The translations under genes and the position numbers were made by a program. From assembly GCA_043228905.1 (NCBI GenBank), contig JBHGNT010000022.1, forward strand, positions 9,486,001 through 9,550,000: a stretch of 64,000 nt of DNA, given 5' to 3'. Position 1 is the stretch's first letter. Each line of letters begins with the position of its first letter. This stretch comes from Azolla caroliniana. Its lineage: Eukaryota > Plantae > Polypodiophyta. This document shows, in pieces, positions 1-64,000 of this stretch. The notes under the pieces were generated by a model that searched no databases, was not told where the DNA came from, and worked only from the letters and a program-made list of their open reading frames with translations.

Positions 1-619
1 GTAACAAAATTCCGCCTTCTCTCTCACTCAACTCACTGTGTATATTTATTTATTTTTGGTAAAATTTTCCCGCTCAAATCCGACGGCGTACGGCCTTCCA
101 TCATCATCATCCAACGGCGCACCGCCTTTCCCACCTTCCTTCCTTCCTCCTCTCTTTTTAATTCTCTACTTCAATGAAACTTGTTCTATTATATAAATAT
201 TTTAACTTCTCTCCTAAAATAAGTAAATACTATTTTGTTTAGTTTGTTTATATTTATCGAATCTACATATTTGTTTATTTTGTTTGTTATCTTTGTATTT
301 ACATATTTATTTCGTTACTGTATTTTTCTTTTTCTTTTTTTAATTATTTTTTTATCTTTTTTATTTTTTTAGTTTTACTTATTTATTTTCCCATTTATTT
401 ATTTTTCCTTTTATTTATTTTTTTATTTGTCTATTTATTTATTTTCCCATTTATTTATTTTTCCATTCATTTTTTTTTTTTTTTTCTAGATATCTTACTC
501 AAACAAACAAAAAGCTCATCAAAGGAGGACCATGTTTTTGAGCACTCAATGTTTGTAAGTGGTTTTGGCCTATCCAAGATACGAAGCTCGATTCAAAGAC
601 GAATGAAGGCTTGCCATCA

Positions 620-1000
620 TACACACGCCCAAAACCAGGCTACCCTTCATAAACCACACCATGAAGCCACCTTCCCTTGTTCATGTCCCTAGCAGTCCCA
701 TTCACATCTTTCACAACCTTCTTGTGGAATCTCGTGACAAATTTTGCGTTTTCTCTATTTCATTCTATGCATTAAGTAAGATAATGCCATCCCACACATC
801 CGCTCCCGAAATTAACACTTGGATTATCATAACATTGAATAACATAAACCTCACTACCTATCCTCAAGTAACACTTTGGTTGCATTGGTTCTCAAATATA
901 TAATAACTATTTCAATTTGCTTGAAGTCTAGACTCATAGCATACATTTCACCTATTTGTCAATGGGACAATAATACCCAAGATATTTGAAGCTTTGTACC
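620..1000 (-). pseudogene. Degenerate RTE/RTEX-like LINE ORF2 fragment (post-RT region)
   Basis: Minus-strand translation gives LFNVMIIQVLISGADVWDGII..NEIEKTQK, resembling the RTE-type LF..LV.PVLLYG.EVWG block; many stops; boundaries approximate. Confidence 0.45.
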
Positions 1001-1473
1001 ATTTGTAATGGTTCTCCATTGTATCATGTATGTAAAAGTGGGATAGTGCATTGGTTGTATTGCCTTTTATTGCCATCATTTTGGATTTGTCCACATAACC
1101 AAATACACCCCCCTAGATTTGACAAAATGTTTCCAATACATCAAGTAAGTGTTGCATATCATCGTAAGTATAGGAAAATAAAACATCACTGGATGAGAGA
1201 TAGAAAAGAAATAGATAAATTGTATTATCATCTTTGGAGTTCAAATATGTCCTACGAGACGAAAAACACAACATTTTCACATAATACATGTGAAAGTGAG
1301 TAGTGTGACTCTTGATGTTTAAAAACGTTAGTAATGATATACTTCTGAGGGAAATTAGGGTTTGGTTGAAGATGTGTGGAAATGATTATTAAAGGTAGAG
1401 CATTGTATCAAAGTGTGGTAGTCAAACTCTCAAGCTTGTTTAGGGCAAAGTCACGACACAGTTGTCAATGATA

Positions 1474-1913
1474 TGAAATACATAGTTGGTGAGGATTGAA
1501 CCTGCAACCTCACATCAACAAGATGTCATGCTCAACCATTTTGATATGAGCATATATTTATATATAATAATTTAGTATTATATAGTCTACATTTCATAAT
1601 CATAATATACTAGTCATTAGTATATTCTAGAAATACTATACGGTATATTCTAGAGATATTTCTCGAGTATATTCTATATATATTCAATCTCGGAACTTGT
1701 ATAAATACTTGTAATCTCCTTGGTCCCTTTCAAGGGATTCATCGCCAATCATTGACACATCAATCTAGTATTCTTGTTTCAGGCCATATTGTCTCCTTCT
1801 TCATCTCTGTCTTCATGGTCTCATGTTCTTCATTTCATATCAATCGTAGCCTCGTCACCCATAGTCTCATCATCCGTGTTTCTTCTTAGTCCGCGGTTGG
1901 TGTGTTCGTGACA
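1474..1913 (+). repeat. 5' LTR of element J
   Basis: Aligns with 3097-3531; TATAAATA at 1700; ends GTGACA. Confidence 0.8.
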
Positions 1914-2284
1914 GTTTGAATCCCTTCCAACTGGAAGCATCACCTGTCTTCATCATCGCCCTTGCCTCTAGAGTTACCATCATCAATGTCGTTGCTTCTA
2001 GAGTTACCGTCATCAACATTCTTGGTTTTAGAGACTGCATCATCATCATAGTCATAGTCGTTCCTTCAAGAGATGCTTCCTCATCATCATTGTCTTCACT
2101 GCCTCGTCTTCAACATCATCATTTTTCAGCACATCTTGTTGTCTTCATCAACGCTACGTCGCCCAACCTTCATCGTCATCAACTTTACTTTGCACGGTTT
2201 TTCATTATCATCATTGTTCCGCCCTCTTCATCATCATTGTCGTCATCTATAGGTATCATTTTGCATCACGATTTTAACGAGGAT

Positions 2285-2620
2285 CAATTTTCGATCACTC
2301 ACCTTCACAGTTCCGGTGGGGGTTACAACTACGCACTTTCATGGTGGGGATCAAATCATTGCTCGCTTGCACTCCATTTTCATTTTGGTTGAAGTTTCAA
2401 TCCACTTTCCTTTGGCAAGGATTGTATTCGATCGCTCACCTTCATAGTTCCAATGGGGGTCACAGTCGCTCACTTTCCTGGTGGGGATCAAATATTGCTC
2501 GCTTGCACTCCATTTTCATTTTGGTCCACATTTCGCGCTACTTTCGTTTGATGAGGATAGATTTTGATCGCTCACATTCTAGTTCCAGTGGGGGTCACAA
2601 CCGCTCACTTTCCTGGTGCG
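2285..2620. repeat. Three imperfect ~140-bp tandem units inside J
   Basis: Recurring GATC(A/G)CTCAC..AGTTCC..TGGGGGT.ACA...CACTTTC.TGGTG. Confidence 0.65.
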
Positions 2621-2744
2621 GACCACGTCGATTTCTTGCTAATCCTACCATCTATGTTGTGTTTTGGGTCAACCTCGACTTTTTATCCTCTCATGATAGA
2701 AGAAGTCGAGTTGACAGTTTCACCTGCACTCCTTCGCCCGTTGT

Positions 2745-3045
2745 TGTTCCAGTTCCCAATGAGCACTGCACATGGTCGCTCACGCCCATCAGTGTTCCAG
2801 TTCCTTGTGAGGACCACACATGGTCGTTCATGCCTGTTGGTGTTCCAATTCTTGGTGAGGATTGCACATGGTCGCTCACGTTTGTTGGTATTCGAGTCTT
2901 CGGTGAGAACCGCACATGATCACTCACACCCGTTAGTGTTCGTGTCTCTGGTGAGGACCACACATGGTCGCTCACGTTCGTTGGTGTTCTAGTCTCCGGT
3001 GAGGACAACACATCATTGCTCACACCCATCGGTGCTCCAATTCCC
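2745..3045. repeat. ~6 x 48-bp tandem repeat inside J
   Basis: Recurring GTGAGGACCACACATGGTCGCTCAC...TGGTGTTC; 16-aa periodicity in overlapping ORFs. Confidence 0.8.
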
Positions 3046-3096
3046 ATTCACCCTTACACCACACTTTCGAAAAGGCGGTCGTAAAGGGGAGGATAA

Positions 3097-3531
3097 TGTC
3101 ACACATAGTTGGTGAGGATTGAACGTGCAACCTCACATCAACAACATGTCATGCTCAACCATTTAGATATGAGCATGTATTTGTATATAATAGTTTAGTA
3201 TTATATAGTCTAGCATATAGTACATTTCAGAATCAAAATATTCTAGTTGTTAGTATATTCGAGAAATATTGTACGATATATTCTAGATGGGTATATTCTA
3301 GAGATATCCAATCTCAAAACTTATATAAATACTTGTAACCTCCTTGGTCCCTTTCAAGGGATTCAACAACAGTCATTAACACATCAATCTAATATTCTTG
3401 TTCTATTACATCTTGTCTCGTTCTTCATCTTTGTCTTCATGCTTGTGTGTCGTTCCCAACTTCTTAAGTTCCACACTCTTAGCCCCATCATTTGTGCTCC
3501 GTTCGAGTCCATGATTGGTGTGTCCGTGACA
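3097..3531 (+). repeat. 3' LTR of element J
   Basis: TGTCACAC...GTCCGTGACA, preceded by PPT. Confidence 0.8.
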
Positions 3532-3534
3532 CCC

Positions 3535-4057
3535 CCTACCTCATATAATGTGTGAGCTAAGTTGTATTGAAGCAATGTTTTGTATGGTAGAGAAGGGGAT
3601 GGGCTCTAGCATGTATTGACATTTACGATTTCCCCATTTAGTGAAAACATGGTTGTGTAGTTAGGTGCAACATATGCATGAAGCATGAGCCCCCACATTT
3701 TTCCCATGTTTGCAAAGAGGGCTTATTCACTGAGAAATCTATTGATTCATCATGAAGTAAGGGTCATGGTATTGCATTCCATCTTCCAAACCATTTTCCT
3801 TATCTTGCATCAAACCAAAACACAAAATCTTGCTTTTATGTGTCTTTTGGATCTTTTTGCTTGCTTCCGCATGTGAGGCTTGGAAGTCGATGTGATAGAT
3901 TTTATTGTCCCTTAAGCATGTATTCAACAACCCTTTCCATGGCCATGATCTCAAATGAAAGTGATCCCATCTCAAGAAGTAGGAGGGCATATGTCGTTTG
4001 TTTCTTGACTTGGAAAAACTTCGTAAGAAAATGCAAGTTCTTTCCAAGCAAACTCAA
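3535..4057 (-). pseudogene. RTE/RTEX-like LINE ORF2 C-terminal remnant; left half of the LINE interrupted by Copia A
   Basis: Minus strand: VKKQTTYALLLLEMGSLSFEIMAMERVVEYML..EASKKIQKTHKSKIL..IASIQLSSH; continuous across Copia A with 62234 onward. Confidence 0.6.
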
Positions 4058-4592
4058 TGTTGGGAAATCGGTCCTTCCGAATGGGAATTGGACGAGCCGG
4101 AGGAAGAAACCAGACTAGATGGATCCGGAAGGTTTCTAGCTAGATCCCATGTGAAGTAGTAGTAGGGACATATTAGTAAATATGTTTTGATGCGCTTGTT
4201 GTGGCTATACTTGTAAATAGCCCGAAAGTTATATTAGTATAAATAACTAGAGAAAAACTTATTGTGTATGCATGTAAGTTCTAGTTAACATTAGTTAGTT
4301 GTTGTACAGAGAGAGAGAGAGAGATACAAGAAGTTGTATCTATTGTTACCGTTGGTTGACGAAGACATAGAACTCGAGATCGTTGCCTTTGAGTCTCCTG
4401 TTGTATCCTACCTCTGTACCATAGTGATCTTGTTCGGAGTTTCTGAACTTCCGTGGTTTGGCCTCTTGAGGTTTTCCACGTTAACATACGGTGTTGTCTC
4501 ATTCCTGTGTAAGTCTACCAATCTCTATTTTCTGTTTTGTAACTTCCATTGTACGTTTGGATCTTGGATGTGGCCAAGAACGATTCCTCTCA
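4058..4592 (+). repeat. 5' LTR of Copia A
   Basis: TGTTGGGAAA...CTCTCA; matches 17204-17350 joined to 61837-62233. Confidence 0.9.
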
Positions 4593-4595
4593 ATC

Positions 4596-4607
4596 TGGTA
4601 TCAGAGC
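4596..4607 (+). promoter_or_regulatory. Primer binding site (tRNA-iMet) of Copia A
   Basis: TGGTATCAGAGC. Confidence 0.9.
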
Positions 4608-4639
4608 AAAGTTCTAAACTTCAAACAAAAACAAATTGA

Positions 4640-4823
4640 AATGGAAGATTCATTCGGAGGCATGTTCAAGCTCACCGGCTCCAACTACTCAATGTGGAAG
4701 TCGAAGATGATGGACATGCTAGTGGTCAAAGATCTCTTGTTGCTGGTACAGTTCGGAGACAAAAGACCAGACAAGATTGATGCATCCACATGGGAGGTAA
4801 TGCACATGAAGGTGTCGGCATAC
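4640..4823 (+). pseudogene. Copia A gag N-terminus
   Basis: MEDSFGGMFKLTGSNYSMWKSKM..; cut by MITE at 4824, resumes at 11018. Confidence 0.8.
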
Positions 4824-5209
4824 CATGGTTGTTTACGTACCCATATTTAACGTTTAAATATGTATAGTACCTCATCATTTGTAAATTACGTACTCTACCT
4901 TAATGTTGTTCAGTCAAATATCATGTACATTTGTCCAATACAATATTTAATGTATTTATAAAAAAACATGTATAATACGTATTTATAAAGAAAATGTAAG
5001 TAAAAACCCTAACAAAAAGCAAAAGAAAAAAAAGATTTTAGTGAAAAAGAAGCCAAAGGAAGGAAGAAAGAAGAATAGATGAGACGACGATGAAAAAGAT
5101 GAAGAAGAAGAAGAAGAGAGAAAAGAAGGCATAAACCTGTCTTGAGTGTGATAATCGTACTAGAAGATAGAAGAAGAAGAAGAAGAAAACGAAGAAAAGA
5201 GAAACCTAT

Positions 5210-8200
5210 TGTTGAGAATCAAGCTCAACTTGGTCTAGTGTGTGAACTCACCTTGAGAGTGAAGAGACACTCCAACGGTCAAGAGTCACCATTATGTCAC
5301 CACTTTGTATTCTAGCATTTAATATGAGTCATAGAATCATATTTTATGACACATAACTTATGAGCTTTCACATTCCCCATGCTCCAAGAGTCTTGTAGTT
5401 AATGAAGAGAGAGGGCGACTACATAAAGCACCCTCCTCCCACCTTGTAGAATGTTGAGTCTTTCTCCTTTGTTAATATACTTTTACCTTGCGTATTCTCT
5501 GTGTATTATTCCTTGTCTCTCACTCTCTCACACACTCTCTCTCTCATACACACACATAACTCACATCTCTTACGCTTCACAAGAATCACATCCGATTCTT
5601 TACATGGTATCAGAGCGATTTGGTAGCTCGATCTAGCCCATTCACCTCATCGTGATCGTGTGTTGTGCTCCACGCCGACGACCAAGAACCAGCTCATCGC
5701 TATCGTAGCTTCGCTACATAGCACGCATTCGAAGAGAGAAGAAGAAGAAGAAGAAGAATCGACATAATGAATACTCAAATGGGGAGTGCTCTCCCTACCG
5801 AGAAGTTGGATAGAAACAACTTCGCATCGTGGGAGTACAAGATGCACCAATACCTTGTTGGACAAGGCTATTGGAGCTACATCAAAGGAGCGCATGAAGA
5901 CCGACCCCCCTAAGCGGCTCCCGGATACGCGACATGGGAGCAAGCCGCAAGCCGCGTGATGTATTGTTTGGCGACATGTGTTCACGACCACATGCTTGGT
6001 TACATTCGAGAAGCCAAGATGCCGAAGGAAGCGTAGGAAAATCTACGAAAGATTTTCGCCGCCAACATGACCGCGAGGAAGCTTCAACTCCGCCAAGAGT
6101 TGAACAACATTCAACAAAGGGACATGTCCATCACGACATACACCTTGAAGATCAAGGAACTTTGCGACTCGCTCGGCTCAATAAGAGTAAGTATCGATGA
6201 TGATGAGATGGTGCAAATATGCCTCGGCGGCCTCGCACCACGGTTCGGCGCGATGCGAATCGCCGTTCTAGCAAGGGAGAAATCTCCCTCCTTCTTCAAG
6301 CTCAAATCAATGCTATTGGTCAAAGAAAATCACGTGTGTACAATGAGAAATGAGTCGGAAGGCCACATGCTCTACACGCACTCGAACAGAGGAAGAGGAC
6401 GCGGACGAGCGAGAGGCCGATTCGGCCAAGGACAAGGCAGACGAGATCCGACCTACGATAACAACTCCCAATTTCGGCCGCAAAACGGAAGCCAACGAGG
6501 AACCTTCACAAGAAGGGGGAGCTTCCACTCCGGCCCGAGCCGTCAAAACGCAACCGAATGTGGATATTGTGGAAAGCTCGGCCACCATGAAGAAGAGTGC
6601 CGAAAGAAGATGCGTGAATCGGCTTCCACAAGCCGACAACTCACGAATTACGCGCACAATTCCGACTACGAAGAGTATAGAGGAATGTACGGGAACAACT
6701 CCGACTACGAAGATCGTGGCGGAATGTATGCACGCAACTCCGACCGTGGCGGAATGTTCATGATGAAGCATAGAGCAAACTCTATGTCGGCCTCTACCGC
6801 AACTAGTGCCCTCAATCCAGAGGACATATGGTTTGTTGACTCCGGAGCCTCAAACCATATGACATCCCATAAAGAATGGTTTCTCGAACTTCGAGAGCCG
6901 GAGTGACCTGGTTATGTCGAAACCAGAGATGACACTACGCACCCGATTCGGCACATCGACAATGTTCCCTTCAGCGAAAGTGGTAAGCAAACATACATTA
7001 AAAATGTCTTGCATGTTCCCACCATCACGAAGAATTTGGTCTCGGTCGGCCAAATGGTTGAGCAAGGGATGCAAGTACGATTCGACCAAGAAGGATGCTT
7101 CATCGAAAAAGAAGGCCGAATCATCGCACGCGGAAGAAGAGAGGGCCGGATGTTCATTCTCGATTCACACGAGATGAATCTCCCATGTTCGCAAAAAGCA
7201 CGAAAGTCGACTCTGACATAGAGCTATGGCACAAGCGAATCGGCCACATCAATCTCAACAAACTCAAAGCAATGAAATCGAAAGGAGTCGTCATCGGACT
7301 CCTGACATTCAAAGAGAAGGAGATTGAAGGTGTATGCGATGCGTGCCAATTCGGCAAGCAACACCGGGACCCATTCCCGAAAGAGCGGAACGTGAGCAAA
7401 GGTCTACTCGACGTAGTCCATTCCGACGTATAGGGACCGACCCAAACGACTACATTTGGCGGATGGCGGCAAGGAGTACTTCTCGGACGATTTCACAGCG
7501 TATCTTTGAAAGGAAGGAATTCGGCGAGAATTCACTTGCCGACACACTCCACAACAAAACGGAGTAGCCGAGCGCAAAAATCGGCACATCCTCGAAGTAG
7601 CGCGAGCCATGATGAACGAGAAGCATATGCCCAAGTCATATTGGGCTGAAGCTGCAAATACGGCCGTCTACCTAATGAACCGGTGCACAACATCCGGCGT
7701 GCACGAGGTCACTCCGCACGAAAAATACTTCAGAAGGAGGTCGGATTTATCGCACATCCGGATATTCGGTGCGATAGCATACGTGCACATCCCCGACGAG
7801 AAGCATCAAAAGCTTGACCCGAGGTCGGAGAAGTGTATCCTCGTAGGATACTCATTGGAGCAAAAGGGGTACAAGTGCTACAACCCCTAAACTCGAAAAT
7901 CTTGAGTAAGTCGAGATGTCGTGTTTGATAAGTCTGCATCCTGGTACGCACTAGAGACAACTCCGACTCCGACTCCGCTTGACCCGGACTCCGCTGAACA
8001 AGAGATAGAGGATGAAGATTGCCTTACGCGCATGTTCGAAGAAAGTCTGATCACGACTCGACTGAGCGAACCACAAGATCCTTTGAGCGATCAAAGCACA
8101 TCATGGCTTCGAAGTCGAAGATGATTGCTTCGAAGACAATGAGTCGACTCACTCATTCGACAGTGAGTTTGACGGCTTCGATGTACCAATCGGAGCTAAG

Positions 8201-10570
8201 AAAGCCCTCATCTCTGCAAACGAGAAGCTCCTCCAATCCACCCATGAAAAGAACCCCGTAAGCCGATTCGGTTGCAACGATTATATGGCGTACCATTACG
8301 CCTTTATGATGAAAGTAGCAACAGTACGGGAGCCGGAAACATTCTCCGAAGCAACCAAGGATCCGCGATGGATCGAAGCCATGAACGAGGAGATGCAGGC
8401 ACTACGCAAGAACGAGACATGGGATCTCGTTCCCACCTCACCACACAAAAAGGAGATTGGATGCAGATGGATTTACAAAGTGAAGTACAACGCCGACGGT
8501 TTCGTCAATCGCTACAAAGCGCGACTCGTAGCGAAAGGCTACGCCCAAACGCATAGAATTGATTACAAGGAGACCTTTGCCCTGGTGGCAAAGATGACGA
8601 TGATACGAACCGTAATTGCGCTTGCCATGGCGAAAGGGTGGCCACCTCCATCAAATGGACGTCAAGAACGCCTTTCTACAAGGCGAATTGGAAGAGGAGG
8701 TGTACATGATACAACCACCCGGCTTCAACTCAAGTACCCATCCGAAAGTTGTATGCCGACTCAAGAAACCATTCTACGGCCTCAAGCAAGCACCGCGTGC
8801 TTGGCATTCGAAGATAACGCAATATCTTCATCAAATCGGCTTCCGTATGTCAAAATCGGACAACTCCCTCTACACACGAAGCGATTCCGCAAGTATGATC
8901 ATCATCATCTTATATGTGGATGACCTAGTCATTGGAGGTGAGCATCTCGTCGAAATCAAGAAGGTCAAATCCCTCCTTTCCGACAAGTTCGAGATGACGG
9001 ACATGAAGGAACTCCACTACTTCCTCGGCATCGAGGTAATTTGGACTCCAACCAGAATCATGATTTCTCAACGGCACTACATCCTCAACTTGTTATACAA
9101 GTTCTGTATGGCTAAGTGCAAATCCGTGGCAACCCCGCTCGATCGTAATCTCAAACTAGATGCGAACTCCGGCACCAAAGCGTATGAGTTGACTCAGTAT
9201 CGGCAACTCATCGGGAGTCTCATCTACCTCACGATCACTCGACCCGATCTCAGTTATCTGGTCGGTCTCCTTAGTCAATTCATGCAAACACCGCGTGATA
9301 CTCACTTGGATTACGCTAAGCGAGTTCTACGGTACGTGAGCGGCACAATGGATTGCTGTATCCTCTACAAGACCGTGATGCCAATAAGCCTCGAGGGGTA
9401 CACAGATGCTGATTGGGCCGGCTATAAAGCCGATAGAAGATCAACCTCCGGATTTTTTTTCTCCCTCGGCAGCGGAGCAATATCCTGGAGTAGTAAGAAG
9501 CAGCCTACCGTCGCTCTTTCGAGTACGGAGGCGGAATACAGGGGCGCAGCCGTAGCTGCGTGTGAAGTCGTATGGCTCAAGAGGATTTTGAAGGATCTGG
9601 GCGTACCCATCAAGGATCTGACTTCCCTTTACTGCGACAACATGAGCAGTATCTATCTGGCTCGGAACCTGGTGTTCCACGTGCGGACAAAGCACATCGA
9701 AGTGCACTATCACTTCATCCGAGAGCGCGTTCTGGCTGGCGATGTCGACCTACAACACATTAGCACCAATCTTCAAACGGCCGACATCTTCACTAAAGCC
9801 TTAGGAGCCGACAAGCTATGGCAATTCATTGGCAATTCATGACCGATCTCGGATTGACAATCCCTGACCTGCCAATCTTGAGGGGGAGTACTGAAGACAC
9901 TACGCAATAACGTGTGGATCCCGCAACCATGCAACGAAGTAGCGAAGAGTTGATCTACCGCGCAAAGCCGCGAAGAAAGACGCAAGCCGAAGCACAGACT
10001 TCGCAACTACGCACGCAAGCCGAAGCACAGACTTCGTAACTACGCACAACGCAAGTTGGAGCACGGATTCCGCAACTCCTCATAAAGCGAGTCGACGCAG
10101 ACTCCGGAACGCGAGTTGAAGTGGATTTCGGATACCGTCTGAAACCAACCCGACTTGAGCTTGAGGGGGCGTGTTGAGAATCAAGCTCAACTTGGTCTAG
10201 TGTGTGAACTCACCTTGAGAGTGAAGAGACACTCCAACGGTCAAGAGTCACCATTATGTCACCACTTTGTATTCTAGCATTTAGTATGAGTCATAGAATC
10301 ATATTCTATGACACATAACTTATGAGCTTTCACATTCCCCATGCTCCATGAGTCTTGTAGTTAATGAAGAGAGAGGGTGACTACATAAAGCACCCTCCTC
10401 CCACCTTGTAGAATGTTGAGTCTTTCTCCTTTGTTAATATACTTTTACCTTGCGTATTCTCTGTGTATTATTCCTTGTCTCTCACTCACTCACTCACTCT
10501 CTCTCTCTCTCATACACACACATAACTCACATCTATTACGCTTCACAAGAATCACATCCGATTCTTTACA
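5210..10570 (+). mobile_element. Copia B, full-length but degenerate
   Basis: LTRs 5210-5604 and 10172-10570; perfect TSD CCTAT; PBS-iMet 5605-5616; PPT TTGAGGGGGCG. Confidence 0.95.
5767..9900 (+). pseudogene. Copia B gag-PR-IN-RT-RH polyprotein with stops, frameshifts and an integrase deletion
   Basis: CGYCGKLGHHEEEC knuckle, WFVDSGASNH protease, WHKRIGH..CDAC integrase, YVDD RT, YTDADWAG..EAEY RNase H. Confidence 0.92.
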
Positions 10571-11017
10571 CCTATCATGAGTGTGATAATCGTAGACGAT
10601 TCCTCAATCTATGAAGGCATAATTGTAAATAATTACAATTTGAAGTAGAACATCGTGATACACACTTACACTGATTTATAGAATAAGGGAATGTTGACAT
10701 CCATATTACGATAAGTATTTTAGGATGTGAAATGTTCAAATGTCTTATATGCATAGGATGTCGAACTATATTGTACATCACAAAATTGTGTAAACATAGA
10801 TGTTTTTTACAATATTTTAGATATTTTTTAGAAAAGTAAATAATTTTCAAAATTTAGAAGTATTTAACATACTATACGTAAAATACGTATTTTATAAGTA
10901 TTTAACATATTAAGGAAATGTATTTAACGTATTTTTAAATTGGGAGGTACTATACGGGTATTAATACGTTAAATACGTATGGTATCCATACCGTACCTAA
11001 CGTACCTAACAACCTTG

Positions 11018-12800
11018 CATCATACATTTGATGCTTCATCGACATGAGTCTATACAACAACTTCAATGAAGAAAACAAGGTTCGTGAGCTCTAGGAGAAG
11101 ATTGACATTATAGTTGACGAGGTACTGGCATTGATTTGTTGCTTGGATCCCTTCCGGATAGCTGGGAGACGTTGGTTGTCACATTGGGCAATGCCGGACC
11201 GGAAGGGAAGCACTTATCCTTGGCAAGAGTAAAATCAAGTTTGTTGGATGAGGAAGCTTGTCGGAAGGACAAGGAGGCAATTCCCGACCCGAAAGCCCTA
11301 GTCACGGAAAGTGATACACATAGAGGGAGAGGCCGAAATGGGAATCCCCCGAACTGAGAGAAGTCGGGGACAAGGTCGAAGTTAAGGGGGAGGCCCACGT
11401 GCTTCTAATATGGGAAGCCGGGGCACTTCCAGAAGAATTGCCAACACTTCCGAAAGGAGAAGGGGGGAGCCAACAACTTAAAGAAGAGTTTGGACCAAAA
11501 GGGAACGTCGGCAATTGCGACAAGTGAGGAGGAACTGCTGCTCATAAGTGAGTAGAACGAAGTGAAACGTGTCCGCGATGAATCAACATGGGTGGTCGAT
11601 TTGGGAGCATCATTCCACCTGATCCCCAACTGGAAATGCTTCTCATCATACAAGGTACGAGACCATGGCCTCGTAAGGGTGGGAAATGAAGGTGCATGCC
11701 GAATTGTCGGCATCGGAGATGTGTGCCTAGTAACGTCGATTGGGTGTCAACTGGTGCTGAAGGATGTCCGACATGTTCCGGAGGTTCGACTGAACTTGAT
11801 ATTCGCCGATCAGCTGGATGACGAAGGCTACACGAGTAACATTTGGAACGACGTCATGCAATTCAGCAAAGGAAGCCCAATTGTGGCTTGAGCTAAAAAG
11901 ACCAACACTCTATATTGGATGCATGCTTGGATATGTCAGGAGGAAGTGAATGTGGCAATCAACACTGTCGGAGAATTGTGGCATAGGAGGTTATATCATA
12001 TGAGCGAGAAGGGGATGTAGAGACTTGCCGAAGATATCCTCATTCTAGAGGTGAAGAACGTGCAATTTGAGAAGTGCATTGATTGCTTGGCCGGCAAGCA
12101 AAACAGAACCTCCTTCCAGTGAAACCACCGATGAGACGGAAGGCGCCGCTTGAACTCGTGCATACCAATGTATGCTTCGTGGACACGAAGTCACATGCCG
12201 TATCGCAGTACTTCATGACTTTCATAGATGACCACAACCGGAAGTTGTGGGTCTCCACGCTAAAGATGAAGGATCAAGTATTGTCCGTTTTCATGGAGCT
12301 TCATGCTAGAATCGAAAGAGAAATCGGCCAACAACTGACAATGGTGGAGAATACCGAGGACAGTTCGAATAGTACTATTGGTCGAAGGGTATCTGACTCG
12401 AGTATACCGTGCTGAAGATGCCAGAACTCAATGGGCTAGCTGAGAGGATGAACCAGACCATTATGGAGAGGGTGTGAAGTATGCTAGCACATGCTAAGTT
12501 GTCCAAAATGTTTTGGGATGAGGCGTTAAAGACAACAATGTACACAATTAATAGATCACCCTCAACACCCTTGGACGGAGACGTACCACAGAGGGTGTGG
12601 ACTAGCAAAGACGTGTCATACCCACACCTGAAGGTGTTCGGTTGTATTGTCTATGCGCATGTGGCTAAGGATCAAAGGAGAAAATTAGATCCAAAATCTC
12701 GGCCATGCATATTTCTCGGCTATGGAGATGACGAATTCGGCTACCAAATATGGGACTTAGTCGACAAGAAGGTCATTTGGAGCGGAGACATAGTCTTCAT
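11018..12800 (+). pseudogene. Copia A gag-PR-IN segment
   Basis: LLGSLPDSWETLVV, WVVDLGASFH, LELVHT, FIDDH, RPCIFLGYG; multiple stops. Confidence 0.88.
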
Positions 12801-12930
12801 CATAGTTCTAGCCATATGTCCCATTCGTGCCATACTCAAACGCCAATATTCGTATCATACTCATACATGAAAAGGCTTCGAGTATGATTGAAATACATAC
12901 GCGGTACATAGATATATACATATGGTGTAC

Positions 12931-12971
<41 letters not shown>

Positions 12972-12977
<6 letters not shown>

Positions 12978-14105
12978 AGAAAGAAGAAAGAAAGAAAGAT
13001 ATATTAACGTCTTCTAAGGACAAATTTGGCCCATGAGACAATTGGTTTACAACAAAAATGAGTGTTTATCCAATCATCAAAACTAAAATAAAAGAAAATA
13101 GCTTAAGCTAAGAGAGTTCTACTAAGCCTAATCTCATTTCCACCCAAGTCTCTCAAAAACAAGTGGGAGGTCAAAAGTTTTTGGTGTGGGTGTGACCCAT
13201 GGTCCCGGTGTATAGAGTGCCCTAGCCATGGCTTCTAGGCGGTGTAGTTCACGTTCCCTTATTTTCTTTATTGCTTCTACATCTCGTCGAGTTGCTTTGA
13301 AACCCGGCATCCAAGGACGTTTGGTTCTTCTTTGATTTTCTGCTTCAACAAGGAAAAGCCCGAGTGGTGCAGGTGTGTCGACATTCATTGTCTCCCCCTG
13401 TTCCTGAAAAACTTCATTTGTTACATGTTGGTAAACATTAGCAACATTATTATCAACGTTTTGTAACTTATTCTCTCTGTGTTGTTTCAATTCTAAGATG
13501 TATCTACCTAATTTCTTTATATCTAGTGTATCTAATAGTTTAGGGAGGGTGGGAGAGGAACCAAGTATGTCTTGGTATTTTGCCCTTATCTCGGCATAGG
13601 TGGGGCATTTGCATGTAAAATGGTACTCATCCTCTATCTCTATGTGGCATAACCTACATATCCTTTCCTCCCTAGGGACTCCATTAGTACGTCCATTCTC
13701 AATCTCAAGTTGGTGATATGATATTCTAAGTTGACTAATGGCAACCCTTAGTGCATGTGGTAAGAATACATCTAGATATCTTGGCCGTGTAATAAAACCT
13801 AACTTAGAGAAGTGCATAAAGTGTTCCTTATAGTACAACATTTTAGATGGGAGTGGCTCTAGTGGGGTGATCCATTTATATCGAGTATAAATTTGCCATA
13901 TTTCTTGGCGTATTACTTTATTACGGTCCTCATGAGAGATTAAAGTGTTATCAGTCATGTGGTCGTACTTAAGGGGGGGGAGGTTATTAATGTCTAGACT
14001 GTTGGCAAGAAGCCAACTCACCATCATGCCATACCATGAGTTAGAGTATAACCGGACTCATATAGTGCTCGAGAAACCTTAAAGGCTTGATGGGATATTC
14101 TATCA
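12972..14105 (-). mobile_element. 5'-truncated RTEX-like LINE inserted in a (GA)n tract
   Basis: ORF2 C-terminus plus 3' UTR ending in (TTTC)n; (GA)n on both flanks. Confidence 0.75.
13134..14027 (-). CDS. RTEX-like ORF2 C-terminal CCHC zinc-finger region (5'-truncated)
   Basis: LRISYHQLEIENGR..REERICRLC..EDEYHFTCKCPTYAEIR motif. Confidence 0.75.
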   Translation of the reverse strand: MMVSWLLANSLDINNLPPLKYDHMTDNTLISHEDRNKVIRQEIWQIYTRYKWITPLEPLPSKMLYYKEHFMHFSKLGFITRPRYLDVFLPHALRVAISQLRISYHQLEIENGRTNGVPREERICRLCHIEIEDEYHFTCKCPTYAEIRAKYQDILGSSPTLPKLLDTLDIKKLGRYILELKQHRENKLQNVDNNVANVYQHVTNEVFQEQGETMNVDTPAPLGLFLVEAENQRRTKRPWMPGFKATRRDVEAIKKIRERELHRLEAMARALYTPGPWVTPTPKTFDLPLVFERLGWK

Positions 14106-14517
14106 AGAGAGAGAGAGAGAGAGATTTACCAAAAAAGAGAGAGAAAGAGAGAGTGTGTGTGGTCTAGAGAGAGAAGCCCTGTTTTGCATCTGTGAGGAGA
14201 CAGTGGTTTGAGTGTACGTCTAGACTCTAGAGAGAGAGAGAGGAGCTATGGGGTTTTTCAGTGTGAGGGAGTGTGAATATTAGATATCTAGATTTTGTAG
14301 AAAGAGGAGATCTATCAGTTCTCCTGAGAGAGAGAGAGAGGGTGTGTGTGTGTGTCAAACGTCACTTCTATTTGCAAAGAACGATGAATATCAAAAATAA
14401 AAAACCCCTAACCCCCCCCCCCCCCCCCCCAAAAAAAAGCCAAATGAATATTGTGTACATTTGCAAACGTTCGCGTACGTCCAGTAAATTGGACGTACGC
14501 GAATATTAGGAACTATG

Positions 14518-15571
14518 GTCTTCATAGAGGAGAAGACTATTGTCGACTGGAAGTAAGAGAAGAACACGCCCTCCCAAACAGTCGGAAGTCGACAGCCAAC
14601 TGAAGAACATGGAGAGTCGACTGAATTCGGGTCGACAGTCAAAGTCGGATTGAGAGTCGGGTTGACTGTCGAACAGGCAATAAGGCAGACAACCAAACAT
14701 AGAGTCGACTCTAACTTGGATGAAGAACCGACTGAAGAAGTCGAAGAGGAGCCGATTGTATCGATTGGAGAGAGAATATATCCTCTTAGAGAGAGAAAGG
14801 CCCCCTGGAGATTTCCGAATGAAGAGCATGTATTGTTGACCAACGAGGGGGAACCGGAATGCTTTGAGGAAGCCAAGAGTGACATCCATAGTCGCAAGTG
14901 GTTCAGTGCCATGCAAGACGAGATGGATTTTCTCCATGACAACCACACATATGAATTGACGGAGCTACCGAAAGGAAAGAGGGCACTCCGAAACAAGTGG
15001 GTATACAAGTTGAAACCAGGAGACACCGGAAATCCACCGAGGTACAAAGCCCGCATTGTGGTGAAGGGCTTCCAAAAGAAGAAAGGAGTGGATTTCGACG
15101 AGATATTTGCTATGGTAGTAAAGATGACATCCATCCGGACAGTGCTAAGCATAGCGGCAAGCATGGACCTCGAGGTCGAACAACTAGACGTTAAGACAAC
15201 GTTCCTGCACAGTGACCTCAAAGAAGAGATCTACATGCAGCAACTGGAAGGATTTATCAAGAAAGGGACGGAGAACCTAGTGCGCCGGTTGAAGAAGAGC
15301 TTATATGGACTGAAGTAGGCTCCCCGACAATGGTACCGGAAATTCGTCTCCTTCATGACTGACCAAGGGTACCACAAGACGCAGACCGACCACTGCGTGT
15401 TCGTGAAGAAGTTCGATGGAGGAGACTTCTTAATACTCTTGTTGTATGTTGATGACATGTTGATCATTGGACGAGACCGTATCAAAATCAGGATGCTGAA
15501 GAAGGCCTTCAACAAGTCCTTCTCAATGAAAGATATGGGTCTGGTGAGGTAGATCTTAGGGATGCACATAG
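14518..15571 (+). pseudogene. Copia A IN C-terminus and RT
   Basis: NKWVYKLK, YKARIVVKGF, QLDVKT, LYVDDML. Confidence 0.9.
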
Positions 15572-16333
15572 TGTTGGGAGACAGGTCCCTCCGGATGGGA
15601 AAGGAGAAGAACTGTACTGATGAACAAACTTGGCCGAGGCCGAAATCGTATGACGAGTACCTGGCTACGGAGAGCCGGATGGTGCAAACCCGGTGAAGAC
15701 CAGATGAGGAGTACCCGGCTACGGAGAGCCGAATGGTGTAGACCCGATGAAGACCGGATGAGGAGTACCCGGCTACGGAGAGCCGGATGGTGCAGACCCG
15801 GTGAAGACCGGATGAGGAGTACCCGGCTACGGAGAGTCGGATGGTGCAGACCCAGTGAGAAGTGCTCACCGGATGAAGAGACATATTCGTAAATATGTTT
15901 CTGAGAGTCCATCATGGCTGTATTTGTAAGTAGCCGAAAAGTCATATTAGTATAAGTATGACTTAGGGCAAACTTTTAGTTTTTTAGAGTCGTTGTCATT
16001 CTTGTTGGTGTAAGTAGAGAGAGCGCGTAACTGTGTACAGAGAGAGAGAGAGAGAGAGAAAGAGGTCGTTGCCTCTGTTGTAACTGCCGCCTGTGGTGAG
16101 GATCGTGAGCACGAGGTCGTTGCCTCCGTGAACTCACTGTTGTACATTCTAACATAGTGATAGTTTGCAACTTGTGGGCTACCGTGGTTTTTCCCTTAGT
16201 TTGGGTTTTCCACGTAAACATCCTGTGTCCTCTTCTCTCCATTGTGTCGTGCTTTTATTTCCCGTTTTCTGTGTATGATTCTAAGCTCGGTTGTGGCCGA
16301 GCGTTGCGTATAGGGAGCGTGCGGTTCCCGTCA
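15572..16333 (+). mobile_element. Copia solo LTR (related to the LTRs of A and G) inserted in Copia A RT
   Basis: TGTTGGGA..GTCA with TSD CATAG on both sides; host frame LGMHIV|RYRTKK rejoins. Confidence 0.9.
15655..15860. repeat. ~4 x 54-bp tandem repeat in solo LTR U3
   Basis: GAGTACCCGGCTACGGAGAGCCGGATGGTGCAGACCCGGTGAAGACCGGATGAG repeated. Confidence 0.9.
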
Positions 16334-17190
16334 CATAGTCCGGTATCGGACAAAGAAGCTATTGTGGTTGTCACAAGAGAAGTACGTGACAAAGGTGCTT
16401 CAAAGGTTGAGCATCACGGATGCGAAGCCAGTTGGGTCAACACTTTCGGCAAACTACAAGTTGTCCGAGAAACAAAGCTCGAAGAGAAAGGTGGAGAAAG
16501 CTGAGATGACGAATGTATCATATGTCTCAGCAATCAGAAGCCTAATGTACGCAATGATGTGTACCCGGCTAGACATCGGACATACGGTTGGAGTGGTCAG
16601 CTGGTTCATGAGCAATCCAGGAAGAGAGAATTGGGCCGCCATCAAGTGGATCCTCCGATACCTAAAAGGCACCTCGAGCATGTGCCTTCGATTTGGCTGC
16701 ATTAGGTAAACCTCTATTGGATGGCTTTACTAATTCAGACATGTCGGCTGATGTAGATACCAGCCGGTCCACGTCCAGATATGTCATGACCTATGCAGGG
16801 GGAGTCGTATCGTGGCAGTTGAGGCTACAGAAATCGGCCATGCTGTCGACAATGGAAGCGGAGTACATGGAGGCCATAGAAGCCGGCAAAGAAGTAATCT
16901 GGATGAAGGACTTCATCGGAGAGCTGGGAATTCAACATGAGGAATTCCGACTCTACTGCGACAGTCAAAGCACCATCCATCTTGCAAAGAACGCAACCTA
17001 CCACTCCAGGACCAAGCACATCTAGAGGAGATATCACTAGCTCTAGGAGAAGGTAGAAGACAAAGACTTTTCCCTGACGAAGATCCACATGGAGGAGAAC
17101 GGGTCGGACATGCTGACCAAGGTGTTGTCGGCTAAGAAGTTGGACGTGTGTCGGGGATAGATAAGATTGACAAGACATCCCATGCCGGAG
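16334..17190 (+). pseudogene. Copia A RT C-terminus and RNase H
   Basis: SLMYAMMCTR, WILRYLKGT, EAEYM, HSRTKHI. Confidence 0.9.
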
Positions 17191-17203
17191 AGAAGGGGGA
17201 GTT

Positions 17204-17350
17204 TGTTGGGAAATTAGTCCCTCCGGATGGGAACCGAAAGAGCCGGTGGAAGAAACCAGACCGGATGGATTCAGAAGGTTTTCAGCCAGATCTCGTGTGA
17301 ACTAGTAGTAGGGAAATACTAGTAAATATGTTCCAATGCGCCTGTTGTGG
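17204..17350 (+). repeat. Copia A 3' LTR, first part
   Basis: Matches 4058-~4204; ends at TSD TGTGG of Copia C. Confidence 0.9.
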
Positions 17351-17699
17351 TGTAACAGAATGGGAGGCAAGAGTGATTGCAATGCAGCAGAAGATGATTG
17401 AGAGTGTGTGTGTGTGAGAGGCAACAGACGGAGAGAGAGAGAGAGCTCTTAGGGCAGAGATAGAAAAACTGTATATTAACCAAAAATACATCAAACATAA
17501 AACATCCAACCATAACTAAGTTACAATGCGTTGGTTTATATACCAACTAAGCTAGGGCAAGTGCCCTTTCTACTATTTACAAAACTAGCCCAACATGTCC
17601 ATGAGCTAGTGTGAAACCTATCGATGGGGAGTTGAGTTCGACTCTCAACACGCCCCTTCGAACACAACTTCTATTTGTCGAAAAGGTTGTTCGGTTCGT

Positions 17700-20321
17700 A
17701 CTTCGACTTGTCTAGTCGGTTGTGTTGTGTACTGGCGTATGTGTTGCATATCGTTGCGTATTGCTTCCATGTTGCTTGTACATGTACTCCCCCTCAAGTT
17801 CGGCAATGTAGATGTCGTGAGACCAAGGTCCGATGCAAATTGCCCGAGCTTGTCGACTCCTAAGGCCTTCATAAATATATCAACAACTTGGAGGTGCATA
17901 CTGGTATGTTGTAGATCGATCTCGCCGGCTTGTACGCGCTCGCGGATGAAGTGGTAATGCACTTCGATATGTTTAGTCCACGCATGAAATACAGGGTTCC
18001 ACGCTAGGTAGATATTGCTCATGTTGTCGTAGTAGAGACGAATTGGATCCTTGATGTGAACGTCCAGATCCTTTAGTATGCGTTTAAGACATACAGCTTC
18101 GCATACGGCGATTGTTGGCTTCCGTGCTTGACAATGTGACTATCGACTGTTTCTTGCTGCTCCAAGAGATTGCTCCGATGCAGAGGGAGAAGACAAATCC
18201 GGAGGTGGATCGTCTATCCGCTTTATAGCCTGCCCAGTCCGTGTCGGTGTACCCTTCGAGTCGAATAGTCGTGTTCAACTTATCCATGATGTCGTAAGCC
18301 ATTGTCGTACTGACATACTGTAGTATCCTCTTAGCACAATCAAGATGAAGGTTTCACGGATTCTGCATGAATTGGCTAAGTAGGCCAACCGAAAAACTGA
18401 GGTCGGGTCGTGTAATGGTTAGATAGATCAAACTACCGATCAGTTGTCGATACTAAGTCGGCTTGCTCTCAGCGGTTCCGGAATTGGCATCAATCTTTAG
18501 GTTACAATCAAGAGGGGTAGGCACAGGCTTGATCTTGGTCATAATTGAGGACGTAGTGCCGTTGTGAGATCATTATCCCGACTGGTGTCCGAATTACTTC
18601 AATGCCTAGGAAGTAATGGAGTTCTTGCAGGTCTTTCATTTCGAATCTGCTGGAGAGAAGTGTTTTGACTTTGTTGATCTTGGCGAGATCCTTTCCTCTG
18701 ATGACCAAGTCATCCACGTATAGGATGATGATGATCGGGCTATCCGGCTCATTTCAGATGTACAGAGAAGTATCGGATTTTGACATCCGAAATCCGACTT
18801 GATGAAGATATTGCGTGATCTTCGAATGCCAAGCACGCGGTGCTTGTTTGAGGCCATAGAGTGGCTTCTTGAGTCGGCATATGGCGTGCAGATGTTTACG
18901 TGATTCGAATCCGGGTGGTTGTATCATGTACACCTCTTCTTCTAACTCTCCTTGGAGGAAAGCATTTTTCACGTCCATCTGGTGGAGGTGCCATCCCTTC
19001 ACTGTGGCGAGTGCAATTATTGTTCGTATAGTTGTCATCTTTACCACTGGGGCAAAGGTTTCTTTGTAGTCTATGCCGTGCATTTGCGCGCAGCCTTTCG
19101 CAACGAGCCGTGCTTTGAAGCGATTTACGGATCCGTCGGCATTGTATTTTACTTTGTATATCCATTTGCAGCCAATCACTTTCTTGTTCGGGGGGAGAGG
19201 AACGAGATCCCATGTCTCATTTTTGCATAAAGCTTCCATCTCCTCATTCATCCCATCGACCCATCATGGATCCTTTGCGGCTTCGGAAAGCGTTTCCGGT
19301 TCCCGTATTGATGCTACTTTCATCATAAAAGCGTAGTGATACGCCATGTACTCGTCGTAGTCGTAGCGGTTTACGGGGTTCTTTTCATGCGTGGATTGGC
19401 GTAGCTCTCGATCCGTGGGGAGTATAGCTTTCTTCGCTCCATCTATGTGGATGTCGAGATCTTCAAATTCACTGTCAAGAGAGTGAAGCATCGCGGTCTC
19501 TTCCTGATCTTCATATTCCCGCATTTTCGCCTTCCCTTTGTCCAGCTTCGGACTCGGCCGAGATGTGCTTTCATCGCTCAACGACTCTGATGGCCCACTC
19601 AGTCGTGTCATAATTGGGTTGTCTTCTAACATCTGTGTGAGCTGATCCTCAACTTCTATTTCTATTTCAGTGTCATCCACATTGAGCGGGGTTGGAATCG
19701 AAGTATTCTTTGGTGTGTACCAGGATGCGTATTCGTCGAAGACTACATCTCAACTTGTTCGAACCTTACGGGTAGATGGGTTGTAGCATTTGTACCCCTT
19801 CTATTCGAGTGAGTATCCTACGAGGATACATTTCTCCGACTTATGGGTCAAGCTTTTGCCGCGTATCGTCGGGAATATGTACGTAGGCGATAGAACCGAA
19901 AATGCGACTTCAATATGATTTCAACAGGTTCTTCTCGTTCATCATGGCTTGTGCGACTTCTACTACATGGCAATTTTTACGCTCTGCTATGCCATTTTGC
20001 TGAGGCATGTGTCGACACGAGAACTCTCATCGGATTCCTTCTTTTCGAACATACGCCGTAAATTCATCCGAAAAATATTCTTTGCCTCCATCTGATCGAA
20101 GACAACGTACATGCCGACCCGTAGTTTTTTTGACTTCGGCTTTGAATGTCTGGAAGTGCCTGAACACTTCACTCTTTTGCTTCATCGGATAGATCCAGGT
20201 GTTCCTGGAGAAGTCGTCGATGAACGTGACATAGTATCGGCATCCGCCGAATGTTGCTGTCTGGATTGGTCCCCACACATCTGAATGTACAACATCCAGG
20301 ATTCCTTTGCTCACATTCTGC
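17700..20321 (-). pseudogene. Copia C IN-RT-RH
   Basis: VHSDVWGP..FIDD..SDGGKEY, KARLVAKG, MDVKNAFL, YTDTDWAG, TKHIEVHYHF. Confidence 0.9.
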
Positions 20322-20749
20322 TGTCGCGAAAATACGACGAGGATACGTGAACTTTGAGGCAGGACCCCGGGGCCTCCGACCGGAAGATATTAGATTCGTA
20401 TGATTATATTAAACAATTAATACAAAATGATAAAGATTCACAAATTTCATTAATAATGGAAAAGAAAGATTACAATCAATCTCAAGATTGAGATTACAAA
20501 AGTTTTATCTTAAGGAGATTGCTAGAATAATAGATTAGAAGAAACTAAGATATGGATTCCATAGAGATTTAGGGTTCTTGGCTTTCATAAGAGATTTTGG
20601 TTATATGAGTATTATGGCTTCCGTAGGGAAGATTAACGTTTTTGAGTGTTATGGCTTCCGTAGGGAAGATTAGGGTTTATGAGAGATATGGCTTTCCTAA
20701 GATAAGGGAGTTGAGAAGGAAAAGAAAAAGAAATATATCATATGGAGAG

Positions 20750-22480
20750 AGCCTTCGTAGTCCTCTTCTATGAAAGTAGTCAACACCTGAGCGTAGGAAC
20801 TTGCAAAGAAATCCAAGCCAACATCATCTTCATCAGAATGTCGATCTTCTTCTCCGTCGTATCTCGCTCGTGATAGCATGTCTGCAACGACATTACGCTT
20901 CCCAACTACATGACGGATCTCCGAGTTGAGTGATTTGATATATGCAATCCAACGCAACATGGCAATATCCGGTGTATTACAACCAGATATCATACCCAAA
21001 ATTGGTAGGCAATCTGTCTCAATTATGACTTCTGCTCCAATAAGGTAATCACGATCAGATTTGATTGCCGAGACGATCCCCCATAGCTCCCTCTTCACTT
21101 GGGCATACCTTCTTTGCCTGTCACTTAACACTTTCGCGCCAAACCGAATTGCATATCGGTTGCAATCTTCATCTTCTTGGTTGATAACCCATCCAATTCT
21201 GATTGGACTAGTATCCACAGTCACGAAAATGGGCTTGCCGTATGAATAGTCCACTTTCCGTAATGCAGGTGCCTCCATCAATAATTTCTTCAGCCTTCGG
21301 ATGGCGATTGTATGCTCGCTCATCCATTTGAACATCCGCTTCTTCTTTAGTAGACCATATAATGGCTCAGGAATGTGGGCGTAGTGTGGAATCCAAATAT
21401 GATAAAACGCGCATGCTCCAAGGAATCTTCGAACCTCCGTTTGGGTTACACATTCTTCTTTCATGTCTTGGATTGCATTCACCTTGGATGGCGAAGGCTT
21501 CCGACCGTATGCTCCACACAAGTGACCTACCACTAGGATCTCCGGTTGCCCGAATGCGGATTTTTCTCCCGAAAATGTCAAATTCGCATCTTCGAGCCTT
21601 TGGAGCACCTTCTCGCAATCTTTCATATGATCCATGACGAACTTTCTACATCCATCCTTATCTTTTGATTCATCCTTCTCTTCATCCGAACATCCTTTTA
21701 TCCGAATATCATCTAAGAATGGCATCGTGATATCCGGGATGCAATCCTTCTAGACCTTGTTCATGGCATTCACCATATGAGCCACCGAGTTCGTTGCGCC
21801 TTGAGGTAAGGTACACATCCACACCAACCCAATTGGAGTTCTCATGGTTGTAATGTCACGACTGTCGACCGCCAACTGGAATTGATCGTAGCCAGAGTAG
21901 AGATCGCCGATGGAGTAGATGGACCGGCCCGCAAACGCCTCGGCAAATTCATCCACACTCGGACTGATTCTAGCATTCCGAATTGTCACCTTGTTGACGG
22001 GTTGAAGATCTTGAATGAATCGCAACGATCCATTCTTCTTTGGCACTGTGAACCACCTATTAGAATAAGGAGCATTCGACGGTTCTAGAATTCCCATCCT
22101 CACCTTCTCCTTTAAGAGCTCGATCACCTTCGGCAGGTGTGCTCTCGGAACCGGTATCGGTTTCAAATTCCAAGGCACATGCAGCACCATGAAGATCACC
22201 ATCGGTTCTACCATCCTTGGATTAGCACACCTGATTTCTTGTGGGAAAAACGCGAAAGCCTTCCCATGTCTTTCAAGCATTCCACGAAACATCCGCTCCT
22301 CTTCAGGGAGGAGGAAATCCTCCCTTCCAACTCGTAGCTTTCCCTTCGTCTCTTCAGTGAAGACGTGACCGATTGTATTTGGGTTCCTTAAGCTTGGATC
22401 TTTTGCAACTTCCTTCATCTTTTGCTAACTATCTTCCGGTAGCGGAACTGCAACTGACTTGATCTTCCTATCCACGGTTT
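20750..22480 (-). pseudogene. Gypsy D RT-RNase H
   Basis: WFTVPKKNGSLRFIQDL, DLYSGYDQ, LPQGATNS, FLDD, TVDTSP, ETDC, NVVADMLSR. Confidence 0.9.
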
Positions 22481-22847
22481 TATATTTTGTGTTGACTTCA
22501 GCTTCCTCTATCAAGATGCCTCGATGATATTCATCGATGATAGTACACATGTTGATGGTGAGGATAGCTCAAATCCACGACTTCCTCGATTTCGCCGATG
22601 GTGTCGTTAAATGAGGCTTCCTCCAGAATATATGACACGAATTCTTCTTCTTCGATTATGCTTTCTTCTTTCAGCACCTCCTCGAAGTCTTGTATCTGAC
22701 ACTTTTCCTTCTTGTTGAGTAGTCTAAGTTTGCATGCGCCGCCAGGTGTGACACATGTTGCTTCTCCTTGCAATCCACGCACTTTGCTTCCTTGTGGGGA
22801 CTTATGATTGCTCGGACTATTTGTGCCCCATGCTTCAATAGTCTGCT

Positions 22848-25028
22848 TTAAAAATCCGAGGATTCGCCTCTAAGGCTATCTCGGTTCCTTTCATGATTAG
22901 CTCGCACCATCAGGAATTGAACAGATCTTTTACTATCAAGACTCTTGACGCGCGCGAAGGCTGCTCCATTATCGAACACCTTGGTCTCCATCCGGGACGA
23001 TGTTATATATGGTTGTCCTAGGATGACGGGATGTGAAGACGAGTCTTGCATGAAGAAGTGTTGATCAATCTCTACATCCCCGATTGTGACTTTAATGTTG
23101 GGGCAAGCTCCGTACAAGTCCTCCGTAGCCTTCGTCGCCGCTCGAATCTTCCATCCGTGGTTTGTATTAATCAGCCATCTTCCTTTCTTGTAGAACTCGG
23201 TCGACATGAGGTTGATCTCTGAGCCATGGTCAATCAAAGCGACCACGGTCTCTTTCTTCTCCCCGATCTTCACCGGCGTCTCCGTTGTCGCTCTTGCCCA
23301 ATGAGGCCGCGAGTAATGGCTATCCGCCACCACTTCTTCTTCTTCCTCCTCTTCCGATCTTGCCATGGTTATGGCACTTGTTTTCACCTCCTCTTCATCA
23401 GATTGTTGCCGCTTCCTTTTAATAAGGTCCACGATAGTATCATGGAACTCCTTCGCGATCCCAAGTAGCTCTCTCAAGGTAAGGTCGACATGACTATCTA
23501 AAACCTTCTCCTCAAGGACCTTCCGCAAGTTAGTTGTTTGTTCTATGTCCGACCTTAGCTTGTAAGTCGGTGCTGCTCGTTCTTTTCCTTTCTTCGTTGA
23601 TTCTTCGACTTCCATCCTAGCAGGTTGGCTCGATCCACCGGGCTTCATGTTTGTTTCAGCAATCTCTTTTCTTGGGATAGGCTGGGGTGGCCCTTCTTTC
23701 CCTCCGTTCCTCGTATTAGGTCGCTTTGATGTGCCATCTTCTTCACCGGTTCTCTTTCTCTTCTCTTCAACAAGGGCTTCATAGGTGTCCCACACAACCT
23801 CCGCAAAGCTTGTGTTTTCGTCGATTGGATCTGACCATCCGGTAGCTCGTCGCACGTTTCGGTCAGCAAGTTTTAGATCCTCCAAATTGATTTTGCCTTT
23901 TTCTTCGCACTCGAAGCCTGTTGGCCAAAACCCAGCTCCTGGCTTGATCATTTTAAGATTCTCTTTTCCAACTCGTATCCCAGCCGAAGCGGCATAGTGC
24001 ATAGCCTCCACATGCCTTGCATCTTCTTCTTCTACAATCTTTTTCAGCCCACGTCTTCCAAAGTTCACTCGTAGTGGCTTCCGGGTCTCGCTCGAGTGAA
24101 TCATGTTGCCATCCAAATAGACGACATTCTTGCGGATCGCATCTTGCAAGTCAGCACATTCCCTTCGTGAGTGTTCAAAGCTATCACACCACACACATCT
24201 ATACGCTTCTTTTCCCTTGGGCCCGCCTCGACCTAAGTTGGCTAGCAATACCGCTTCAAACTTCTTGGAGAGCTCTTCGATTATAGACTCCTCCATTGCT
24301 TTCTTATCGAAATTGTTGAACGGCTTGTTAGACTCCATCGTAAGAGGTGCCTTCCTCCTCCACGATTGTGGATTCTCCATATCAGTTTCCTCTTGCCGTT
24401 GTAGACGCTTATCAAGACGGCTACAAGCTTTCTTCACTACCGCCCAGTCCGCTACCAAGCCACTTGGTTGTGTTTCATCCTCCAAAAAGTTACCCAATTC
24501 ATGCCGATCTTTCACATCCACTGCCTTTAGGAATAGTAGGACTTTATCTCCATCAAGAACTCGTTGATCAACACTCGGAAGTCGGTTATACTTCTGGTCG
24601 AATTCGGCATATACTCCAGATGCACACATATTCTTTCCTTTCTTCTCAATCCCAGACATTAGCGTATGTTGAGTCATCCGTGATGTGTCTTCAAGCATGT
24701 ATTCAGCGAGAAGCGCCTTTTCAAACTCCGCCCAAGTTGCATGCTCGTTTTGAATCTCCATGACGCGCTCGCGGATCCCTGGTTCCACCACACGTTTGAA
24801 GCCAGAAATTTGTTTGAGATCATTGACATCCCTTTGTTGCATCTCGTTCCGATAGGTAGCAAGAAAATCTGTGATGTTCTTGCCACCAAATCGTCCGGCT
24901 ATCTCAACCGTACGATCAACAGCTTTGTCGATTAGAGCTTCTCGATCTCTCACCTTCAACATGTATTCCACTACGGACACCATACCTTTCGTTAATTCCT
25001 CTCCTTGAGTTCCACTTGTGGAAGCCAT
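22848..25028 (-). CDS. Gypsy D gag-protease (726 aa, open)
   Basis: CVWCDSFEHSRREC knuckle; ALIDHGSEINLM and VILGQP aspartic protease motifs. Confidence 0.88.
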   Translation of the reverse strand: MASTSGTQGEELTKGMVSVVEYMLKVRDREALIDKAVDRTVEIAGRFGGKNITDFLATYRNEMQQRDVNDLKQISGFKRVVEPGIRERVMEIQNEHATWAEFEKALLAEYMLEDTSRMTQHTLMSGIEKKGKNMCASGVYAEFDQKYNRLPSVDQRVLDGDKVLLFLKAVDVKDRHELGNFLEDETQPSGLVADWAVVKKACSRLDKRLQRQEETDMENPQSWRRKAPLTMESNKPFNNFDKKAMEESIIEELSKKFEAVLLANLGRGGPKGKEAYRCVWCDSFEHSRRECADLQDAIRKNVVYLDGNMIHSSETRKPLRVNFGRRGLKKIVEEEDARHVEAMHYAASAGIRVGKENLKMIKPGAGFWPTGFECEEKGKINLEDLKLADRNVRRATGWSDPIDENTSFAEVVWDTYEALVEEKRKRTGEEDGTSKRPNTRNGGKEGPPQPIPRKEIAETNMKPGGSSQPARMEVEESTKKGKERAAPTYKLRSDIEQTTNLRKVLEEKVLDSHVDLTLRELLGIAKEFHDTIVDLIKRKRQQSDEEEVKTSAITMARSEEEEEEEVVADSHYSRPHWARATTETPVKIGEKKETVVALIDHGSEINLMSTEFYKKGRWLINTNHGWKIRAATKATEDLYGACPNIKVTIGDVEIDQHFFMQDSSSHPVILGQPYITSSRMETKVFDNGAAFARVKSLDSKRSVQFLMVRANHERNRDSLRGESSDF

Positions 25029-25060
25029 CGTTGCACTTGATATCCTCTCTACCGCCTCGT

Positions 25061-25078
25061 TTCACGTCGGGTTCACCA
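25061..25078 (-). promoter_or_regulatory. PBS complementary to tRNA-Trp (Gypsy D)
   Basis: TGGTGAACCCGACGTGAA matches the plant tRNA-Trp 3' end ..TTCACGTCGGGTTCACCA as recalled. Confidence 0.85.
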
Positions 25079-25082
25079 AAGA

Positions 25083-26332
25083 TGTCGCGAAAATACGACG
25101 AGGATACGTGAACGTTGAGGCAAGACCCCGGGGCCTTTGACTAGAGGATATCAAATTCGTGTATTTATGTACTAAGAATTAACCGAAATGAGAAAGATTA
25201 ACAAATTTCATTAACAAGTAGAAAGAAAAATTACAATCAATCCCAAGATTGGGATTACAAAAGTTTTATCTTAAGGAGATTACTAGAATAATAGATTAGA
25301 GGAAATAAGAGATTATGATTCTTGAGTGATATGGCTTTGATAAGGAATTTTGGATTTTGAGAGATTGTTTCCGTATGGAAATTATGGTTTACTTGAGAGA
25401 TAGCTTCTGTAGGGAAGATTAGGGTTCTTGGCTTCGATAAGATAAGAGAGCTCCCAAAGAAAAGGAAAAAAAATTAAGATAATATGGAGAGTAAGTCCCA
25501 TTGTAGGAAAAAAAATGGAATATATATGGAGTTCTCCCTTGATCATAGCCTTTCCACTTTTTGTTGCATGGCCTCTACTTTTAGTTGCTTAGCTTTTTCT
25601 TTTAGTTGCATGGCTTTTTCGTTTTGTTGCATGTGACCGTCCACATGACCTTTACTTTTTGCATGCACTCCAACTTTAGTTGCTTGCGTCCACATGGCCT
25701 TTACTTTAGTTCTCTTCACTTTACTTTAGTTTGTTGCATGATCCCATCTTCCGTCCGTCCGCGTCCAACCTCGTCCGGTAGCCGGTTCCGCCCGATCGCC
25801 GAATCCCTCGCCGGTTCCATTTTGCTTGCTGGTTGCGGTTGCGGTTTTGCTTGCCGGACGGTTCCGGTTCTGGTTTTGCTTGCCGGTCGTGTTCCGGTTT
25901 TGCTTGCCGGTCGGTTCCGGTTTTGCTTACCGACCGGTTTCCGGATTTGCATACCGGACCGGTTTCCGGATTTGCTTACCAGCTGGTTTCCGGATTTGTT
26001 TACCGGCCGGTTTCCGGTTTTAGGGAATTTGGCCACCATCATCCATTAAGACAAAGTGGCCAAAGTGCTCTTAGCACAAATGAAAAATGAGGGAGCTCAA
26101 GGTGTTTATATAGCCAGGGCCTTAACTTTCCTATCTATGCGGGAGAGTTCTAATTTCCCTATCTTCTCAAACTTTATTTTCACATAACTTGATATGTATT
26201 TCTCCATTTTGTATATAGTAAAAACGTTTTGAAGCTCTCGAGTATATTCATCTTTCTATAGTAAGCTACTAATCTAATCTATAATAATTATTTCATTATT
26301 TTTTTACATAGTGTGTGAAGATTCACACGACA
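25083..26332 (-). repeat. 5' LTR of Gypsy D (~1250 bp) with CCGG-rich ~22-bp tandem array at ~25780-26020
   Basis: Adjacent to PBS; first ~430 bp align to 20322-20750. Confidence 0.85.
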
Positions 26333-26982
26333 CCGCTCTTTAGGGAATGGGCAACTGCGTTGCTTTCTGAACTGACATGCTTCGCATATGCCTGTACTCT
26401 CCTTCGCTGTAAAGTTCGAGAGTTCGATTATGACTCATTTCGATTGCATGTTCTGGAGATTTTGGAGATTGATGTGGCCGATTCTCTTGTGCCACAGTTT
26501 CAAGTTGGTTTCGAATTTCTGGCCCTTTGCAAACATGGCCGACTTTACCTCGCTCGATTCGAGGATGAACATACGACCTTCACGACGGTCGTGAGCTATG
26601 ACTTGATCGCCTTTTTCGATGAAGCACCCATCGTTATTGAAGCGTACTTGCATTCCTTGTTTGACAATCTGGCCAACCAAGACTAGGTTTTTTGTAATAG
26701 TAGGGACATGCAGCACGTTCTTGAGGTAGGTCTGTTTGCCGTCGTTTTTGAATGGGGCGTTCCCGATATGTTGTATTGGGTGAGTCGTGTCATCTCCTAT
26801 TTTGACATATCCGAGACGTTCGGGCTTCTGTAGTTCCCGAAACCAATTTTCATGGGACGTCATGTGATTGGATGCTCTCGAATCGACAAACCATACGTTG
26901 TTCGGAGTGGATGCGACAGTTGGCGCAAGTGCAAACATTGAGTGCGCTTCGTGCTTCACTATAACCCTTCGTGCCATAGTCG
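26333..26982 (-). pseudogene. Copia C protease / pre-integrase segment
   Basis: WFVDSRASNHMT, LKNVLHVP, LWHKRIGH. Confidence 0.9.
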
Positions 26983-27500
26983 TGTTACCGGCCGACAAAG
27001 AAGGCTAAAGGAGGTCCAAACCAGAGTGTGAAAGGAATAGTTATTCGGGAACTGTTGGAATTAGTAGTCTTAATATATACATATTATTATATAAGAAGAT
27101 GTGGACGGACGGACCGGAATCGGTATGCCGATCCGAATCTGGAACGATACCGTAAAGGTGCCGGTTGGCACCGTTTTGTATTTCGCACCGGAGACCTATA
27201 TAAAGGCCCGGTTACAATGTAATCAGGAGCGGATAATTAATAAAGCTTATGGTCTTAATCTTCAAGTGTTGATTACCGTTCTGTAATTATTGTCATATCT
27301 TACGCGTGTTAATTATGGATGGCTAAGTAATCGATTAAGGTCTAATTAAGCGTTGTGTCGTAAGTCATTCTGCCGTACCACCCTTTGGTGATGTGTCTTG
27401 AGTGGACACCCTGTGTTAGGCTGTTGTCCGACCCTAGTAATAACACAGTTTTTGGCGACCACGATTCCTGCATTATCATAGTGAACAACAGCAGGAATGG

Positions 27501-29667
27501 ATGACTAGGCCAACAGACGACCCGGTTACGGAGAGAGCACGAAGACTTGCGGAACGGAGATGGCGGCGAGAGGCTTTTCAGCAAGCAGCGGAAGAAATCC
27601 AAACGGATCGATCATTTTCCAAAGTGATCCGGAAAGTGGCGGAGGAGTCGCTCCGTCTGCAACAAAACGCTTACCCGGACGAAGGAAGTAGCTTAAGCAG
27701 CCTCCGGGAAGCGGAAACCCTTCTCCAGGCCTTGGCCGGAAGAGAAGGCGAATCTAAAGCATTCTCAACACTGGAATCGGATTCGGAAGGGGGTTACAGT
27801 GCGCATACGAACTATCACAGCAGTAACGACACCCCAGGAGGACCGGAGGACGAGGAGTCGGATACTTTACTGACACCGGAACCAGAGTTGGCAGACCAAG
27901 AACCTCCGGCACTCGTCGTGGAGCAACCTCCGAAGACGGAAGTACACCGGCAAAAACCTCCAACACCGGAAGTCGAGCCGGCAACACCAAAGGAAAACCA
28001 GCAGAGACCTCAGACGCTGGTGGAACAGCAGGAAAGACAACCGACACCGCCAGCCCGCGTACCGACATCGGACGACGATATGCCGTTCCAATACTCCAAG
28101 TATCGGGATGACCTGGACGCGAAGGCTCATGTTCACGCATTTGAACAAACATGGGAAGCAAACCATGTGTCACAACGGTTAACCGCGGTAGAAGAGGAAC
28201 GATCTAAGATAGCCGAATTCGGCGTGACATTAGAAGGACCGGCCGCCAGATGGCACCAAACGCAGGATCGCAGGACCATCACCACCTTTGCGGACCTGAA
28301 AGACAAATTCTTGCACTTCTTCTAGAAGGAGGTGGATCAGCGAGAAATGGTGGGCTTATTTTACACAATTAGGGAGGACCCCGGCGAGAGCATCCCACAG
28401 TTTGTCATCCGGTTTCAACGGATGCACAGTCAGCTTACCCGCGCACCTCCGGAGGAAGAAACGCGGGCTATATTTTTAGCCGCGCTCCGGGAACCTCTAC
28501 GAACGGTATGCATGGTCATTGACTTTCGCACAAGCACCGTCGACCAAGTCATCGACCGGGTTCGAGAAATGGAGAAAACGAGCTCTTGGCTAACAATGGG
28601 AGCCCTCCAACGAGCATTACCAACCGATGAGGATCTCCGTTTCCGGCAAGCAATCCAATGCACGACTTGCTTGAATTTCGGACACTCGTCATTGGAGTGC
28701 ACCATGCGGACGCACTGCTTACTCTGCCAATCTACGAGCCACACGATGGACCGGTGCGAATATAACTTATTGAATCGACAAGCTCCACCAGTCCGGCAAA
28801 TCGAGCCATGTAGCAGCCGAGACGAAGAAGATGAACGCTGGCGACGAGAGGAGCGATATTGAACGACACAAGATGTCTGGTACGACAATCGGCGAGACAA
28901 CTACGACCGGTACAAGAAATACGACAAGTACCGAGAATACAATGGACGGTACGAGCATCACAACCAGGATCACTCCCCCGGGTATCACCAACGACGGGAA
29001 GATTACGGGAGGTATGACGACCAACCCCGGCAAGGGTACCGCAACAAAAAGAACTTTAATAAAAAATGGCATTTCAAAAACGGGAGCCACCCATGTGAAT
29101 CGGAAAAAGGCGCCTCAAGCAGCCAACCAGACCAGAGCCCCGCGGTTACCACAAGTCCTCCACCGGGTACAGGAAACAATGCCGAATCCAGCAACACCCA
29201 GAAAGCATATTGCTATTACTGCCGGCAAGAAGGACATTATAGTAATCAATGTCCGGCAAAAAGCTATGATAAGTGACCGGCAGTAAACATGGTAGTCGCC
29301 GAAGTCGCAGACCTCCAGCAGGTCACCACAAGGTCGAAGGGGAAGACTACAGAATGGGAGACACAAGAGGCCATCTGGAAACAAGCAACGGAATGGGTAA
29401 AAAAGGCCAATGAGCGAAACATAGCAGAACTCGCACAACAGAAGGAGAACACCGAAGAGGTCGCCGGAAGCAGTCAGTCCGAAAACGCGACATGGCAGGT
29501 ATTGCAGGAATGCCAGATCACGCTGCCGTTAGGAAGACTCTTGCAGCTAGTACCAAGATTCACAGAAGGACTCAAGGAAGGCATGACGACAGGCGGAACA
29601 CCACCGGCTCCGGCATTCTTCTCAAATCCGGAGGAGGGACCGGCTGTGGTGGACACCAACAGTCCGG
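27501..29667 (+). pseudogene. Gypsy E gag (stops/frameshifts)
   Basis: TLEGPAARW..LKDKFL, ESIPQFVIRF; CCHC knuckles CTTCLNFGHSSLEC, CLLCQSTSHTMDRC, CYYCRQEGHYSNQC. Confidence 0.85.
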
Positions 29668-31250
29668 TGTTGCGAAGTTTCGCGCGTGCGTGTGCTACTC
29701 GAGCGACCACCGGGGCCTTGGACTAGGGAGGACGTTCGCGGAATTATCGAAGAGATGACGATCAATGTAAGATTGGATGAAATTTGTTCGCTTGAGAAGA
29801 AGAAAGACTGTACACTTGAGAAGTAGAAAAATATGAAGAAGATAAAGACGAATATAATTATATTGATGATAGTGGTGTTGGTGATATCACATATTGAGCC
29901 CCCCTTACACAAGCTCAAGTAGAGGCTTTTATAGGTCTTTCCATGCTTGTGACATGCACAAAACCATGGGCTAAAACCATGGTTTTGTGCACACGGTTTT
30001 GCTTATGTCATGCACAAACCATGGGTTTAGAACCATGGTTTTGTGCACATGGTTTTCTATGGTTGTTTCGTTTATAATTTGTATATGAAAAGGAAATACA
30101 TAAAATCTACACTATATGATAGTTGTCCTAGTTGTAAGGCAAATATCTTGTATCTTAGAGGTGTAAGGTTCAAACCTTGCCTGCACCCCTCTGTATGAAC
30201 TCAAGTGCCACTAGGCCTTAGGAGGCTTATTTGCTAAGTGTATGTGCAATGTTGCACATCCTTGGTTTATTCGTCTCACTCGGTTTCACACTGTAGCCGA
30301 AAATCATCACGACATCCACCCCCACCAAACCCGCACATCCTCCGGTATGTGTCGAGAAAGGTGAAGAGGTGAGATCTTTGGCAACTGTGATCAACCGAGT
30401 TCCTCCGCACGCTCGTCTAACTTCGTCTTCCACTTCGAGTATGCCCAATCTTTCCAACCGAACCACCGTAGCCACCCGATCCACCATATCCGGTGCTCAC
30501 ACCTTCTTCCCCGGTCGGTTGTAGTAGATCTACCGAACGATGTCATCGATCCGACCGCTCTTCCTTCGTCTACTACGCGTGTCCTTCGATTGGACTCCTG
30601 GCCAATCCTTGCGCTCACCGTCTTCAACTGGGTATTGTGGATCGTTCGTGTCGATCCCTGATTAGGCTGGGTTTGCCCTTGTCCGGATCGGTCTCCACCG
30701 ATCGCTTCTTGGCTTGGTTGGCCTTCGTCTGCATTCGCATTTCGCCGAGTCGGGCTCAACCGATTGATTCCTGCCGGGTCGGCCCCCTTTTGGATTGGGA
30801 TTGTCCGATCGATTTCGGCCGAATCAGGTTTCGGCCAGGTCGGCCCCGGTCGATCGGCTCCCATGTGGATCTTCCTTCGTTCGGGCTGGAATCCTGGCCG
30901 GATTGTCTTCCGGTTTGACCGCTTCTCGACTCTTCCTTCCTTCTCGCATGCCGCCTCTCCATTGAACTCAACCGCGGCTTCATCCTTGGCCTCCTCGTCG
31001 GCCACATCCTTCCCTCTGTGTATGCTCGCCTCGAGCCATATTGTCTCCTCTCTGCCACCTCCTTTATCTTCAGTCTTATGTCGACACACGGTCTCGATTG
31101 CCAAAGTCTTCGGAACCAATGTGAAGGAATCCCTTCGTTCATGCACATTTACCTTGTCTTCCTCATCTCCCTTCCGGTCGTCCGCTTTTCTGTCCACACA
31201 TTCCGTCTCTCCGGTCTCACGTTGGCGCACGTGCACAACCGCCGAAATCT

Positions 31251-32590
31251 CTAGAATAGGTGTGGGGATATCCTTTCTTCCTCGATCTTCTTCCTCCTTG
31301 TGTTGGGCCTTCGTTCTAATTGTTGAATCCTCGTGGCTAGCAAGTCTTCCCGACTCATTTCCTCTTGCCATGGCAAAGACGTCCACGAAGCAACACTTTG
31401 CTCAATAGGCATTATTGGTTTTTGTCCTAATATGAGTTCGGTGGGCATATATCCCATAGTCGTGCTATGTGTAGTTCTATCTGCCCACAATGCATAAGGT
31501 AGTAATCGTGGCCAATTTCCCATCTTGCCGTCGCAAGCCTTTGCTAGAGCTTTTACAATTGGACTATGTCCTCGTTCCACCTTCCCATTTGCGTCCGGGT
31601 TGTATGCCATGGTGAGCGATAATTTGACGCCTATTCTTGAAAAGAACTCTTTAGCTTCATTCACATCTATGTCTCCTCTATCGGCCACTATTTTTCCGAC
31701 ACATCCGTATCGACAAATAACATCTTCAAGGAGAAATCTACAAACCGCCGAAGTTGTTTTATTCCTTAGCGCCCGTCCTTCTACTTGGTTGGTGAGATCC
31801 TCTCTTGCTAGCACGAGATATTTCAATTGCCCCAATCCCATTGGCATAACCACTATGTCTACCAACCACTTATAGTGCATTGATAATGGATATGTCGGAT
31901 GAAGTTCATCCCTATGTTGAATATTCGAGTATAATTGGCATTGCTCACATGTTTCAACATAGCTTGCTACATCTTTGTAAACACCCGGCCACCAATACTT
32001 CTCCTTGAGCTTTGCAAATGTTGCCCATATACCACGATGACCTGCCCACACACTATCATGAAATTCAACAATTAGTGTTTGTTGATCCTGTTTCTTGCAC
32101 ACCACTCGAAGTGGAGTTCCATTCTTTTTCTTCACAGATTCATCGACTTCCATTCGAGAAGGTTGGCTCGATCCACCGGGCTTCATGCTTGTTTCTCCTA
32201 TCTCTTTTCGTGGCGTAGGTTGGGCTTGTCCTTCTTTCCCTGCATTCCTTGTATTGTGACACTTTGAGGTGCCATCTTCTTCACCGGTTCTTTTCCTCTT
32301 CTCTTTGACAAGAGCCTCATAGTTGTCACACACAACCTCCGCAAAGCTTGTGTTATCGTCGACTGGATCCGACCATCCGGTTACTCGTCGCACATTCCGA
32401 TCAGCATGTTTGAGATCCTCCAAATCTATTTTTCCTTTCTTTTCACACTCGAATACCGTTGGCCAAAACCCAATTCCTGGCTTGATCTTCTTTAGATTCT
32501 CTCTTCTGACTCGTATTCCCGCCGATGCGGCGTAGTGCATGGCTTCCACATGCCTTACATCTTCCTCTTCCACGATCTTTTTCAGCCCGC
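31251..32590 (-). pseudogene. Gypsy F gag C-part fused in frame to integrase
   Basis: Gag matches D to MEVDESVKKK, then H..GHRG..CEQC, VDI, ADRG, VERGH integrase motifs; PR-RT-RH absent. Confidence 0.85.
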
Positions 32591-33184
32591 TGTCGTGAAG
32601 TACGAAAGCTTCACATTAAAAGTCTACAATAAGATAAATACGTAAGGGTCGAAGCACGCTACGGTGTACCAGAAAAGTACTGTTTTTGGCCACAAAAATT
32701 GTCAGTACTTTCAATACTGTTAGTACTGAATAATTCAGAAAAAAAATTAGAGAAAAAGAAAATCGATTTTGGAGAGTGGGGTGACTGTAGTACAAGTGTC
32801 ATTTACTGTAGAAGGAGTGGGGGGAACACGTGAGGAGATGTTCTTCCATTTTGGGGGCTATTTTCCCCTCACGTCGATTTTGGCGCTTCCCCTCACGTCG
32901 TTTTGGCGATTCCCCTCATACTGCTCTTCCTCTATCCCTCTGAGCTTTTCATCACAGACATCCATGTCATGTTTCTGATTTTCCTTCAATCTAAATCTCA
33001 GACATCCATGTTTGGTTGGAGAGTTTGAGTTGAGGATTTCTAATTTTTTTAGGGTTTCTGTTTTTGTTAGGTTTCGGTTGAGGTACAAAGACTGTTCTGA
33101 GGGTTTAGGTAGCAGCCAATAGTCACTTCTTCGACAACGACTTTCTTACTTCCACCGATTGCAGTTGATGTCGTGGTGATTTGG

Positions 33185-33795
33185 GGCTTTTTCCACCAAA
33201 TCGAGGCGGCATTGGAGGTTCCTTCCACCAAATCGAGGCTCCTTCCACCAAATCAAGGCGACATATCCAACGCTCCCTCCACCATTGGAGGTTCCTTCCA
33301 CCAAATCGAGGCTGCATATCCACGCTCCCTCCACCATTGGAGGTTCCTTCCACCAAATCGAGGCGGCATATCCAACGCTCCCTCCACCATTGGAGGTTCC
33401 TTCCATCCATTTTTTTATTTTCAGTACTAAAATGTTTCATTTCTTCATATTTCAGTACTAAATTTTTAGAATTGACATTTGCCATATTTGATATGTAATT
33501 CTAATGTTTGAAACAAAATATTTCTCACTTTGTAGGCCACATTTAAAAACATTTGATTGTGTTTTCTTGGTTGAGTCTATATATCCACGCTCCCTCCACC
33601 ATTGGAGGTTCCTTCCATCCATTTTTTTATTTTCAGTACTAAAATGTTTCATTTCTTCATATTTCAATACTAAATTTTTAGAATTGACATTTGTCATATT
33701 TGATATGTAATTCTAATGTTTGAAACAAAATATTTCTCACTTTGCAGGCCACATTTAAAAACATTTGATTGTGTTTTCTTGGTTGAGTCTATATA
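33185..33795. repeat. Subterminal repeats of the Sola element: ~53-bp units followed by a ~212-bp tandem duplication
   Basis: TTCCACCAAATCGAGGC..CCACCATTGGAGGTTCC repeated; ~33370-33580 duplicated at ~33582-33795. Confidence 0.8.
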
Positions 33796-33849
33796 ACATT
33801 AACTACTTTCGCAAGACACTTAATTTTTGTAGATAAATCTAGTGACCGA

Positions 33850-34455
33850 ATGGGGGTTCCTAACGACAGTGAGTTGTCAAGTAACTCATGCATATCTGAA
33901 AGGACTAAGAGACGAGTGGTTCTTCACATAGTCCGTTATTTGGTAGAAATAACGAAGAGATTTAGTGAAGAGGATCGTAGGGATATTATCTGTAGAGTGT
34001 TACACCATCAAAGTTTGAATGAAGACATGGAGAGAATAAAATTTAGGGACCAATGTGTTTCAGAAGAGATTGTGGAGTCTATGAAGTCATCCCTAGACTT
34101 AGTGAAAGGTGTAGAGAGCTTAGACAAACTTGCTGCAAAGAGGGCAGCCCTACGCATGGTTGTGAACGGTGCGAGAGAAAAAAAATATAGTGATACTAAA
34201 GTTGCCTTAGCCCTGGGTATTCAAAGAAGGAACTTGAGGAAACATCGCCGAAATATACACTCAAGCAAATTCAAGTGGCTGGGGTCGGGACGTAGACGAC
34301 GATGTGATGCCTTATCTCAAGAGATTATTGAGAAAGTGGATTCATTTTGGGCCAAAAATATGCGTGTCTCACCAAATAAGAAGGACGTGTGTAGACAACG
34401 AATAAGTCAGGGTAAGTACCAGATTCACCCTAGACACTTCTTGGAGATGACAGAG
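33850..34455 (+). CDS. Sola2-like transposase exon 1
   Basis: ORF ends GAG|GTATT at a codon boundary; joins exon 2 in frame (HFLEMTE|AELYMNF). Confidence 0.7.
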
Positions 34456-34547
34456 GTATTCCATTTTTTTATATCAATTCACATTCCATAACTTTGTGTT
34501 TTGACCAAGTGTATATTAATGTTTGCTATATATATTGGTTGATGTAG

Positions 34548-35497
34548 GCTGAATTGTACATGAACTTTAAAGACCAACATCCAAGCTTGACTGTCGGATT
34601 CCGCAAGTTCCAAGGTTTGAAACCATTTTATGTTAGAAAATTAAATGAGAGGAATACATGTTGTTGTGTGTACCATGTGAAGATGGACATGTTAAGGCTA
34701 GCAGTGAATGCAATGCGTACTGATTCTAAGGGTATACATGGGGAATTATGTGTCTGCACTTGTGAGATTTGTAGACCAAATGGGGAGGATAATAGGTGTA
34801 ATGCACGAAACATGACTTATGCATCCGTTTCTGAGCTATGGAGGTCTTGTGTTTGTGAAAAAGAACCATCATGTGAGTGGCATCGTCGTACATGTATATT
34901 AAGAACATGTAAGGTTTGTCCGCTACCATTATTTTGTAGGCAGGAGCTTGATATGGGAAATAGTCATATCGTGAAATGGAAATATTTGGAGTATGTGACT
35001 GAAAATATTGGCAAGGGAGTTGTAACTAAGCGTATCAAGGAAGTATATAAGGAGACATGTGCTGCTACCCTTGTCTCAGAATTTAAGAAACAACTTGGGG
35101 AGTTTATTCCACATAACTTCCGGAGTTATTGGCAAAATTCACAGTTCAAGGAATGTATTAATAACTTACCAACGGGTGTCATTGTATCCGTTATTGATTT
35201 TGTAGAAAACTATACATTTAAAGTTCAAAATGAGGTTCAATCAATGCATTGGTACAATGATCAATGTACAATACTTGTACATATTTGCTATTGGAGGCAA
35301 GACGGTGAGTTACATAAGAAATCAATATTTTACATTTCAGATGATAAAAAGCATGATACACTATTTGTTCAACATTGTTTTAAGCTTCACCATGCAGATT
35401 TATTTTCTCTAGGGTTAACCTTTAACCGTCATTGGGTTTGGTCTGATGGTGCTGCCTCGCAGTTTAAGGCGGCACGATCGTTCTACTTTATCGCCAT
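34548..35497 (+). CDS. Sola2-like transposase exon 2
   Basis: TCCCVYH and Cys-rich region; IDFVENY..QSMHW; SDDKKHD; WSDGAASQFK; donor GTAATT at 35498. Confidence 0.8.
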
Positions 35498-35715
35498 GTA
35501 ATTTTTAATCCATATGTTTAGTACTTATCATGCAATGTGTAAGGAAGTAATTCTTGTGTTAGTGGATGCATACTAATTATGTTTGTAACTATTAACAAAC
35601 AGTACTAGTCACATGGATGCATACTAATTATGTTTGTAACTATTCGAATCTTGCACTTGTGAATGGATGCATGCATACTAATTTTGTTTGTATTATGTTG
35701 TACTAAGTAACTTTT

Positions 35716-36997
35716 AATCCATGTGAAGTGTTCTCCATAGACACATTGTACTATGTTGTGTTTACAGAAGGATGTAAAGTACTCATCTTGTACTTAGAGT
35801 ATTGTCCGTCCTTAAGAGAATTGTACTAATGATCTTTTTATCCATGTGAAGTGTTCTCCATAGACACATTGTACTATGTTGTGTGTTGTATCTGTACTAT
35901 GTTGTGTGTATAGAAGGATGTAAAGTACTCATCTTGTACTTAGAGTATTGTCCGTCCTTAAGAGAATTGTACTAATTATGTTTTAATCCATGTGAAGGGT
36001 TCTCCATATACACATTGTACTATGTTGTGTGTTGTATCTGTACTATGTTGTGTTTACAAAAGGATGTAAAGTACTCATCTTGTACTCATAGTATTGTCCG
36101 TCCTTAAGAGAATTGTACTAAGTATCGATTAATCCATGTGAAGGGTTCTCCATAGACACATTGTACTATGTTGTGTGTTGGTTTTGTACTATGTTGTGTT
36201 TACAAAAGGATGTAAAGTACTCATCTTGTACTTATAGTATTGTCCGTCCTTAAGAGAATTGTACTAATTATGTTTTAATCCATGTGAAGGGTTCTCCATA
36301 GACACATTCTACTGTGTTGTGTGTTGTATCTGTACTATGTTGTGTTACAGGAGGATGTAAAGTACTCATCTTGTACTCATAGTATTGTCCGTCCTTAAGA
36401 GAATTGTACTAAGTATCGATTAATCCATGTGAAGGGTTCTCCATAGACACATTGTACTATGTTGTGTGTTGGTTCTGTACTATGTTGTGTTTACAAAAGG
36501 ATGTAAAGTACTCATCTTGTACTTATAGTATTGTCCGTCCTTAAGAGAATTGTACTAATTATGTTTTAATCCATGTGAAGGGTTCTCCATAGACACATTA
36601 TACTATGTTGTGTGTTGTATCTGTACTATGTTGTGTTTACAGGAGGATGTAAAGTACTCATCTTATACTCATAGTATTGTCCGTCCTTAAGAGAATTGTA
36701 CTAAGTATCGATTAATCCATGTGAAGGGTTCTCCATAGACACATTGTACTATGTTGTGTGTTGGTTCTGTACTATGTTGTGTTTACAAAAGGATGTAAAG
36801 TACTCATCTTGTACTTATAGTATTGTCCGTCCTTAAGAGAATTGTACTAATTATGTTTTAATCCATGTGAAGGGTTCTCCATAGACACATTATACTATGT
36901 TGTGTGTTGTATCTGTACTATGTTGTGTTTACAGGAGGATGTAAAGTACTCATCTTGTACTCATAGTATTGTCCGTCCTTAAGAGAATTGTACTAAA
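35716..36997. repeat. 146-bp tandem satellite (9 units) in transposase intron 2
   Basis: TCCATGTGAAG at 35718, 35841, 35987, 36133, 36279, 36424, 36570, 36716, 36862; decayed units continue to ~37510. Confidence 0.95.
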
Positions 36998-37539
36998 TCA
37001 GTATTTACTCATGTTGTACTCATAATATTGTACTCATCTTGTACTCATCTTTTAAACACACTGTGTGGTACTGATTATCTATTAATCAATGTTCAACGTT
37101 CTCCATGAACACACTGTATTGTACTATGTGTTGTATCTATACTAAATCAGTGTTTATTGGGGGATGTAAAGTACATGTCTTGTAGTACTAATGATCTTCT
37201 AAGGAGGGTTGTGTTCTCCGTGGACACATTGTATTGTACTATCCGATATTGAACATTTTGTACTATTTATCTGTTAATACATGTAGAGTGCTTTCCATGA
37301 ACTCATTGTACTATACTTTGTGTGCTATATCCATACTAAGTTAGTATTAAATGGATGCCAGGTACTATTGGTCGACAACATAGTACTATTTATCTTTTAA
37401 TAAGTGTAGAGTGTTCTCAATGGATACGTTGTGTTATGCTTTGTTTTGTATTTGTACTAAATCAGTATTAATGGAAGTGTAGTACTCTCAATTGACAACA
37501 TAGTACTAATTTTGTTGGAAACTTGAGATACCAAAGCAG

Positions 37540-38120
37540 GTATTTCTCCTTATTCAATATTCGTATGCAATGGAATTACTTCGGGTCTGGACATGGAAAA
37601 GGAGAGCATGATGGCGCGGGGGCTGTGATCAAACGTGCCCTTACAAGTGAGCAGTTGGATAATAATGGCGCTAAGTTACAAAATGCACATGATGTTGTGT
37701 AGTGGCTAACATGGAAGATGTCAAATGATGGTAAGAACAGATTGTTTGTTGAAGTTCGCGCTGATGAGGTCGATAGAACTAAATCATATGGTTGTAAAAC
37801 CGTGAAAGGCACACGCAACACCCATTGTGTGTTAGGGTTTAGCCGCAAGGACACAACCCAATTGTTACTCCGTAGTTTATCATGCTTTTGTTCCATGTGT
37901 CTAGATGAAGCTTGGGATAAATGCATCAACCTATCAATCGTGGAGCCCTGGAAGCTGCAAAAGCTTGAGCCTGAACGACAAGATGATATTGAAGAGGATG
38001 TGCATTCAAAAGATATTGTATACTACAACCAAAATCAAGACTTGGCAGTTTTATTGGAAGTTGGAGATCATTTTGCAGTGCTCAAATATTCTCAGAATGA
38101 AGATTTAGAAGACTACTACA
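37540..38120 (+). pseudogene. Sola2-like transposase exon 3 (one in-frame stop at ~37700)
   Basis: Acceptor CAG|G at 37539; WNYFGSGHGKGEHDGAGAVIKR; VKGTRNTH; LSCFCSMC; 3' end uncertain. Confidence 0.78.
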
Positions 38121-38956
38121 TTGCATGTACAAACCATGTCAAACACACAATAACCCTAAATAGTCGGAAAAAAACTCATCCATGTCAAACACACAGACAA
38201 TAAAAACAGACGGATAGGAAAGTCAAAGAAAACGAAAACATTGTAAATCATCATAGCCAACTCCATCACATCGCATGTACAAGCCATGTCAAACACACAA
38301 AAACCCAAAATAGTCGGAAAAACACTCATCCATGTCAAACTCACACAAAATAAAACAGATGGACAGGAAACAAGAACAAAACGAAAACATAGCAACTCAT
38401 CATAGCCAACTCCATTTACGTTGCATGTACAAACATGTCTAACACACAACCACCTCGATCAAAATATTGTCATACATTTTTAAAAGAAACACAGAGAAAC
38501 ACAGAGAAAACAAAAACATACCAGTTGGGCATGCAACACATAGACTATGAATAATCAAACCCTAAAAATGGCCATACACATGCAAATAAAAAACAGACAC
38601 ACAGGAAACATTCAGAAAAAGAAAACATACCAGTTGGGCATGCAACACAGAGAATACCTGGAGGTCGTACAACTTGCAGAGGTACCACACCGTGTTGATT
38701 TCGACTAACGAGGCTGCTGCAGAGGAGACAAACGAGCATAGACAGAGGAAACAAACGAGCATACACAAGGAAGGAAAATCAACAACACATACAACGAGCA
38801 GGGGAAACAAAAATATCTGCGTATAAAGAGTTCAGAGATCGAACCTGGCACAGAGGGGAACACAAGAACAACTATGCGGGGAAACAGAGAATCGAAGGTG
38901 GAGTGAGAGAGAGAAACAGAAAGAAAGAAAGAAACAGAGCTTTGAAGGTGGAGTGA

Positions 38957-39111
38957 GAAAGAAAGAAAGAAAGAAAGATATATTAACGTCTTCTAAGGCC
39001 AAAATTGGCCCATGAGACAAATGGTTTACAACAAAAATGGGATATTTACCCATTCATCGAAGTAAAAATAAAAATAAGATGAAAAATAGAGTTTAAGCTA
39101 AATAGTTCTAA
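38957..39111 (-). mobile_element. Short 3'-UTR copy of the RTEX-like LINE
   Basis: Near-identical to ~12985-13122 (GAAAGATATATTAACGTCTTCTAAGG..CCCATGAGACAA..), in a GA/GAAA-rich tract. Confidence 0.75.
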
Positions 39112-39194
39112 CAGAGAAAGAGAGAGATAGACCTGTAACAGATATGTCGTCTTTCTTTAACTTTCTGCCACTGTCTGTCTGACAACTTCGAGAC

Positions 39195-39236
<42 letters not shown>

Positions 39237-40635
39237 GTGAGAGAGAGAGAGACATACCAATTGACACGTTCGACTACCCATACCAGAGAGAGAGAGAGAG
39301 AGATATACTGAGACTGACCAACTGTCACAATGGATACCTTCTCCAGGTGTGCTTTCGTACAACTCTACCTAGGAGACTGGGGCAACAATTAATGTATTAA
39401 ATATGGCCTAGGGACATTTTGAGTGTGACATACAATATCTTTGTGCATTCGAGTGTGACGTAATGAATTTGTTTTTTGTTTTTTAAAACTTATTTACAAT
39501 TTTTAATGTTTATTTTCTTCTTCGATTTAGTACTAAATTTTTGGCCAAAAGTTGGTACACCGTAGCATGCTTCGACCTGTAACTAAAATAACATTTGATC
39601 ATGTTTTATATATAAAGATAATATTAACAACACATGATAATATTATATATATGTAAAGAAAAATAATATATATATATAGATAAATATATTATATTACACG
39701 AACAAGAGAGGACTTGAACCAATAACCCCACCCTATGACTCTCAAATCTTACCATTTATTCTATACTAGTAATATATATAAAATAAAGCATACTTTATAT
39801 ATACTTTATATTACATAAAGGATTTGCTTCATGATATAAAAATAAAGTTGTATATTGTATTCAATAGTATTTTGAGACTCAAACCCACAACCTCATACAC
39901 CAAAGTCAACACACCTACCATTAGGCTAGGCCCTTTCTCTTTAAGATTATATTTTGATGTTTATTGTTATTCCAGATATTGGTTCATACATAAAAGCTCA
40001 AATGAACGAGATGTTTATCATGCATCACATGTAATGCATGAACGCCAAATGGCGATCATGCATCACATGCATGACTTGTACCCTCCAATGCATCATATGC
40101 ATGGGGGCACCTATTTAAATGGTGAAAGAGAAGATCAAAGGGGGATATGTATAAGATATCAATCAAATTATGTATTACATAAGAGATACCATAAAAATAG
40201 AGAAAGAAGGGACGAAGTTTAATATAAACGTGGAGCTCTAGCTTGGCGGTCGTGGTGGTCGACTCTCAACAAGAGGGAGGCGGTTCGAGCCTTATCTTCA
40301 TCAAAATATTGAAGTGAAGATTGTAGTGGTCTACGATCAAGAAAGAGAAGAGCGATTACCTTGCAAGACAAAGTTCGGAGGTTCAACGATGACAATCATT
40401 TTGTAACTCTTTCATGAAAATGATTATAAATTTCATACACTTTCTCATCTTATATCTTATCTTGTCTTATCTTATATTCCTTAAAAATCCTATTTTGTCA
40501 TATCTTATTGATCTCTATTCACTCTATCTCTACTCTTTCGTCTCTTCTGTCCATAATCCCTGTGATTCCTTCCTCACTTTCACGTTATCCTTTGTGTGCG
40601 CAACGCTCCGCTTCTAGGCAAGCCACGTCACGACA

Positions 40636-41615
40636 CCGCCTCTTCCGAAGTTCACTCGTAGCGGCTTTCGGGTCTCGCTTGAGTGAATCATGTTGCCGTC
40701 CAAATAGACGACATTCTTGCGAATCTCGTCTTGCAAGTCAGTGCACTCCCTTCGTGAGTGCTCGAAGCTGTCGCACCACACACATCTATATGCTTCTTTT
40801 CCCTTTGACCCGTGTCGACCTAAGTTGGCCAATGATAGCGCTTCAAACTTCTTGGAGAGCTCTTCGATTATAGATTCCTCCATCGCTTTCTTGTCGAAAT
40901 TGTTGATCGGCTTGTTAAACTCAATCGTCACAGGTGCATTCCTCCTCCACGATTGTGGATTCTCCATATCAGTTTCCTCTTGCCATTGTCGACGCTTATC
41001 AAGACGACTACAAGCCTTCTTCACCGCCGCCCAGTCCGCCACCAAGTCATTTGGTTGTGTTTCATCCTCCAAAAAGTTATCCAATTCACGCCGATCTTTG
41101 GCATCCACTGCCTTCAGGAATAGTAGGACTTTATCTCCATCGAGAACTCGTTGATCAACACTCGGAAGTCGGTTATACTTCTGGTCGAATTCGGCATATA
41201 CTCCAGACGCACACATATTCTTCCCTTTCTTCTCGATCCAAGACATTAGCGTATGTCGAGTCATCCGCGATGCGTCTTCAAGCATGTATTCGGCGAGAAG
41301 CGCCTTTTCAAACTCCGCCCAAGTTGCATGTTCGCTTTGGATCTCCATGATGCGCTCGCGGATCTGTGGTTCCACCACACGTTTGAAGCTAGAAATTTGT
41401 TTGAGATCGTTGACATCCCTTTGTTGCATCTCGTTCCGATAGGTAGCAAGAAGATCCATGATGTTCTTGCCACCAAATCGTCCAGCTATCTCGACCGTAC
41501 GATCAACAACTTTGTCGATTAAAGCTTCTCGATCTCTCACCTTCAGCATGTATTCCACTATGGACACCATACCTTTTGTTAATTCCTCTCCTTGAGTTCC
41601 GCTTGTTGAAGCCAT
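40636..41615 (-). pseudogene. Gypsy F gag N-part (interrupted by H)
   Basis: MASTSGTQGEELTKGMV..CVWCDSFEHSRREC, highly similar to D gag. Confidence 0.9.
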
Positions 41616-42311
41616 TGTTGCACTTGATATCCTTCCTATCGCCTCTTTCACGTTGGGTTCACCACTTGATGTCGCGAAGTTTCGCGCGTGCGTGTGCTAC
41701 TCGAGCGACCACCGGGGCCTTGGACTGGGGAGGACTTTCGCGGAATTATCGAAGAGATGACGATCAATGTAAGATTGGATGAAATTTGTTCGCTTGAGAA
41801 GAAGAAAGATTGTACACTTGAGAAGTAGAAAAATATGAAGAAGATAAAGACGAATATAATTATATTGATGATAGTGGTGTTGGTGATATCACATATTGAG
41901 CCCCCCTTACACAAGCTCAAGTAGAGGCTTTTGTAGGTCTTTCCATGCTTGTGACATGCACAAAACCATGGGCTAAAACCATGGTTTTGTGCACACGGTT
42001 TTGCTTATGTCATGCACAAACCATGGGTTTAGAATCATGGTTTTGTGCACATGGTTTTCTATGGTTGTTTCGTCTATAATTTGTATATGAAAAGGAAATA
42101 CATAAAATCTACACTATATGATAGTTGTCCTAGTGGTAAGGCAAATATCTTGTATCTTAGAGGTGTAAGGTTCAAACCTTGCTTGCACCCCTCTGTATGG
42201 ACTCAAGTGCCACTAGGCTTTAGGAGGCTTATTTGCTAAGTGTATGTGCAATGTTGCACATCCTTCGTTTATTCGTCTCACTCGGTTTCACACCATAGCC
42301 GAAAATCGTCA

Positions 42312-44806
42312 ATTACGGCCATTGTGAAAGGGAAAGAACTCCCCGACACAATAATAGACAGAGGCTCCAGCGTTAATGTGATCAGCCTCCGGACATGCGA
42401 TGCTCTTGGAATCCGAGAGTGGGAGCCATGTCCGTTCTGGCTCCGAATGGTTGACACAAGTTCGGTGCGACCGACAGGATTAATACGGAATATGGAAGTA
42501 GCCATCGAGGGCCACACATTCCGAATCTCAGTTGTAGTTCTCCAGTTGCAGGCTCAAGGAGCGTACCCATTATTGTTGGGACGTCCTTGGTTAAAAACGG
42601 CACATATCAAGCAGAACTAGAGGAGGAATATGATTACGTTCCAGCGGGGAAAAGCGAAGGTACGGGTACCAACACAACAAAGGAAGGGCACCGGCAAGGA
42701 CCTGACACCGTTATATGCGGAGTGTGTCAATATGCTGGAGGGATTAGCAGACGAGGAAGAAGAGCAGTACTTGCTAGAGAACCCGAAGATTGTACCCCTC
42801 TTCGAAATTGATGTCGCGGAAGCGGTATCACCCTACTTACTGCAACTGGACGAAACCAAAGCGGAACCGGATAAAGAAGTAATTCGGGAGTTACGGCATG
42901 CGCAGTAGGCATTGGAAAGGGAAATGGCTGTATCCCAATGCATAAAAGCATCCCAGTTAGAAGAGGTAAATCTAGGAACGGCGGAGGAGGCAAAACTGGT
43001 GCACATCGCCAAAGAAATGAATGCAGAGAACAAAAAGGCGATAATTACACTCCTCAACGAGTTTCGCGACGTCTTTGCCTGGTCGTACGAGGATATGAGA
43101 GGCCTGGATCCTCAGTTGTATCAGCACCAGATACATCTGAGCAAAGACGCCAAGCCGGTGGCACAACGGCGGTACCGGATGAACCCAAACTACGCCGCCA
43201 AAGTCAAGGAGGAGATCGACAAATTACTGAGGGTCGGCTTCATTCGGCCCGTAAAGAAATCTACATGGTTGAGCCCGATTGCAGTCGTACCGAAAAAGAA
43301 CAGAAAAATTAGAGTTTGTGTCGACTACCGGAAGCTCAATGCGTCAACGGTAACGGATGCATTTCCCCTTCCGTTTCCGGATGGAGTTTTGGATGCCGTC
43401 GCCGGCCATGAAGTCTACAGTTTCTTAGACGGATTCAGCGGGTATAATCAGATCCAGATGCACCCTGAGGATCAAGAGAAAACGGCTTTCGTCACCGAAT
43501 GGGGAGTGTTTGTTGCGGTGGTGATGATGTTCGGGCTGAAAACGGCACCAACAACATTCCAACATATCATCATGGAGATCTTTGGCGAATACATACCGGC
43601 TTTTATGTAGGTGTTCCTTGACGACTTCGCCGTCTATAGTAGAGAAGAAGATCATTTGCAGCATCTCAGACTATGTCTAGAGAAGTGTAGGGCGTACCGG
43701 CTAAGCAAGGAAGGCATTGCCGTAGATCCGGACAAAATGAAAGCAATCTGGGAAGCACCGGCCCCGACAACGGCAAAGGCATTGAGCCGTTTCCTAGGAC
43801 AAATCCGCTGGCATAGCCGTATGCTTCGATATTTGGCAGACCTGGCTACACCTCTACATACGGCAGTACATCGAACACCGTTCCAATGGACCGACATCGA
43901 AGACAAGGCATACCGGGCACTAAAGTTGTTATTGTCACAAGCACCGGTAGTGCAGCCTCCCGATTGGAATAAAGAGTTTCATGTGTTCATGGACGCTTCC
44001 GATATCGCAATCGGCAGCGCGCTCATGCAGCTTACCGAGCGAAGGTGGTACCGGCCAGTGTACTATGCCAGCCGGAAGCTAACCCAAGCGGAACAAAATT
44101 ATTCTGCCACGGAAAGGGAAGCTTTAGGAATGATCTACAATGTAACAAAATTCAGGCATTATTTATTGGGAAGAAAGTTCTCCTTTCATGTAGATCATTC
44201 GGCACTCCTCTACCTAGTATCCAAAGCATCACTTACCGGTAAGTTGGCCCGGTGGACTTTGTTGTTGCAAGAGTTCAAATTCGAGATATTCCACCAACCC
44301 GGCATACAACATGCGGTAGCAGATTAACTAAGCCGGTTAGATTCTGAGGAGACAGGTGACGGAGTACCGGACGAGTTTCCGGATGCAGAGCTTTTTTGAG
44401 TCACCACGAAAATGGCAACAGATGGAACGGTGGCACAAGAAGATAAGTGGCTAACTAATATGCACTAGTTTCTGAGTACCGGATTGCCTTCGGAGGAGAT
44501 GAACCGGGACGAGAGAAAACGCCTGGCGGTACAGAGCTGACACTTCTGTTTACTACAGGACACGCTATACCACAAAGGTGCGGACGGTATCTGGCGAGGA
44601 GCGGTGCGCAATGCCGAGAAGGAGGTAATACTATGGGAGGCACACTGCGGAGTCGCCGGAGGCCATTATGCCGGAGATGCGACGGCAAGGAAAGTATGGC
44701 AAAGTGGCCTATGGTGGCCAACCACATTGAAAGATGCAGTCCGGTATGCGAAGGAGTGTGATCTATGCCAACGAATGGGTTCTATGCGGTAGTACATAAA
44801 AGAAGC
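42312..44806 (+). pseudogene. Gypsy E PR-RT-RH-IN(N-part)
   Basis: IIDRGSSVNV, LLLGRPW, CVDYRKLN, LDGFSGYNQ, FLDD, DASD, H..GGHY..CDLC; stops and deletions. Confidence 0.9.
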
Positions 44807-45626
44807 TGTTGAAAACCAGTGCTCGGCCACAACCGAGGAACTGGATCGATCAACTCACAGAAAACGGGAAATACAATATGCACGAAGACAACTGAGAGAA
44901 AGGTACACAGGATGTTTTACGTGGAAAACCCTAAATGGGAAAAACCACGGGAGTCCTCAAACTCCAACTATCAGTATAAACAGAGGTGTACAATGGTGAA
45001 GCTACAAGGCAACAACCTTGAGCTCACTGTCTTCGCCACAGGCGGCGGTAATACACAGAGGCAACGACCTCTTCGTCTCTCTCTCTTTCTCTCTCTCGGC
45101 TGCTCTCTTCGCTCTCTCTAAGTGAGAAACAGAAAAATGAGCAACAACACATAAACTGTTTGCCCTAAGTCATATTTATACACATATGACTTTCGGGCTA
45201 TTTACAAAATATAGCCTCAATGGCTCTTAGCAAACATATTCACAAATATGTCCCTGCATCCGGATCTCTCTCCGGGTACATTCATCATCCGGCTCCGTAG
45301 CCGGGGTCTTCAGCATCCAGCTCCGTAGCCGGGGTCTTCATCATCCGGATCCGTATCCGGGTACTCTTCATCCGGCTTCATGCCGGGTGGTCTTCATCAT
45401 CCGGTTCCGTAACCGCAACCGGGCTTGCCGTCATTTATCTCCGGGGACATCCCATCCGGAGGGACCGAAATCCCAACAAACTCCCCCTTCACTTGTCAGG
45501 AACTCTATTAAGGCAGAGAAGGAATTAGTACTAAAAGAAGGATTAGTACTATTGTTGGGGAATAGTACTAAGACAGAGAAGGATTAGTACTATGAGAGGT
45601 GTCGAACTTTGAGAGAAGGAATGAGT

Positions 45627-45662
<36 letters not shown>

Positions 45663-45951
45663 TGATGCGAAAGATATATGTATTATATGACGGAAGATAT
45701 ACAACAGTAGTTAGAAGGCTTAAGACTGGCGTTGAACCGATTTGGTTCGAACTAATGCCTTGCGCCTCCTTTTATAGTGTCTTCAGGAATACTCCTGAAG
45801 TTTCTAGAATGTTCCAGAGAAATCTGGAATATACATCAATTTCCTAATAAAACCTAAATGAAAATAATATCCTTCAAATTACAACTCATAACCTAATGGT
45901 AAAGTCTCGACCCGTGTAACAAAAGGTTATGGGTTCGAGTCTCGAGTCTAG

Positions 45952-48900
45952 TTATGACACTATCCCCCCTTTAAAACGACGAGTTTCACGAGTCGTTTTG
46001 GATTGAGGACCCGGTTTCTCGGGATATCGTCGATGGAAGTCTTCTAGAAGAGCACGAGCATTGGTCACATTCTCGATCGGTTCCCAAGTACGCTCGCTGG
46101 GACTATATCCTAGCCAATCGACTAGATAGTAGAGCTTGTTGCGAACAATCTTGGAATCGAGGATGGCAGCGACCTCATACTCAGGTCCATCTTCGAGCTC
46201 GATAGGAGGTGGAGGTTGTATAGTACGTCCTGGGATGGTGCTCTCGTGATAGGGTTCGAGGAGAGAACTATGAAACACCGGGTGTATCCGAAGTTGCGGA
46301 GGTAGCTCGAGACGAAAAGCGACATCATTAATCTTCCCGATAATACGGAAAGGACCTAATCGTCGATAATCCAACTTCTCACATGGGCGAGTAGTCTTGA
46401 TGTGTCGTCGTAGCAGCCACACCCGATCTCCAATGTTAAAACTGGATGGAAGTCGATGACGATCTGCGTAGTCCTTGTGTGATTGTTGAGCTTGCTGGAG
46501 TTGAGTAGATAAATCCGCTTGTATCTTGCGTAACCGCTCCAAACGATCCTCCGCGCAAGGATTTGTGGACACTTCTGGGGTTTCAAGGACACACCACCGG
46601 GGATGATATCCCGTATAAGCGTAGAATGGCGTGACTTTAGTCGATGCGTGGATAGCGTTATTATAGGCAAATTCGGCGAACTGAAGAATATCTGCCCAGT
46701 CATTCTGATGATAGTTGAGAAAGCACCGCAGATACTGCTCCAGTGTTTGATTTGTTCGTTCGGCTTGACCGTCGGTTTGTGGGTGGTAGCCGGAGGAGAG
46801 GTTACAAGTGACCTTCAGCATTTTAAAAAGGTGCTTCCAGAATTTTGACACAAACTGGGGTCCACGATCGCTGATGATATTATCAGGGAGTCCATGATGC
46901 CGACATACTTCCCGCATGACAATTTCGGCGGTGTCTTCACTAGATATTTCTTTAGTACATGGTAAGAAATGAGCCATCTTCGTATATCGATCCACCACTG
47001 TGAGAATCGCACTGAATCCCTTAGAGACTGGAAGATCTGTAATGAAGTCAAGAGCAATGGATTGCCATGGCTTGCTTGGAATTGGTAATGGTTCTAATAA
47101 ACCATATGGATGATGTCTTGGCATTTTCGCTCTGCAGCATGTATCGCAAGTCCGAACAAAATCTTCGACAAATTGTCGCATACGGGGCCACCAGAATGAT
47201 CGTTGTACTAAATCTAATGTTTTAGTACTACCAAAATGTCCTGCTGTATATGTGTCATGGCAGTTTTGTACTACTCGAAGGCGGCAAGAACCATTAGGAA
47301 CATACAAAAGTTCTTTAAAGAAGAGTAATCCATCACAGTATTTGAATTGCCGATAATCCGTACCTGGTGATTGTGATTGTGAACATGACGCTCGAGAGGG
47401 GTCAATTTGTGCTAGTATAGCTTGGGCGAAAGCGTCAGTCTTCAAGTCCTCACGTATAGTATTGGTAATGTCGGAATCCACGGGCATGTCAAAGATCTGT
47501 GCTGCTTGCAGTCGTGCTGGACCCAAGATTACTTGCTTCTGGTTATCGAAAGCTGGCTCACCGGGACGTGGTGTTAGATACGAACGCCGTGATAATGCAT
47601 CTGCCTTCCCTTGGTGCTTCCCCGGACGATATGTAATTTTGAAGTCGAAGCGTGTGAGGAAGTGGGCCCACCGAGCTTGACGTCGATTCAGTACACGAGC
47701 ATCTTGAAAGTAGGCAAGGTTCTTGTGGTCACTGAATACAGTGACCTGATGAGGAGATCCCTCCAGGAAATGCCTCCATTGCATAAAAGAATCAACTATT
47801 GCTAATAGCTCTTTATCATGAATTTCGTAGTTGATTTCGGCGGCGTCAAACTTACGGGAGTGGAAAGCCACAGGATGTAGCTTCTCGTCGTTACCCTGTT
47901 GTGACAGAATGCTCCCCAATGCGAAATCCGATGCATCAGCTTCGATAATGAATGGTTTTTCCGGATCCACATGACCTAAAATTGGAGCTGATGTAAACGC
48001 CTTCTTAAGACTCTCGAAAGCCATGTCCGTCTCTTTAGACCAAATGAATGATTGTCCCTTCCTGGTGAGCTGTGTGAGAGGCAGCACAATTTTTGAGTAA
48101 TTTTGTATGAACTTCCGGTAGAAATTTGCAAAGCCTAGGAAGCATTGCACATCCCGCACCGAACGCGGAGTGTGCCATTCTATCACCGTTTTGACCTTGG
48201 CTGGGTCCATAGATATGCCTTCTGAGGAGATGACATAGCCGAGAAACTCCACTTGGTTGCACCCGAAACTACATTTCTCTAATTTTGCATACAGACCATG
48301 TTCTCGAAGTCGTTTTAGTACTAATAGTACATGAGAATCATGTTCTTCTTGGGTCTTTGAATAAACCAGTAGATCATCCAAATAGATGATCAAAAAATCA
48401 TCCAAGAGATCTCGAAATATATCATTCGCCATGTGCTGGAAGACTGCCGGCGCATTAGTGAGTCCGAACGGCATGACCGTATACTCGAAGTGCCCATATC
48501 TGGTGCGAAACGCGGTCTTCCATTCATCTCCTGGTCGGATCCGTACGAGGTTATAGGCTCCTCGTAAGTCGATCTTCGTGAAGAACCTGGCACCGTTGAT
48601 CCGTTCTAAAAGACTTGAGATAAGGGGAAGAGCATACCTATTTCTTACTGTGACCTTATTCAAGCCACGGTAATCTACAACGAGTCGAAGCGAGCCATCT
48701 TTTTTCTTGACGAAGAAAATGGGTGCGCCGGCTGGAGATTTCGAATGCCGAATGAAACCGTTCTCCAAATTCTCCTCTATATAGGCTCGAAGGACTTCTA
48801 GCTCGGTTGGTGACAAATTGTAGATCGGCCCCCATGGCGGCTCTTTTCCCGGTTGTAAGTCGATGGCGCAGTCGTACGGCCGATGATGAGGAAGTGTGTT

Positions 48901-49548
48901 GGCTTGTACTTTATCGAACACATCAGCATACTGACGATACTTCTCGGGAAGTTGAACGGTGGACTCCTCTTTGGTGGTGCTGGAGGGTTGTACTGATATT
49001 GCAAAGAGAAACATTTCCTCCTTGCGCCCTTCCTCACGCAACTGACGTAGCGAAATGGTTGCAACCTTCTGGGTAGATCCTTGGGTTTGTCGCAACCGGA
49101 TTTCCCTTGTCCTCCAATCTATGTCTGGGTCATGTAACTCGAACCATGGTAATCCTAAAACTATGGGATGTTCTGGAATACTAATAATATTAAATGATAC
49201 TACACATGTTAAGTTATCTAGGACAATATTAACGGGTTCCGACTCTTCTATGATATTACCAGAAGCAATGGGACGACCATCAATGACTACTACTGAGGCT
49301 GGACATGGGAGCTTTCTGAGAGATATCTGATGAGCTCGGGCAAAATTCCTATCCATGAAGCAAGAATTAGCTCCGGAATCTAGAAGGGCTAAGGTATGTA
49401 CTGGAGGGGTACTTTTAGTACTAACTGCTACTTGGACTACGAACACATCACTAACTTGCTTAGAGGGAATGGAACCACTAATGGGCTGCACAGATCTAGG
49501 GCTGTCCAACCAAACGGCTCCTATTTTGGCTGGACTTAGTCGTTTAAC
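45952..49548 (-). CDS. Gypsy I pol: PR-RT-RH-IN-chromodomain (probably via -1 frameshift from gag)
   Basis: LLDSGA, YLDD, DASD, HHCC, DFITDLP..SDRG..E, GPF, YEVAAILDS..YLVDWLGY..TWEP; uninterrupted. Confidence 0.95.
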   Translation of the reverse strand, partial: VKRLSPAKIGAVWLDSPRSVQPISGSIPSKQVSDVFVVQVAVSTKSTPPVHTLALLDSGANSCFMDRNFARAHQISLRKLPCPASVVVIDGRPIASGNIIEESEPVNIVLDNLTCVVSFNIISIPEHPIVLGLPWFELHDPDIDWRTREIRLRQTQGSTQKVATISLRQLREEGRKEEMFLFAISVQPSSTTKEESTVQLPEKYRQYADVFDKVQANTLPHHRPYDCAIDLQPGKEPPWGPIYNLSPTELEVLRAYIEENLENGFIRHSKSPAGAPIFFVKKKDGSLRLVVDYRGLNKVTVRNRYALPLISSLLERINGARFFTKIDLRGAYNLVRIRPGDEWKTAFRTRYGHFEYTVMPFGLTNAPAVFQHMANDIFRDLLDDFLIIYLDDLLVYSKTQEEHDSHVLLVLKRLREHGLYAKLEKCSFGCNQVEFLGYVISSEGISMDPAKVKTVIEWHTPRSVRDVQCFLGFANFYRKFIQNYSKIVLPLTQLTRKGQSFIWSKETDMAFESLKKAFTSAPILGHVDPEKPFIIEADASDFALGSILSQQGNDEKLHPVAFHSRKFDAAEINYEIHDKELLAIVDSFMQWRHFLEGSPHQVTVFSDHKNLAYFQDARVLNRRQARWAHFLTRFDFKITYRPGKHQGKADALSRRSYLTPRPGEPAFDNQKQVILGPARLQAAQIFDMPVDSDITNTIREDLKTDAFAQAILAQIDPSRASCSQSQSPGTDYRQFKYCDGLLFFKELLYVPNGSCRLRVVQNCHDTYTAGHFGSTKTLDLVQRSFWWPRMRQFVEDFVRTCDTCCRAKMPRHHPYGLLEPLPIPSKPWQSIALDFITDLPVSKGFSAILTVVDRYTKMAHFLPCTKEISSEDTAEIVMREVCRHHGLPDNIISDRGPQFVSKFWKHLFKMLKVTCNLSSGYHPQTDGQAERTNQTLEQYLRCFLNYHQNDWADILQFAEFAYNNAIHASTKVTPFYAYTGYHPRWCVLETPEVSTNPCAEDRLERLRKIQADLSTQLQQAQQSHKDYADRHRLPSSFNIGDRVWLLRRHIKTTRPCEKLDYRRLGPFRIIGKINDVAFRLELPPQLRIHPVFHSSLLEPYHESTIPGRTIQPPPPIELEDGPEYEVAAILDSKIVRNKLYYLVDWLGYSPSERTWEPIENVTNARALLEDFHRRYPEKPGPQSKTTRETRRFKGGIVS
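49495..49548 (-). promoter_or_regulatory. Predicted -1 ribosomal frameshift signal
   Basis: G_UUA_AAC in gag frame, 6-nt spacer, 11-bp stem GUCCAGCCAAA/UUUGGUUGGAC, loop UAGG can pair with downstream CCUA. Confidence 0.75.
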
Positions 49549-50705
49549 TCTTCTTCTAATTGGCTAAGGACATCAAATTTGTTTGCGAGATTCGGACTAT
49601 TAGTACTATTAAGACTATTATGACTATGAGGATTATCAGAGATTCCTACTGACATAGACTCGGGTTTAGTATAGTCAGAACTAACAATGACTTGGTTTAC
49701 CTGCCTTCTTGGTCTATGGGGACAGTTTATCGCGATATGCCCTGGTCCACCGCAATAAAGGCATAATCGGTTTGTTCGGCGTCGTTGCTTTTCCTCCTCC
49801 GATAGCGGCCCACGACGACGTGTAGTGTCAATTTCCATTGGAGTTGGAGTACTTACTGGAGGCGCATTATGTGACTCCCTTTGAAAAGGTTTCGCTACCA
49901 CTGAGGCATAGGTAGGCTCGGATCTTGCCCTCGGCATCTGAAATTGTCGTTCCGAACGTCGCTCGAAGAGGCGGTTGTCACATCTGACCGCTCGACTGAT
50001 TGCTTCTGTTAATGATTTTGGCTCTTCAGGGAAAGTCAAGAGTAAATCCTTGACATCGTTGCGTAGACCATAGCGGAACTGCTCCATCAATGCTTGATCA
50101 TCCCAGGGGATATCGGCGGCGAGTAGGCGGAAATCTGCAGCATATGCGGAGGCTGGACGGTCACCTTGGCGTAATCGCCGGATTTTGTTGATTGCAGTCC
50201 TTATGCTGTCAGTATCTCCAAAACATGCTTTAAACTCACTTATGAATTCTTCAAAATTATTTAGTACTGGAGATTCCTTTTCTAGTAGCGGAGCGAACCA
50301 TGCTAATGCTGAGCCATTTAACAACGTGCCTACTAAACCCACTCGTGATGCATCGGTGGGATATCGGGACGGATGCATTTGAATAACTAACCGTACCTGG
50401 TTAAGAAACCCTCTAAACTGCGATCGCGTTCCATCGAACTTCGTGGGAAGGCCAATCTTGGGTTCTTTATGAATCCCTTGTGCTCCGTGCCCTTGTTGTT
50501 GCATTGCTACGATGGTTGCTTCGAGTTGTTGCACGCGTAACGCAAGTTCCCCATGCTGTTGTTGCGTTTGCTGCTTTTCTAAGGAAATTTGCTGAAGATC
50601 CCCCAACAAGCGTTGATTTTCTTGTTCCAAAGCATGAAACTTCTCTTTCAAGCATTGAAATTCCGAGAAAACGGATTGATACTCTTCAGCGCTAACGGTG
50701 GCCAT
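49536..50705 (-). CDS. Gypsy I gag (389 aa)
   Basis: PTKFDGTRSQFRGF, LRQG, PTPMEID, CLYCGGPGHIAINC. Confidence 0.95.
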   Translation of the reverse strand: MATVSAEEYQSVFSEFQCLKEKFHALEQENQRLLGDLQQISLEKQQTQQQHGELALRVQQLEATIVAMQQQGHGAQGIHKEPKIGLPTKFDGTRSQFRGFLNQVRLVIQMHPSRYPTDASRVGLVGTLLNGSALAWFAPLLEKESPVLNNFEEFISEFKACFGDTDSIRTAINKIRRLRQGDRPASAYAADFRLLAADIPWDDQALMEQFRYGLRNDVKDLLLTFPEEPKSLTEAISRAVRCDNRLFERRSERQFQMPRARSEPTYASVVAKPFQRESHNAPPVSTPTPMEIDTTRRRGPLSEEEKQRRRTNRLCLYCGGPGHIAINCPHRPRRQVNQVIVSSDYTKPESMSVGISDNPHSHNSLNSTNSPNLANKFDVLSQLEEELND

Positions 50706-50778
50706 GGGATGAAGGAAAAGGGAAATAAGAGACTAGTAGGAAAGGAGAGAGACAGAAGGAAGAGGGAGACTAGTAGGG

Positions 50779-50791
50779 CAAATCGGTTCAA
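50779..50791 (-). promoter_or_regulatory. Self-priming PBS of Gypsy I
   Basis: Sense TTGAACCGATTTG is the reverse complement of the LTR sequence at 51034-51046, ~32 nt downstream of TATAAAAG. Confidence 0.8.
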
Positions 50792-50926
50792 ACTGTCAGG
50801 AACTCTATTAAGGCAGAGAAGGAATTAGTACTAAAAGAAGGATTAGTACTATTGTTGGGGAATAGTACTAAGACAGAGAAGGATTAGTACTATGAGAGGT
50901 GTCGAACTTTGAGAGAAGGAATGAGT

Positions 50927-50964
<38 letters not shown>

Positions 50965-51261
50965 TGATGCGAAAGATATATGTATTATATGACGGAAGAT
51001 ATACAACAGTAGTTAGAAGGCTTAAGACTGGCGTTGAACCGATTTGGTTCGAACTAATGCCTTGCGCCTCCTTTTATAGTGTCTTCAGGAATACTCCTGA
51101 AGTTTCTAGAATGTTCCAGAGAAATCTGGAATATACATCAATTTCCTAATAAAACCTAAATGAAAATAATATCCTTCAAATTACAACTCATAACCTAATG
51201 GTAAAGTCTCGACCCGTGTAACAAAAGGTTATGGGTTCGAGTCTCGAGTCTAGTTATGACA

Positions 51262-54200
51262 TCACTTCGGCATGGGATGTCTCTCCAACCCGATCCTCTT
51301 CCGGCATGCTTCCAGTTTGTCGGGTGTGAGCACCTTGGTCAGCATATCCGACCCGTTCTCGTCCGTGTGGATCTTCGTCAACACGAACTCCTTGTCTTCT
51401 ATCCTTTCCCGGATCCAGTGGTATCTACGCTGGATGTGTTTCGTCCGGGAATGGTAGGCCGCGTTCTTTGCAAGGTGGATGGCACTCTGACTATCGCAGT
51501 AGAGTCGGTACTCCTCCTGCCGGATCCCGAGCTCTCTAATGAAGTCCTTCATCCATATTATTTCCTTGCCGGCTTCAACAGCTGCCATGTACTCCGCCTC
51601 CGTGGTTGACAACGCAACCGTCTTCTGCAGCCTCGACTGCCACGAAACGGCTCCCCCTGCATAGGTCATTACATACCCTGATGTAGACCGGCTGGTATCC
51701 GCATCAGCCGACATGTCCGAATCGGTAAATCCATCGAGTTCGGGCTTACCGGAGCCGAATCGGAGGCACATGTTCGAAGTGCCCTTTAAGTATCGGAGTA
51801 TCCATTTGACCGCGTTCCAGTGCTCCTTGCCGGGATTGCTCATGTACCGGCTCACCACTCCGACTGCATATCCGATGTCCGGTCTCGTACACACCATGGC
51901 GTACATCAAGCTCCCGACGGCTGAGGCATACGGCACTTTCATCATATCCTCCTTTTCAGCCTTTGTCTTGGGACTTTGCTTGCTGGACAGCTTGCAGTTT
52001 GTCGGGAGGGACGATCCGACCGGTCTCGCTTCCGACATGTTGAACCGGTGAAGCACCTTCGTCACGTACTTCTCCTGTGACAGCCACAACTGCTTCTTCT
52101 TCCGGTCCCGGATGATGTGCATCCCTAGTATTTGCCTCGCCGGACCCAGGTCCTTCATTGAGAAGGTTCGGTGAAGAGCCTTCTTCAGCATCCGTATCTT
52201 GACCTGGTCCCGTCCGACGATCAACATGTCGTCCACGTACAGGAGGAGTATTAGAAAGTCTCCTCCTTCAAACTTCTTCACAAACACGCAGTGGTCGGAC
52301 TGCGTTTTGAGATACCCTTCGTCGGTCATGAAGGAGTCGAACTTCCGGTACCATTGCCGGGGAGCCTGCTTCAGTCCGTAAAGGCTCTTCTTCAACCGGC
52401 ATACCAGGTGCTCCTTCCCTTTCTTCTCGAATCCTTCCGGTTGCTGCATGTAGATCTCTTCTTCGAGGTCACCGTGAAGGAATGCCGTCTTCACGTCCAT
52501 CTGTTCTACCTCGAGGTCCATGCTTGCCGCTATGCTCAGCACCGTCCGGATGGAGGTCATCTTCACTACCGGGGCAAATATCTCGTCGAAGTCGACGCCC
52601 TTCTTCTGCTGAAACCCCTTCACCACGATCCTGGCTTTGTATCTCGGGGGGTTTCCGGCATCTCCCGGTTTCAGCTTGAACACCCACTTGTTACGGAGTG
52701 CCCGTTTTCCTTTCGGCAACTCCACAAGTTCATATGTGTGGTTCTCATGCAGGGAATCCATCTCGTCCTGCATGGCACTCAACCACCTGCGGCTCTGGGT
52801 GTCGTGCTTTGCTTCTTCAAAGCTCTCCGGCTCCCCCTCGTCGGTTAGCAACACGTGCTCTGGTTCCGGAAATCTCCGGGGGGCCCTTCTCTCTCTTAGA
52901 GGATATCTCCGTTCGGGAGCTTCGGTAACCGGTTCTTCCGATTCTTCTTCTTCATCCGAATCCATTTCGGGATCGGGGCCGGTTCCGGTATCAGTTTCAT
53001 CTTCCTCGGCCGGTTCTGTTTCTTCACCGTCTTCGGCCGGATCCTCAAGTGCTAACCGGTCCCTTGCCGGTCGGGACTGCTCCTCGTAGAGTTTATCCTC
53101 ACCGGTCGACTTGGAGCTCTTCATCTTCTTCTCCGACTCCCAGTCGGCTAGTATCTTGTCCTCCATGAAGATGATATCTCGACTCCTGAATATCTTCTTG
53201 TCGACCGGGTCCCATACTCGGTAGCCGAACTCGTCGTCGCCGTAACCGAGGAATATGCATGGCCGGGTCTTTGGATCTAACTTTCCTCTCCGGTCCTTTG
53301 CCGCATGCACGTATGCGAGACACCCGAACACCTTCAGATGCCGGTAGGATACTTCCCTACCGGTCCACACTCTCTGCGGCGTGTCTCCGTCCAAAGGTAC
53401 TGAGGGTGATCTGTTTATCACGTATGTCGCCGTCGACATCGCCTCAGCCCAAAACCCCTTGGGTAATTTCGCATGCGCCAGCATACTCCGGACCCTCTCC
53501 ATTATGGTCCGGTTCATCCTCTCGGCCAGCCCGTTCAGTTCCGGCGTCTTCGGCACAGTAAACTCGAGCCGGATTCCCTTCGAGCGACAGTACTCCTGGA
53601 ACTGCCCCCGGTATTCCCCTCCGTTATCCGCTCGTATCGCTTTCAGCTTCTTGTCGGATTCTCTTTCCACTCTCGCGTGGAGTTCTTTGAAGACGGACAA
53701 CACTTGGTCCTTTGTCTTCAACGGTGCCGTCCACAGCTTCCGGCTGTGATCATCAATGAATGTCACGAAGTACTGGGCTCCGCCATGTGACTTCGTTTCT
53801 ACCTGACACACATCAGTGTGCACCAGCTCCAATGGTGCGCTACGTCTCGTCGGTGGCCTTGAGTGGAAGGAGGTCCGGTTTTGCTTACCGGCCAGGCAGT
53901 CGGTGCACTTCTCCAGGTGCACATGCTTCACTGGAATAAGGTTGTCTTCTGCAAGCCTCTTCATCCCCTTCTCACTCATGTGGCACAGTCTTTTGTGCCA
54001 CAGCTCACCGGCAGTGTCGGCTGCCACGTTCAGCTCTTCCGGACATAACCGGGCATTCATCAGGTATAGAGTGTTGACCTTCCGGGCCCGAGCCACTATC
54101 AGGCTCCCTTTGCTGAACTTCATGACACCGTTCCGGATGCTGCCCGTGTAGCCTTCATCGTCTAGCCTCCCGGCCGAGATCAGGTTCAATCGGACCTCCG

Positions 54201-55338
54201 GAACGTGTCGAACATCCTTCAGCAGCATCTTGCATCCGGTTGATGTCATCAGCCACACGTCTCCTATGCCGGCAACCCGGCATGTACCTTCATTTCCCAT
54301 CCGGACACAGCCGTGCTCACCGGCTGTGTAGGATGAGAAGTATTTCTTCTCCGGGGTCAGGTGGAACGACGCTCCGGAATCGACCACCCAGGTCATCTCT
54401 TCACCGGCAAGGTTCAGCTCCCTCTCTTCGGTAATGAGCATTATCTCTTCTTCACTTGCCGCGAGTGCCGTCGTTCCTTTCCGGTCCTGCCCTCGCCGAT
54501 CCGGACCTCTCCGGTCCGTGGCTCCCCGGTATGCACCGTTTCTCTCCGGTGACTTCTTCGAATCGGTGTCGTCGGCTCCGTTGTCCTTTCGGTAATGCCG
54601 ACAATTCTTCCGGAAGTGCCCCGTCTTCCCACAGTGGAAGCATGTGGGCCTTCCTCTTGACTGCGACCGGGTCCCCGACTTCTCCCGTCTTTGCGGACTC
54701 CGGTTCCGATGTCTCCCCCATTCCGATTCGGTAAGCAGCGCCTTCGAGTCGGAGGCCGGTTCTTTATCTCTCCGACGCGCTTCTTCGTTCAAAATGCTTG
54801 TCTTTACCGTTTGTAGAGACAAGTTATCTTCGGTGCAGGAGGTGCTGAGAGTCACCACCAAGTTCTCCCAGCTTTCCGGCAATGTACACATCAGAATGAT
54901 GGCTTGCATTGCATCCTCCAACGGGAACTTGATCGCCGCAAGCTGGTTCACGAATCCCATGAACGTGCTTACGTGTTCCACCATACTCTCGCCGTCCCGG
55001 TACTTGAGGTTCACTATCTTTCTCATCAGGGAGGTCCGGTTCAACGCATTCTTCCTCTCGTAGAGGCCCGACAGCTTCCTCCACATCTCATATGCGTTGG
55101 TGTCGTTCGCCACGTGTTGTAGAACGCTCACGTCGACGTATTGCCGAATGGTTGCAACGGCTTTCCGGTTCAGAAGCCTCCACTCCGTCTCAAGTACCCC
55201 CTTGGGTATTTCCGACCTGTCGATCGGTTCATACAGGTCCCGAACAATGAGCAGATCCTCCATCTTTATCTTCCAGTCGGCGTAGTTCTGCGCGTTCAGC
55301 ACCATCATCCCCGGCTGCCCGCTGCTGCCGCCTTCCAT
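51262..55338 (-). CDS. Copia G gag-PR-IN-RT-RH polyprotein (1358 aa, intact)
   Basis: Single open frame from MEGGSSG; CFHCGKTGHFRKNC, VDSGAS, HTD..DNGGE..E, YVDD, DSD..EAEY. Confidence 0.97.
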   Translation of the reverse strand: MEGGSSGQPGMMVLNAQNYADWKIKMEDLLIVRDLYEPIDRSEIPKGVLETEWRLLNRKAVATIRQYVDVSVLQHVANDTNAYEMWRKLSGLYERKNALNRTSLMRKIVNLKYRDGESMVEHVSTFMGFVNQLAAIKFPLEDAMQAIILMCTLPESWENLVVTLSTSCTEDNLSLQTVKTSILNEEARRRDKEPASDSKALLTESEWGRHRNRSPQRREKSGTRSQSRGRPTCFHCGKTGHFRKNCRHYRKDNGADDTDSKKSPERNGAYRGATDRRGPDRRGQDRKGTTALAASEEEIMLITEERELNLAGEEMTWVVDSGASFHLTPEKKYFSSYTAGEHGCVRMGNEGTCRVAGIGDVWLMTSTGCKMLLKDVRHVPEVRLNLISAGRLDDEGYTGSIRNGVMKFSKGSLIVARARKVNTLYLMNARLCPEELNVAADTAGELWHKRLCHMSEKGMKRLAEDNLIPVKHVHLEKCTDCLAGKQNRTSFHSRPPTRRSAPLELVHTDVCQVETKSHGGAQYFVTFIDDHSRKLWTAPLKTKDQVLSVFKELHARVERESDKKLKAIRADNGGEYRGQFQEYCRSKGIRLEFTVPKTPELNGLAERMNRTIMERVRSMLAHAKLPKGFWAEAMSTATYVINRSPSVPLDGDTPQRVWTGREVSYRHLKVFGCLAYVHAAKDRRGKLDPKTRPCIFLGYGDDEFGYRVWDPVDKKIFRSRDIIFMEDKILADWESEKKMKSSKSTGEDKLYEEQSRPARDRLALEDPAEDGEETEPAEEDETDTGTGPDPEMDSDEEEESEEPVTEAPERRYPLRERRAPRRFPEPEHVLLTDEGEPESFEEAKHDTQSRRWLSAMQDEMDSLHENHTYELVELPKGKRALRNKWVFKLKPGDAGNPPRYKARIVVKGFQQKKGVDFDEIFAPVVKMTSIRTVLSIAASMDLEVEQMDVKTAFLHGDLEEEIYMQQPEGFEKKGKEHLVCRLKKSLYGLKQAPRQWYRKFDSFMTDEGYLKTQSDHCVFVKKFEGGDFLILLLYVDDMLIVGRDQVKIRMLKKALHRTFSMKDLGPARQILGMHIIRDRKKKQLWLSQEKYVTKVLHRFNMSEARPVGSSLPTNCKLSSKQSPKTKAEKEDMMKVPYASAVGSLMYAMVCTRPDIGYAVGVVSRYMSNPGKEHWNAVKWILRYLKGTSNMCLRFGSGKPELDGFTDSDMSADADTSRSTSGYVMTYAGGAVSWQSRLQKTVALSTTEAEYMAAVEAGKEIIWMKDFIRELGIRQEEYRLYCDSQSAIHLAKNAAYHSRTKHIQRRYHWIRERIEDKEFVLTKIHTDENGSDMLTKVLTPDKLEACRKRIGLERHPMPK

Positions 55339-56041
55339 TTTCTGTGTTACCGTCGCTCTGATACCACTTTGTTGAAAACCAGTGCTCGGCCACAACCGAG
55401 GAACTGGATCGATCAACTCACAGAAAACGGGAAATACAATATGCACGAAGACAACTGAGAGAAAGGTACACAGGATGTTTTACGTGGAAAACCCTAAATG
55501 GGAAAAACCACGGGAGTCCTCAAACTCCAACTATCAGTATAAACAGAGGTGTACAATGGTGAAGCTACAAGGCAACAACCTTGAGCTCACTGTCTTCGCC
55601 ACAGGCGGCGGTAATACACAGAGGCAACGACCTCTTCGTCTCTCTCTCTTTCTCTCTCTCGGCTGCTCTCTTCGCTCTCTCTAAGTGAGAAACAGAAAAA
55701 TGAGCAACAACACATAAACTGTTTGCCCTAAGTCATATTTATACACATATGACTTTCGGGCTATTTACAAAATATAGCCTCAATGGCTCTTAGCAAACAT
55801 ATTCACAAATATGTCCCTGCATCCGGATCTCTCTCCGGGTACATTCATCATCCGGCTCCGTAGCCGGGGTCTTCAGCATCCAGCTCCGTAGCCGGGGTCT
55901 TCATCATCCGGATCCGTATCCGGGTACTCTTCATCCGGCTTCATGCCGGGTGGTCTTCATCATCCGGTTCCGTAACCGCAACCGGGCTTGCCGTCATTTA
56001 TCTCCGGGGACATCCCATCCGGAGGGACCGAAATCCCAACA

Positions 56042-56823
56042 GAAGCACACCGTACTATCCGCAAGCAAATGGGTTAGCTGAGTCGACGAACAAAACGCTC
56101 CAAAATATCCTTCGGAAGATCGTCAATGAAAATCGAACAGATTGGGACACAAAGCTGCATAGTGCGCTCTGGGCTTACCGGACAGCGTACAAAACAAGCA
56201 TCCAGACAACACCGTTCCGGTTAGCATTCGGATTGGAGGCAGTCATGCCGGTCGAGTTCCAGGTACCAAGCTTACAGATTCAGATTCGGGAACGATTGAA
56301 CGAAAAGGAATCGGAGGCAATTCGGTTAAAGGCCCTGTGCGAACAGGAAGAACACCGACTGGCGAGCATTATGCACCTGGAGTTGGAACAATGGAGAGGG
56401 AAAGCATTTGTAGATCGGCACCGGAAGGGAAACGAAAAGATGTTCGGAACCGGCAAGCCGGTACTCGTGTTGCAGACCCGGATGGGCAAAATGCCAGGTA
56501 AACTACGGTTTAGATGGACCGGACCGTACTGGATTACACGCGAGTTCAATGGGTCCTACCAGTTGGGGACACTTGCCGGAGAAGTGTTGGGAAAATGGGT
56601 CAACGGATTTAGATTAAAACCATACAGAGGACCTATGCCTAAGAACCCATTTGAACGAAGGGCCGCCACCGAATCAGACGCCGGCAGGCCAACCATAACG
56701 GCAGCCGGTGAAGACGACGACTACCACCAAGCCAGTAAGGAGGAGCATGAGCCGGCAAACCGACAAGAGGCCGGAGAGTTGCACGCTTCGGGCAAAGGTA
56801 TGACAGGACTGGAGAACAACTAA
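56042..56823 (+). pseudogene. Gypsy E integrase C-part
   Basis: TPYYPQANGLAESTNK, ALWAYRT, WTGPY, VNGFRLKPY. Confidence 0.9.
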
Positions 56824-57234
56824 CCACACAAGTAAGTTTAAAAAAAAAAAAAAAGAGAGAATAAAGGAGCGAATCAAATAAATCATGGAAAGGAGTGGTG
56901 GAAACGGCCATGCACACGAGGAGTAAAGAGGCACGTCGAAAAGGTACGAGGAGCTATGAATAGGACATTAAACCAACGCCACATGGCACGCAATGCTATT
57001 ATAGTACACGACCTGCACATGCGGAGGCTCGAAAAAGGCGCCAAGATGCAGAGAGAAAAACCCCCACGCATTGAGACCTTCTCCTATCGCGAACCAAGGA
57101 GAACAAACGCAGAGCAACGCGTGAAGATACATCATAGAGAGCTCGCACACAGAGAACCCCCTCCCTTAGAACTTTCTCTCTCACATTCTCCCCACCATCA
57201 AACCTCTCCGACGCTCTCCGCCCTCGACGCAGAG

Positions 57235-60027
57235 ATGGACTGCCAAACGCTGTCTGAAGCCACCAAGAAATGGTTACGGCAGCACGGTCTGGAGGGTTTT
57301 TTAACGATCATGGAGGCAGCGCCACACAAGGAGGCCGAGAAGATTATAAAAGAAATCGACACGGAGGTGATCATGGAGGAGGCGATCCGTGCGTTAATAG
57401 GCCTTCCGGAGGGCGGTATCTACACGATTGACAATCCTACCCCCGAGCAACTCATCAAATATTTCGGTGAGTACTCTCTAGCCAACAAGGGCTATAGGAC
57501 ACAGGGCGGCGAAGATATGCTATTCCGAGAAATTGCCCGTGTGCTCCACGAGTTCGGCCACGTGTACCCTCGACCCCCCGTCATGCCTCAGAACCGAGCA
57601 TGCTTGATCATCGCAACGTACGAAGGGGTCAAGGTAGATTAGCCGGTGTTGATCGCCAACGGGCTGTGTATGACCATTGATATAGTAAGGGGAAAGGACG
57701 GCAAGGAAGGCCGGAAAATATGGCATGCAATGACCCAATGGCTCACCCTGTTGGCGCCACTGGTCGAGCCCATCCAAACCAAGAAGCGGGGAAGAACAAT
57801 GGACGGCACCCCGAAACCTGCTTTGAAACGGCAACAACTGTTGGCTTCCAAGGCCACTAAGGGGAAGACTGCCGAAGCAAAGAAGGCGGCGAAGGAGCGC
57901 GCCAGCCGGAAGCGACCGACGGACACGCACGAGGAAACACCGGCACGGGCCTTGAAGAGCCCACTCCACTGACTGGCGCAACAGGAAACGGACACCTTGG
58001 CGGCAAGAATGAATGCCGGGACTCAGGCGGAAGAGATGGAGGAAGAACTCACGGAGCACCTCCAACGGCGGCCGGTGAAGAGCACCGCAGAATCAGCCGG
58101 GAAACGTTCGAACCCACAGAAGGACGGAACACCCGCAACTCACGCTGAGCAACCCACGCCAAGGGAGGTACCAGAACCGGTTCGGATGGAACCGGTCACA
58201 GAAGTCTCGGCACAACAGGCAGCATCGGCAAGACCCGTCACCCAAGAGCCGGAGATACAAAGGCCAACCGCCCCAGCCGGCCAAGAACAAGTAGACAAGG
58301 GGCGACCAGACGAAACACACTCAGAGCCGGAACGACAAAGCGGTCAGCTAGCAGAACCAGAAGCACAGCTTGACGCAGAAAGGCGGGACCAGCCACCGGC
58401 GAGTGAACCCATCAGCCAACTCTCCGTGCAAGCGCAACAACAGTGCACCGGCAGCCAATGGCTCAGGTGGATAGGAGACCAAATTGCCGGAGTAGTCGGA
58501 TACATAGAGGCGGAGGAAAGAGCGCAAACGGAACGGTTCCTCGTCACAACCGATGAACTGGAGACGGCCCGATCAAGGATCTGGTGCCTGGAACAAGACT
58601 TGGATCGGATCATAGGAGATATGGCCAAAATGGCCTTAACTGCAACGCAGGTCCAAGCACCGGTGACTCCGGTTGATGCACAGAAGAATAAGACCCCGGA
58701 AACACAAACGGTCCCGGAGAAAGAGGCGGCGCAAGCCCAAGAGCTTGCGGAATTATAAGATGAGCTAGCCACACAAGAAGCATTACGGAGCCGTGAACGC
58801 GACTTGAAGAAGGCGGCCGAAGAAGAAGTAAGAAAGACTGTTGAGAACCTTCGCCGTGCAGAGGAAAACCTGCGTAAAGGACATCATGCTTACGACCGGC
58901 TGAAGGAGGAAAAAGAGAAAGTGCTACAGGAAAAAGACAAGCTGCGACAGATGGCAGAAACGGAAATTGAGCGGCTGAAGGAAGAGCTCTGGCAACAGAA
59001 GGTCCAGGAGGACCGCGCGCGCCGTCAGATAAACCAAAGGCTGAAGCAGAAGACCAATGATTTCGATCATCTGCATCGGGACTACAAGCAGCTGGAGACG
59101 GAGCATCAGCAACGGATGGCAGAGCTCCGGCAAGAGGTTGATAAGGCCACAACGGCACTTGCCGAAGAATGAGCGGAAAGTTCCAGGCTATTGGAGGAAG
59201 CGGCAAATGCCCGGATGGAGCTCCACAAACAGAACCATGAAGACAAGGAAAGAGCGACAATGGTACTACAGAGGTTGCAAACAACCTATCAAACTCAATT
59301 GTCGCATTATAGGGAGCAGGAGGCGGACACGGTTCGGATCATCAGGCAGTTGAAGGAAGAGCGACAAGCCGCAGAAAATAAATCACAGATGGGAGCCGAA
59401 TGGATCCAGTGCATCCTCCGGTCATGGCTCACTAAAACCAAAAGCTTGATTGATGACAGCTCTGTGCATTGGTGGGCTTAATGGGCGCAGAATACCGCGG
59501 AACTACAATTGCTTAGGGTGGACGTTGAAAATCGGCGAAAGGAGGGCGACGACTGTTATATGCTGACCTCGGAGGACTTCACCACCATCAGGGACGAGTT
59601 GGCGGAAGATTTCACAGCCCTGGCGGATGAACAATTGGTGCAGGTCCGGCAGCTCGTAGCACAACTAGACGATGATCGACTGTAGGCTCAAATCCAGTTC
59701 GAAAGCTATGAGCGGTCCCGGCTCCGGGAAGAAAAAGCGCGAAAGGTGGCAACGGTCAACCTTAGTGATGAGGAACCGTCGCCAGTGCAAAGACCGGAGG
59801 GGGAACAGGCCGGGGTCTGTTGGCCACAGACAGCTCCGACGGAGGAACCAACGACGGAAACACCGGTGCCAGAGCCACAAACGGAGCAGCAACCACAGCC
59901 GCAAACGGAGCAGCAGCCACAACCACAAATGGAATAACAACAGTAGCCACATCAGCAACAACAGATTCCCGACGAGCCATTGGAAATTTTGGAGCAAAGC
60001 ATTCTGGACATTTTGGACGAAGCGTAA
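57235..60027 (+). pseudogene. Gypsy E extra 3' ORF (~930 codons): plant-mobile-domain-like N-terminus, low-complexity linker, coiled coil
   Basis: Six listed ORFs (56956, 57646, 57997, 58804, 59191, 59746) share one frame, separated only by point stops. Confidence 0.75.
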
Positions 60028-60545
60028 AAGGGGCCGGATAGTGGGTTCGACGTACAAGGTACTGTCCCACGGGCGTGCCATGTGTTACCGGCCGGCAAAA
60101 AAGGCAAAAGGAGGTCCAAACCAGAGTGTGAAAGGAATAGTTATTCGGGAATTGTTGGAATTAGTAGTCTTAATATATACATATTATTATATAAGAAGAT
60201 GTGGACGGACGGACCGGAATCGGTATGCCGATCCGGATCCGGAACAATACCGTAAAGGTGCCGGTTGGCACCGTTTTGTATTTCGCACCGGAGACCTATA
60301 TAAAGGCCCGGTTACAATGTAATCAGGAGCGGATAATTAATAAAGCTTATGGTCTTAATCTTCAAGTGTTGATTACCGTTCTGTAATTATTGTCATATCT
60401 TACGCGTGTTAATTATGGATGGCTAAGTAATCGATTAAGGTCTAATTAATCGTTGTGTCGTAAGTCATTCTGTCGTACCATCCTTTGGTGACGTGTCTTG
60501 AGTGGACACCCTGTGTTAGGCTGTTGTCCGTCCCTAGCAATAACA

Positions 60546-61429
60546 AGTCGGAGTTCGTGGCGTAATTTGTTAGTTGTCGGCCTTGCTTACGCTTCTTCTT
60601 CTGACACTCCTCTTCGTAGTGGTCGGGTTTTTCACAATACCCGCACTCAACTGTGTTGCTACGGTTGCTTGGTCCGGCGTGATGACTCACCCTTCTGCCG
60701 AACTCTCTAGGGCCATTTCTGTCCGCTTGCCATTGGTGGGAGTTACGCTCTTGGTTGTGTCGGCCTTGGCCGAATCGACCTCTACTTCCGCGGCTTTGTC
60801 CTCTTTCTCCATCGAAGTTCGAATATAGCATTTGTCTGCCATGTGCGTTGTTCCTTTGACGCACGTGATTCTCTTCGACTAGCAACAATGATTGGAGATA
60901 AAAAAAGGAGGGAGGACTCTCTCTCGCAAGAACGGCTGAACTTATTGCGCCAATCGCGGTGCCCAGCCACCAAGGCATATCTGCACCATTTCTTCGTCGT
61001 CAATGCTAACATTGATCGATCCAAGGGCATCACACAAGTCCTTGATCTTTAAGGTGTAGTTGCCGACTGACATGTCCCTTTGTTGAAGATTGTTCAGCTC
61101 CTCTCGAAGTTGGAGCTTTCGTGCAGCTGTATTGGCTACGAAAATCTTCTTGAGGTTTTCCCATGCCTACTTCGACCGTTTTGCCTCTCGAATGTAGCCA
61201 AACATATGATCATGAACACATGATGCAAGGCAATACAACACACATCTTGCGGCTTGCTCCCAAGTGGGAAGTCGGCGTGTGTTGGGTTGGGTTGTGATTC
61301 GTGAGCTCCTTCAATGTAGCTCCAATAGCCTTGTCTGACAAGGTATTGATGCATCTTGTATTCCCACGATGCAAAGTTCATTTTATCGAGCTTCTCGGTA
61401 GGAAGAGCACTTCCCATTTTAGTATTCAT
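60546..61429 (-). pseudogene. Copia C gag
   Basis: MNTKMGSALPTEKLDKMNFASWEYKM.., CGYCEKPDHYEEEC. Confidence 0.9.
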
Positions 61430-61836
61430 GGTGATTTCTTCTTTGTTGATGGGCTGGTTCTGTTGATCATCGGCGTGCAGCACAACATAGTCGAATAGGC
61501 TTAATCAGGCAACCACATGCTCTGATACCATGTAACGTAATGGGAGGCAAGAGTGATTGCAATGCAGCGGAAGATTATTGAGAGTGTGTGTGTGAGAGAG
61601 GCAACAGAGGGAGAGAGAGAGAGAGAGAGAGCTCTTAGGGTAGAGATAGAAAAATTGTATATTAACCTAAAATACATGAAACATAAAACATCTAACCATA
61701 ACTACGTTACAATGCGTTGTTTTATATACCAACTAAGCTAGGGCAAGTGCCCTTTCTACTATTTACAAAACTAGCCCAACACGTCCATGAGCTAGTGTGA
61801 AACCTATCTATGGGAAGTTGAGTTCGACTCTCAACA

Positions 61837-62233
61837 TGTGGCTATACTTGTAAATAGCCCAAAAGTTATATTAGTATAAATAACTAGGGCAAAACTTATT
61901 GTGTATGCATGTAAGTTCTGGTTAACATTAGTTAGTTGTTGTACAGAGAGAGAGAGAGTGAGAGATACAAGAAGTTGCATCTATTATAACCACCAGTTGG
62001 CGAAGACATAGAGCTCGAGGTTGTGGCCTCTGAGTCTCCTATTGTATCCTACCTCTCTACCATAGTGATCTTGTTCGGAGTTTCTGAATTCCCATGGTTT
62101 TGCCTCTCGAGGTTTTCCACGTTAACATACAATTTCGTCTCATTCATGTGTAAGTTTACCAATCTCTATTTTCTGTTTTATTTTTTCCATTGTATATTTG
62201 GATCTCGGTTGTGGCCGAGAACGATTCATCTCA
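61837..62233 (+). repeat. Copia A 3' LTR, second part
   Basis: Matches ~4200-4592. Confidence 0.9.
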
Positions 62234-63600
62234 CTTAAGGATGCTACCACCCCATACCTTCATTCCATAAAGAAGCATTGGGGTCACCAAAGAATCAAAA
62301 AGCTATTTCTTGAGGACCCAACACTTAATCTTTCCATGATTGCATGTGTTCTCAAATGCACGATCTGATCTCTTTCCCACATTTAGGCGGCCAAGGTTTA
62401 TGATTTGAAGGAATTTCAGGCCTTCTATGATTCGAAGGAACTATAAGGCCAAGGTATTTAAGGCTTTTCATAGTTTCCAATGGCTCATTATTGTACGCAA
62501 TGCATGGTTTATCCTTATTTTGCCTCTTCATAAACATAATCTTTGTTTAAGAGTTCTTAAAATTCAAATTTGTTGCTAGAAAAACTCTTCCATCCCCAAA
62601 ATTTAGTACGTGCATGTGTTTTTCTCGTGTTTTGAGAAATTGTTGAGTAACTTCCATATTCCTCTCTCTCATTAAATTATTCTTTTGTACCATGCAAATG
62701 TTTTTGACACTTTTCTTTATCCTTAACTACGTCCAAACTCATAAGACACTTTCGAGCTTCATGGAAGTCCTTATCAAGCCACGTTTTCTTTGAACTAGAT
62801 TTCTTGATGGCTTTGCCAACTATGTGCTTTGTTGAAAAGCATAAGTTTCTCCATGAATAAAAACTTTCTTAAAAGCTTCCCCTTTGTTATCTAATGTGGC
62901 ACCATGTTGTATCATTGTCATTTGTAACATATCCTCAACCATCTTCGAATACATGGGTGCTCATTTAAGCTTTATTCTCAAATATGGTTGTTAAGAATCT
63001 TCCATGGCCTTCTCACAATGCAACATTTTCATATAATGGAGGTCAATACATAAACTCCTATTATTGGATTATGATGTCCTTTCACCAAGTAAAAACTTGT
63101 TCTACAATCCAAAATAGTTTTGGAAAGTAGCACATTGTCAATCACAACATTGTATTTTCTAACCATTAGTTTTAGGCCATAAAGGTACACCATTTGCAAT
63201 AATAGAAGAGTGACTGAGATGTGTGGCATGAAATATTTTTGTGCATCAAGTTGCAAACTTCTTGTACAAGCATTCATGTCACCAAAGCCAATACCTTCCC
63301 CTTTAACTTTGAAATAAGCAACTTCTAGATTGACAAGTTTTTATCCAAACAAGCATAAAAATTAGAATCTTGATGATGAATGTAGCCTTCAAGTACAAAA
63401 GTGGGCATATCATATGGCGTTTCTATTTTAAGCCACATGCAACACCTATGTTCATCACTTTTTATGATTGATGCATATTTCTCTCTTTACGAGAAAAGTA
63501 TTGATTAAGAGAAAAGAGGAAATACATGTTTTTTCAGGTTCGTAGTACTGGGTATGAGAAAAGCTTTACGATTCATCGTGCACGGATATCAGTATCCAGT
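62234..63600 (-). pseudogene. Degenerate RTE/RTEX-like LINE ORF2 (EN remnant, RT C-part); right half of the LINE hosting Copia A
   Basis: VIDNVLLSK..HNPI (EN-like), WLDKDFHEARK, NNEPLETMKSLKYLG, LFDSLVTPMLLYGMKVWGG. Confidence 0.6.
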
Positions 63601-63639
63601 GTTAAGTACCCATCATGGGCAAGGTTATTAAAGAAAATT

Positions 63640-64000
63640 AACATTGAGCTCAATCAAATATTAGAGAAAAACTCCTTTCAAAGCCTACACCAAAGGGTCG
63701 TCCCAATGTGAAAGGGGTCAAATATCATTCTAAAAAGCTATAAAAGACATTTTTGGTAATTGTTGTAACTCTTGTCATTCCTTTCGAGTTTAGATCTTCA
63801 TATAAGCTTGAGCTCTCTCCTCCTCCTTCCTTGATCTTTCACTTACATGAAAATTGGCACTGAGCTCAACCGAATATTAGAGAAAAACTCATTTCAAAGC
63901 CTACATCAAAGGGTCGTCCCAATGTGAAAGGAGTCAAACCTCATTCTAAAAAGCTATAGAAGACACTTTTGGTAACTTTTGTAGCTCTTGTTCTTCCTTT
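63640..64000. repeat. Imperfect tandem duplication (~217-bp period, runs off window)
   Basis: TGAGCTCAA..TATTAGAGAAAA..AAAGGGTCGTCCCAATGTGAAAGG at ~63644 and ~63861. Confidence 0.75.

What the first reader, a model, noticed from the sequence alone, without database searches (positions are those of the whole stretch)
32646..39578. Near-complete, intron-containing Sola2-type DNA transposon in a plant genome
Seen: 26-bp TIRs, GGG...CCT termini, 4-bp TSD GTAA, and a three-exon transposase with DFVENY / SDGAASQFK / GHGKGEHDG blocks and one visible in-frame stop. The splice joins 34455/34548 and 35497/37540 keep the frame, which the ORF track misses. Known as I recall it: Sola2 has 4-bp TSDs and GRG..CYC ends, and Sola elements are mainly reported outside seed plants. 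Inference: an under-described plant Sola2 lineage that moved relatively late, since it lies inside six other elements.
Basis: partly seen in the sequence, partly recalled or inferred. Interest (0 to 1): 0.7.

Follow-up and report, generated by a model that had tools for sequence, protein, structure and literature searches.

The report
Dead copy of two-gene Sola2 transposon
This is a broken, internally deleted copy of a young family of cut-and-paste jumping genes, likely from a fern, whose full-length members carry a second gene with a RING finger that likely binds short repeated palindromes in the element's own introns and would help it escape host silencing.

Summary
The transposon is real. 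TIRs, GTAA target duplication, three exons and the stop are where stated. 27 of 28 other paired copies have an exact 4-bp duplication; the catalytic motifs match published Sola2 alignments, not Sola1 or Sola3. 'Near-complete' is wrong. Nine copies compared at the junction hold about 6 kb that this copy lost through a 6-bp microhomology at 38118-38123. The lost part covers the last ~100 transposase residues (a predicted BAH-like domain), a captured piece of a host Urb2-like gene, and a tail-to-tail five-exon gene of about 940 aa (unknown domain, coiled coil, RING-H2, acidic tail). That gene is under purifying selection, travels with the transposase in a divergent family, has Adiantum homologues, and is spliced in RNA of related elements. 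Both long introns are rich in WGTACW palindromes. Seven sister copies differ by 0-2 of 2100 bases with both genes open. Plant Sola2 is already catalogued (moss, conifer; Sola in ferns); I found no RING accessory gene in print. The scan noted a similar two-gene Sola2 elsewhere in this genome (e1-10618503). The anti-silencing role is untested.

The parts
32642..32645 (+). left target site duplication GTAA
   Evidence: 4-bp TSD rule from 27 of 28 other copies
32646..32671 (+). left 26-bp TIR (GGG end)
32672..33095 (+). left subterminal region with WGTACW motifs (4 in the first 450 bp of the element, 0.37 expected)
33191..33795 (+). 53-bp and 212-bp tandem repeats upstream of the transposase start, variable in number between copies
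33850..34455 (+). transposase exon 1 (from ATG; start codon inferred)
34456..34547 (+). intron 1, 92 bp, GT..AG; join seen in 6 polyA reads and one contig of related elements
34548..35497 (+). transposase exon 2: Cys-rich region, D419 (DFVENY, 35196) and D502 (SDG, 35445)
35498..37539 (+). intron 2, 2042 bp here (415-1691 bp in other copies), with 146-bp array (35747-36996) rich in WGTACW; join seen in one contig of a run whose RNA status is a guess
37540..38123 (+). transposase exon 3, truncated: D543 (HGKGEHDG, 37610), premature TAG 37700-37702, only the first ~25 residues of the predicted BAH-like domain
38118..38123 (+). ACATTG microhomology at the ~6-kb internal deletion; junction unique in G000
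38124..39552 (-). non-coding right arm: inferred promoter and 5' leader of the deleted second gene (its ATG lies ~90 bp inside the deleted part in full copies), 150-bp duplication, AG tracts
39553..39578 (-). right 26-bp TIR (terminal C changed to T)
39579..39582 (+). right target site duplication GTAA

Best explanation
This is a dead, internally deleted copy of a young two-gene Sola2 cut-and-paste transposon family whose full-length members pair a DDD transposase with a tail-to-tail RING-finger gene that likely binds the element's own WGTACW palindrome arrays and would counter host silencing. Shown: ends, 4-bp TSD, copy number, the deletion, the open frames of both genes in sister copies, motif enrichment, and CG/CHG-biased decay. 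From established knowledge of RNase H-fold transposases: D419/D502/D543 hold two metal ions, cut at the TIRs and join the ends into a target with a 4-bp stagger, which repair turns into the TSD. Predicted: a C-terminal BAH-like domain that would read chromatin, and introns 2-4 of the second gene. Inferred and untested: the second protein's N-terminal domain recognises the palindromes, its coiled coil scaffolds a complex, and its RING-H2 ubiquitinates chromatin or silencing factors on the element. This copy makes neither protein but keeps both TIRs, so it could only move in trans. Odds by step: Sola2 0.93; deletion derivative 0.97; second gene a selected accessory gene 0.85; motif-guided anti-silencing about 0.35-0.4.
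For: Family and TSD. Motifs match Sola2 rows such as DFAENY..VQDEIQS.HW, SDG...Q.K and HGK..CDG.GG; the integrase/transposase fold was found for homologue P0001, 49% identical to exon 2, best Z 10.7, rmsd 3.5, 159 aligned. Residues 510-627 of that model match only BAH-containing chains, nine entries at Z 6.1-7.0. Deletion. Second gene: exon 1 anchor in 24 of 24 other copies, all five exons in 21, open frame in 14 of 21; transposase open in 12 of 20 scored; both open in 10 of 24. dN/dS: transposase 0.15; second gene 0.46 for residues 1-401 between subfamilies and 0.36-0.43 against a 56-60% identical family. Same tail-to-tail layout in 2 of 4 divergent G000 loci and 2 of 12 metagenome contigs. 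RING plus coiled coil is kept in a 21% identical homologue. Stranded polyA reads lie on opposite strands for the two genes, and 17 reads end exactly at the RING exon acceptor and run on into an exon-1-like end. WGTACW observed against expected: 33 vs 9.1, 26 vs 4.8, 15 vs 2.5 and 13 vs 3.5 in long introns that do not align with each other; 3 vs 2.8 in exons; 8 vs 6.5 in a host gene. VANC precedent of motif arrays in accessory-gene introns (PMC5735166 passages).
Against: No binding, ubiquitination or methylation data. The N-terminal domain has no Pfam or Atlas hit. The RING scores below Pfam's cut-off (22.1 vs 27.3 bits). dN/dS of the acidic tail is 0.73, and the between-subfamily value rests on 29 changes. 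Older copies carry many C>T changes at CG and CHG (37 and 47 vs 14 CHH on 106/104/643 sites, 8 copies), so copies were methylated for much of their life. GTAC also sits in the TIR and left subterminus, which fits a transposase site equally well. RNA reads are mostly 80-95% alike, so they come from relatives, and depth is low. Copies were chosen by TIR match or top transposase score, so the open-frame fractions are biased upward. 2 of 4 divergent loci and 10 of 12 contigs showed no transposase in the DNA held, many of them short.
Confidence: 0.55

Rival explanations
1. The second gene is a transposition cofactor like MURB, TnpA or the Harbinger DNA-binding partner: it loads or regulates the transposase (for example by ubiquitin-driven turnover) rather than fighting silencing.
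For: Tail-to-tail two-gene layout and strict co-inheritance; motif also in the left subterminus; MURA-MURB interaction precedent (PMC12973397 passages); copies are methylated.
Against: Most motifs lie deep in introns, far from the ends, and the right 450 bp is not enriched (1 vs 0.8). Animal Sola2 elements are recalled to be single-gene.
Confidence: 0.27
2. The second gene is passive cargo, like the Urb2 fragment, and the GTAC arrays are transposase sites or neutral repeat expansions.
For: The family does capture host DNA; Sola2 elements swap 3' passengers such as Fanzor (PMC3627910 passage); the tail evolves fast.
Against: dN/dS is 0.36-0.43 at dS 0.6-0.8 and splice sites are conserved, while the Urb2 piece is frameshifted in young subfamilies. 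No non-transposon host source appeared among 116 scored matches (flanks checked for only 4 divergent ones). The RING is kept at 21% identity.
Confidence: 0.13
3. The element belongs to another superfamily (Sola1, Sola3, or an unnamed DDD group).
For: No labelled profile could be run; Pfam gives no hit; the tree had no labelled references; one moss cluster hits both Sola1 and Sola2 profiles.
Against: All three catalytic blocks and the CVC..H region match the Sola2 alignment. The segments read of the Sola1 and Sola3 consensus differ.
Confidence: 0.05

Closest known systems
Sola2 DNA transposons (Repbase group; alignment in PMC3627910 Additional file 10, part 1 of 2 read)
   Same: DF[AS]ENY, SDG...Q[YF]K and HGKG..DG.G blocks, Cys-rich insert, TIRs, 4-bp TSD
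   Different: Spliced transposase with a predicted C-terminal BAH-like domain; 12-13 kb; second RING gene; TSDs not limited to AT-rich sites
Ceratodon purpureus Sola2 cluster_4006 (PMC12973397 Table S2 row)
   Same: 26-bp TIR starting GGGT with a similar core, 4-bp TSD, about 11 kb, recently active, seed-free plant
   Different: Only 'Sola2' is listed as domain; I saw only the first ~400 letters of its sequence, so a second gene there is unchecked
VANDAL/VANC of Arabidopsis (PMC5735166 passages)
   Same: Accessory gene, short motif amplified by tandem repeats in introns, tandem peptide repeats in the accessory protein
   Different: VANDAL is a MULE; no RING or ubiquitin is mentioned in that paper's main text; no sequence link found; the motif here is palindromic
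Sola elements with passengers: Sola2-Fanzor of Dictyostelium (PMC3627910) and Sola1-1_Ec32 with ParB-methyltransferase (PMC12477816 passages)
   Same: Large Sola elements with a second, spliced gene
   Different: Different passenger: unknown domain plus coiled coil plus RING-H2
MuDR MURA/MURB (PMC12973397 passages)
   Same: Two-gene TIR element with an accessory protein; convergent layout of MuDR recalled
   Different: Other superfamily; no RING reported in that text

Membership tests
Sola2 | DDD triad in Sola2-type sequence blocks | tested here: met
   D419, D502, D543 compared by eye with 14 rows of the published alignment
Sola2 | RNase H/integrase-type fold | tested here: met
   Model of homologue P0001 (49% to exon 2), pLDDT 82.9; best Z 10.7, rmsd 3.5, 159 aligned; the spliced protein itself was not folded
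Sola2 | 4-bp TSD (PMC10741241, PMC3627910 passages) | tested here: met
   27 of 28 other copies plus this one
Sola2 | TIRs with GRG...CYC ends (rule recalled; Bao 2009 not held) | tested here: met
   GGG...CCC in 26 of 28 other copies; the two exceptions are single G>A or C>T terminal changes
Sola2 | Profile score or tree grouping with labelled Sola1/2/3 | not testable with these tools
   No labelled references or runnable profiles; the tree of 34 unlabelled rows left the window row unplaced
Sola1 | First-D block fDlqkvlslP...fyykrk (profile positions 5-30 read) | tested here: not met
   against IDFAENYTFKVQNEVQSMHW
Sola3 | P..yrEkqsdyfgkkGislh block (profile positions 17-42 read) | tested here: not met
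Autonomous element (this copy) | Intact transposase frame | tested here: not met
   Stop at codon 573 and loss of ~100 C-terminal residues
RING-H2 E3 ligase (second gene, other copies) | C3H2C3 ligand spacing | tested here: met
   Residues 341-382; zf-RING_2 E 1.8e-4 but below the gathering score; homologue P0072 passes zf-RING_11
RING-H2 E3 ligase (second gene, other copies) | Ubiquitin ligase activity | not testable with these tools
   Needs an in vitro assay
VANDAL/VANC-type anti-silencing system | MULE transposase | tested here: not met
   Sola2 motifs and 4-bp TSD
VANDAL/VANC-type anti-silencing system | Short motif amplified in intronic tandem repeats | tested here: met
VANDAL/VANC-type anti-silencing system | Accessory protein binds the motif and lowers methylation | not testable with these tools
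   No binding or methylome data
BAH domain (transposase C-terminus) | BAH fold | tested here: inconclusive
   Nine BAH-containing chains at Z 6.1-7.0, rmsd 2.6-3.7, 77-94 aligned, on a 636-aa homologue model; no Pfam hit; domain not folded alone

The most novel reading that the evidence does not exclude
Fern Sola2 transposons carry a self-addressed ubiquitin ligase: a sequence-specific DNA-binding RING protein that docks on palindrome arrays in the element's introns and ubiquitinates chromatin or silencing factors there, alongside a BAH-tipped transposase that reads histone marks; ten intact copies, seven nearly identical, make it an active and testable system.
Probability: 0.3. Interest if true: 0.8.

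Novelty: new variant of a known kind. Interest (0 to 1): 0.5.

Why it matters
Sequence-specific anti-silencing by a transposon protein is known to me mainly from VANDAL/VANC. A second, unrelated solution using a RING ligase in another superfamily and plant lineage would show convergence and give a new handle on how transposons disarm CG/CHG methylation. Intact, near-identical copies would also offer a first plant Sola2 for transposition assays and possible tagging in ferns. If the second gene proves mere cargo, this is an ordinary dead copy of an already catalogued plant Sola2 lineage.

Tried and rejected
Pfam found nothing for the transposase exons. Atlas gave no usable hit for the second gene's exon 1 and only unrelated helical-repeat clusters for the host exon. 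Fold searches of the second gene's model returned only coiled coils; the N-terminal domain (about residues 55-160) was not searched alone, so its fold is untested, not new. A homodimer prediction was not run, so dimerisation is open. The look-up of sequencing runs listed no RNA holder on record, which is no evidence either way. The + strand GT..AG join at L122:3477-3604 in one low-depth contig is antisense to the second gene and was disregarded. Minus-strand reads over the Urb2 fragment may come from the host gene and were not counted as element expression. The 188-aa frame as a third transposon gene was rejected: it is 92-93% identical to a host exon, broken in young subfamilies, and absent from the divergent family. 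Alternative TSD lengths were rejected. The deleted form as an amplified non-autonomous family was rejected: junction found once. MITEs: none of 30 TIR loci had a second exact TIR within 1.5 kb, which is not a full search. The tree was uninformative for membership. A sixth enclosing element was not resolved. Bao 2009 and Yuan and Wessler 2011 are not held, so the GRG/CYC rule is recalled; a search for it found nothing.
Full report
Observation. The element spans 32646-39578 between GTAA duplications, with 26-bp TIRs matching at 24 of 26 positions. Both splice joins are GT..AG and in frame. The spliced frame from the ATG at 33850 carries DFVENY, SDGAASQFK and GHGKGEHDG and one stop at codon 573. 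The 25-nt TIR core has 173 exact hits in the 523-Mb genome G000 and 0 for the reversed control. Exact 4-bp duplications of variable sequence flank 15 of 16, 8 of 8 and 4 of 4 other paired copies; the control gave 2 of 240. Two of ten copies fetched were dropped because no left TIR was found in range. Family ends are GGG...CCC.

Twelve copies picked by exact TIR pairs are 8.2-13.2 kb. In the nine compared at the junction, 3.8-6.9 kb lies between two ACATTG hexamers that are fused in the window at 38118-38123; the other three have deletions of their own. The junction occurs once in G000, so it is a private microhomology deletion. It removes the last ~100 of 813 transposase residues, a captured host fragment and a whole second gene. 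The intact transposase frame is open in 12 of 20 scored copies; 4 of 24 lacked a splice anchor and were not scored. These copies were chosen for TIR match or top score, so the fraction is biased upward.

Classification. The catalytic blocks match the published Sola2 alignment (PMC3627910 Additional file 10, part 1 of 2 read) and not the Sola1 or Sola3 profile segments I read (PMC5751038 supplement parts 56 and 70). This comparison was by eye. An AlphaFold model of homologue P0001 (49% identical to exon 2) has the integrase/transposase fold. Its residues 510-627, 37% alignable with exon 3 overall, match only BAH-containing chains at middling Z 6.1-7.0. Named homologues among 36 hits are from Klebsormidium and Calypogeia. 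A tree without labelled references was uninformative.

The second gene. It lies tail-to-tail with the transposase and has five exons, GT..AG in 20 of 21 complete copies, giving about 940 aa, open in 14 of 21. It has a basic N-terminus, a ~110-aa helical domain with no Pfam or Atlas match, a long coiled coil, a C3H2C3 RING at 341-382 and an acidic repetitive tail. dN/dS is 0.46 (residues 1-401) and 0.73 (tail) between young subfamilies, and 0.36-0.43 against four decayed copies of a 56-60% identical family; the transposase gives 0.15 and 0.19-0.31. A transposase lies tail-to-tail in 2 of those 4 loci and in 2 of 12 metagenome contigs, many of them short. A profile search gave 42 proteins. Of 10 proteins looked up (8 second-gene relatives, 2 more being transposases among them), the two with an organism name are from the fern Adiantum nelumboides, which is my basis for calling the host likely a fern. 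A 21% identical homologue keeps domain, coiled coil and RING.

RNA. Three stranded polyA runs of coded organism A were laid on two full copies. Reads are few and mostly 80-95% alike, so they report related elements, not this copy. Transposase and second-gene regions are read on opposite strands. Intron 1 is joined in 6 reads of one run and one contig; intron 2 only in one contig of a run whose RNA status is a guess. Seventeen reads in X7 stop matching exactly at the RING exon acceptor and continue in letters that translate like the exon-1 end of homologue P0042. Introns 2-4 of the second gene are predicted only.

Motif. WGTACW is 3-6-fold enriched over dinucleotide shuffles in the long intron of each gene and in the divergent family's introns (0 of 500 shuffles reached the count in the four whole introns tested). 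These introns do not align with one another. It is also enriched in one 146-bp unit (5 vs 0.8) and in the left 450 bp, but not in exons, the right 450 bp or a host gene; one 104-bp unit (13 of 500) and the 5' part of the window's intron 2 (35 of 500) were weaker. It recurs in the coding repeats of the second gene's tail. This parallels VANC targets (PMC5735166 passages). GTAC also lies in the TIR, so a transposase site is not excluded.

Age and decay. The window copy is 10 of about 2100 bases from the subfamily majority, 5 of them C>T/G>A at CG or CHG, including the stop and the DFAENY change. Eight older copies show 37 CG, 47 CHG and 14 CHH transitions, so the host methylated them. Seven copies of another subfamily differ by 0-2 of 2100 bases with both genes open. 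Five enclosing layers were resolved: solo LTR 32591-40635, then 29668-42311, 26970-60545, 17351-61836 and 4058-62233.

Captured DNA. About 0.8 kb between the two stops is 92-93% identical, in its best blocks, to an exon of a gene at G000:C8:7.03 Mb. Downstream frames of that gene hit Pfam Urb2 in order, each below the cut-off; the Urb2 guess came first from recall.

Literature. Passages read: PMC6786969 (Azolla rich in SOLA), PMC6890710 (Sola in Ceratopteris), PMC10741241, PMC4455052, PMC12477816, PMC5751038, PMC3627910, PMC5735166, PMC12973397 (plus its 4 Sola rows: Ceratodon twice, Rhytidiadelphus, Cibotium), bioRxiv 10.64898/2026.07.23.736688 (Sola2 in Cupressus; its table and supplements unseen) and 10.1101/2021.09.26.461848. 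A term search of bioRxiv 10.64898/2026.08.24.746577 found no Sola or RING. Bao 2009 and Yuan and Wessler 2011 were not held. Searches listed no paper describing a Sola element with a RING accessory gene; Repbase reports, subscription journals and bioRxiv supplements were not searchable and may hold one. The scan's own unreviewed note e1-10618503 reports a 9.9-kb two-gene Sola2 with RING and palindrome arrays elsewhere in this genome. I reached my reading before seeing it, it is not independent support, and sequence look-ups found no look-alike, so it may be another family.

Verdict. A real but dead copy of a known superfamily already catalogued in plants. The value lies in the family: a young two-gene Sola2 with a RING accessory gene, motif arrays and a predicted BAH-tipped transposase. 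New variant of a known kind; interest 0.5.

Noticed in passing
G000:C2:25758772-25770646 (L115-L116) and six sister copies: Subfamily with a GGGTAG left TIR; 7 copies differ by 0-2 of 2100 transposase bases, with both genes open; about 16 equal-scoring copies. Candidate currently active element.
   Followed up: partly
L139:6297-8219 (G000:C8:7.03 Mb); L051:6405-7252: Host Urb2-like gene is the likely source of a ~0.8-kb fragment captured between the two genes' stops; absent from the divergent family.
   Followed up: yes
L149-L156; L161-L172: Divergent sister family with a 56-60% identical second gene, 63-87% identical transposase segments, TIR starting GGGTGAAAGCAC (closer to the Ceratodon Sola2 TIR) and TAGTACTAA-rich introns of different sequence.
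   Followed up: partly
window 44807-56041: Copia-type element with 100% identical 672-bp LTRs and TSD GAAGC, itself holding a chromodomain Gypsy element (45494-51261, LTRs 99.6%, TSD TCACT): very recent LTR activity.
   Followed up: partly
window 32591-40635: The direct host is a ~1.1-kb solo-LTR-like insert (TGTCGTGA...TCACGACA) with a 4-bp duplication CCGC; the transposon sits 55 bp inside its end.
   Followed up: partly
window 12933-13121: 78% similar to 38902-39110 in the element's right arm; may be a remnant of a related element or shared AG-rich sequence.
   Followed up: no
G000:C9:12809425-12817662 (L065): 8.2-kb copy with both TIRs and TSD that lacks the transposase and is rearranged, keeping the second gene's first two exons.
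   Followed up: no
window 56842-58758: Extra frames downstream of the integrase in the 26970-60545 Gypsy element with no Pfam hit in the frames scanned.
   Followed up: no
P0032: A distant Sola2-type transposase (1122 aa) has a C-terminal GDGNCFPR stretch recalled as OTU/vertnin-like; not tested.
   Followed up: no

Follow-up and report, generated by a model that had tools for sequence, protein, structure and literature searches.

The closest described systems are small plant retrotransposons whose long terminal repeats (LTRs) carry Pol III promoter sequences. In the Helenus TRIMs (TRIMp3), one family of which is from Selaginella, boxes A and B are conserved in both LTRs and do not make a working tRNA (PMC10886601). 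In that report any autonomous partner is argued to depend on Pol II, with no requirement for a common LTR. It also remarks on tRNA-like parts in "not a few" LTRs of Repbase, TRIMs alone being analysed there; in this sense the cassette sequence described below may already have been glimpsed. The words "moss" and "antisense" are absent from the accessible text of the same paper. In yeasts, not in plants, B-box sites bound by TFIIIC have been described as heterochromatin barriers that tend to lie between divergent promoters (PMC3395662). Among Gypsy elements, Tcn1 has a self-priming, LTR-complementary primer-binding site (PBS), and an NCGN target site is the signature of Phygy, which uses a tRNA primer and has no chromodomain (PMC6317226).

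The accessible parts of PMC6317226 and PMC2864245 describe PBS, PPT, TATA and CAAT boxes and, as far as found, no tRNA-like LTR unit; "polymerase III" does not appear in the accessible part of PMC2864245. A report of the cassette was likewise not found in the available portions of PMC13570524, PMC3286476 and PMC12786077. In our literature search the Tcn1/Phygy LTR cassette was not found described, and subscription papers, Repbase entries or supplements may mention it. A previous sequence-only reading of the window (the whole 64-kb stretch of DNA analysed here) had named Cassandra as a parallel and missed the Helenus TRIMs, the Pol III units in foamy-virus U3 and the tRNA-pairing site in Ty3 U3. 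Here we compare the A/B-box cassettes of this window, and of Tcn1-type relatives, with those systems.

Materials and methods

The weight matrix for the cassette was trained on 19 Tcn1-type families, with element I included and F, H and J excluded. A search with the integrase end of I returned 978 proteins. Ten C-terminal segments were aligned, which led to 79 metagenome loci, taken from the 80 best among 512 candidates, together with 2 loci of the viral collection; U3 could be read from them because the 3' LTR directly follows the chromodomain. The 82 sequences formed 41 families at 85% identity; the 28 with at least 90 nt of LTR were scored and the other 13 left out. The loci chosen as representatives, 18 in all, trace to 13 assemblies within a single accession series, possibly one sampling campaign. 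Conservation was assessed on one representative for each of 19 families, the best member with no more than four mismatches; their median integrase-end identity is 57%. Low-depth single contigs jumping across the cassette of I were left out, the sequence in between being unread. One run presumed to be RNA supplied 6 contigs for I, all without strand.

Results

Box pairs in the window

The whole window is a nest of LTR retrotransposons. Their types, Tcn1-like and Phygy-like, suggest a host among the non-seed land plants, likely a moss. A pattern search recovered every A/B-box pair that the sequence-only reading had named, each with the claimed A-to-B start distance of 43 or 44 nt (Table 1). Perfect GGTTCRANYC boxes occur seven times in the 64 kb, and all seven have an A-like box 43-44 nt upstream. 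The claimed excess over shuffled DNA also held: there are 8 pairs with at most two total mismatches, whereas 300 local dimer shuffles gave 0.067 such pairs on average and never more than 1. As these 8 comprise three LTR pairs plus two in H, they represent 5 independent sequences. The matrix gave exactly nine matches of at least 12 bits in the window, all in the LTRs of I, J, F and H, and none at that threshold in its Copia or other LTRs. The best score among 40 shuffled windows was 21 bits, so that H1 (19.9 bits) and H3 (17.3 bits) are each weak alone and count only in company.

These pairs show the box arrangement of a type 2 Pol III internal promoter, an A box followed by a B box at tRNA-like spacing, and the tRNA-derived sequence with both boxes is present in both LTRs. 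The lack of a full cloverleaf, noted earlier from the letters, agrees with ARAGORN, which found no tRNA gene in the window or in any of the 39 loci (of 81) that were scanned; an Rfam search of the window returned 8 weak matches and no tRNA family at E<=10. Location in U3 and antisense orientation had been proposed for the cassettes of I, F and J and are borne out there, the cassettes being directed outward; H1 and H2 conform to this arrangement, whereas H3 is likely sense and past the likely TATA box of H. Four Gypsy families had been counted, and one of them, H, is a solo LTR whose Gypsy label is drawn only from its ends and a 4-bp CCGC target duplication.

Table 1. Positions of the cassettes and neighbouring features in the window.
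Feature	Position	Strand	Basis and remarks
J cassette, 5' LTR (about 1463-1913)	1493..1546	-	Box pair and matrix; antisense
J cassette, 3' LTR (3099-3531)	3116..3169	-	B box with one mismatch; A/B 3169/3125
F cassette, 3' LTR (29667-30314)	30124..30176	+	Box pair and matrix
H solo LTR	32591-40635	orientation inferred	Split by 7-kb insertion; flanked by CCGC
H1 cassette	39711..39763	-	Perfect B box, poor A box; tandem with H2
H2 cassette	39876..39928	-	40 bits, strong; likely U3, antisense
H3 cassette	40239..40291	+	Good boxes, without AGGT; likely sense, past TATA-like box (40112-40119)
F cassette, 5' LTR (41670-42311)	42126..42178	+	Antisense, about 135 nt from outer end
F mirrored A-like box	42169..42220	-	A-like box at 42220, 42 nt from the same B box, opposite strand
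Element I, Ty3/gypsy chromovirus, intact	45494..51261	-	LTRs, ORFs, domains
TATA box of I	45769..45777	-	About 110 nt from A box, divergent from cassette
Heat-shock-element-like array GAAnnTTCnnGAAnnTTC	45797..45814	.	Motif; between cassette and TATA box of I
AT-rich tract upstream of A box of I, predicted TFIIIB landing region	45844..45880	+	Base composition
I cassette, 3' LTR	45889..45941	+	A box 45889-45899, AGGT 45924-45927, B box 45932-45941
Primer-binding site of I	50780..50793	-	Complementary to LTR of I about 30 nt past TATA box
I cassette, 5' LTR	51191..51243	+	Identical to 3' copy, directed out of element

Element I

Judging from its LTRs, ORFs and domains, I is an intact, autonomous Tcn1-type chromovirus. 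It is 5768 bp long, with LTRs (45494-45959 and 50794-51261) that are 99.6% alike, a TCACT target duplication, and gag (49536-50732) and pol (45952-49563; PR-RT-RH-INT-chromodomain) both open. The chromodomain matches PF00385 (E 2e-14) and has the three aromatic cage residues Y, W and Y, at what we take to be the cage positions. From its primer-binding site, I is predicted to self-prime without a tRNA primer. The cassette of its 3' LTR is antisense to the element and ends 18 nt (B box) from the LTR outer end. The array between cassette and TATA box resembles a heat-shock element. A 7-base tandem duplication lies at the B box (45936-45949), and a common 7-base gap in contigs of I's own family merely removes this duplication of the window copy. 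The locus L001, with an integrase end 95% identical to that of I, has a different, L002-like U3, which suggests U3 swapping between close families.

I is inserted within a Copia element, at the junction of its ORF and PPT, and this target has no boxes. The observation bears on the idea that the cassette is a landing pad or tether, where recruited Pol III factors would guide related integrations or position the locus or its cDNA in the nucleus. Targeting of the Ty1/Ty3 type to Pol III genes is known (PMC12786077), and TFIIIC anchors ETC sites at the nuclear rim (PMC3395662). However, besides the box-free target of I, none of the nine window cassettes has an insertion just upstream, and the likely targeting part of Tcn1 integrases is the chromodomain. 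We give this idea only a very slight chance.

Elements J, F and H

J is a 2-kb non-autonomous relative of I, predicted to self-prime through an LTR-complementary PBS. Its pair at minus 1546/1502 had been listed correctly; its second copy, at minus 3169/3125, was missing from that list.

F has a tRNA-type primer site, presumably for tRNA-Trp, no chromodomain match, and CCGG at its left flank. The related element F2 (20322-26330) is 85-92% identical to F inside and has CCGC at its right flank, and its LTR is unrelated to that of F (1.25 kb vs 0.65 kb) and without cassette; the pair is best described as an LTR replacement between sister elements. The mirrored arrangement of F (Table 1) recurs at 30218/30176. 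The mirrored box is without AGGT, scores poorly and shares a near-palindromic B box with the main cassette. A hairpin RNA from the mirrored boxes is not supported, with folding z of -0.9 and -0.8. Separately, the stretch from TATA box to cassette in the F LTRs (41945-42050 and 29943-30048) consists of palindromic AAACCATGG(TTTT) repeats that form a long hairpin.

The three cassettes reported for H are all present, although H1 has a poor A box (3 mismatches). The insertion that splits H (about 7 kb, 32646-39577) is likely a DNA transposon: its ends are inverted and start GGTCGAAGCA, and it contains a 146-bp tandem array as well as two ORFs with no match in Pfam. Contigs of four DNA runs cover all cassettes of F and H, and some bridge the cassette to the LTR flanks. 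F and H look like Phygy-like non-chromoviruses, with NCGN target sites in H (CCGC), F (CCGG) and F2 (CCGC). The label Tat-like was dropped for both, as no archaeal RNase H match was obtained and the NCGN sites favour Phygy-like.

At 40035-40063, H carries a 27-29 nt CATG/CGCCAAATGGCG module common to the Tcn1 U3s of L011, L013, L014, L017 and L038, which we liken to E2F and RY motifs. Its occurrence in both H and Tcn1 LTRs hints at U3 parts exchanged between lineages, or at convergence. Elsewhere in the window, an element with LTRs near 26980-27445 and 60083-60545 has, at the expected place of the PPT (60040-60081), a sequence like a tRNA 3' end that finishes in CCA.

Tcn1-type relatives

Of the 28 families, 16 have an antisense A/B pair (at most three mismatches) in the first 200 nt of the LTR when the first-listed member is taken, and 18 when any member is. 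On the sense strand the count was 0 of 28; the mean over 100 dinucleotide shuffles was 0.01, and adjacent coding DNA yielded 0 of 162. Among the cassette-bearing Tcn1 families the B box is 12-40 nt from the LTR outer end and the orientation is always antisense. Two sister subclades have the cassette, and a third (26 loci, one chromodomain-bearing family with tandem-repeat LTRs) lacks it. It was also not found in L022, L044 or the distant high-GC loci; of the 2 viral-collection loci, both distant, one was too short to score and the other is without cassette. The earlier proposal was of a tDNA mimic retained by two Gypsy lineages, of which one includes an intact autonomous element. For Tcn1 this is supported, while the Phygy-like lineage is patchy, with the cassette in F and H and not in F2.

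Two further findings concern sequences outside these LTR positions. L058 (3426, minus) and L065 (4872, minus), loci of the cassette-free family, have in common an AT-rich repeat with a tRNA-like A box, AGGT and a GGATCAAAC B-like box, possibly a SINE or other element. Antisense box pairs in pol of L004 (1020, minus) and L005 (2963, minus), of one family, score 17-19 bits, no more than chance would give in 428 kb, and were discarded.

The enhancer next to the cassette switches between families: heat-shock-like arrays are found in 15 of the LTRs read (0.4% in shuffles), and the CGCCAAATGGCG module in L011, L014 and L017. The Tcn1 families with such arrays are thus likely heat-inducible; other cassette families are without them.

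Conservation within the cassette

Across the 19 representatives, conservation covers both boxes and the TAAG that follows the A box. A44, G46 and T47 are identical in 19 of 19 and G45 in 18 of 19, this AGGT being absent from the search pattern. Positions 24-43 are mostly near random. The spacing from A to B is 42-45 nt throughout and 43-44 nt in 17 of 19, and the 37 nt upstream of the A box are 80% A+T, against 60% further upstream. In five loci (L010, L016, L019, L039 and L043) the B part is significant but the A box has decayed, an asymmetry that is one-sided because the search covered retention of B alone.

The sequence-only reading had asked whether the boxes are more conserved than their flanks and whether each cassette is a recent SINE insertion. 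The boxes are far more conserved than the flanks, and the cassette sits in the same place across 16 of 28 families, as a family feature, with no target duplication or 3' tail of its own evident by eye. Such wide presence together with selective base conservation points to a selected, clade-wide element and not to a recent SINE.

An older insertion is a separate matter, for the cassette might be a neutral relic of a SINE or tRNA that is copied along with the LTR. An origin of this kind, by SINE insertion into the LTR, was proposed for Helenus (PMC10886601); the cassette has been lost or has decayed in several lineages, tRNA-like boxes exist outside these LTRs in L058 and L065, and kinship of the families inflates conservation. 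Nevertheless, the 14 box positions stay 81-100% conserved while variable positions are 41% identical at the median, there are hardly any indels between the boxes (the alignment is almost gap-free there) while the flanks vary in length, and in the family of I none of the 40 listed common differences (of 54) falls within 45921-45941, which holds AGGT and the B box. The relic is largely refuted, and we regard it as very improbable.

Conservation of place and strand might also reflect pairing at the RNA level. On the genomic RNA the cassette is complementary to the D and T arms of tRNAs and lies just past the PPT, and host tRNAs might pair there, which could act in packaging, dimerisation or strand transfer. 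The antisense orientation in all cassette-bearing Tcn1 families, within the first 100 nt of U3, and the contiguous conserved run at 44-61 are in line with this, and in Ty3 the primer tRNA does pair with U3 through its T and D arms (PMC5371799). On the other hand, I and J, as predicted self-primers, do not require a tRNA, and the bases kept are generic to all tRNAs, not those of one. Changes that wobble pairing would tolerate (G>A, T>C) make up 4 of 243 cells, and those it would not (C>T, A>G) make up 8 of 135, in a set chosen by score and hence biased. Nor does pairing account for the AT-rich tract ahead of the A box, for the constant length of the unpaired part or for the sense H3, and we hold it to be improbable.

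RNA structure and termination

Pairing in the acceptor, anticodon and T stems and at 15:48 is not above column shuffles (Watson-Crick p 0.16-0.92), the D stem being the only stem that exceeds them. RNAalifold predicts 0 pairs over 24 cassettes. Together with the absence of ARAGORN genes, these results rule out a functional tRNA gene or cloverleaf. Within the D stem, positions 11 and 24 form a Watson-Crick pair in 22 of 27 cassettes (CG 12, TA 10), and 11:24 needs 12 steps when treated as a pair but 20 when its columns are counted separately. It ranks first of 2218 column pairs, yet only at the 95th percentile of the null maximum (61 permutations), and after clustering p is 0.02-0.06; the covariation is suggestive.

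A working Pol III promoter whose antisense RNA matters is the reading to which this pair would belong. From the 3' LTR the RNA would cross the PPT into the end of pol, perhaps for self-limiting silencing, PPT masking or as a source of small RNA, or perhaps it is a minimal mimic of tRNA D arm and T loop. The A box at exact tRNA spacing behind an AT-rich tract fits such a promoter, as do the occurrence of CG, TG and TA at 11:24 within one cassette cluster, the T-stem pairs 51:63-53:61 present in 17-18 of 19 if G-U is allowed, and the long hairpins of the I subclade; foamy viruses do produce Pol III RNAs from U3 (PMC3993851). Single-sequence folds are nonetheless strong only in that subclade (z -2.3, -3.3 and -3.1), with z weaker than -1.5 in 10 of 14 folded cassettes and no consensus fold. 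Moreover, 15:48 is A-C in 12 of 19 and position 26 is mostly T. A shared terminator was not found among the 19 cassettes: T4 lies inside the LTR in 7, T5 in none, and 5 have no T4 in the stretch searched. The A box, in addition, decays in several loci that keep B. Taken together, a functional antisense RNA appears unlikely, though with a real chance.

Discussion

The cassette is present at one place and in one orientation of Tcn1 U3s, with fixed spacing and base-specific conservation, and has lost its tRNA stems. Promoter boxes that are conserved base by base without the stems suggest a protein-bound DNA site. In this sense we propose, with a probability of slightly under one half (about 0.48), that the antisense A/B unit at the outer edge of U3 is a DNA site for TFIIIC, and probably TFIIIB, that shields the element from heterochromatin. 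One old capture of a tRNA or SINE head may have taken place in the ancestor of the Tcn1 clade. TFIIIC, probably also TFIIIB, would then bind the cassette in each new copy, and the bound cassette would act as a barrier or clear nucleosomes, guarding the enhancer and the Pol II promoter; any antisense Pol III transcript would be a by-product. Later transfer of U3 modules may have brought the cassette to the Phygy-like LTRs of F and H.

The sequence-only reading had offered a portable insulator or an antisense Pol III unit as the function. We lean towards a site that acts as DNA over one that acts as RNA, given the lack of a shared fold and of a shared terminator and the B box that outlasts the A box. 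Loci with a decayed A box and a significant B part are expected if TFIIIC binding is the minimum function. The cage-type chromodomain makes it likely that Tcn1 elements land in silent chromatin; consistent with a barrier, I lies inside other retroelements, and the cassette persists while the neighbouring enhancer turns over. TFIIIC tolerates varied spacing between A and B boxes, so a barrier does not require the fixed 43-44 nt, and AGGT lies outside the textbook B box. Furthermore, the covariation at 11:24 is not predicted by a pure DNA site. The cassette-free sister family (26 loci), L022, L044 and F2 indicate that the cassette is dispensable.

A broader and more tentative proposal, which we consider somewhat less probable than not, is that autonomous, heterochromatin-seeking retrotransposons of non-seed plants have domesticated a tRNA-gene promoter as an insulator: a TFIIIC barrier at the LTR outer edge of each copy would keep a stress-inducible promoter alive within silent chromatin, the module would be handed between Gypsy lineages, and the very numerous copies would seed TFIIIC boundaries in the host genome. 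Elements that aim at heterochromatin must somehow remain expressible, and a portable TFIIIC site, if true, is a concrete answer at the level of single bases. If bound, these high-copy LTRs would rank among the major classes of extra-TFIIIC sites in the genome of a plant, and if they insulate they would be the first candidate TFIIIC barriers of plants, with an extended plant B box (AGGT). Should the antisense RNA or tRNA pairing prove right instead, the cassette still reveals that the life cycle of a self-priming retrotransposon includes a conserved and hitherto undescribed step.

Among the known systems, yeast tDNA and ETC barriers resemble the cassette in having B-box DNA, here a predicted TFIIIC site, divergent beside a Pol II promoter; those barriers, however, are fixed in the chromosome and ETC sites have a 3' extension of the B box, whereas the cassette is mobile, keeps its A box and has the 5' AGGT extension (PMC3395662). 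The bipartite primer-binding site of Ty3 is similar in that U3 is complementary to tRNA T and D arms, but it matches one primer tRNA and serves priming, while I and J have an LTR-complementary PBS and the cassette has generic tRNA bases (PMC5371799). Foamy viruses are likewise autonomous retroelements with Pol III units in U3; their miRNA units are stem-loops with U-run terminators and mapped small RNAs, and the cassette has tRNA numbering with neither a shared fold nor a shared terminator (PMC3993851). I itself fits Tcn1 in its predicted self-priming and its aromatic-cage chromodomain (PMC6317226, PMC2864245).

Closer in host and place are the plant TRIMs. Cassandra shares a long-kept Pol III internal promoter in plant LTRs, although that promoter is 5S-derived (type 1), in a non-autonomous element, and transcribes the element (per PMC10886601). 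The likeness to Helenus is a tRNA-derived sequence in both LTRs that is conserved around the boxes (PMC10886601). Helenus, in contrast, is non-autonomous and 311-1263 bp long, against 5768 bp with gag and pol for I and 2 kb for J, and its promoter is proposed to make element RNA, while the cassette is antisense and directed away from the element (sense in 0 of 28 families, H3 being the only sense case); carrier I, autonomous and 5.8 kb long, also has a Pol II TATA box (PMC10886601). Pol III sequences in LTRs are thereby extended from tiny TRIMs to autonomous elements, in the opposite orientation and contrary to the expectation of the Helenus paper. Such sequences were known in small non-autonomous LTR elements; what appears to be new is an antisense cassette that extends across a clade of autonomous Tcn1 elements.
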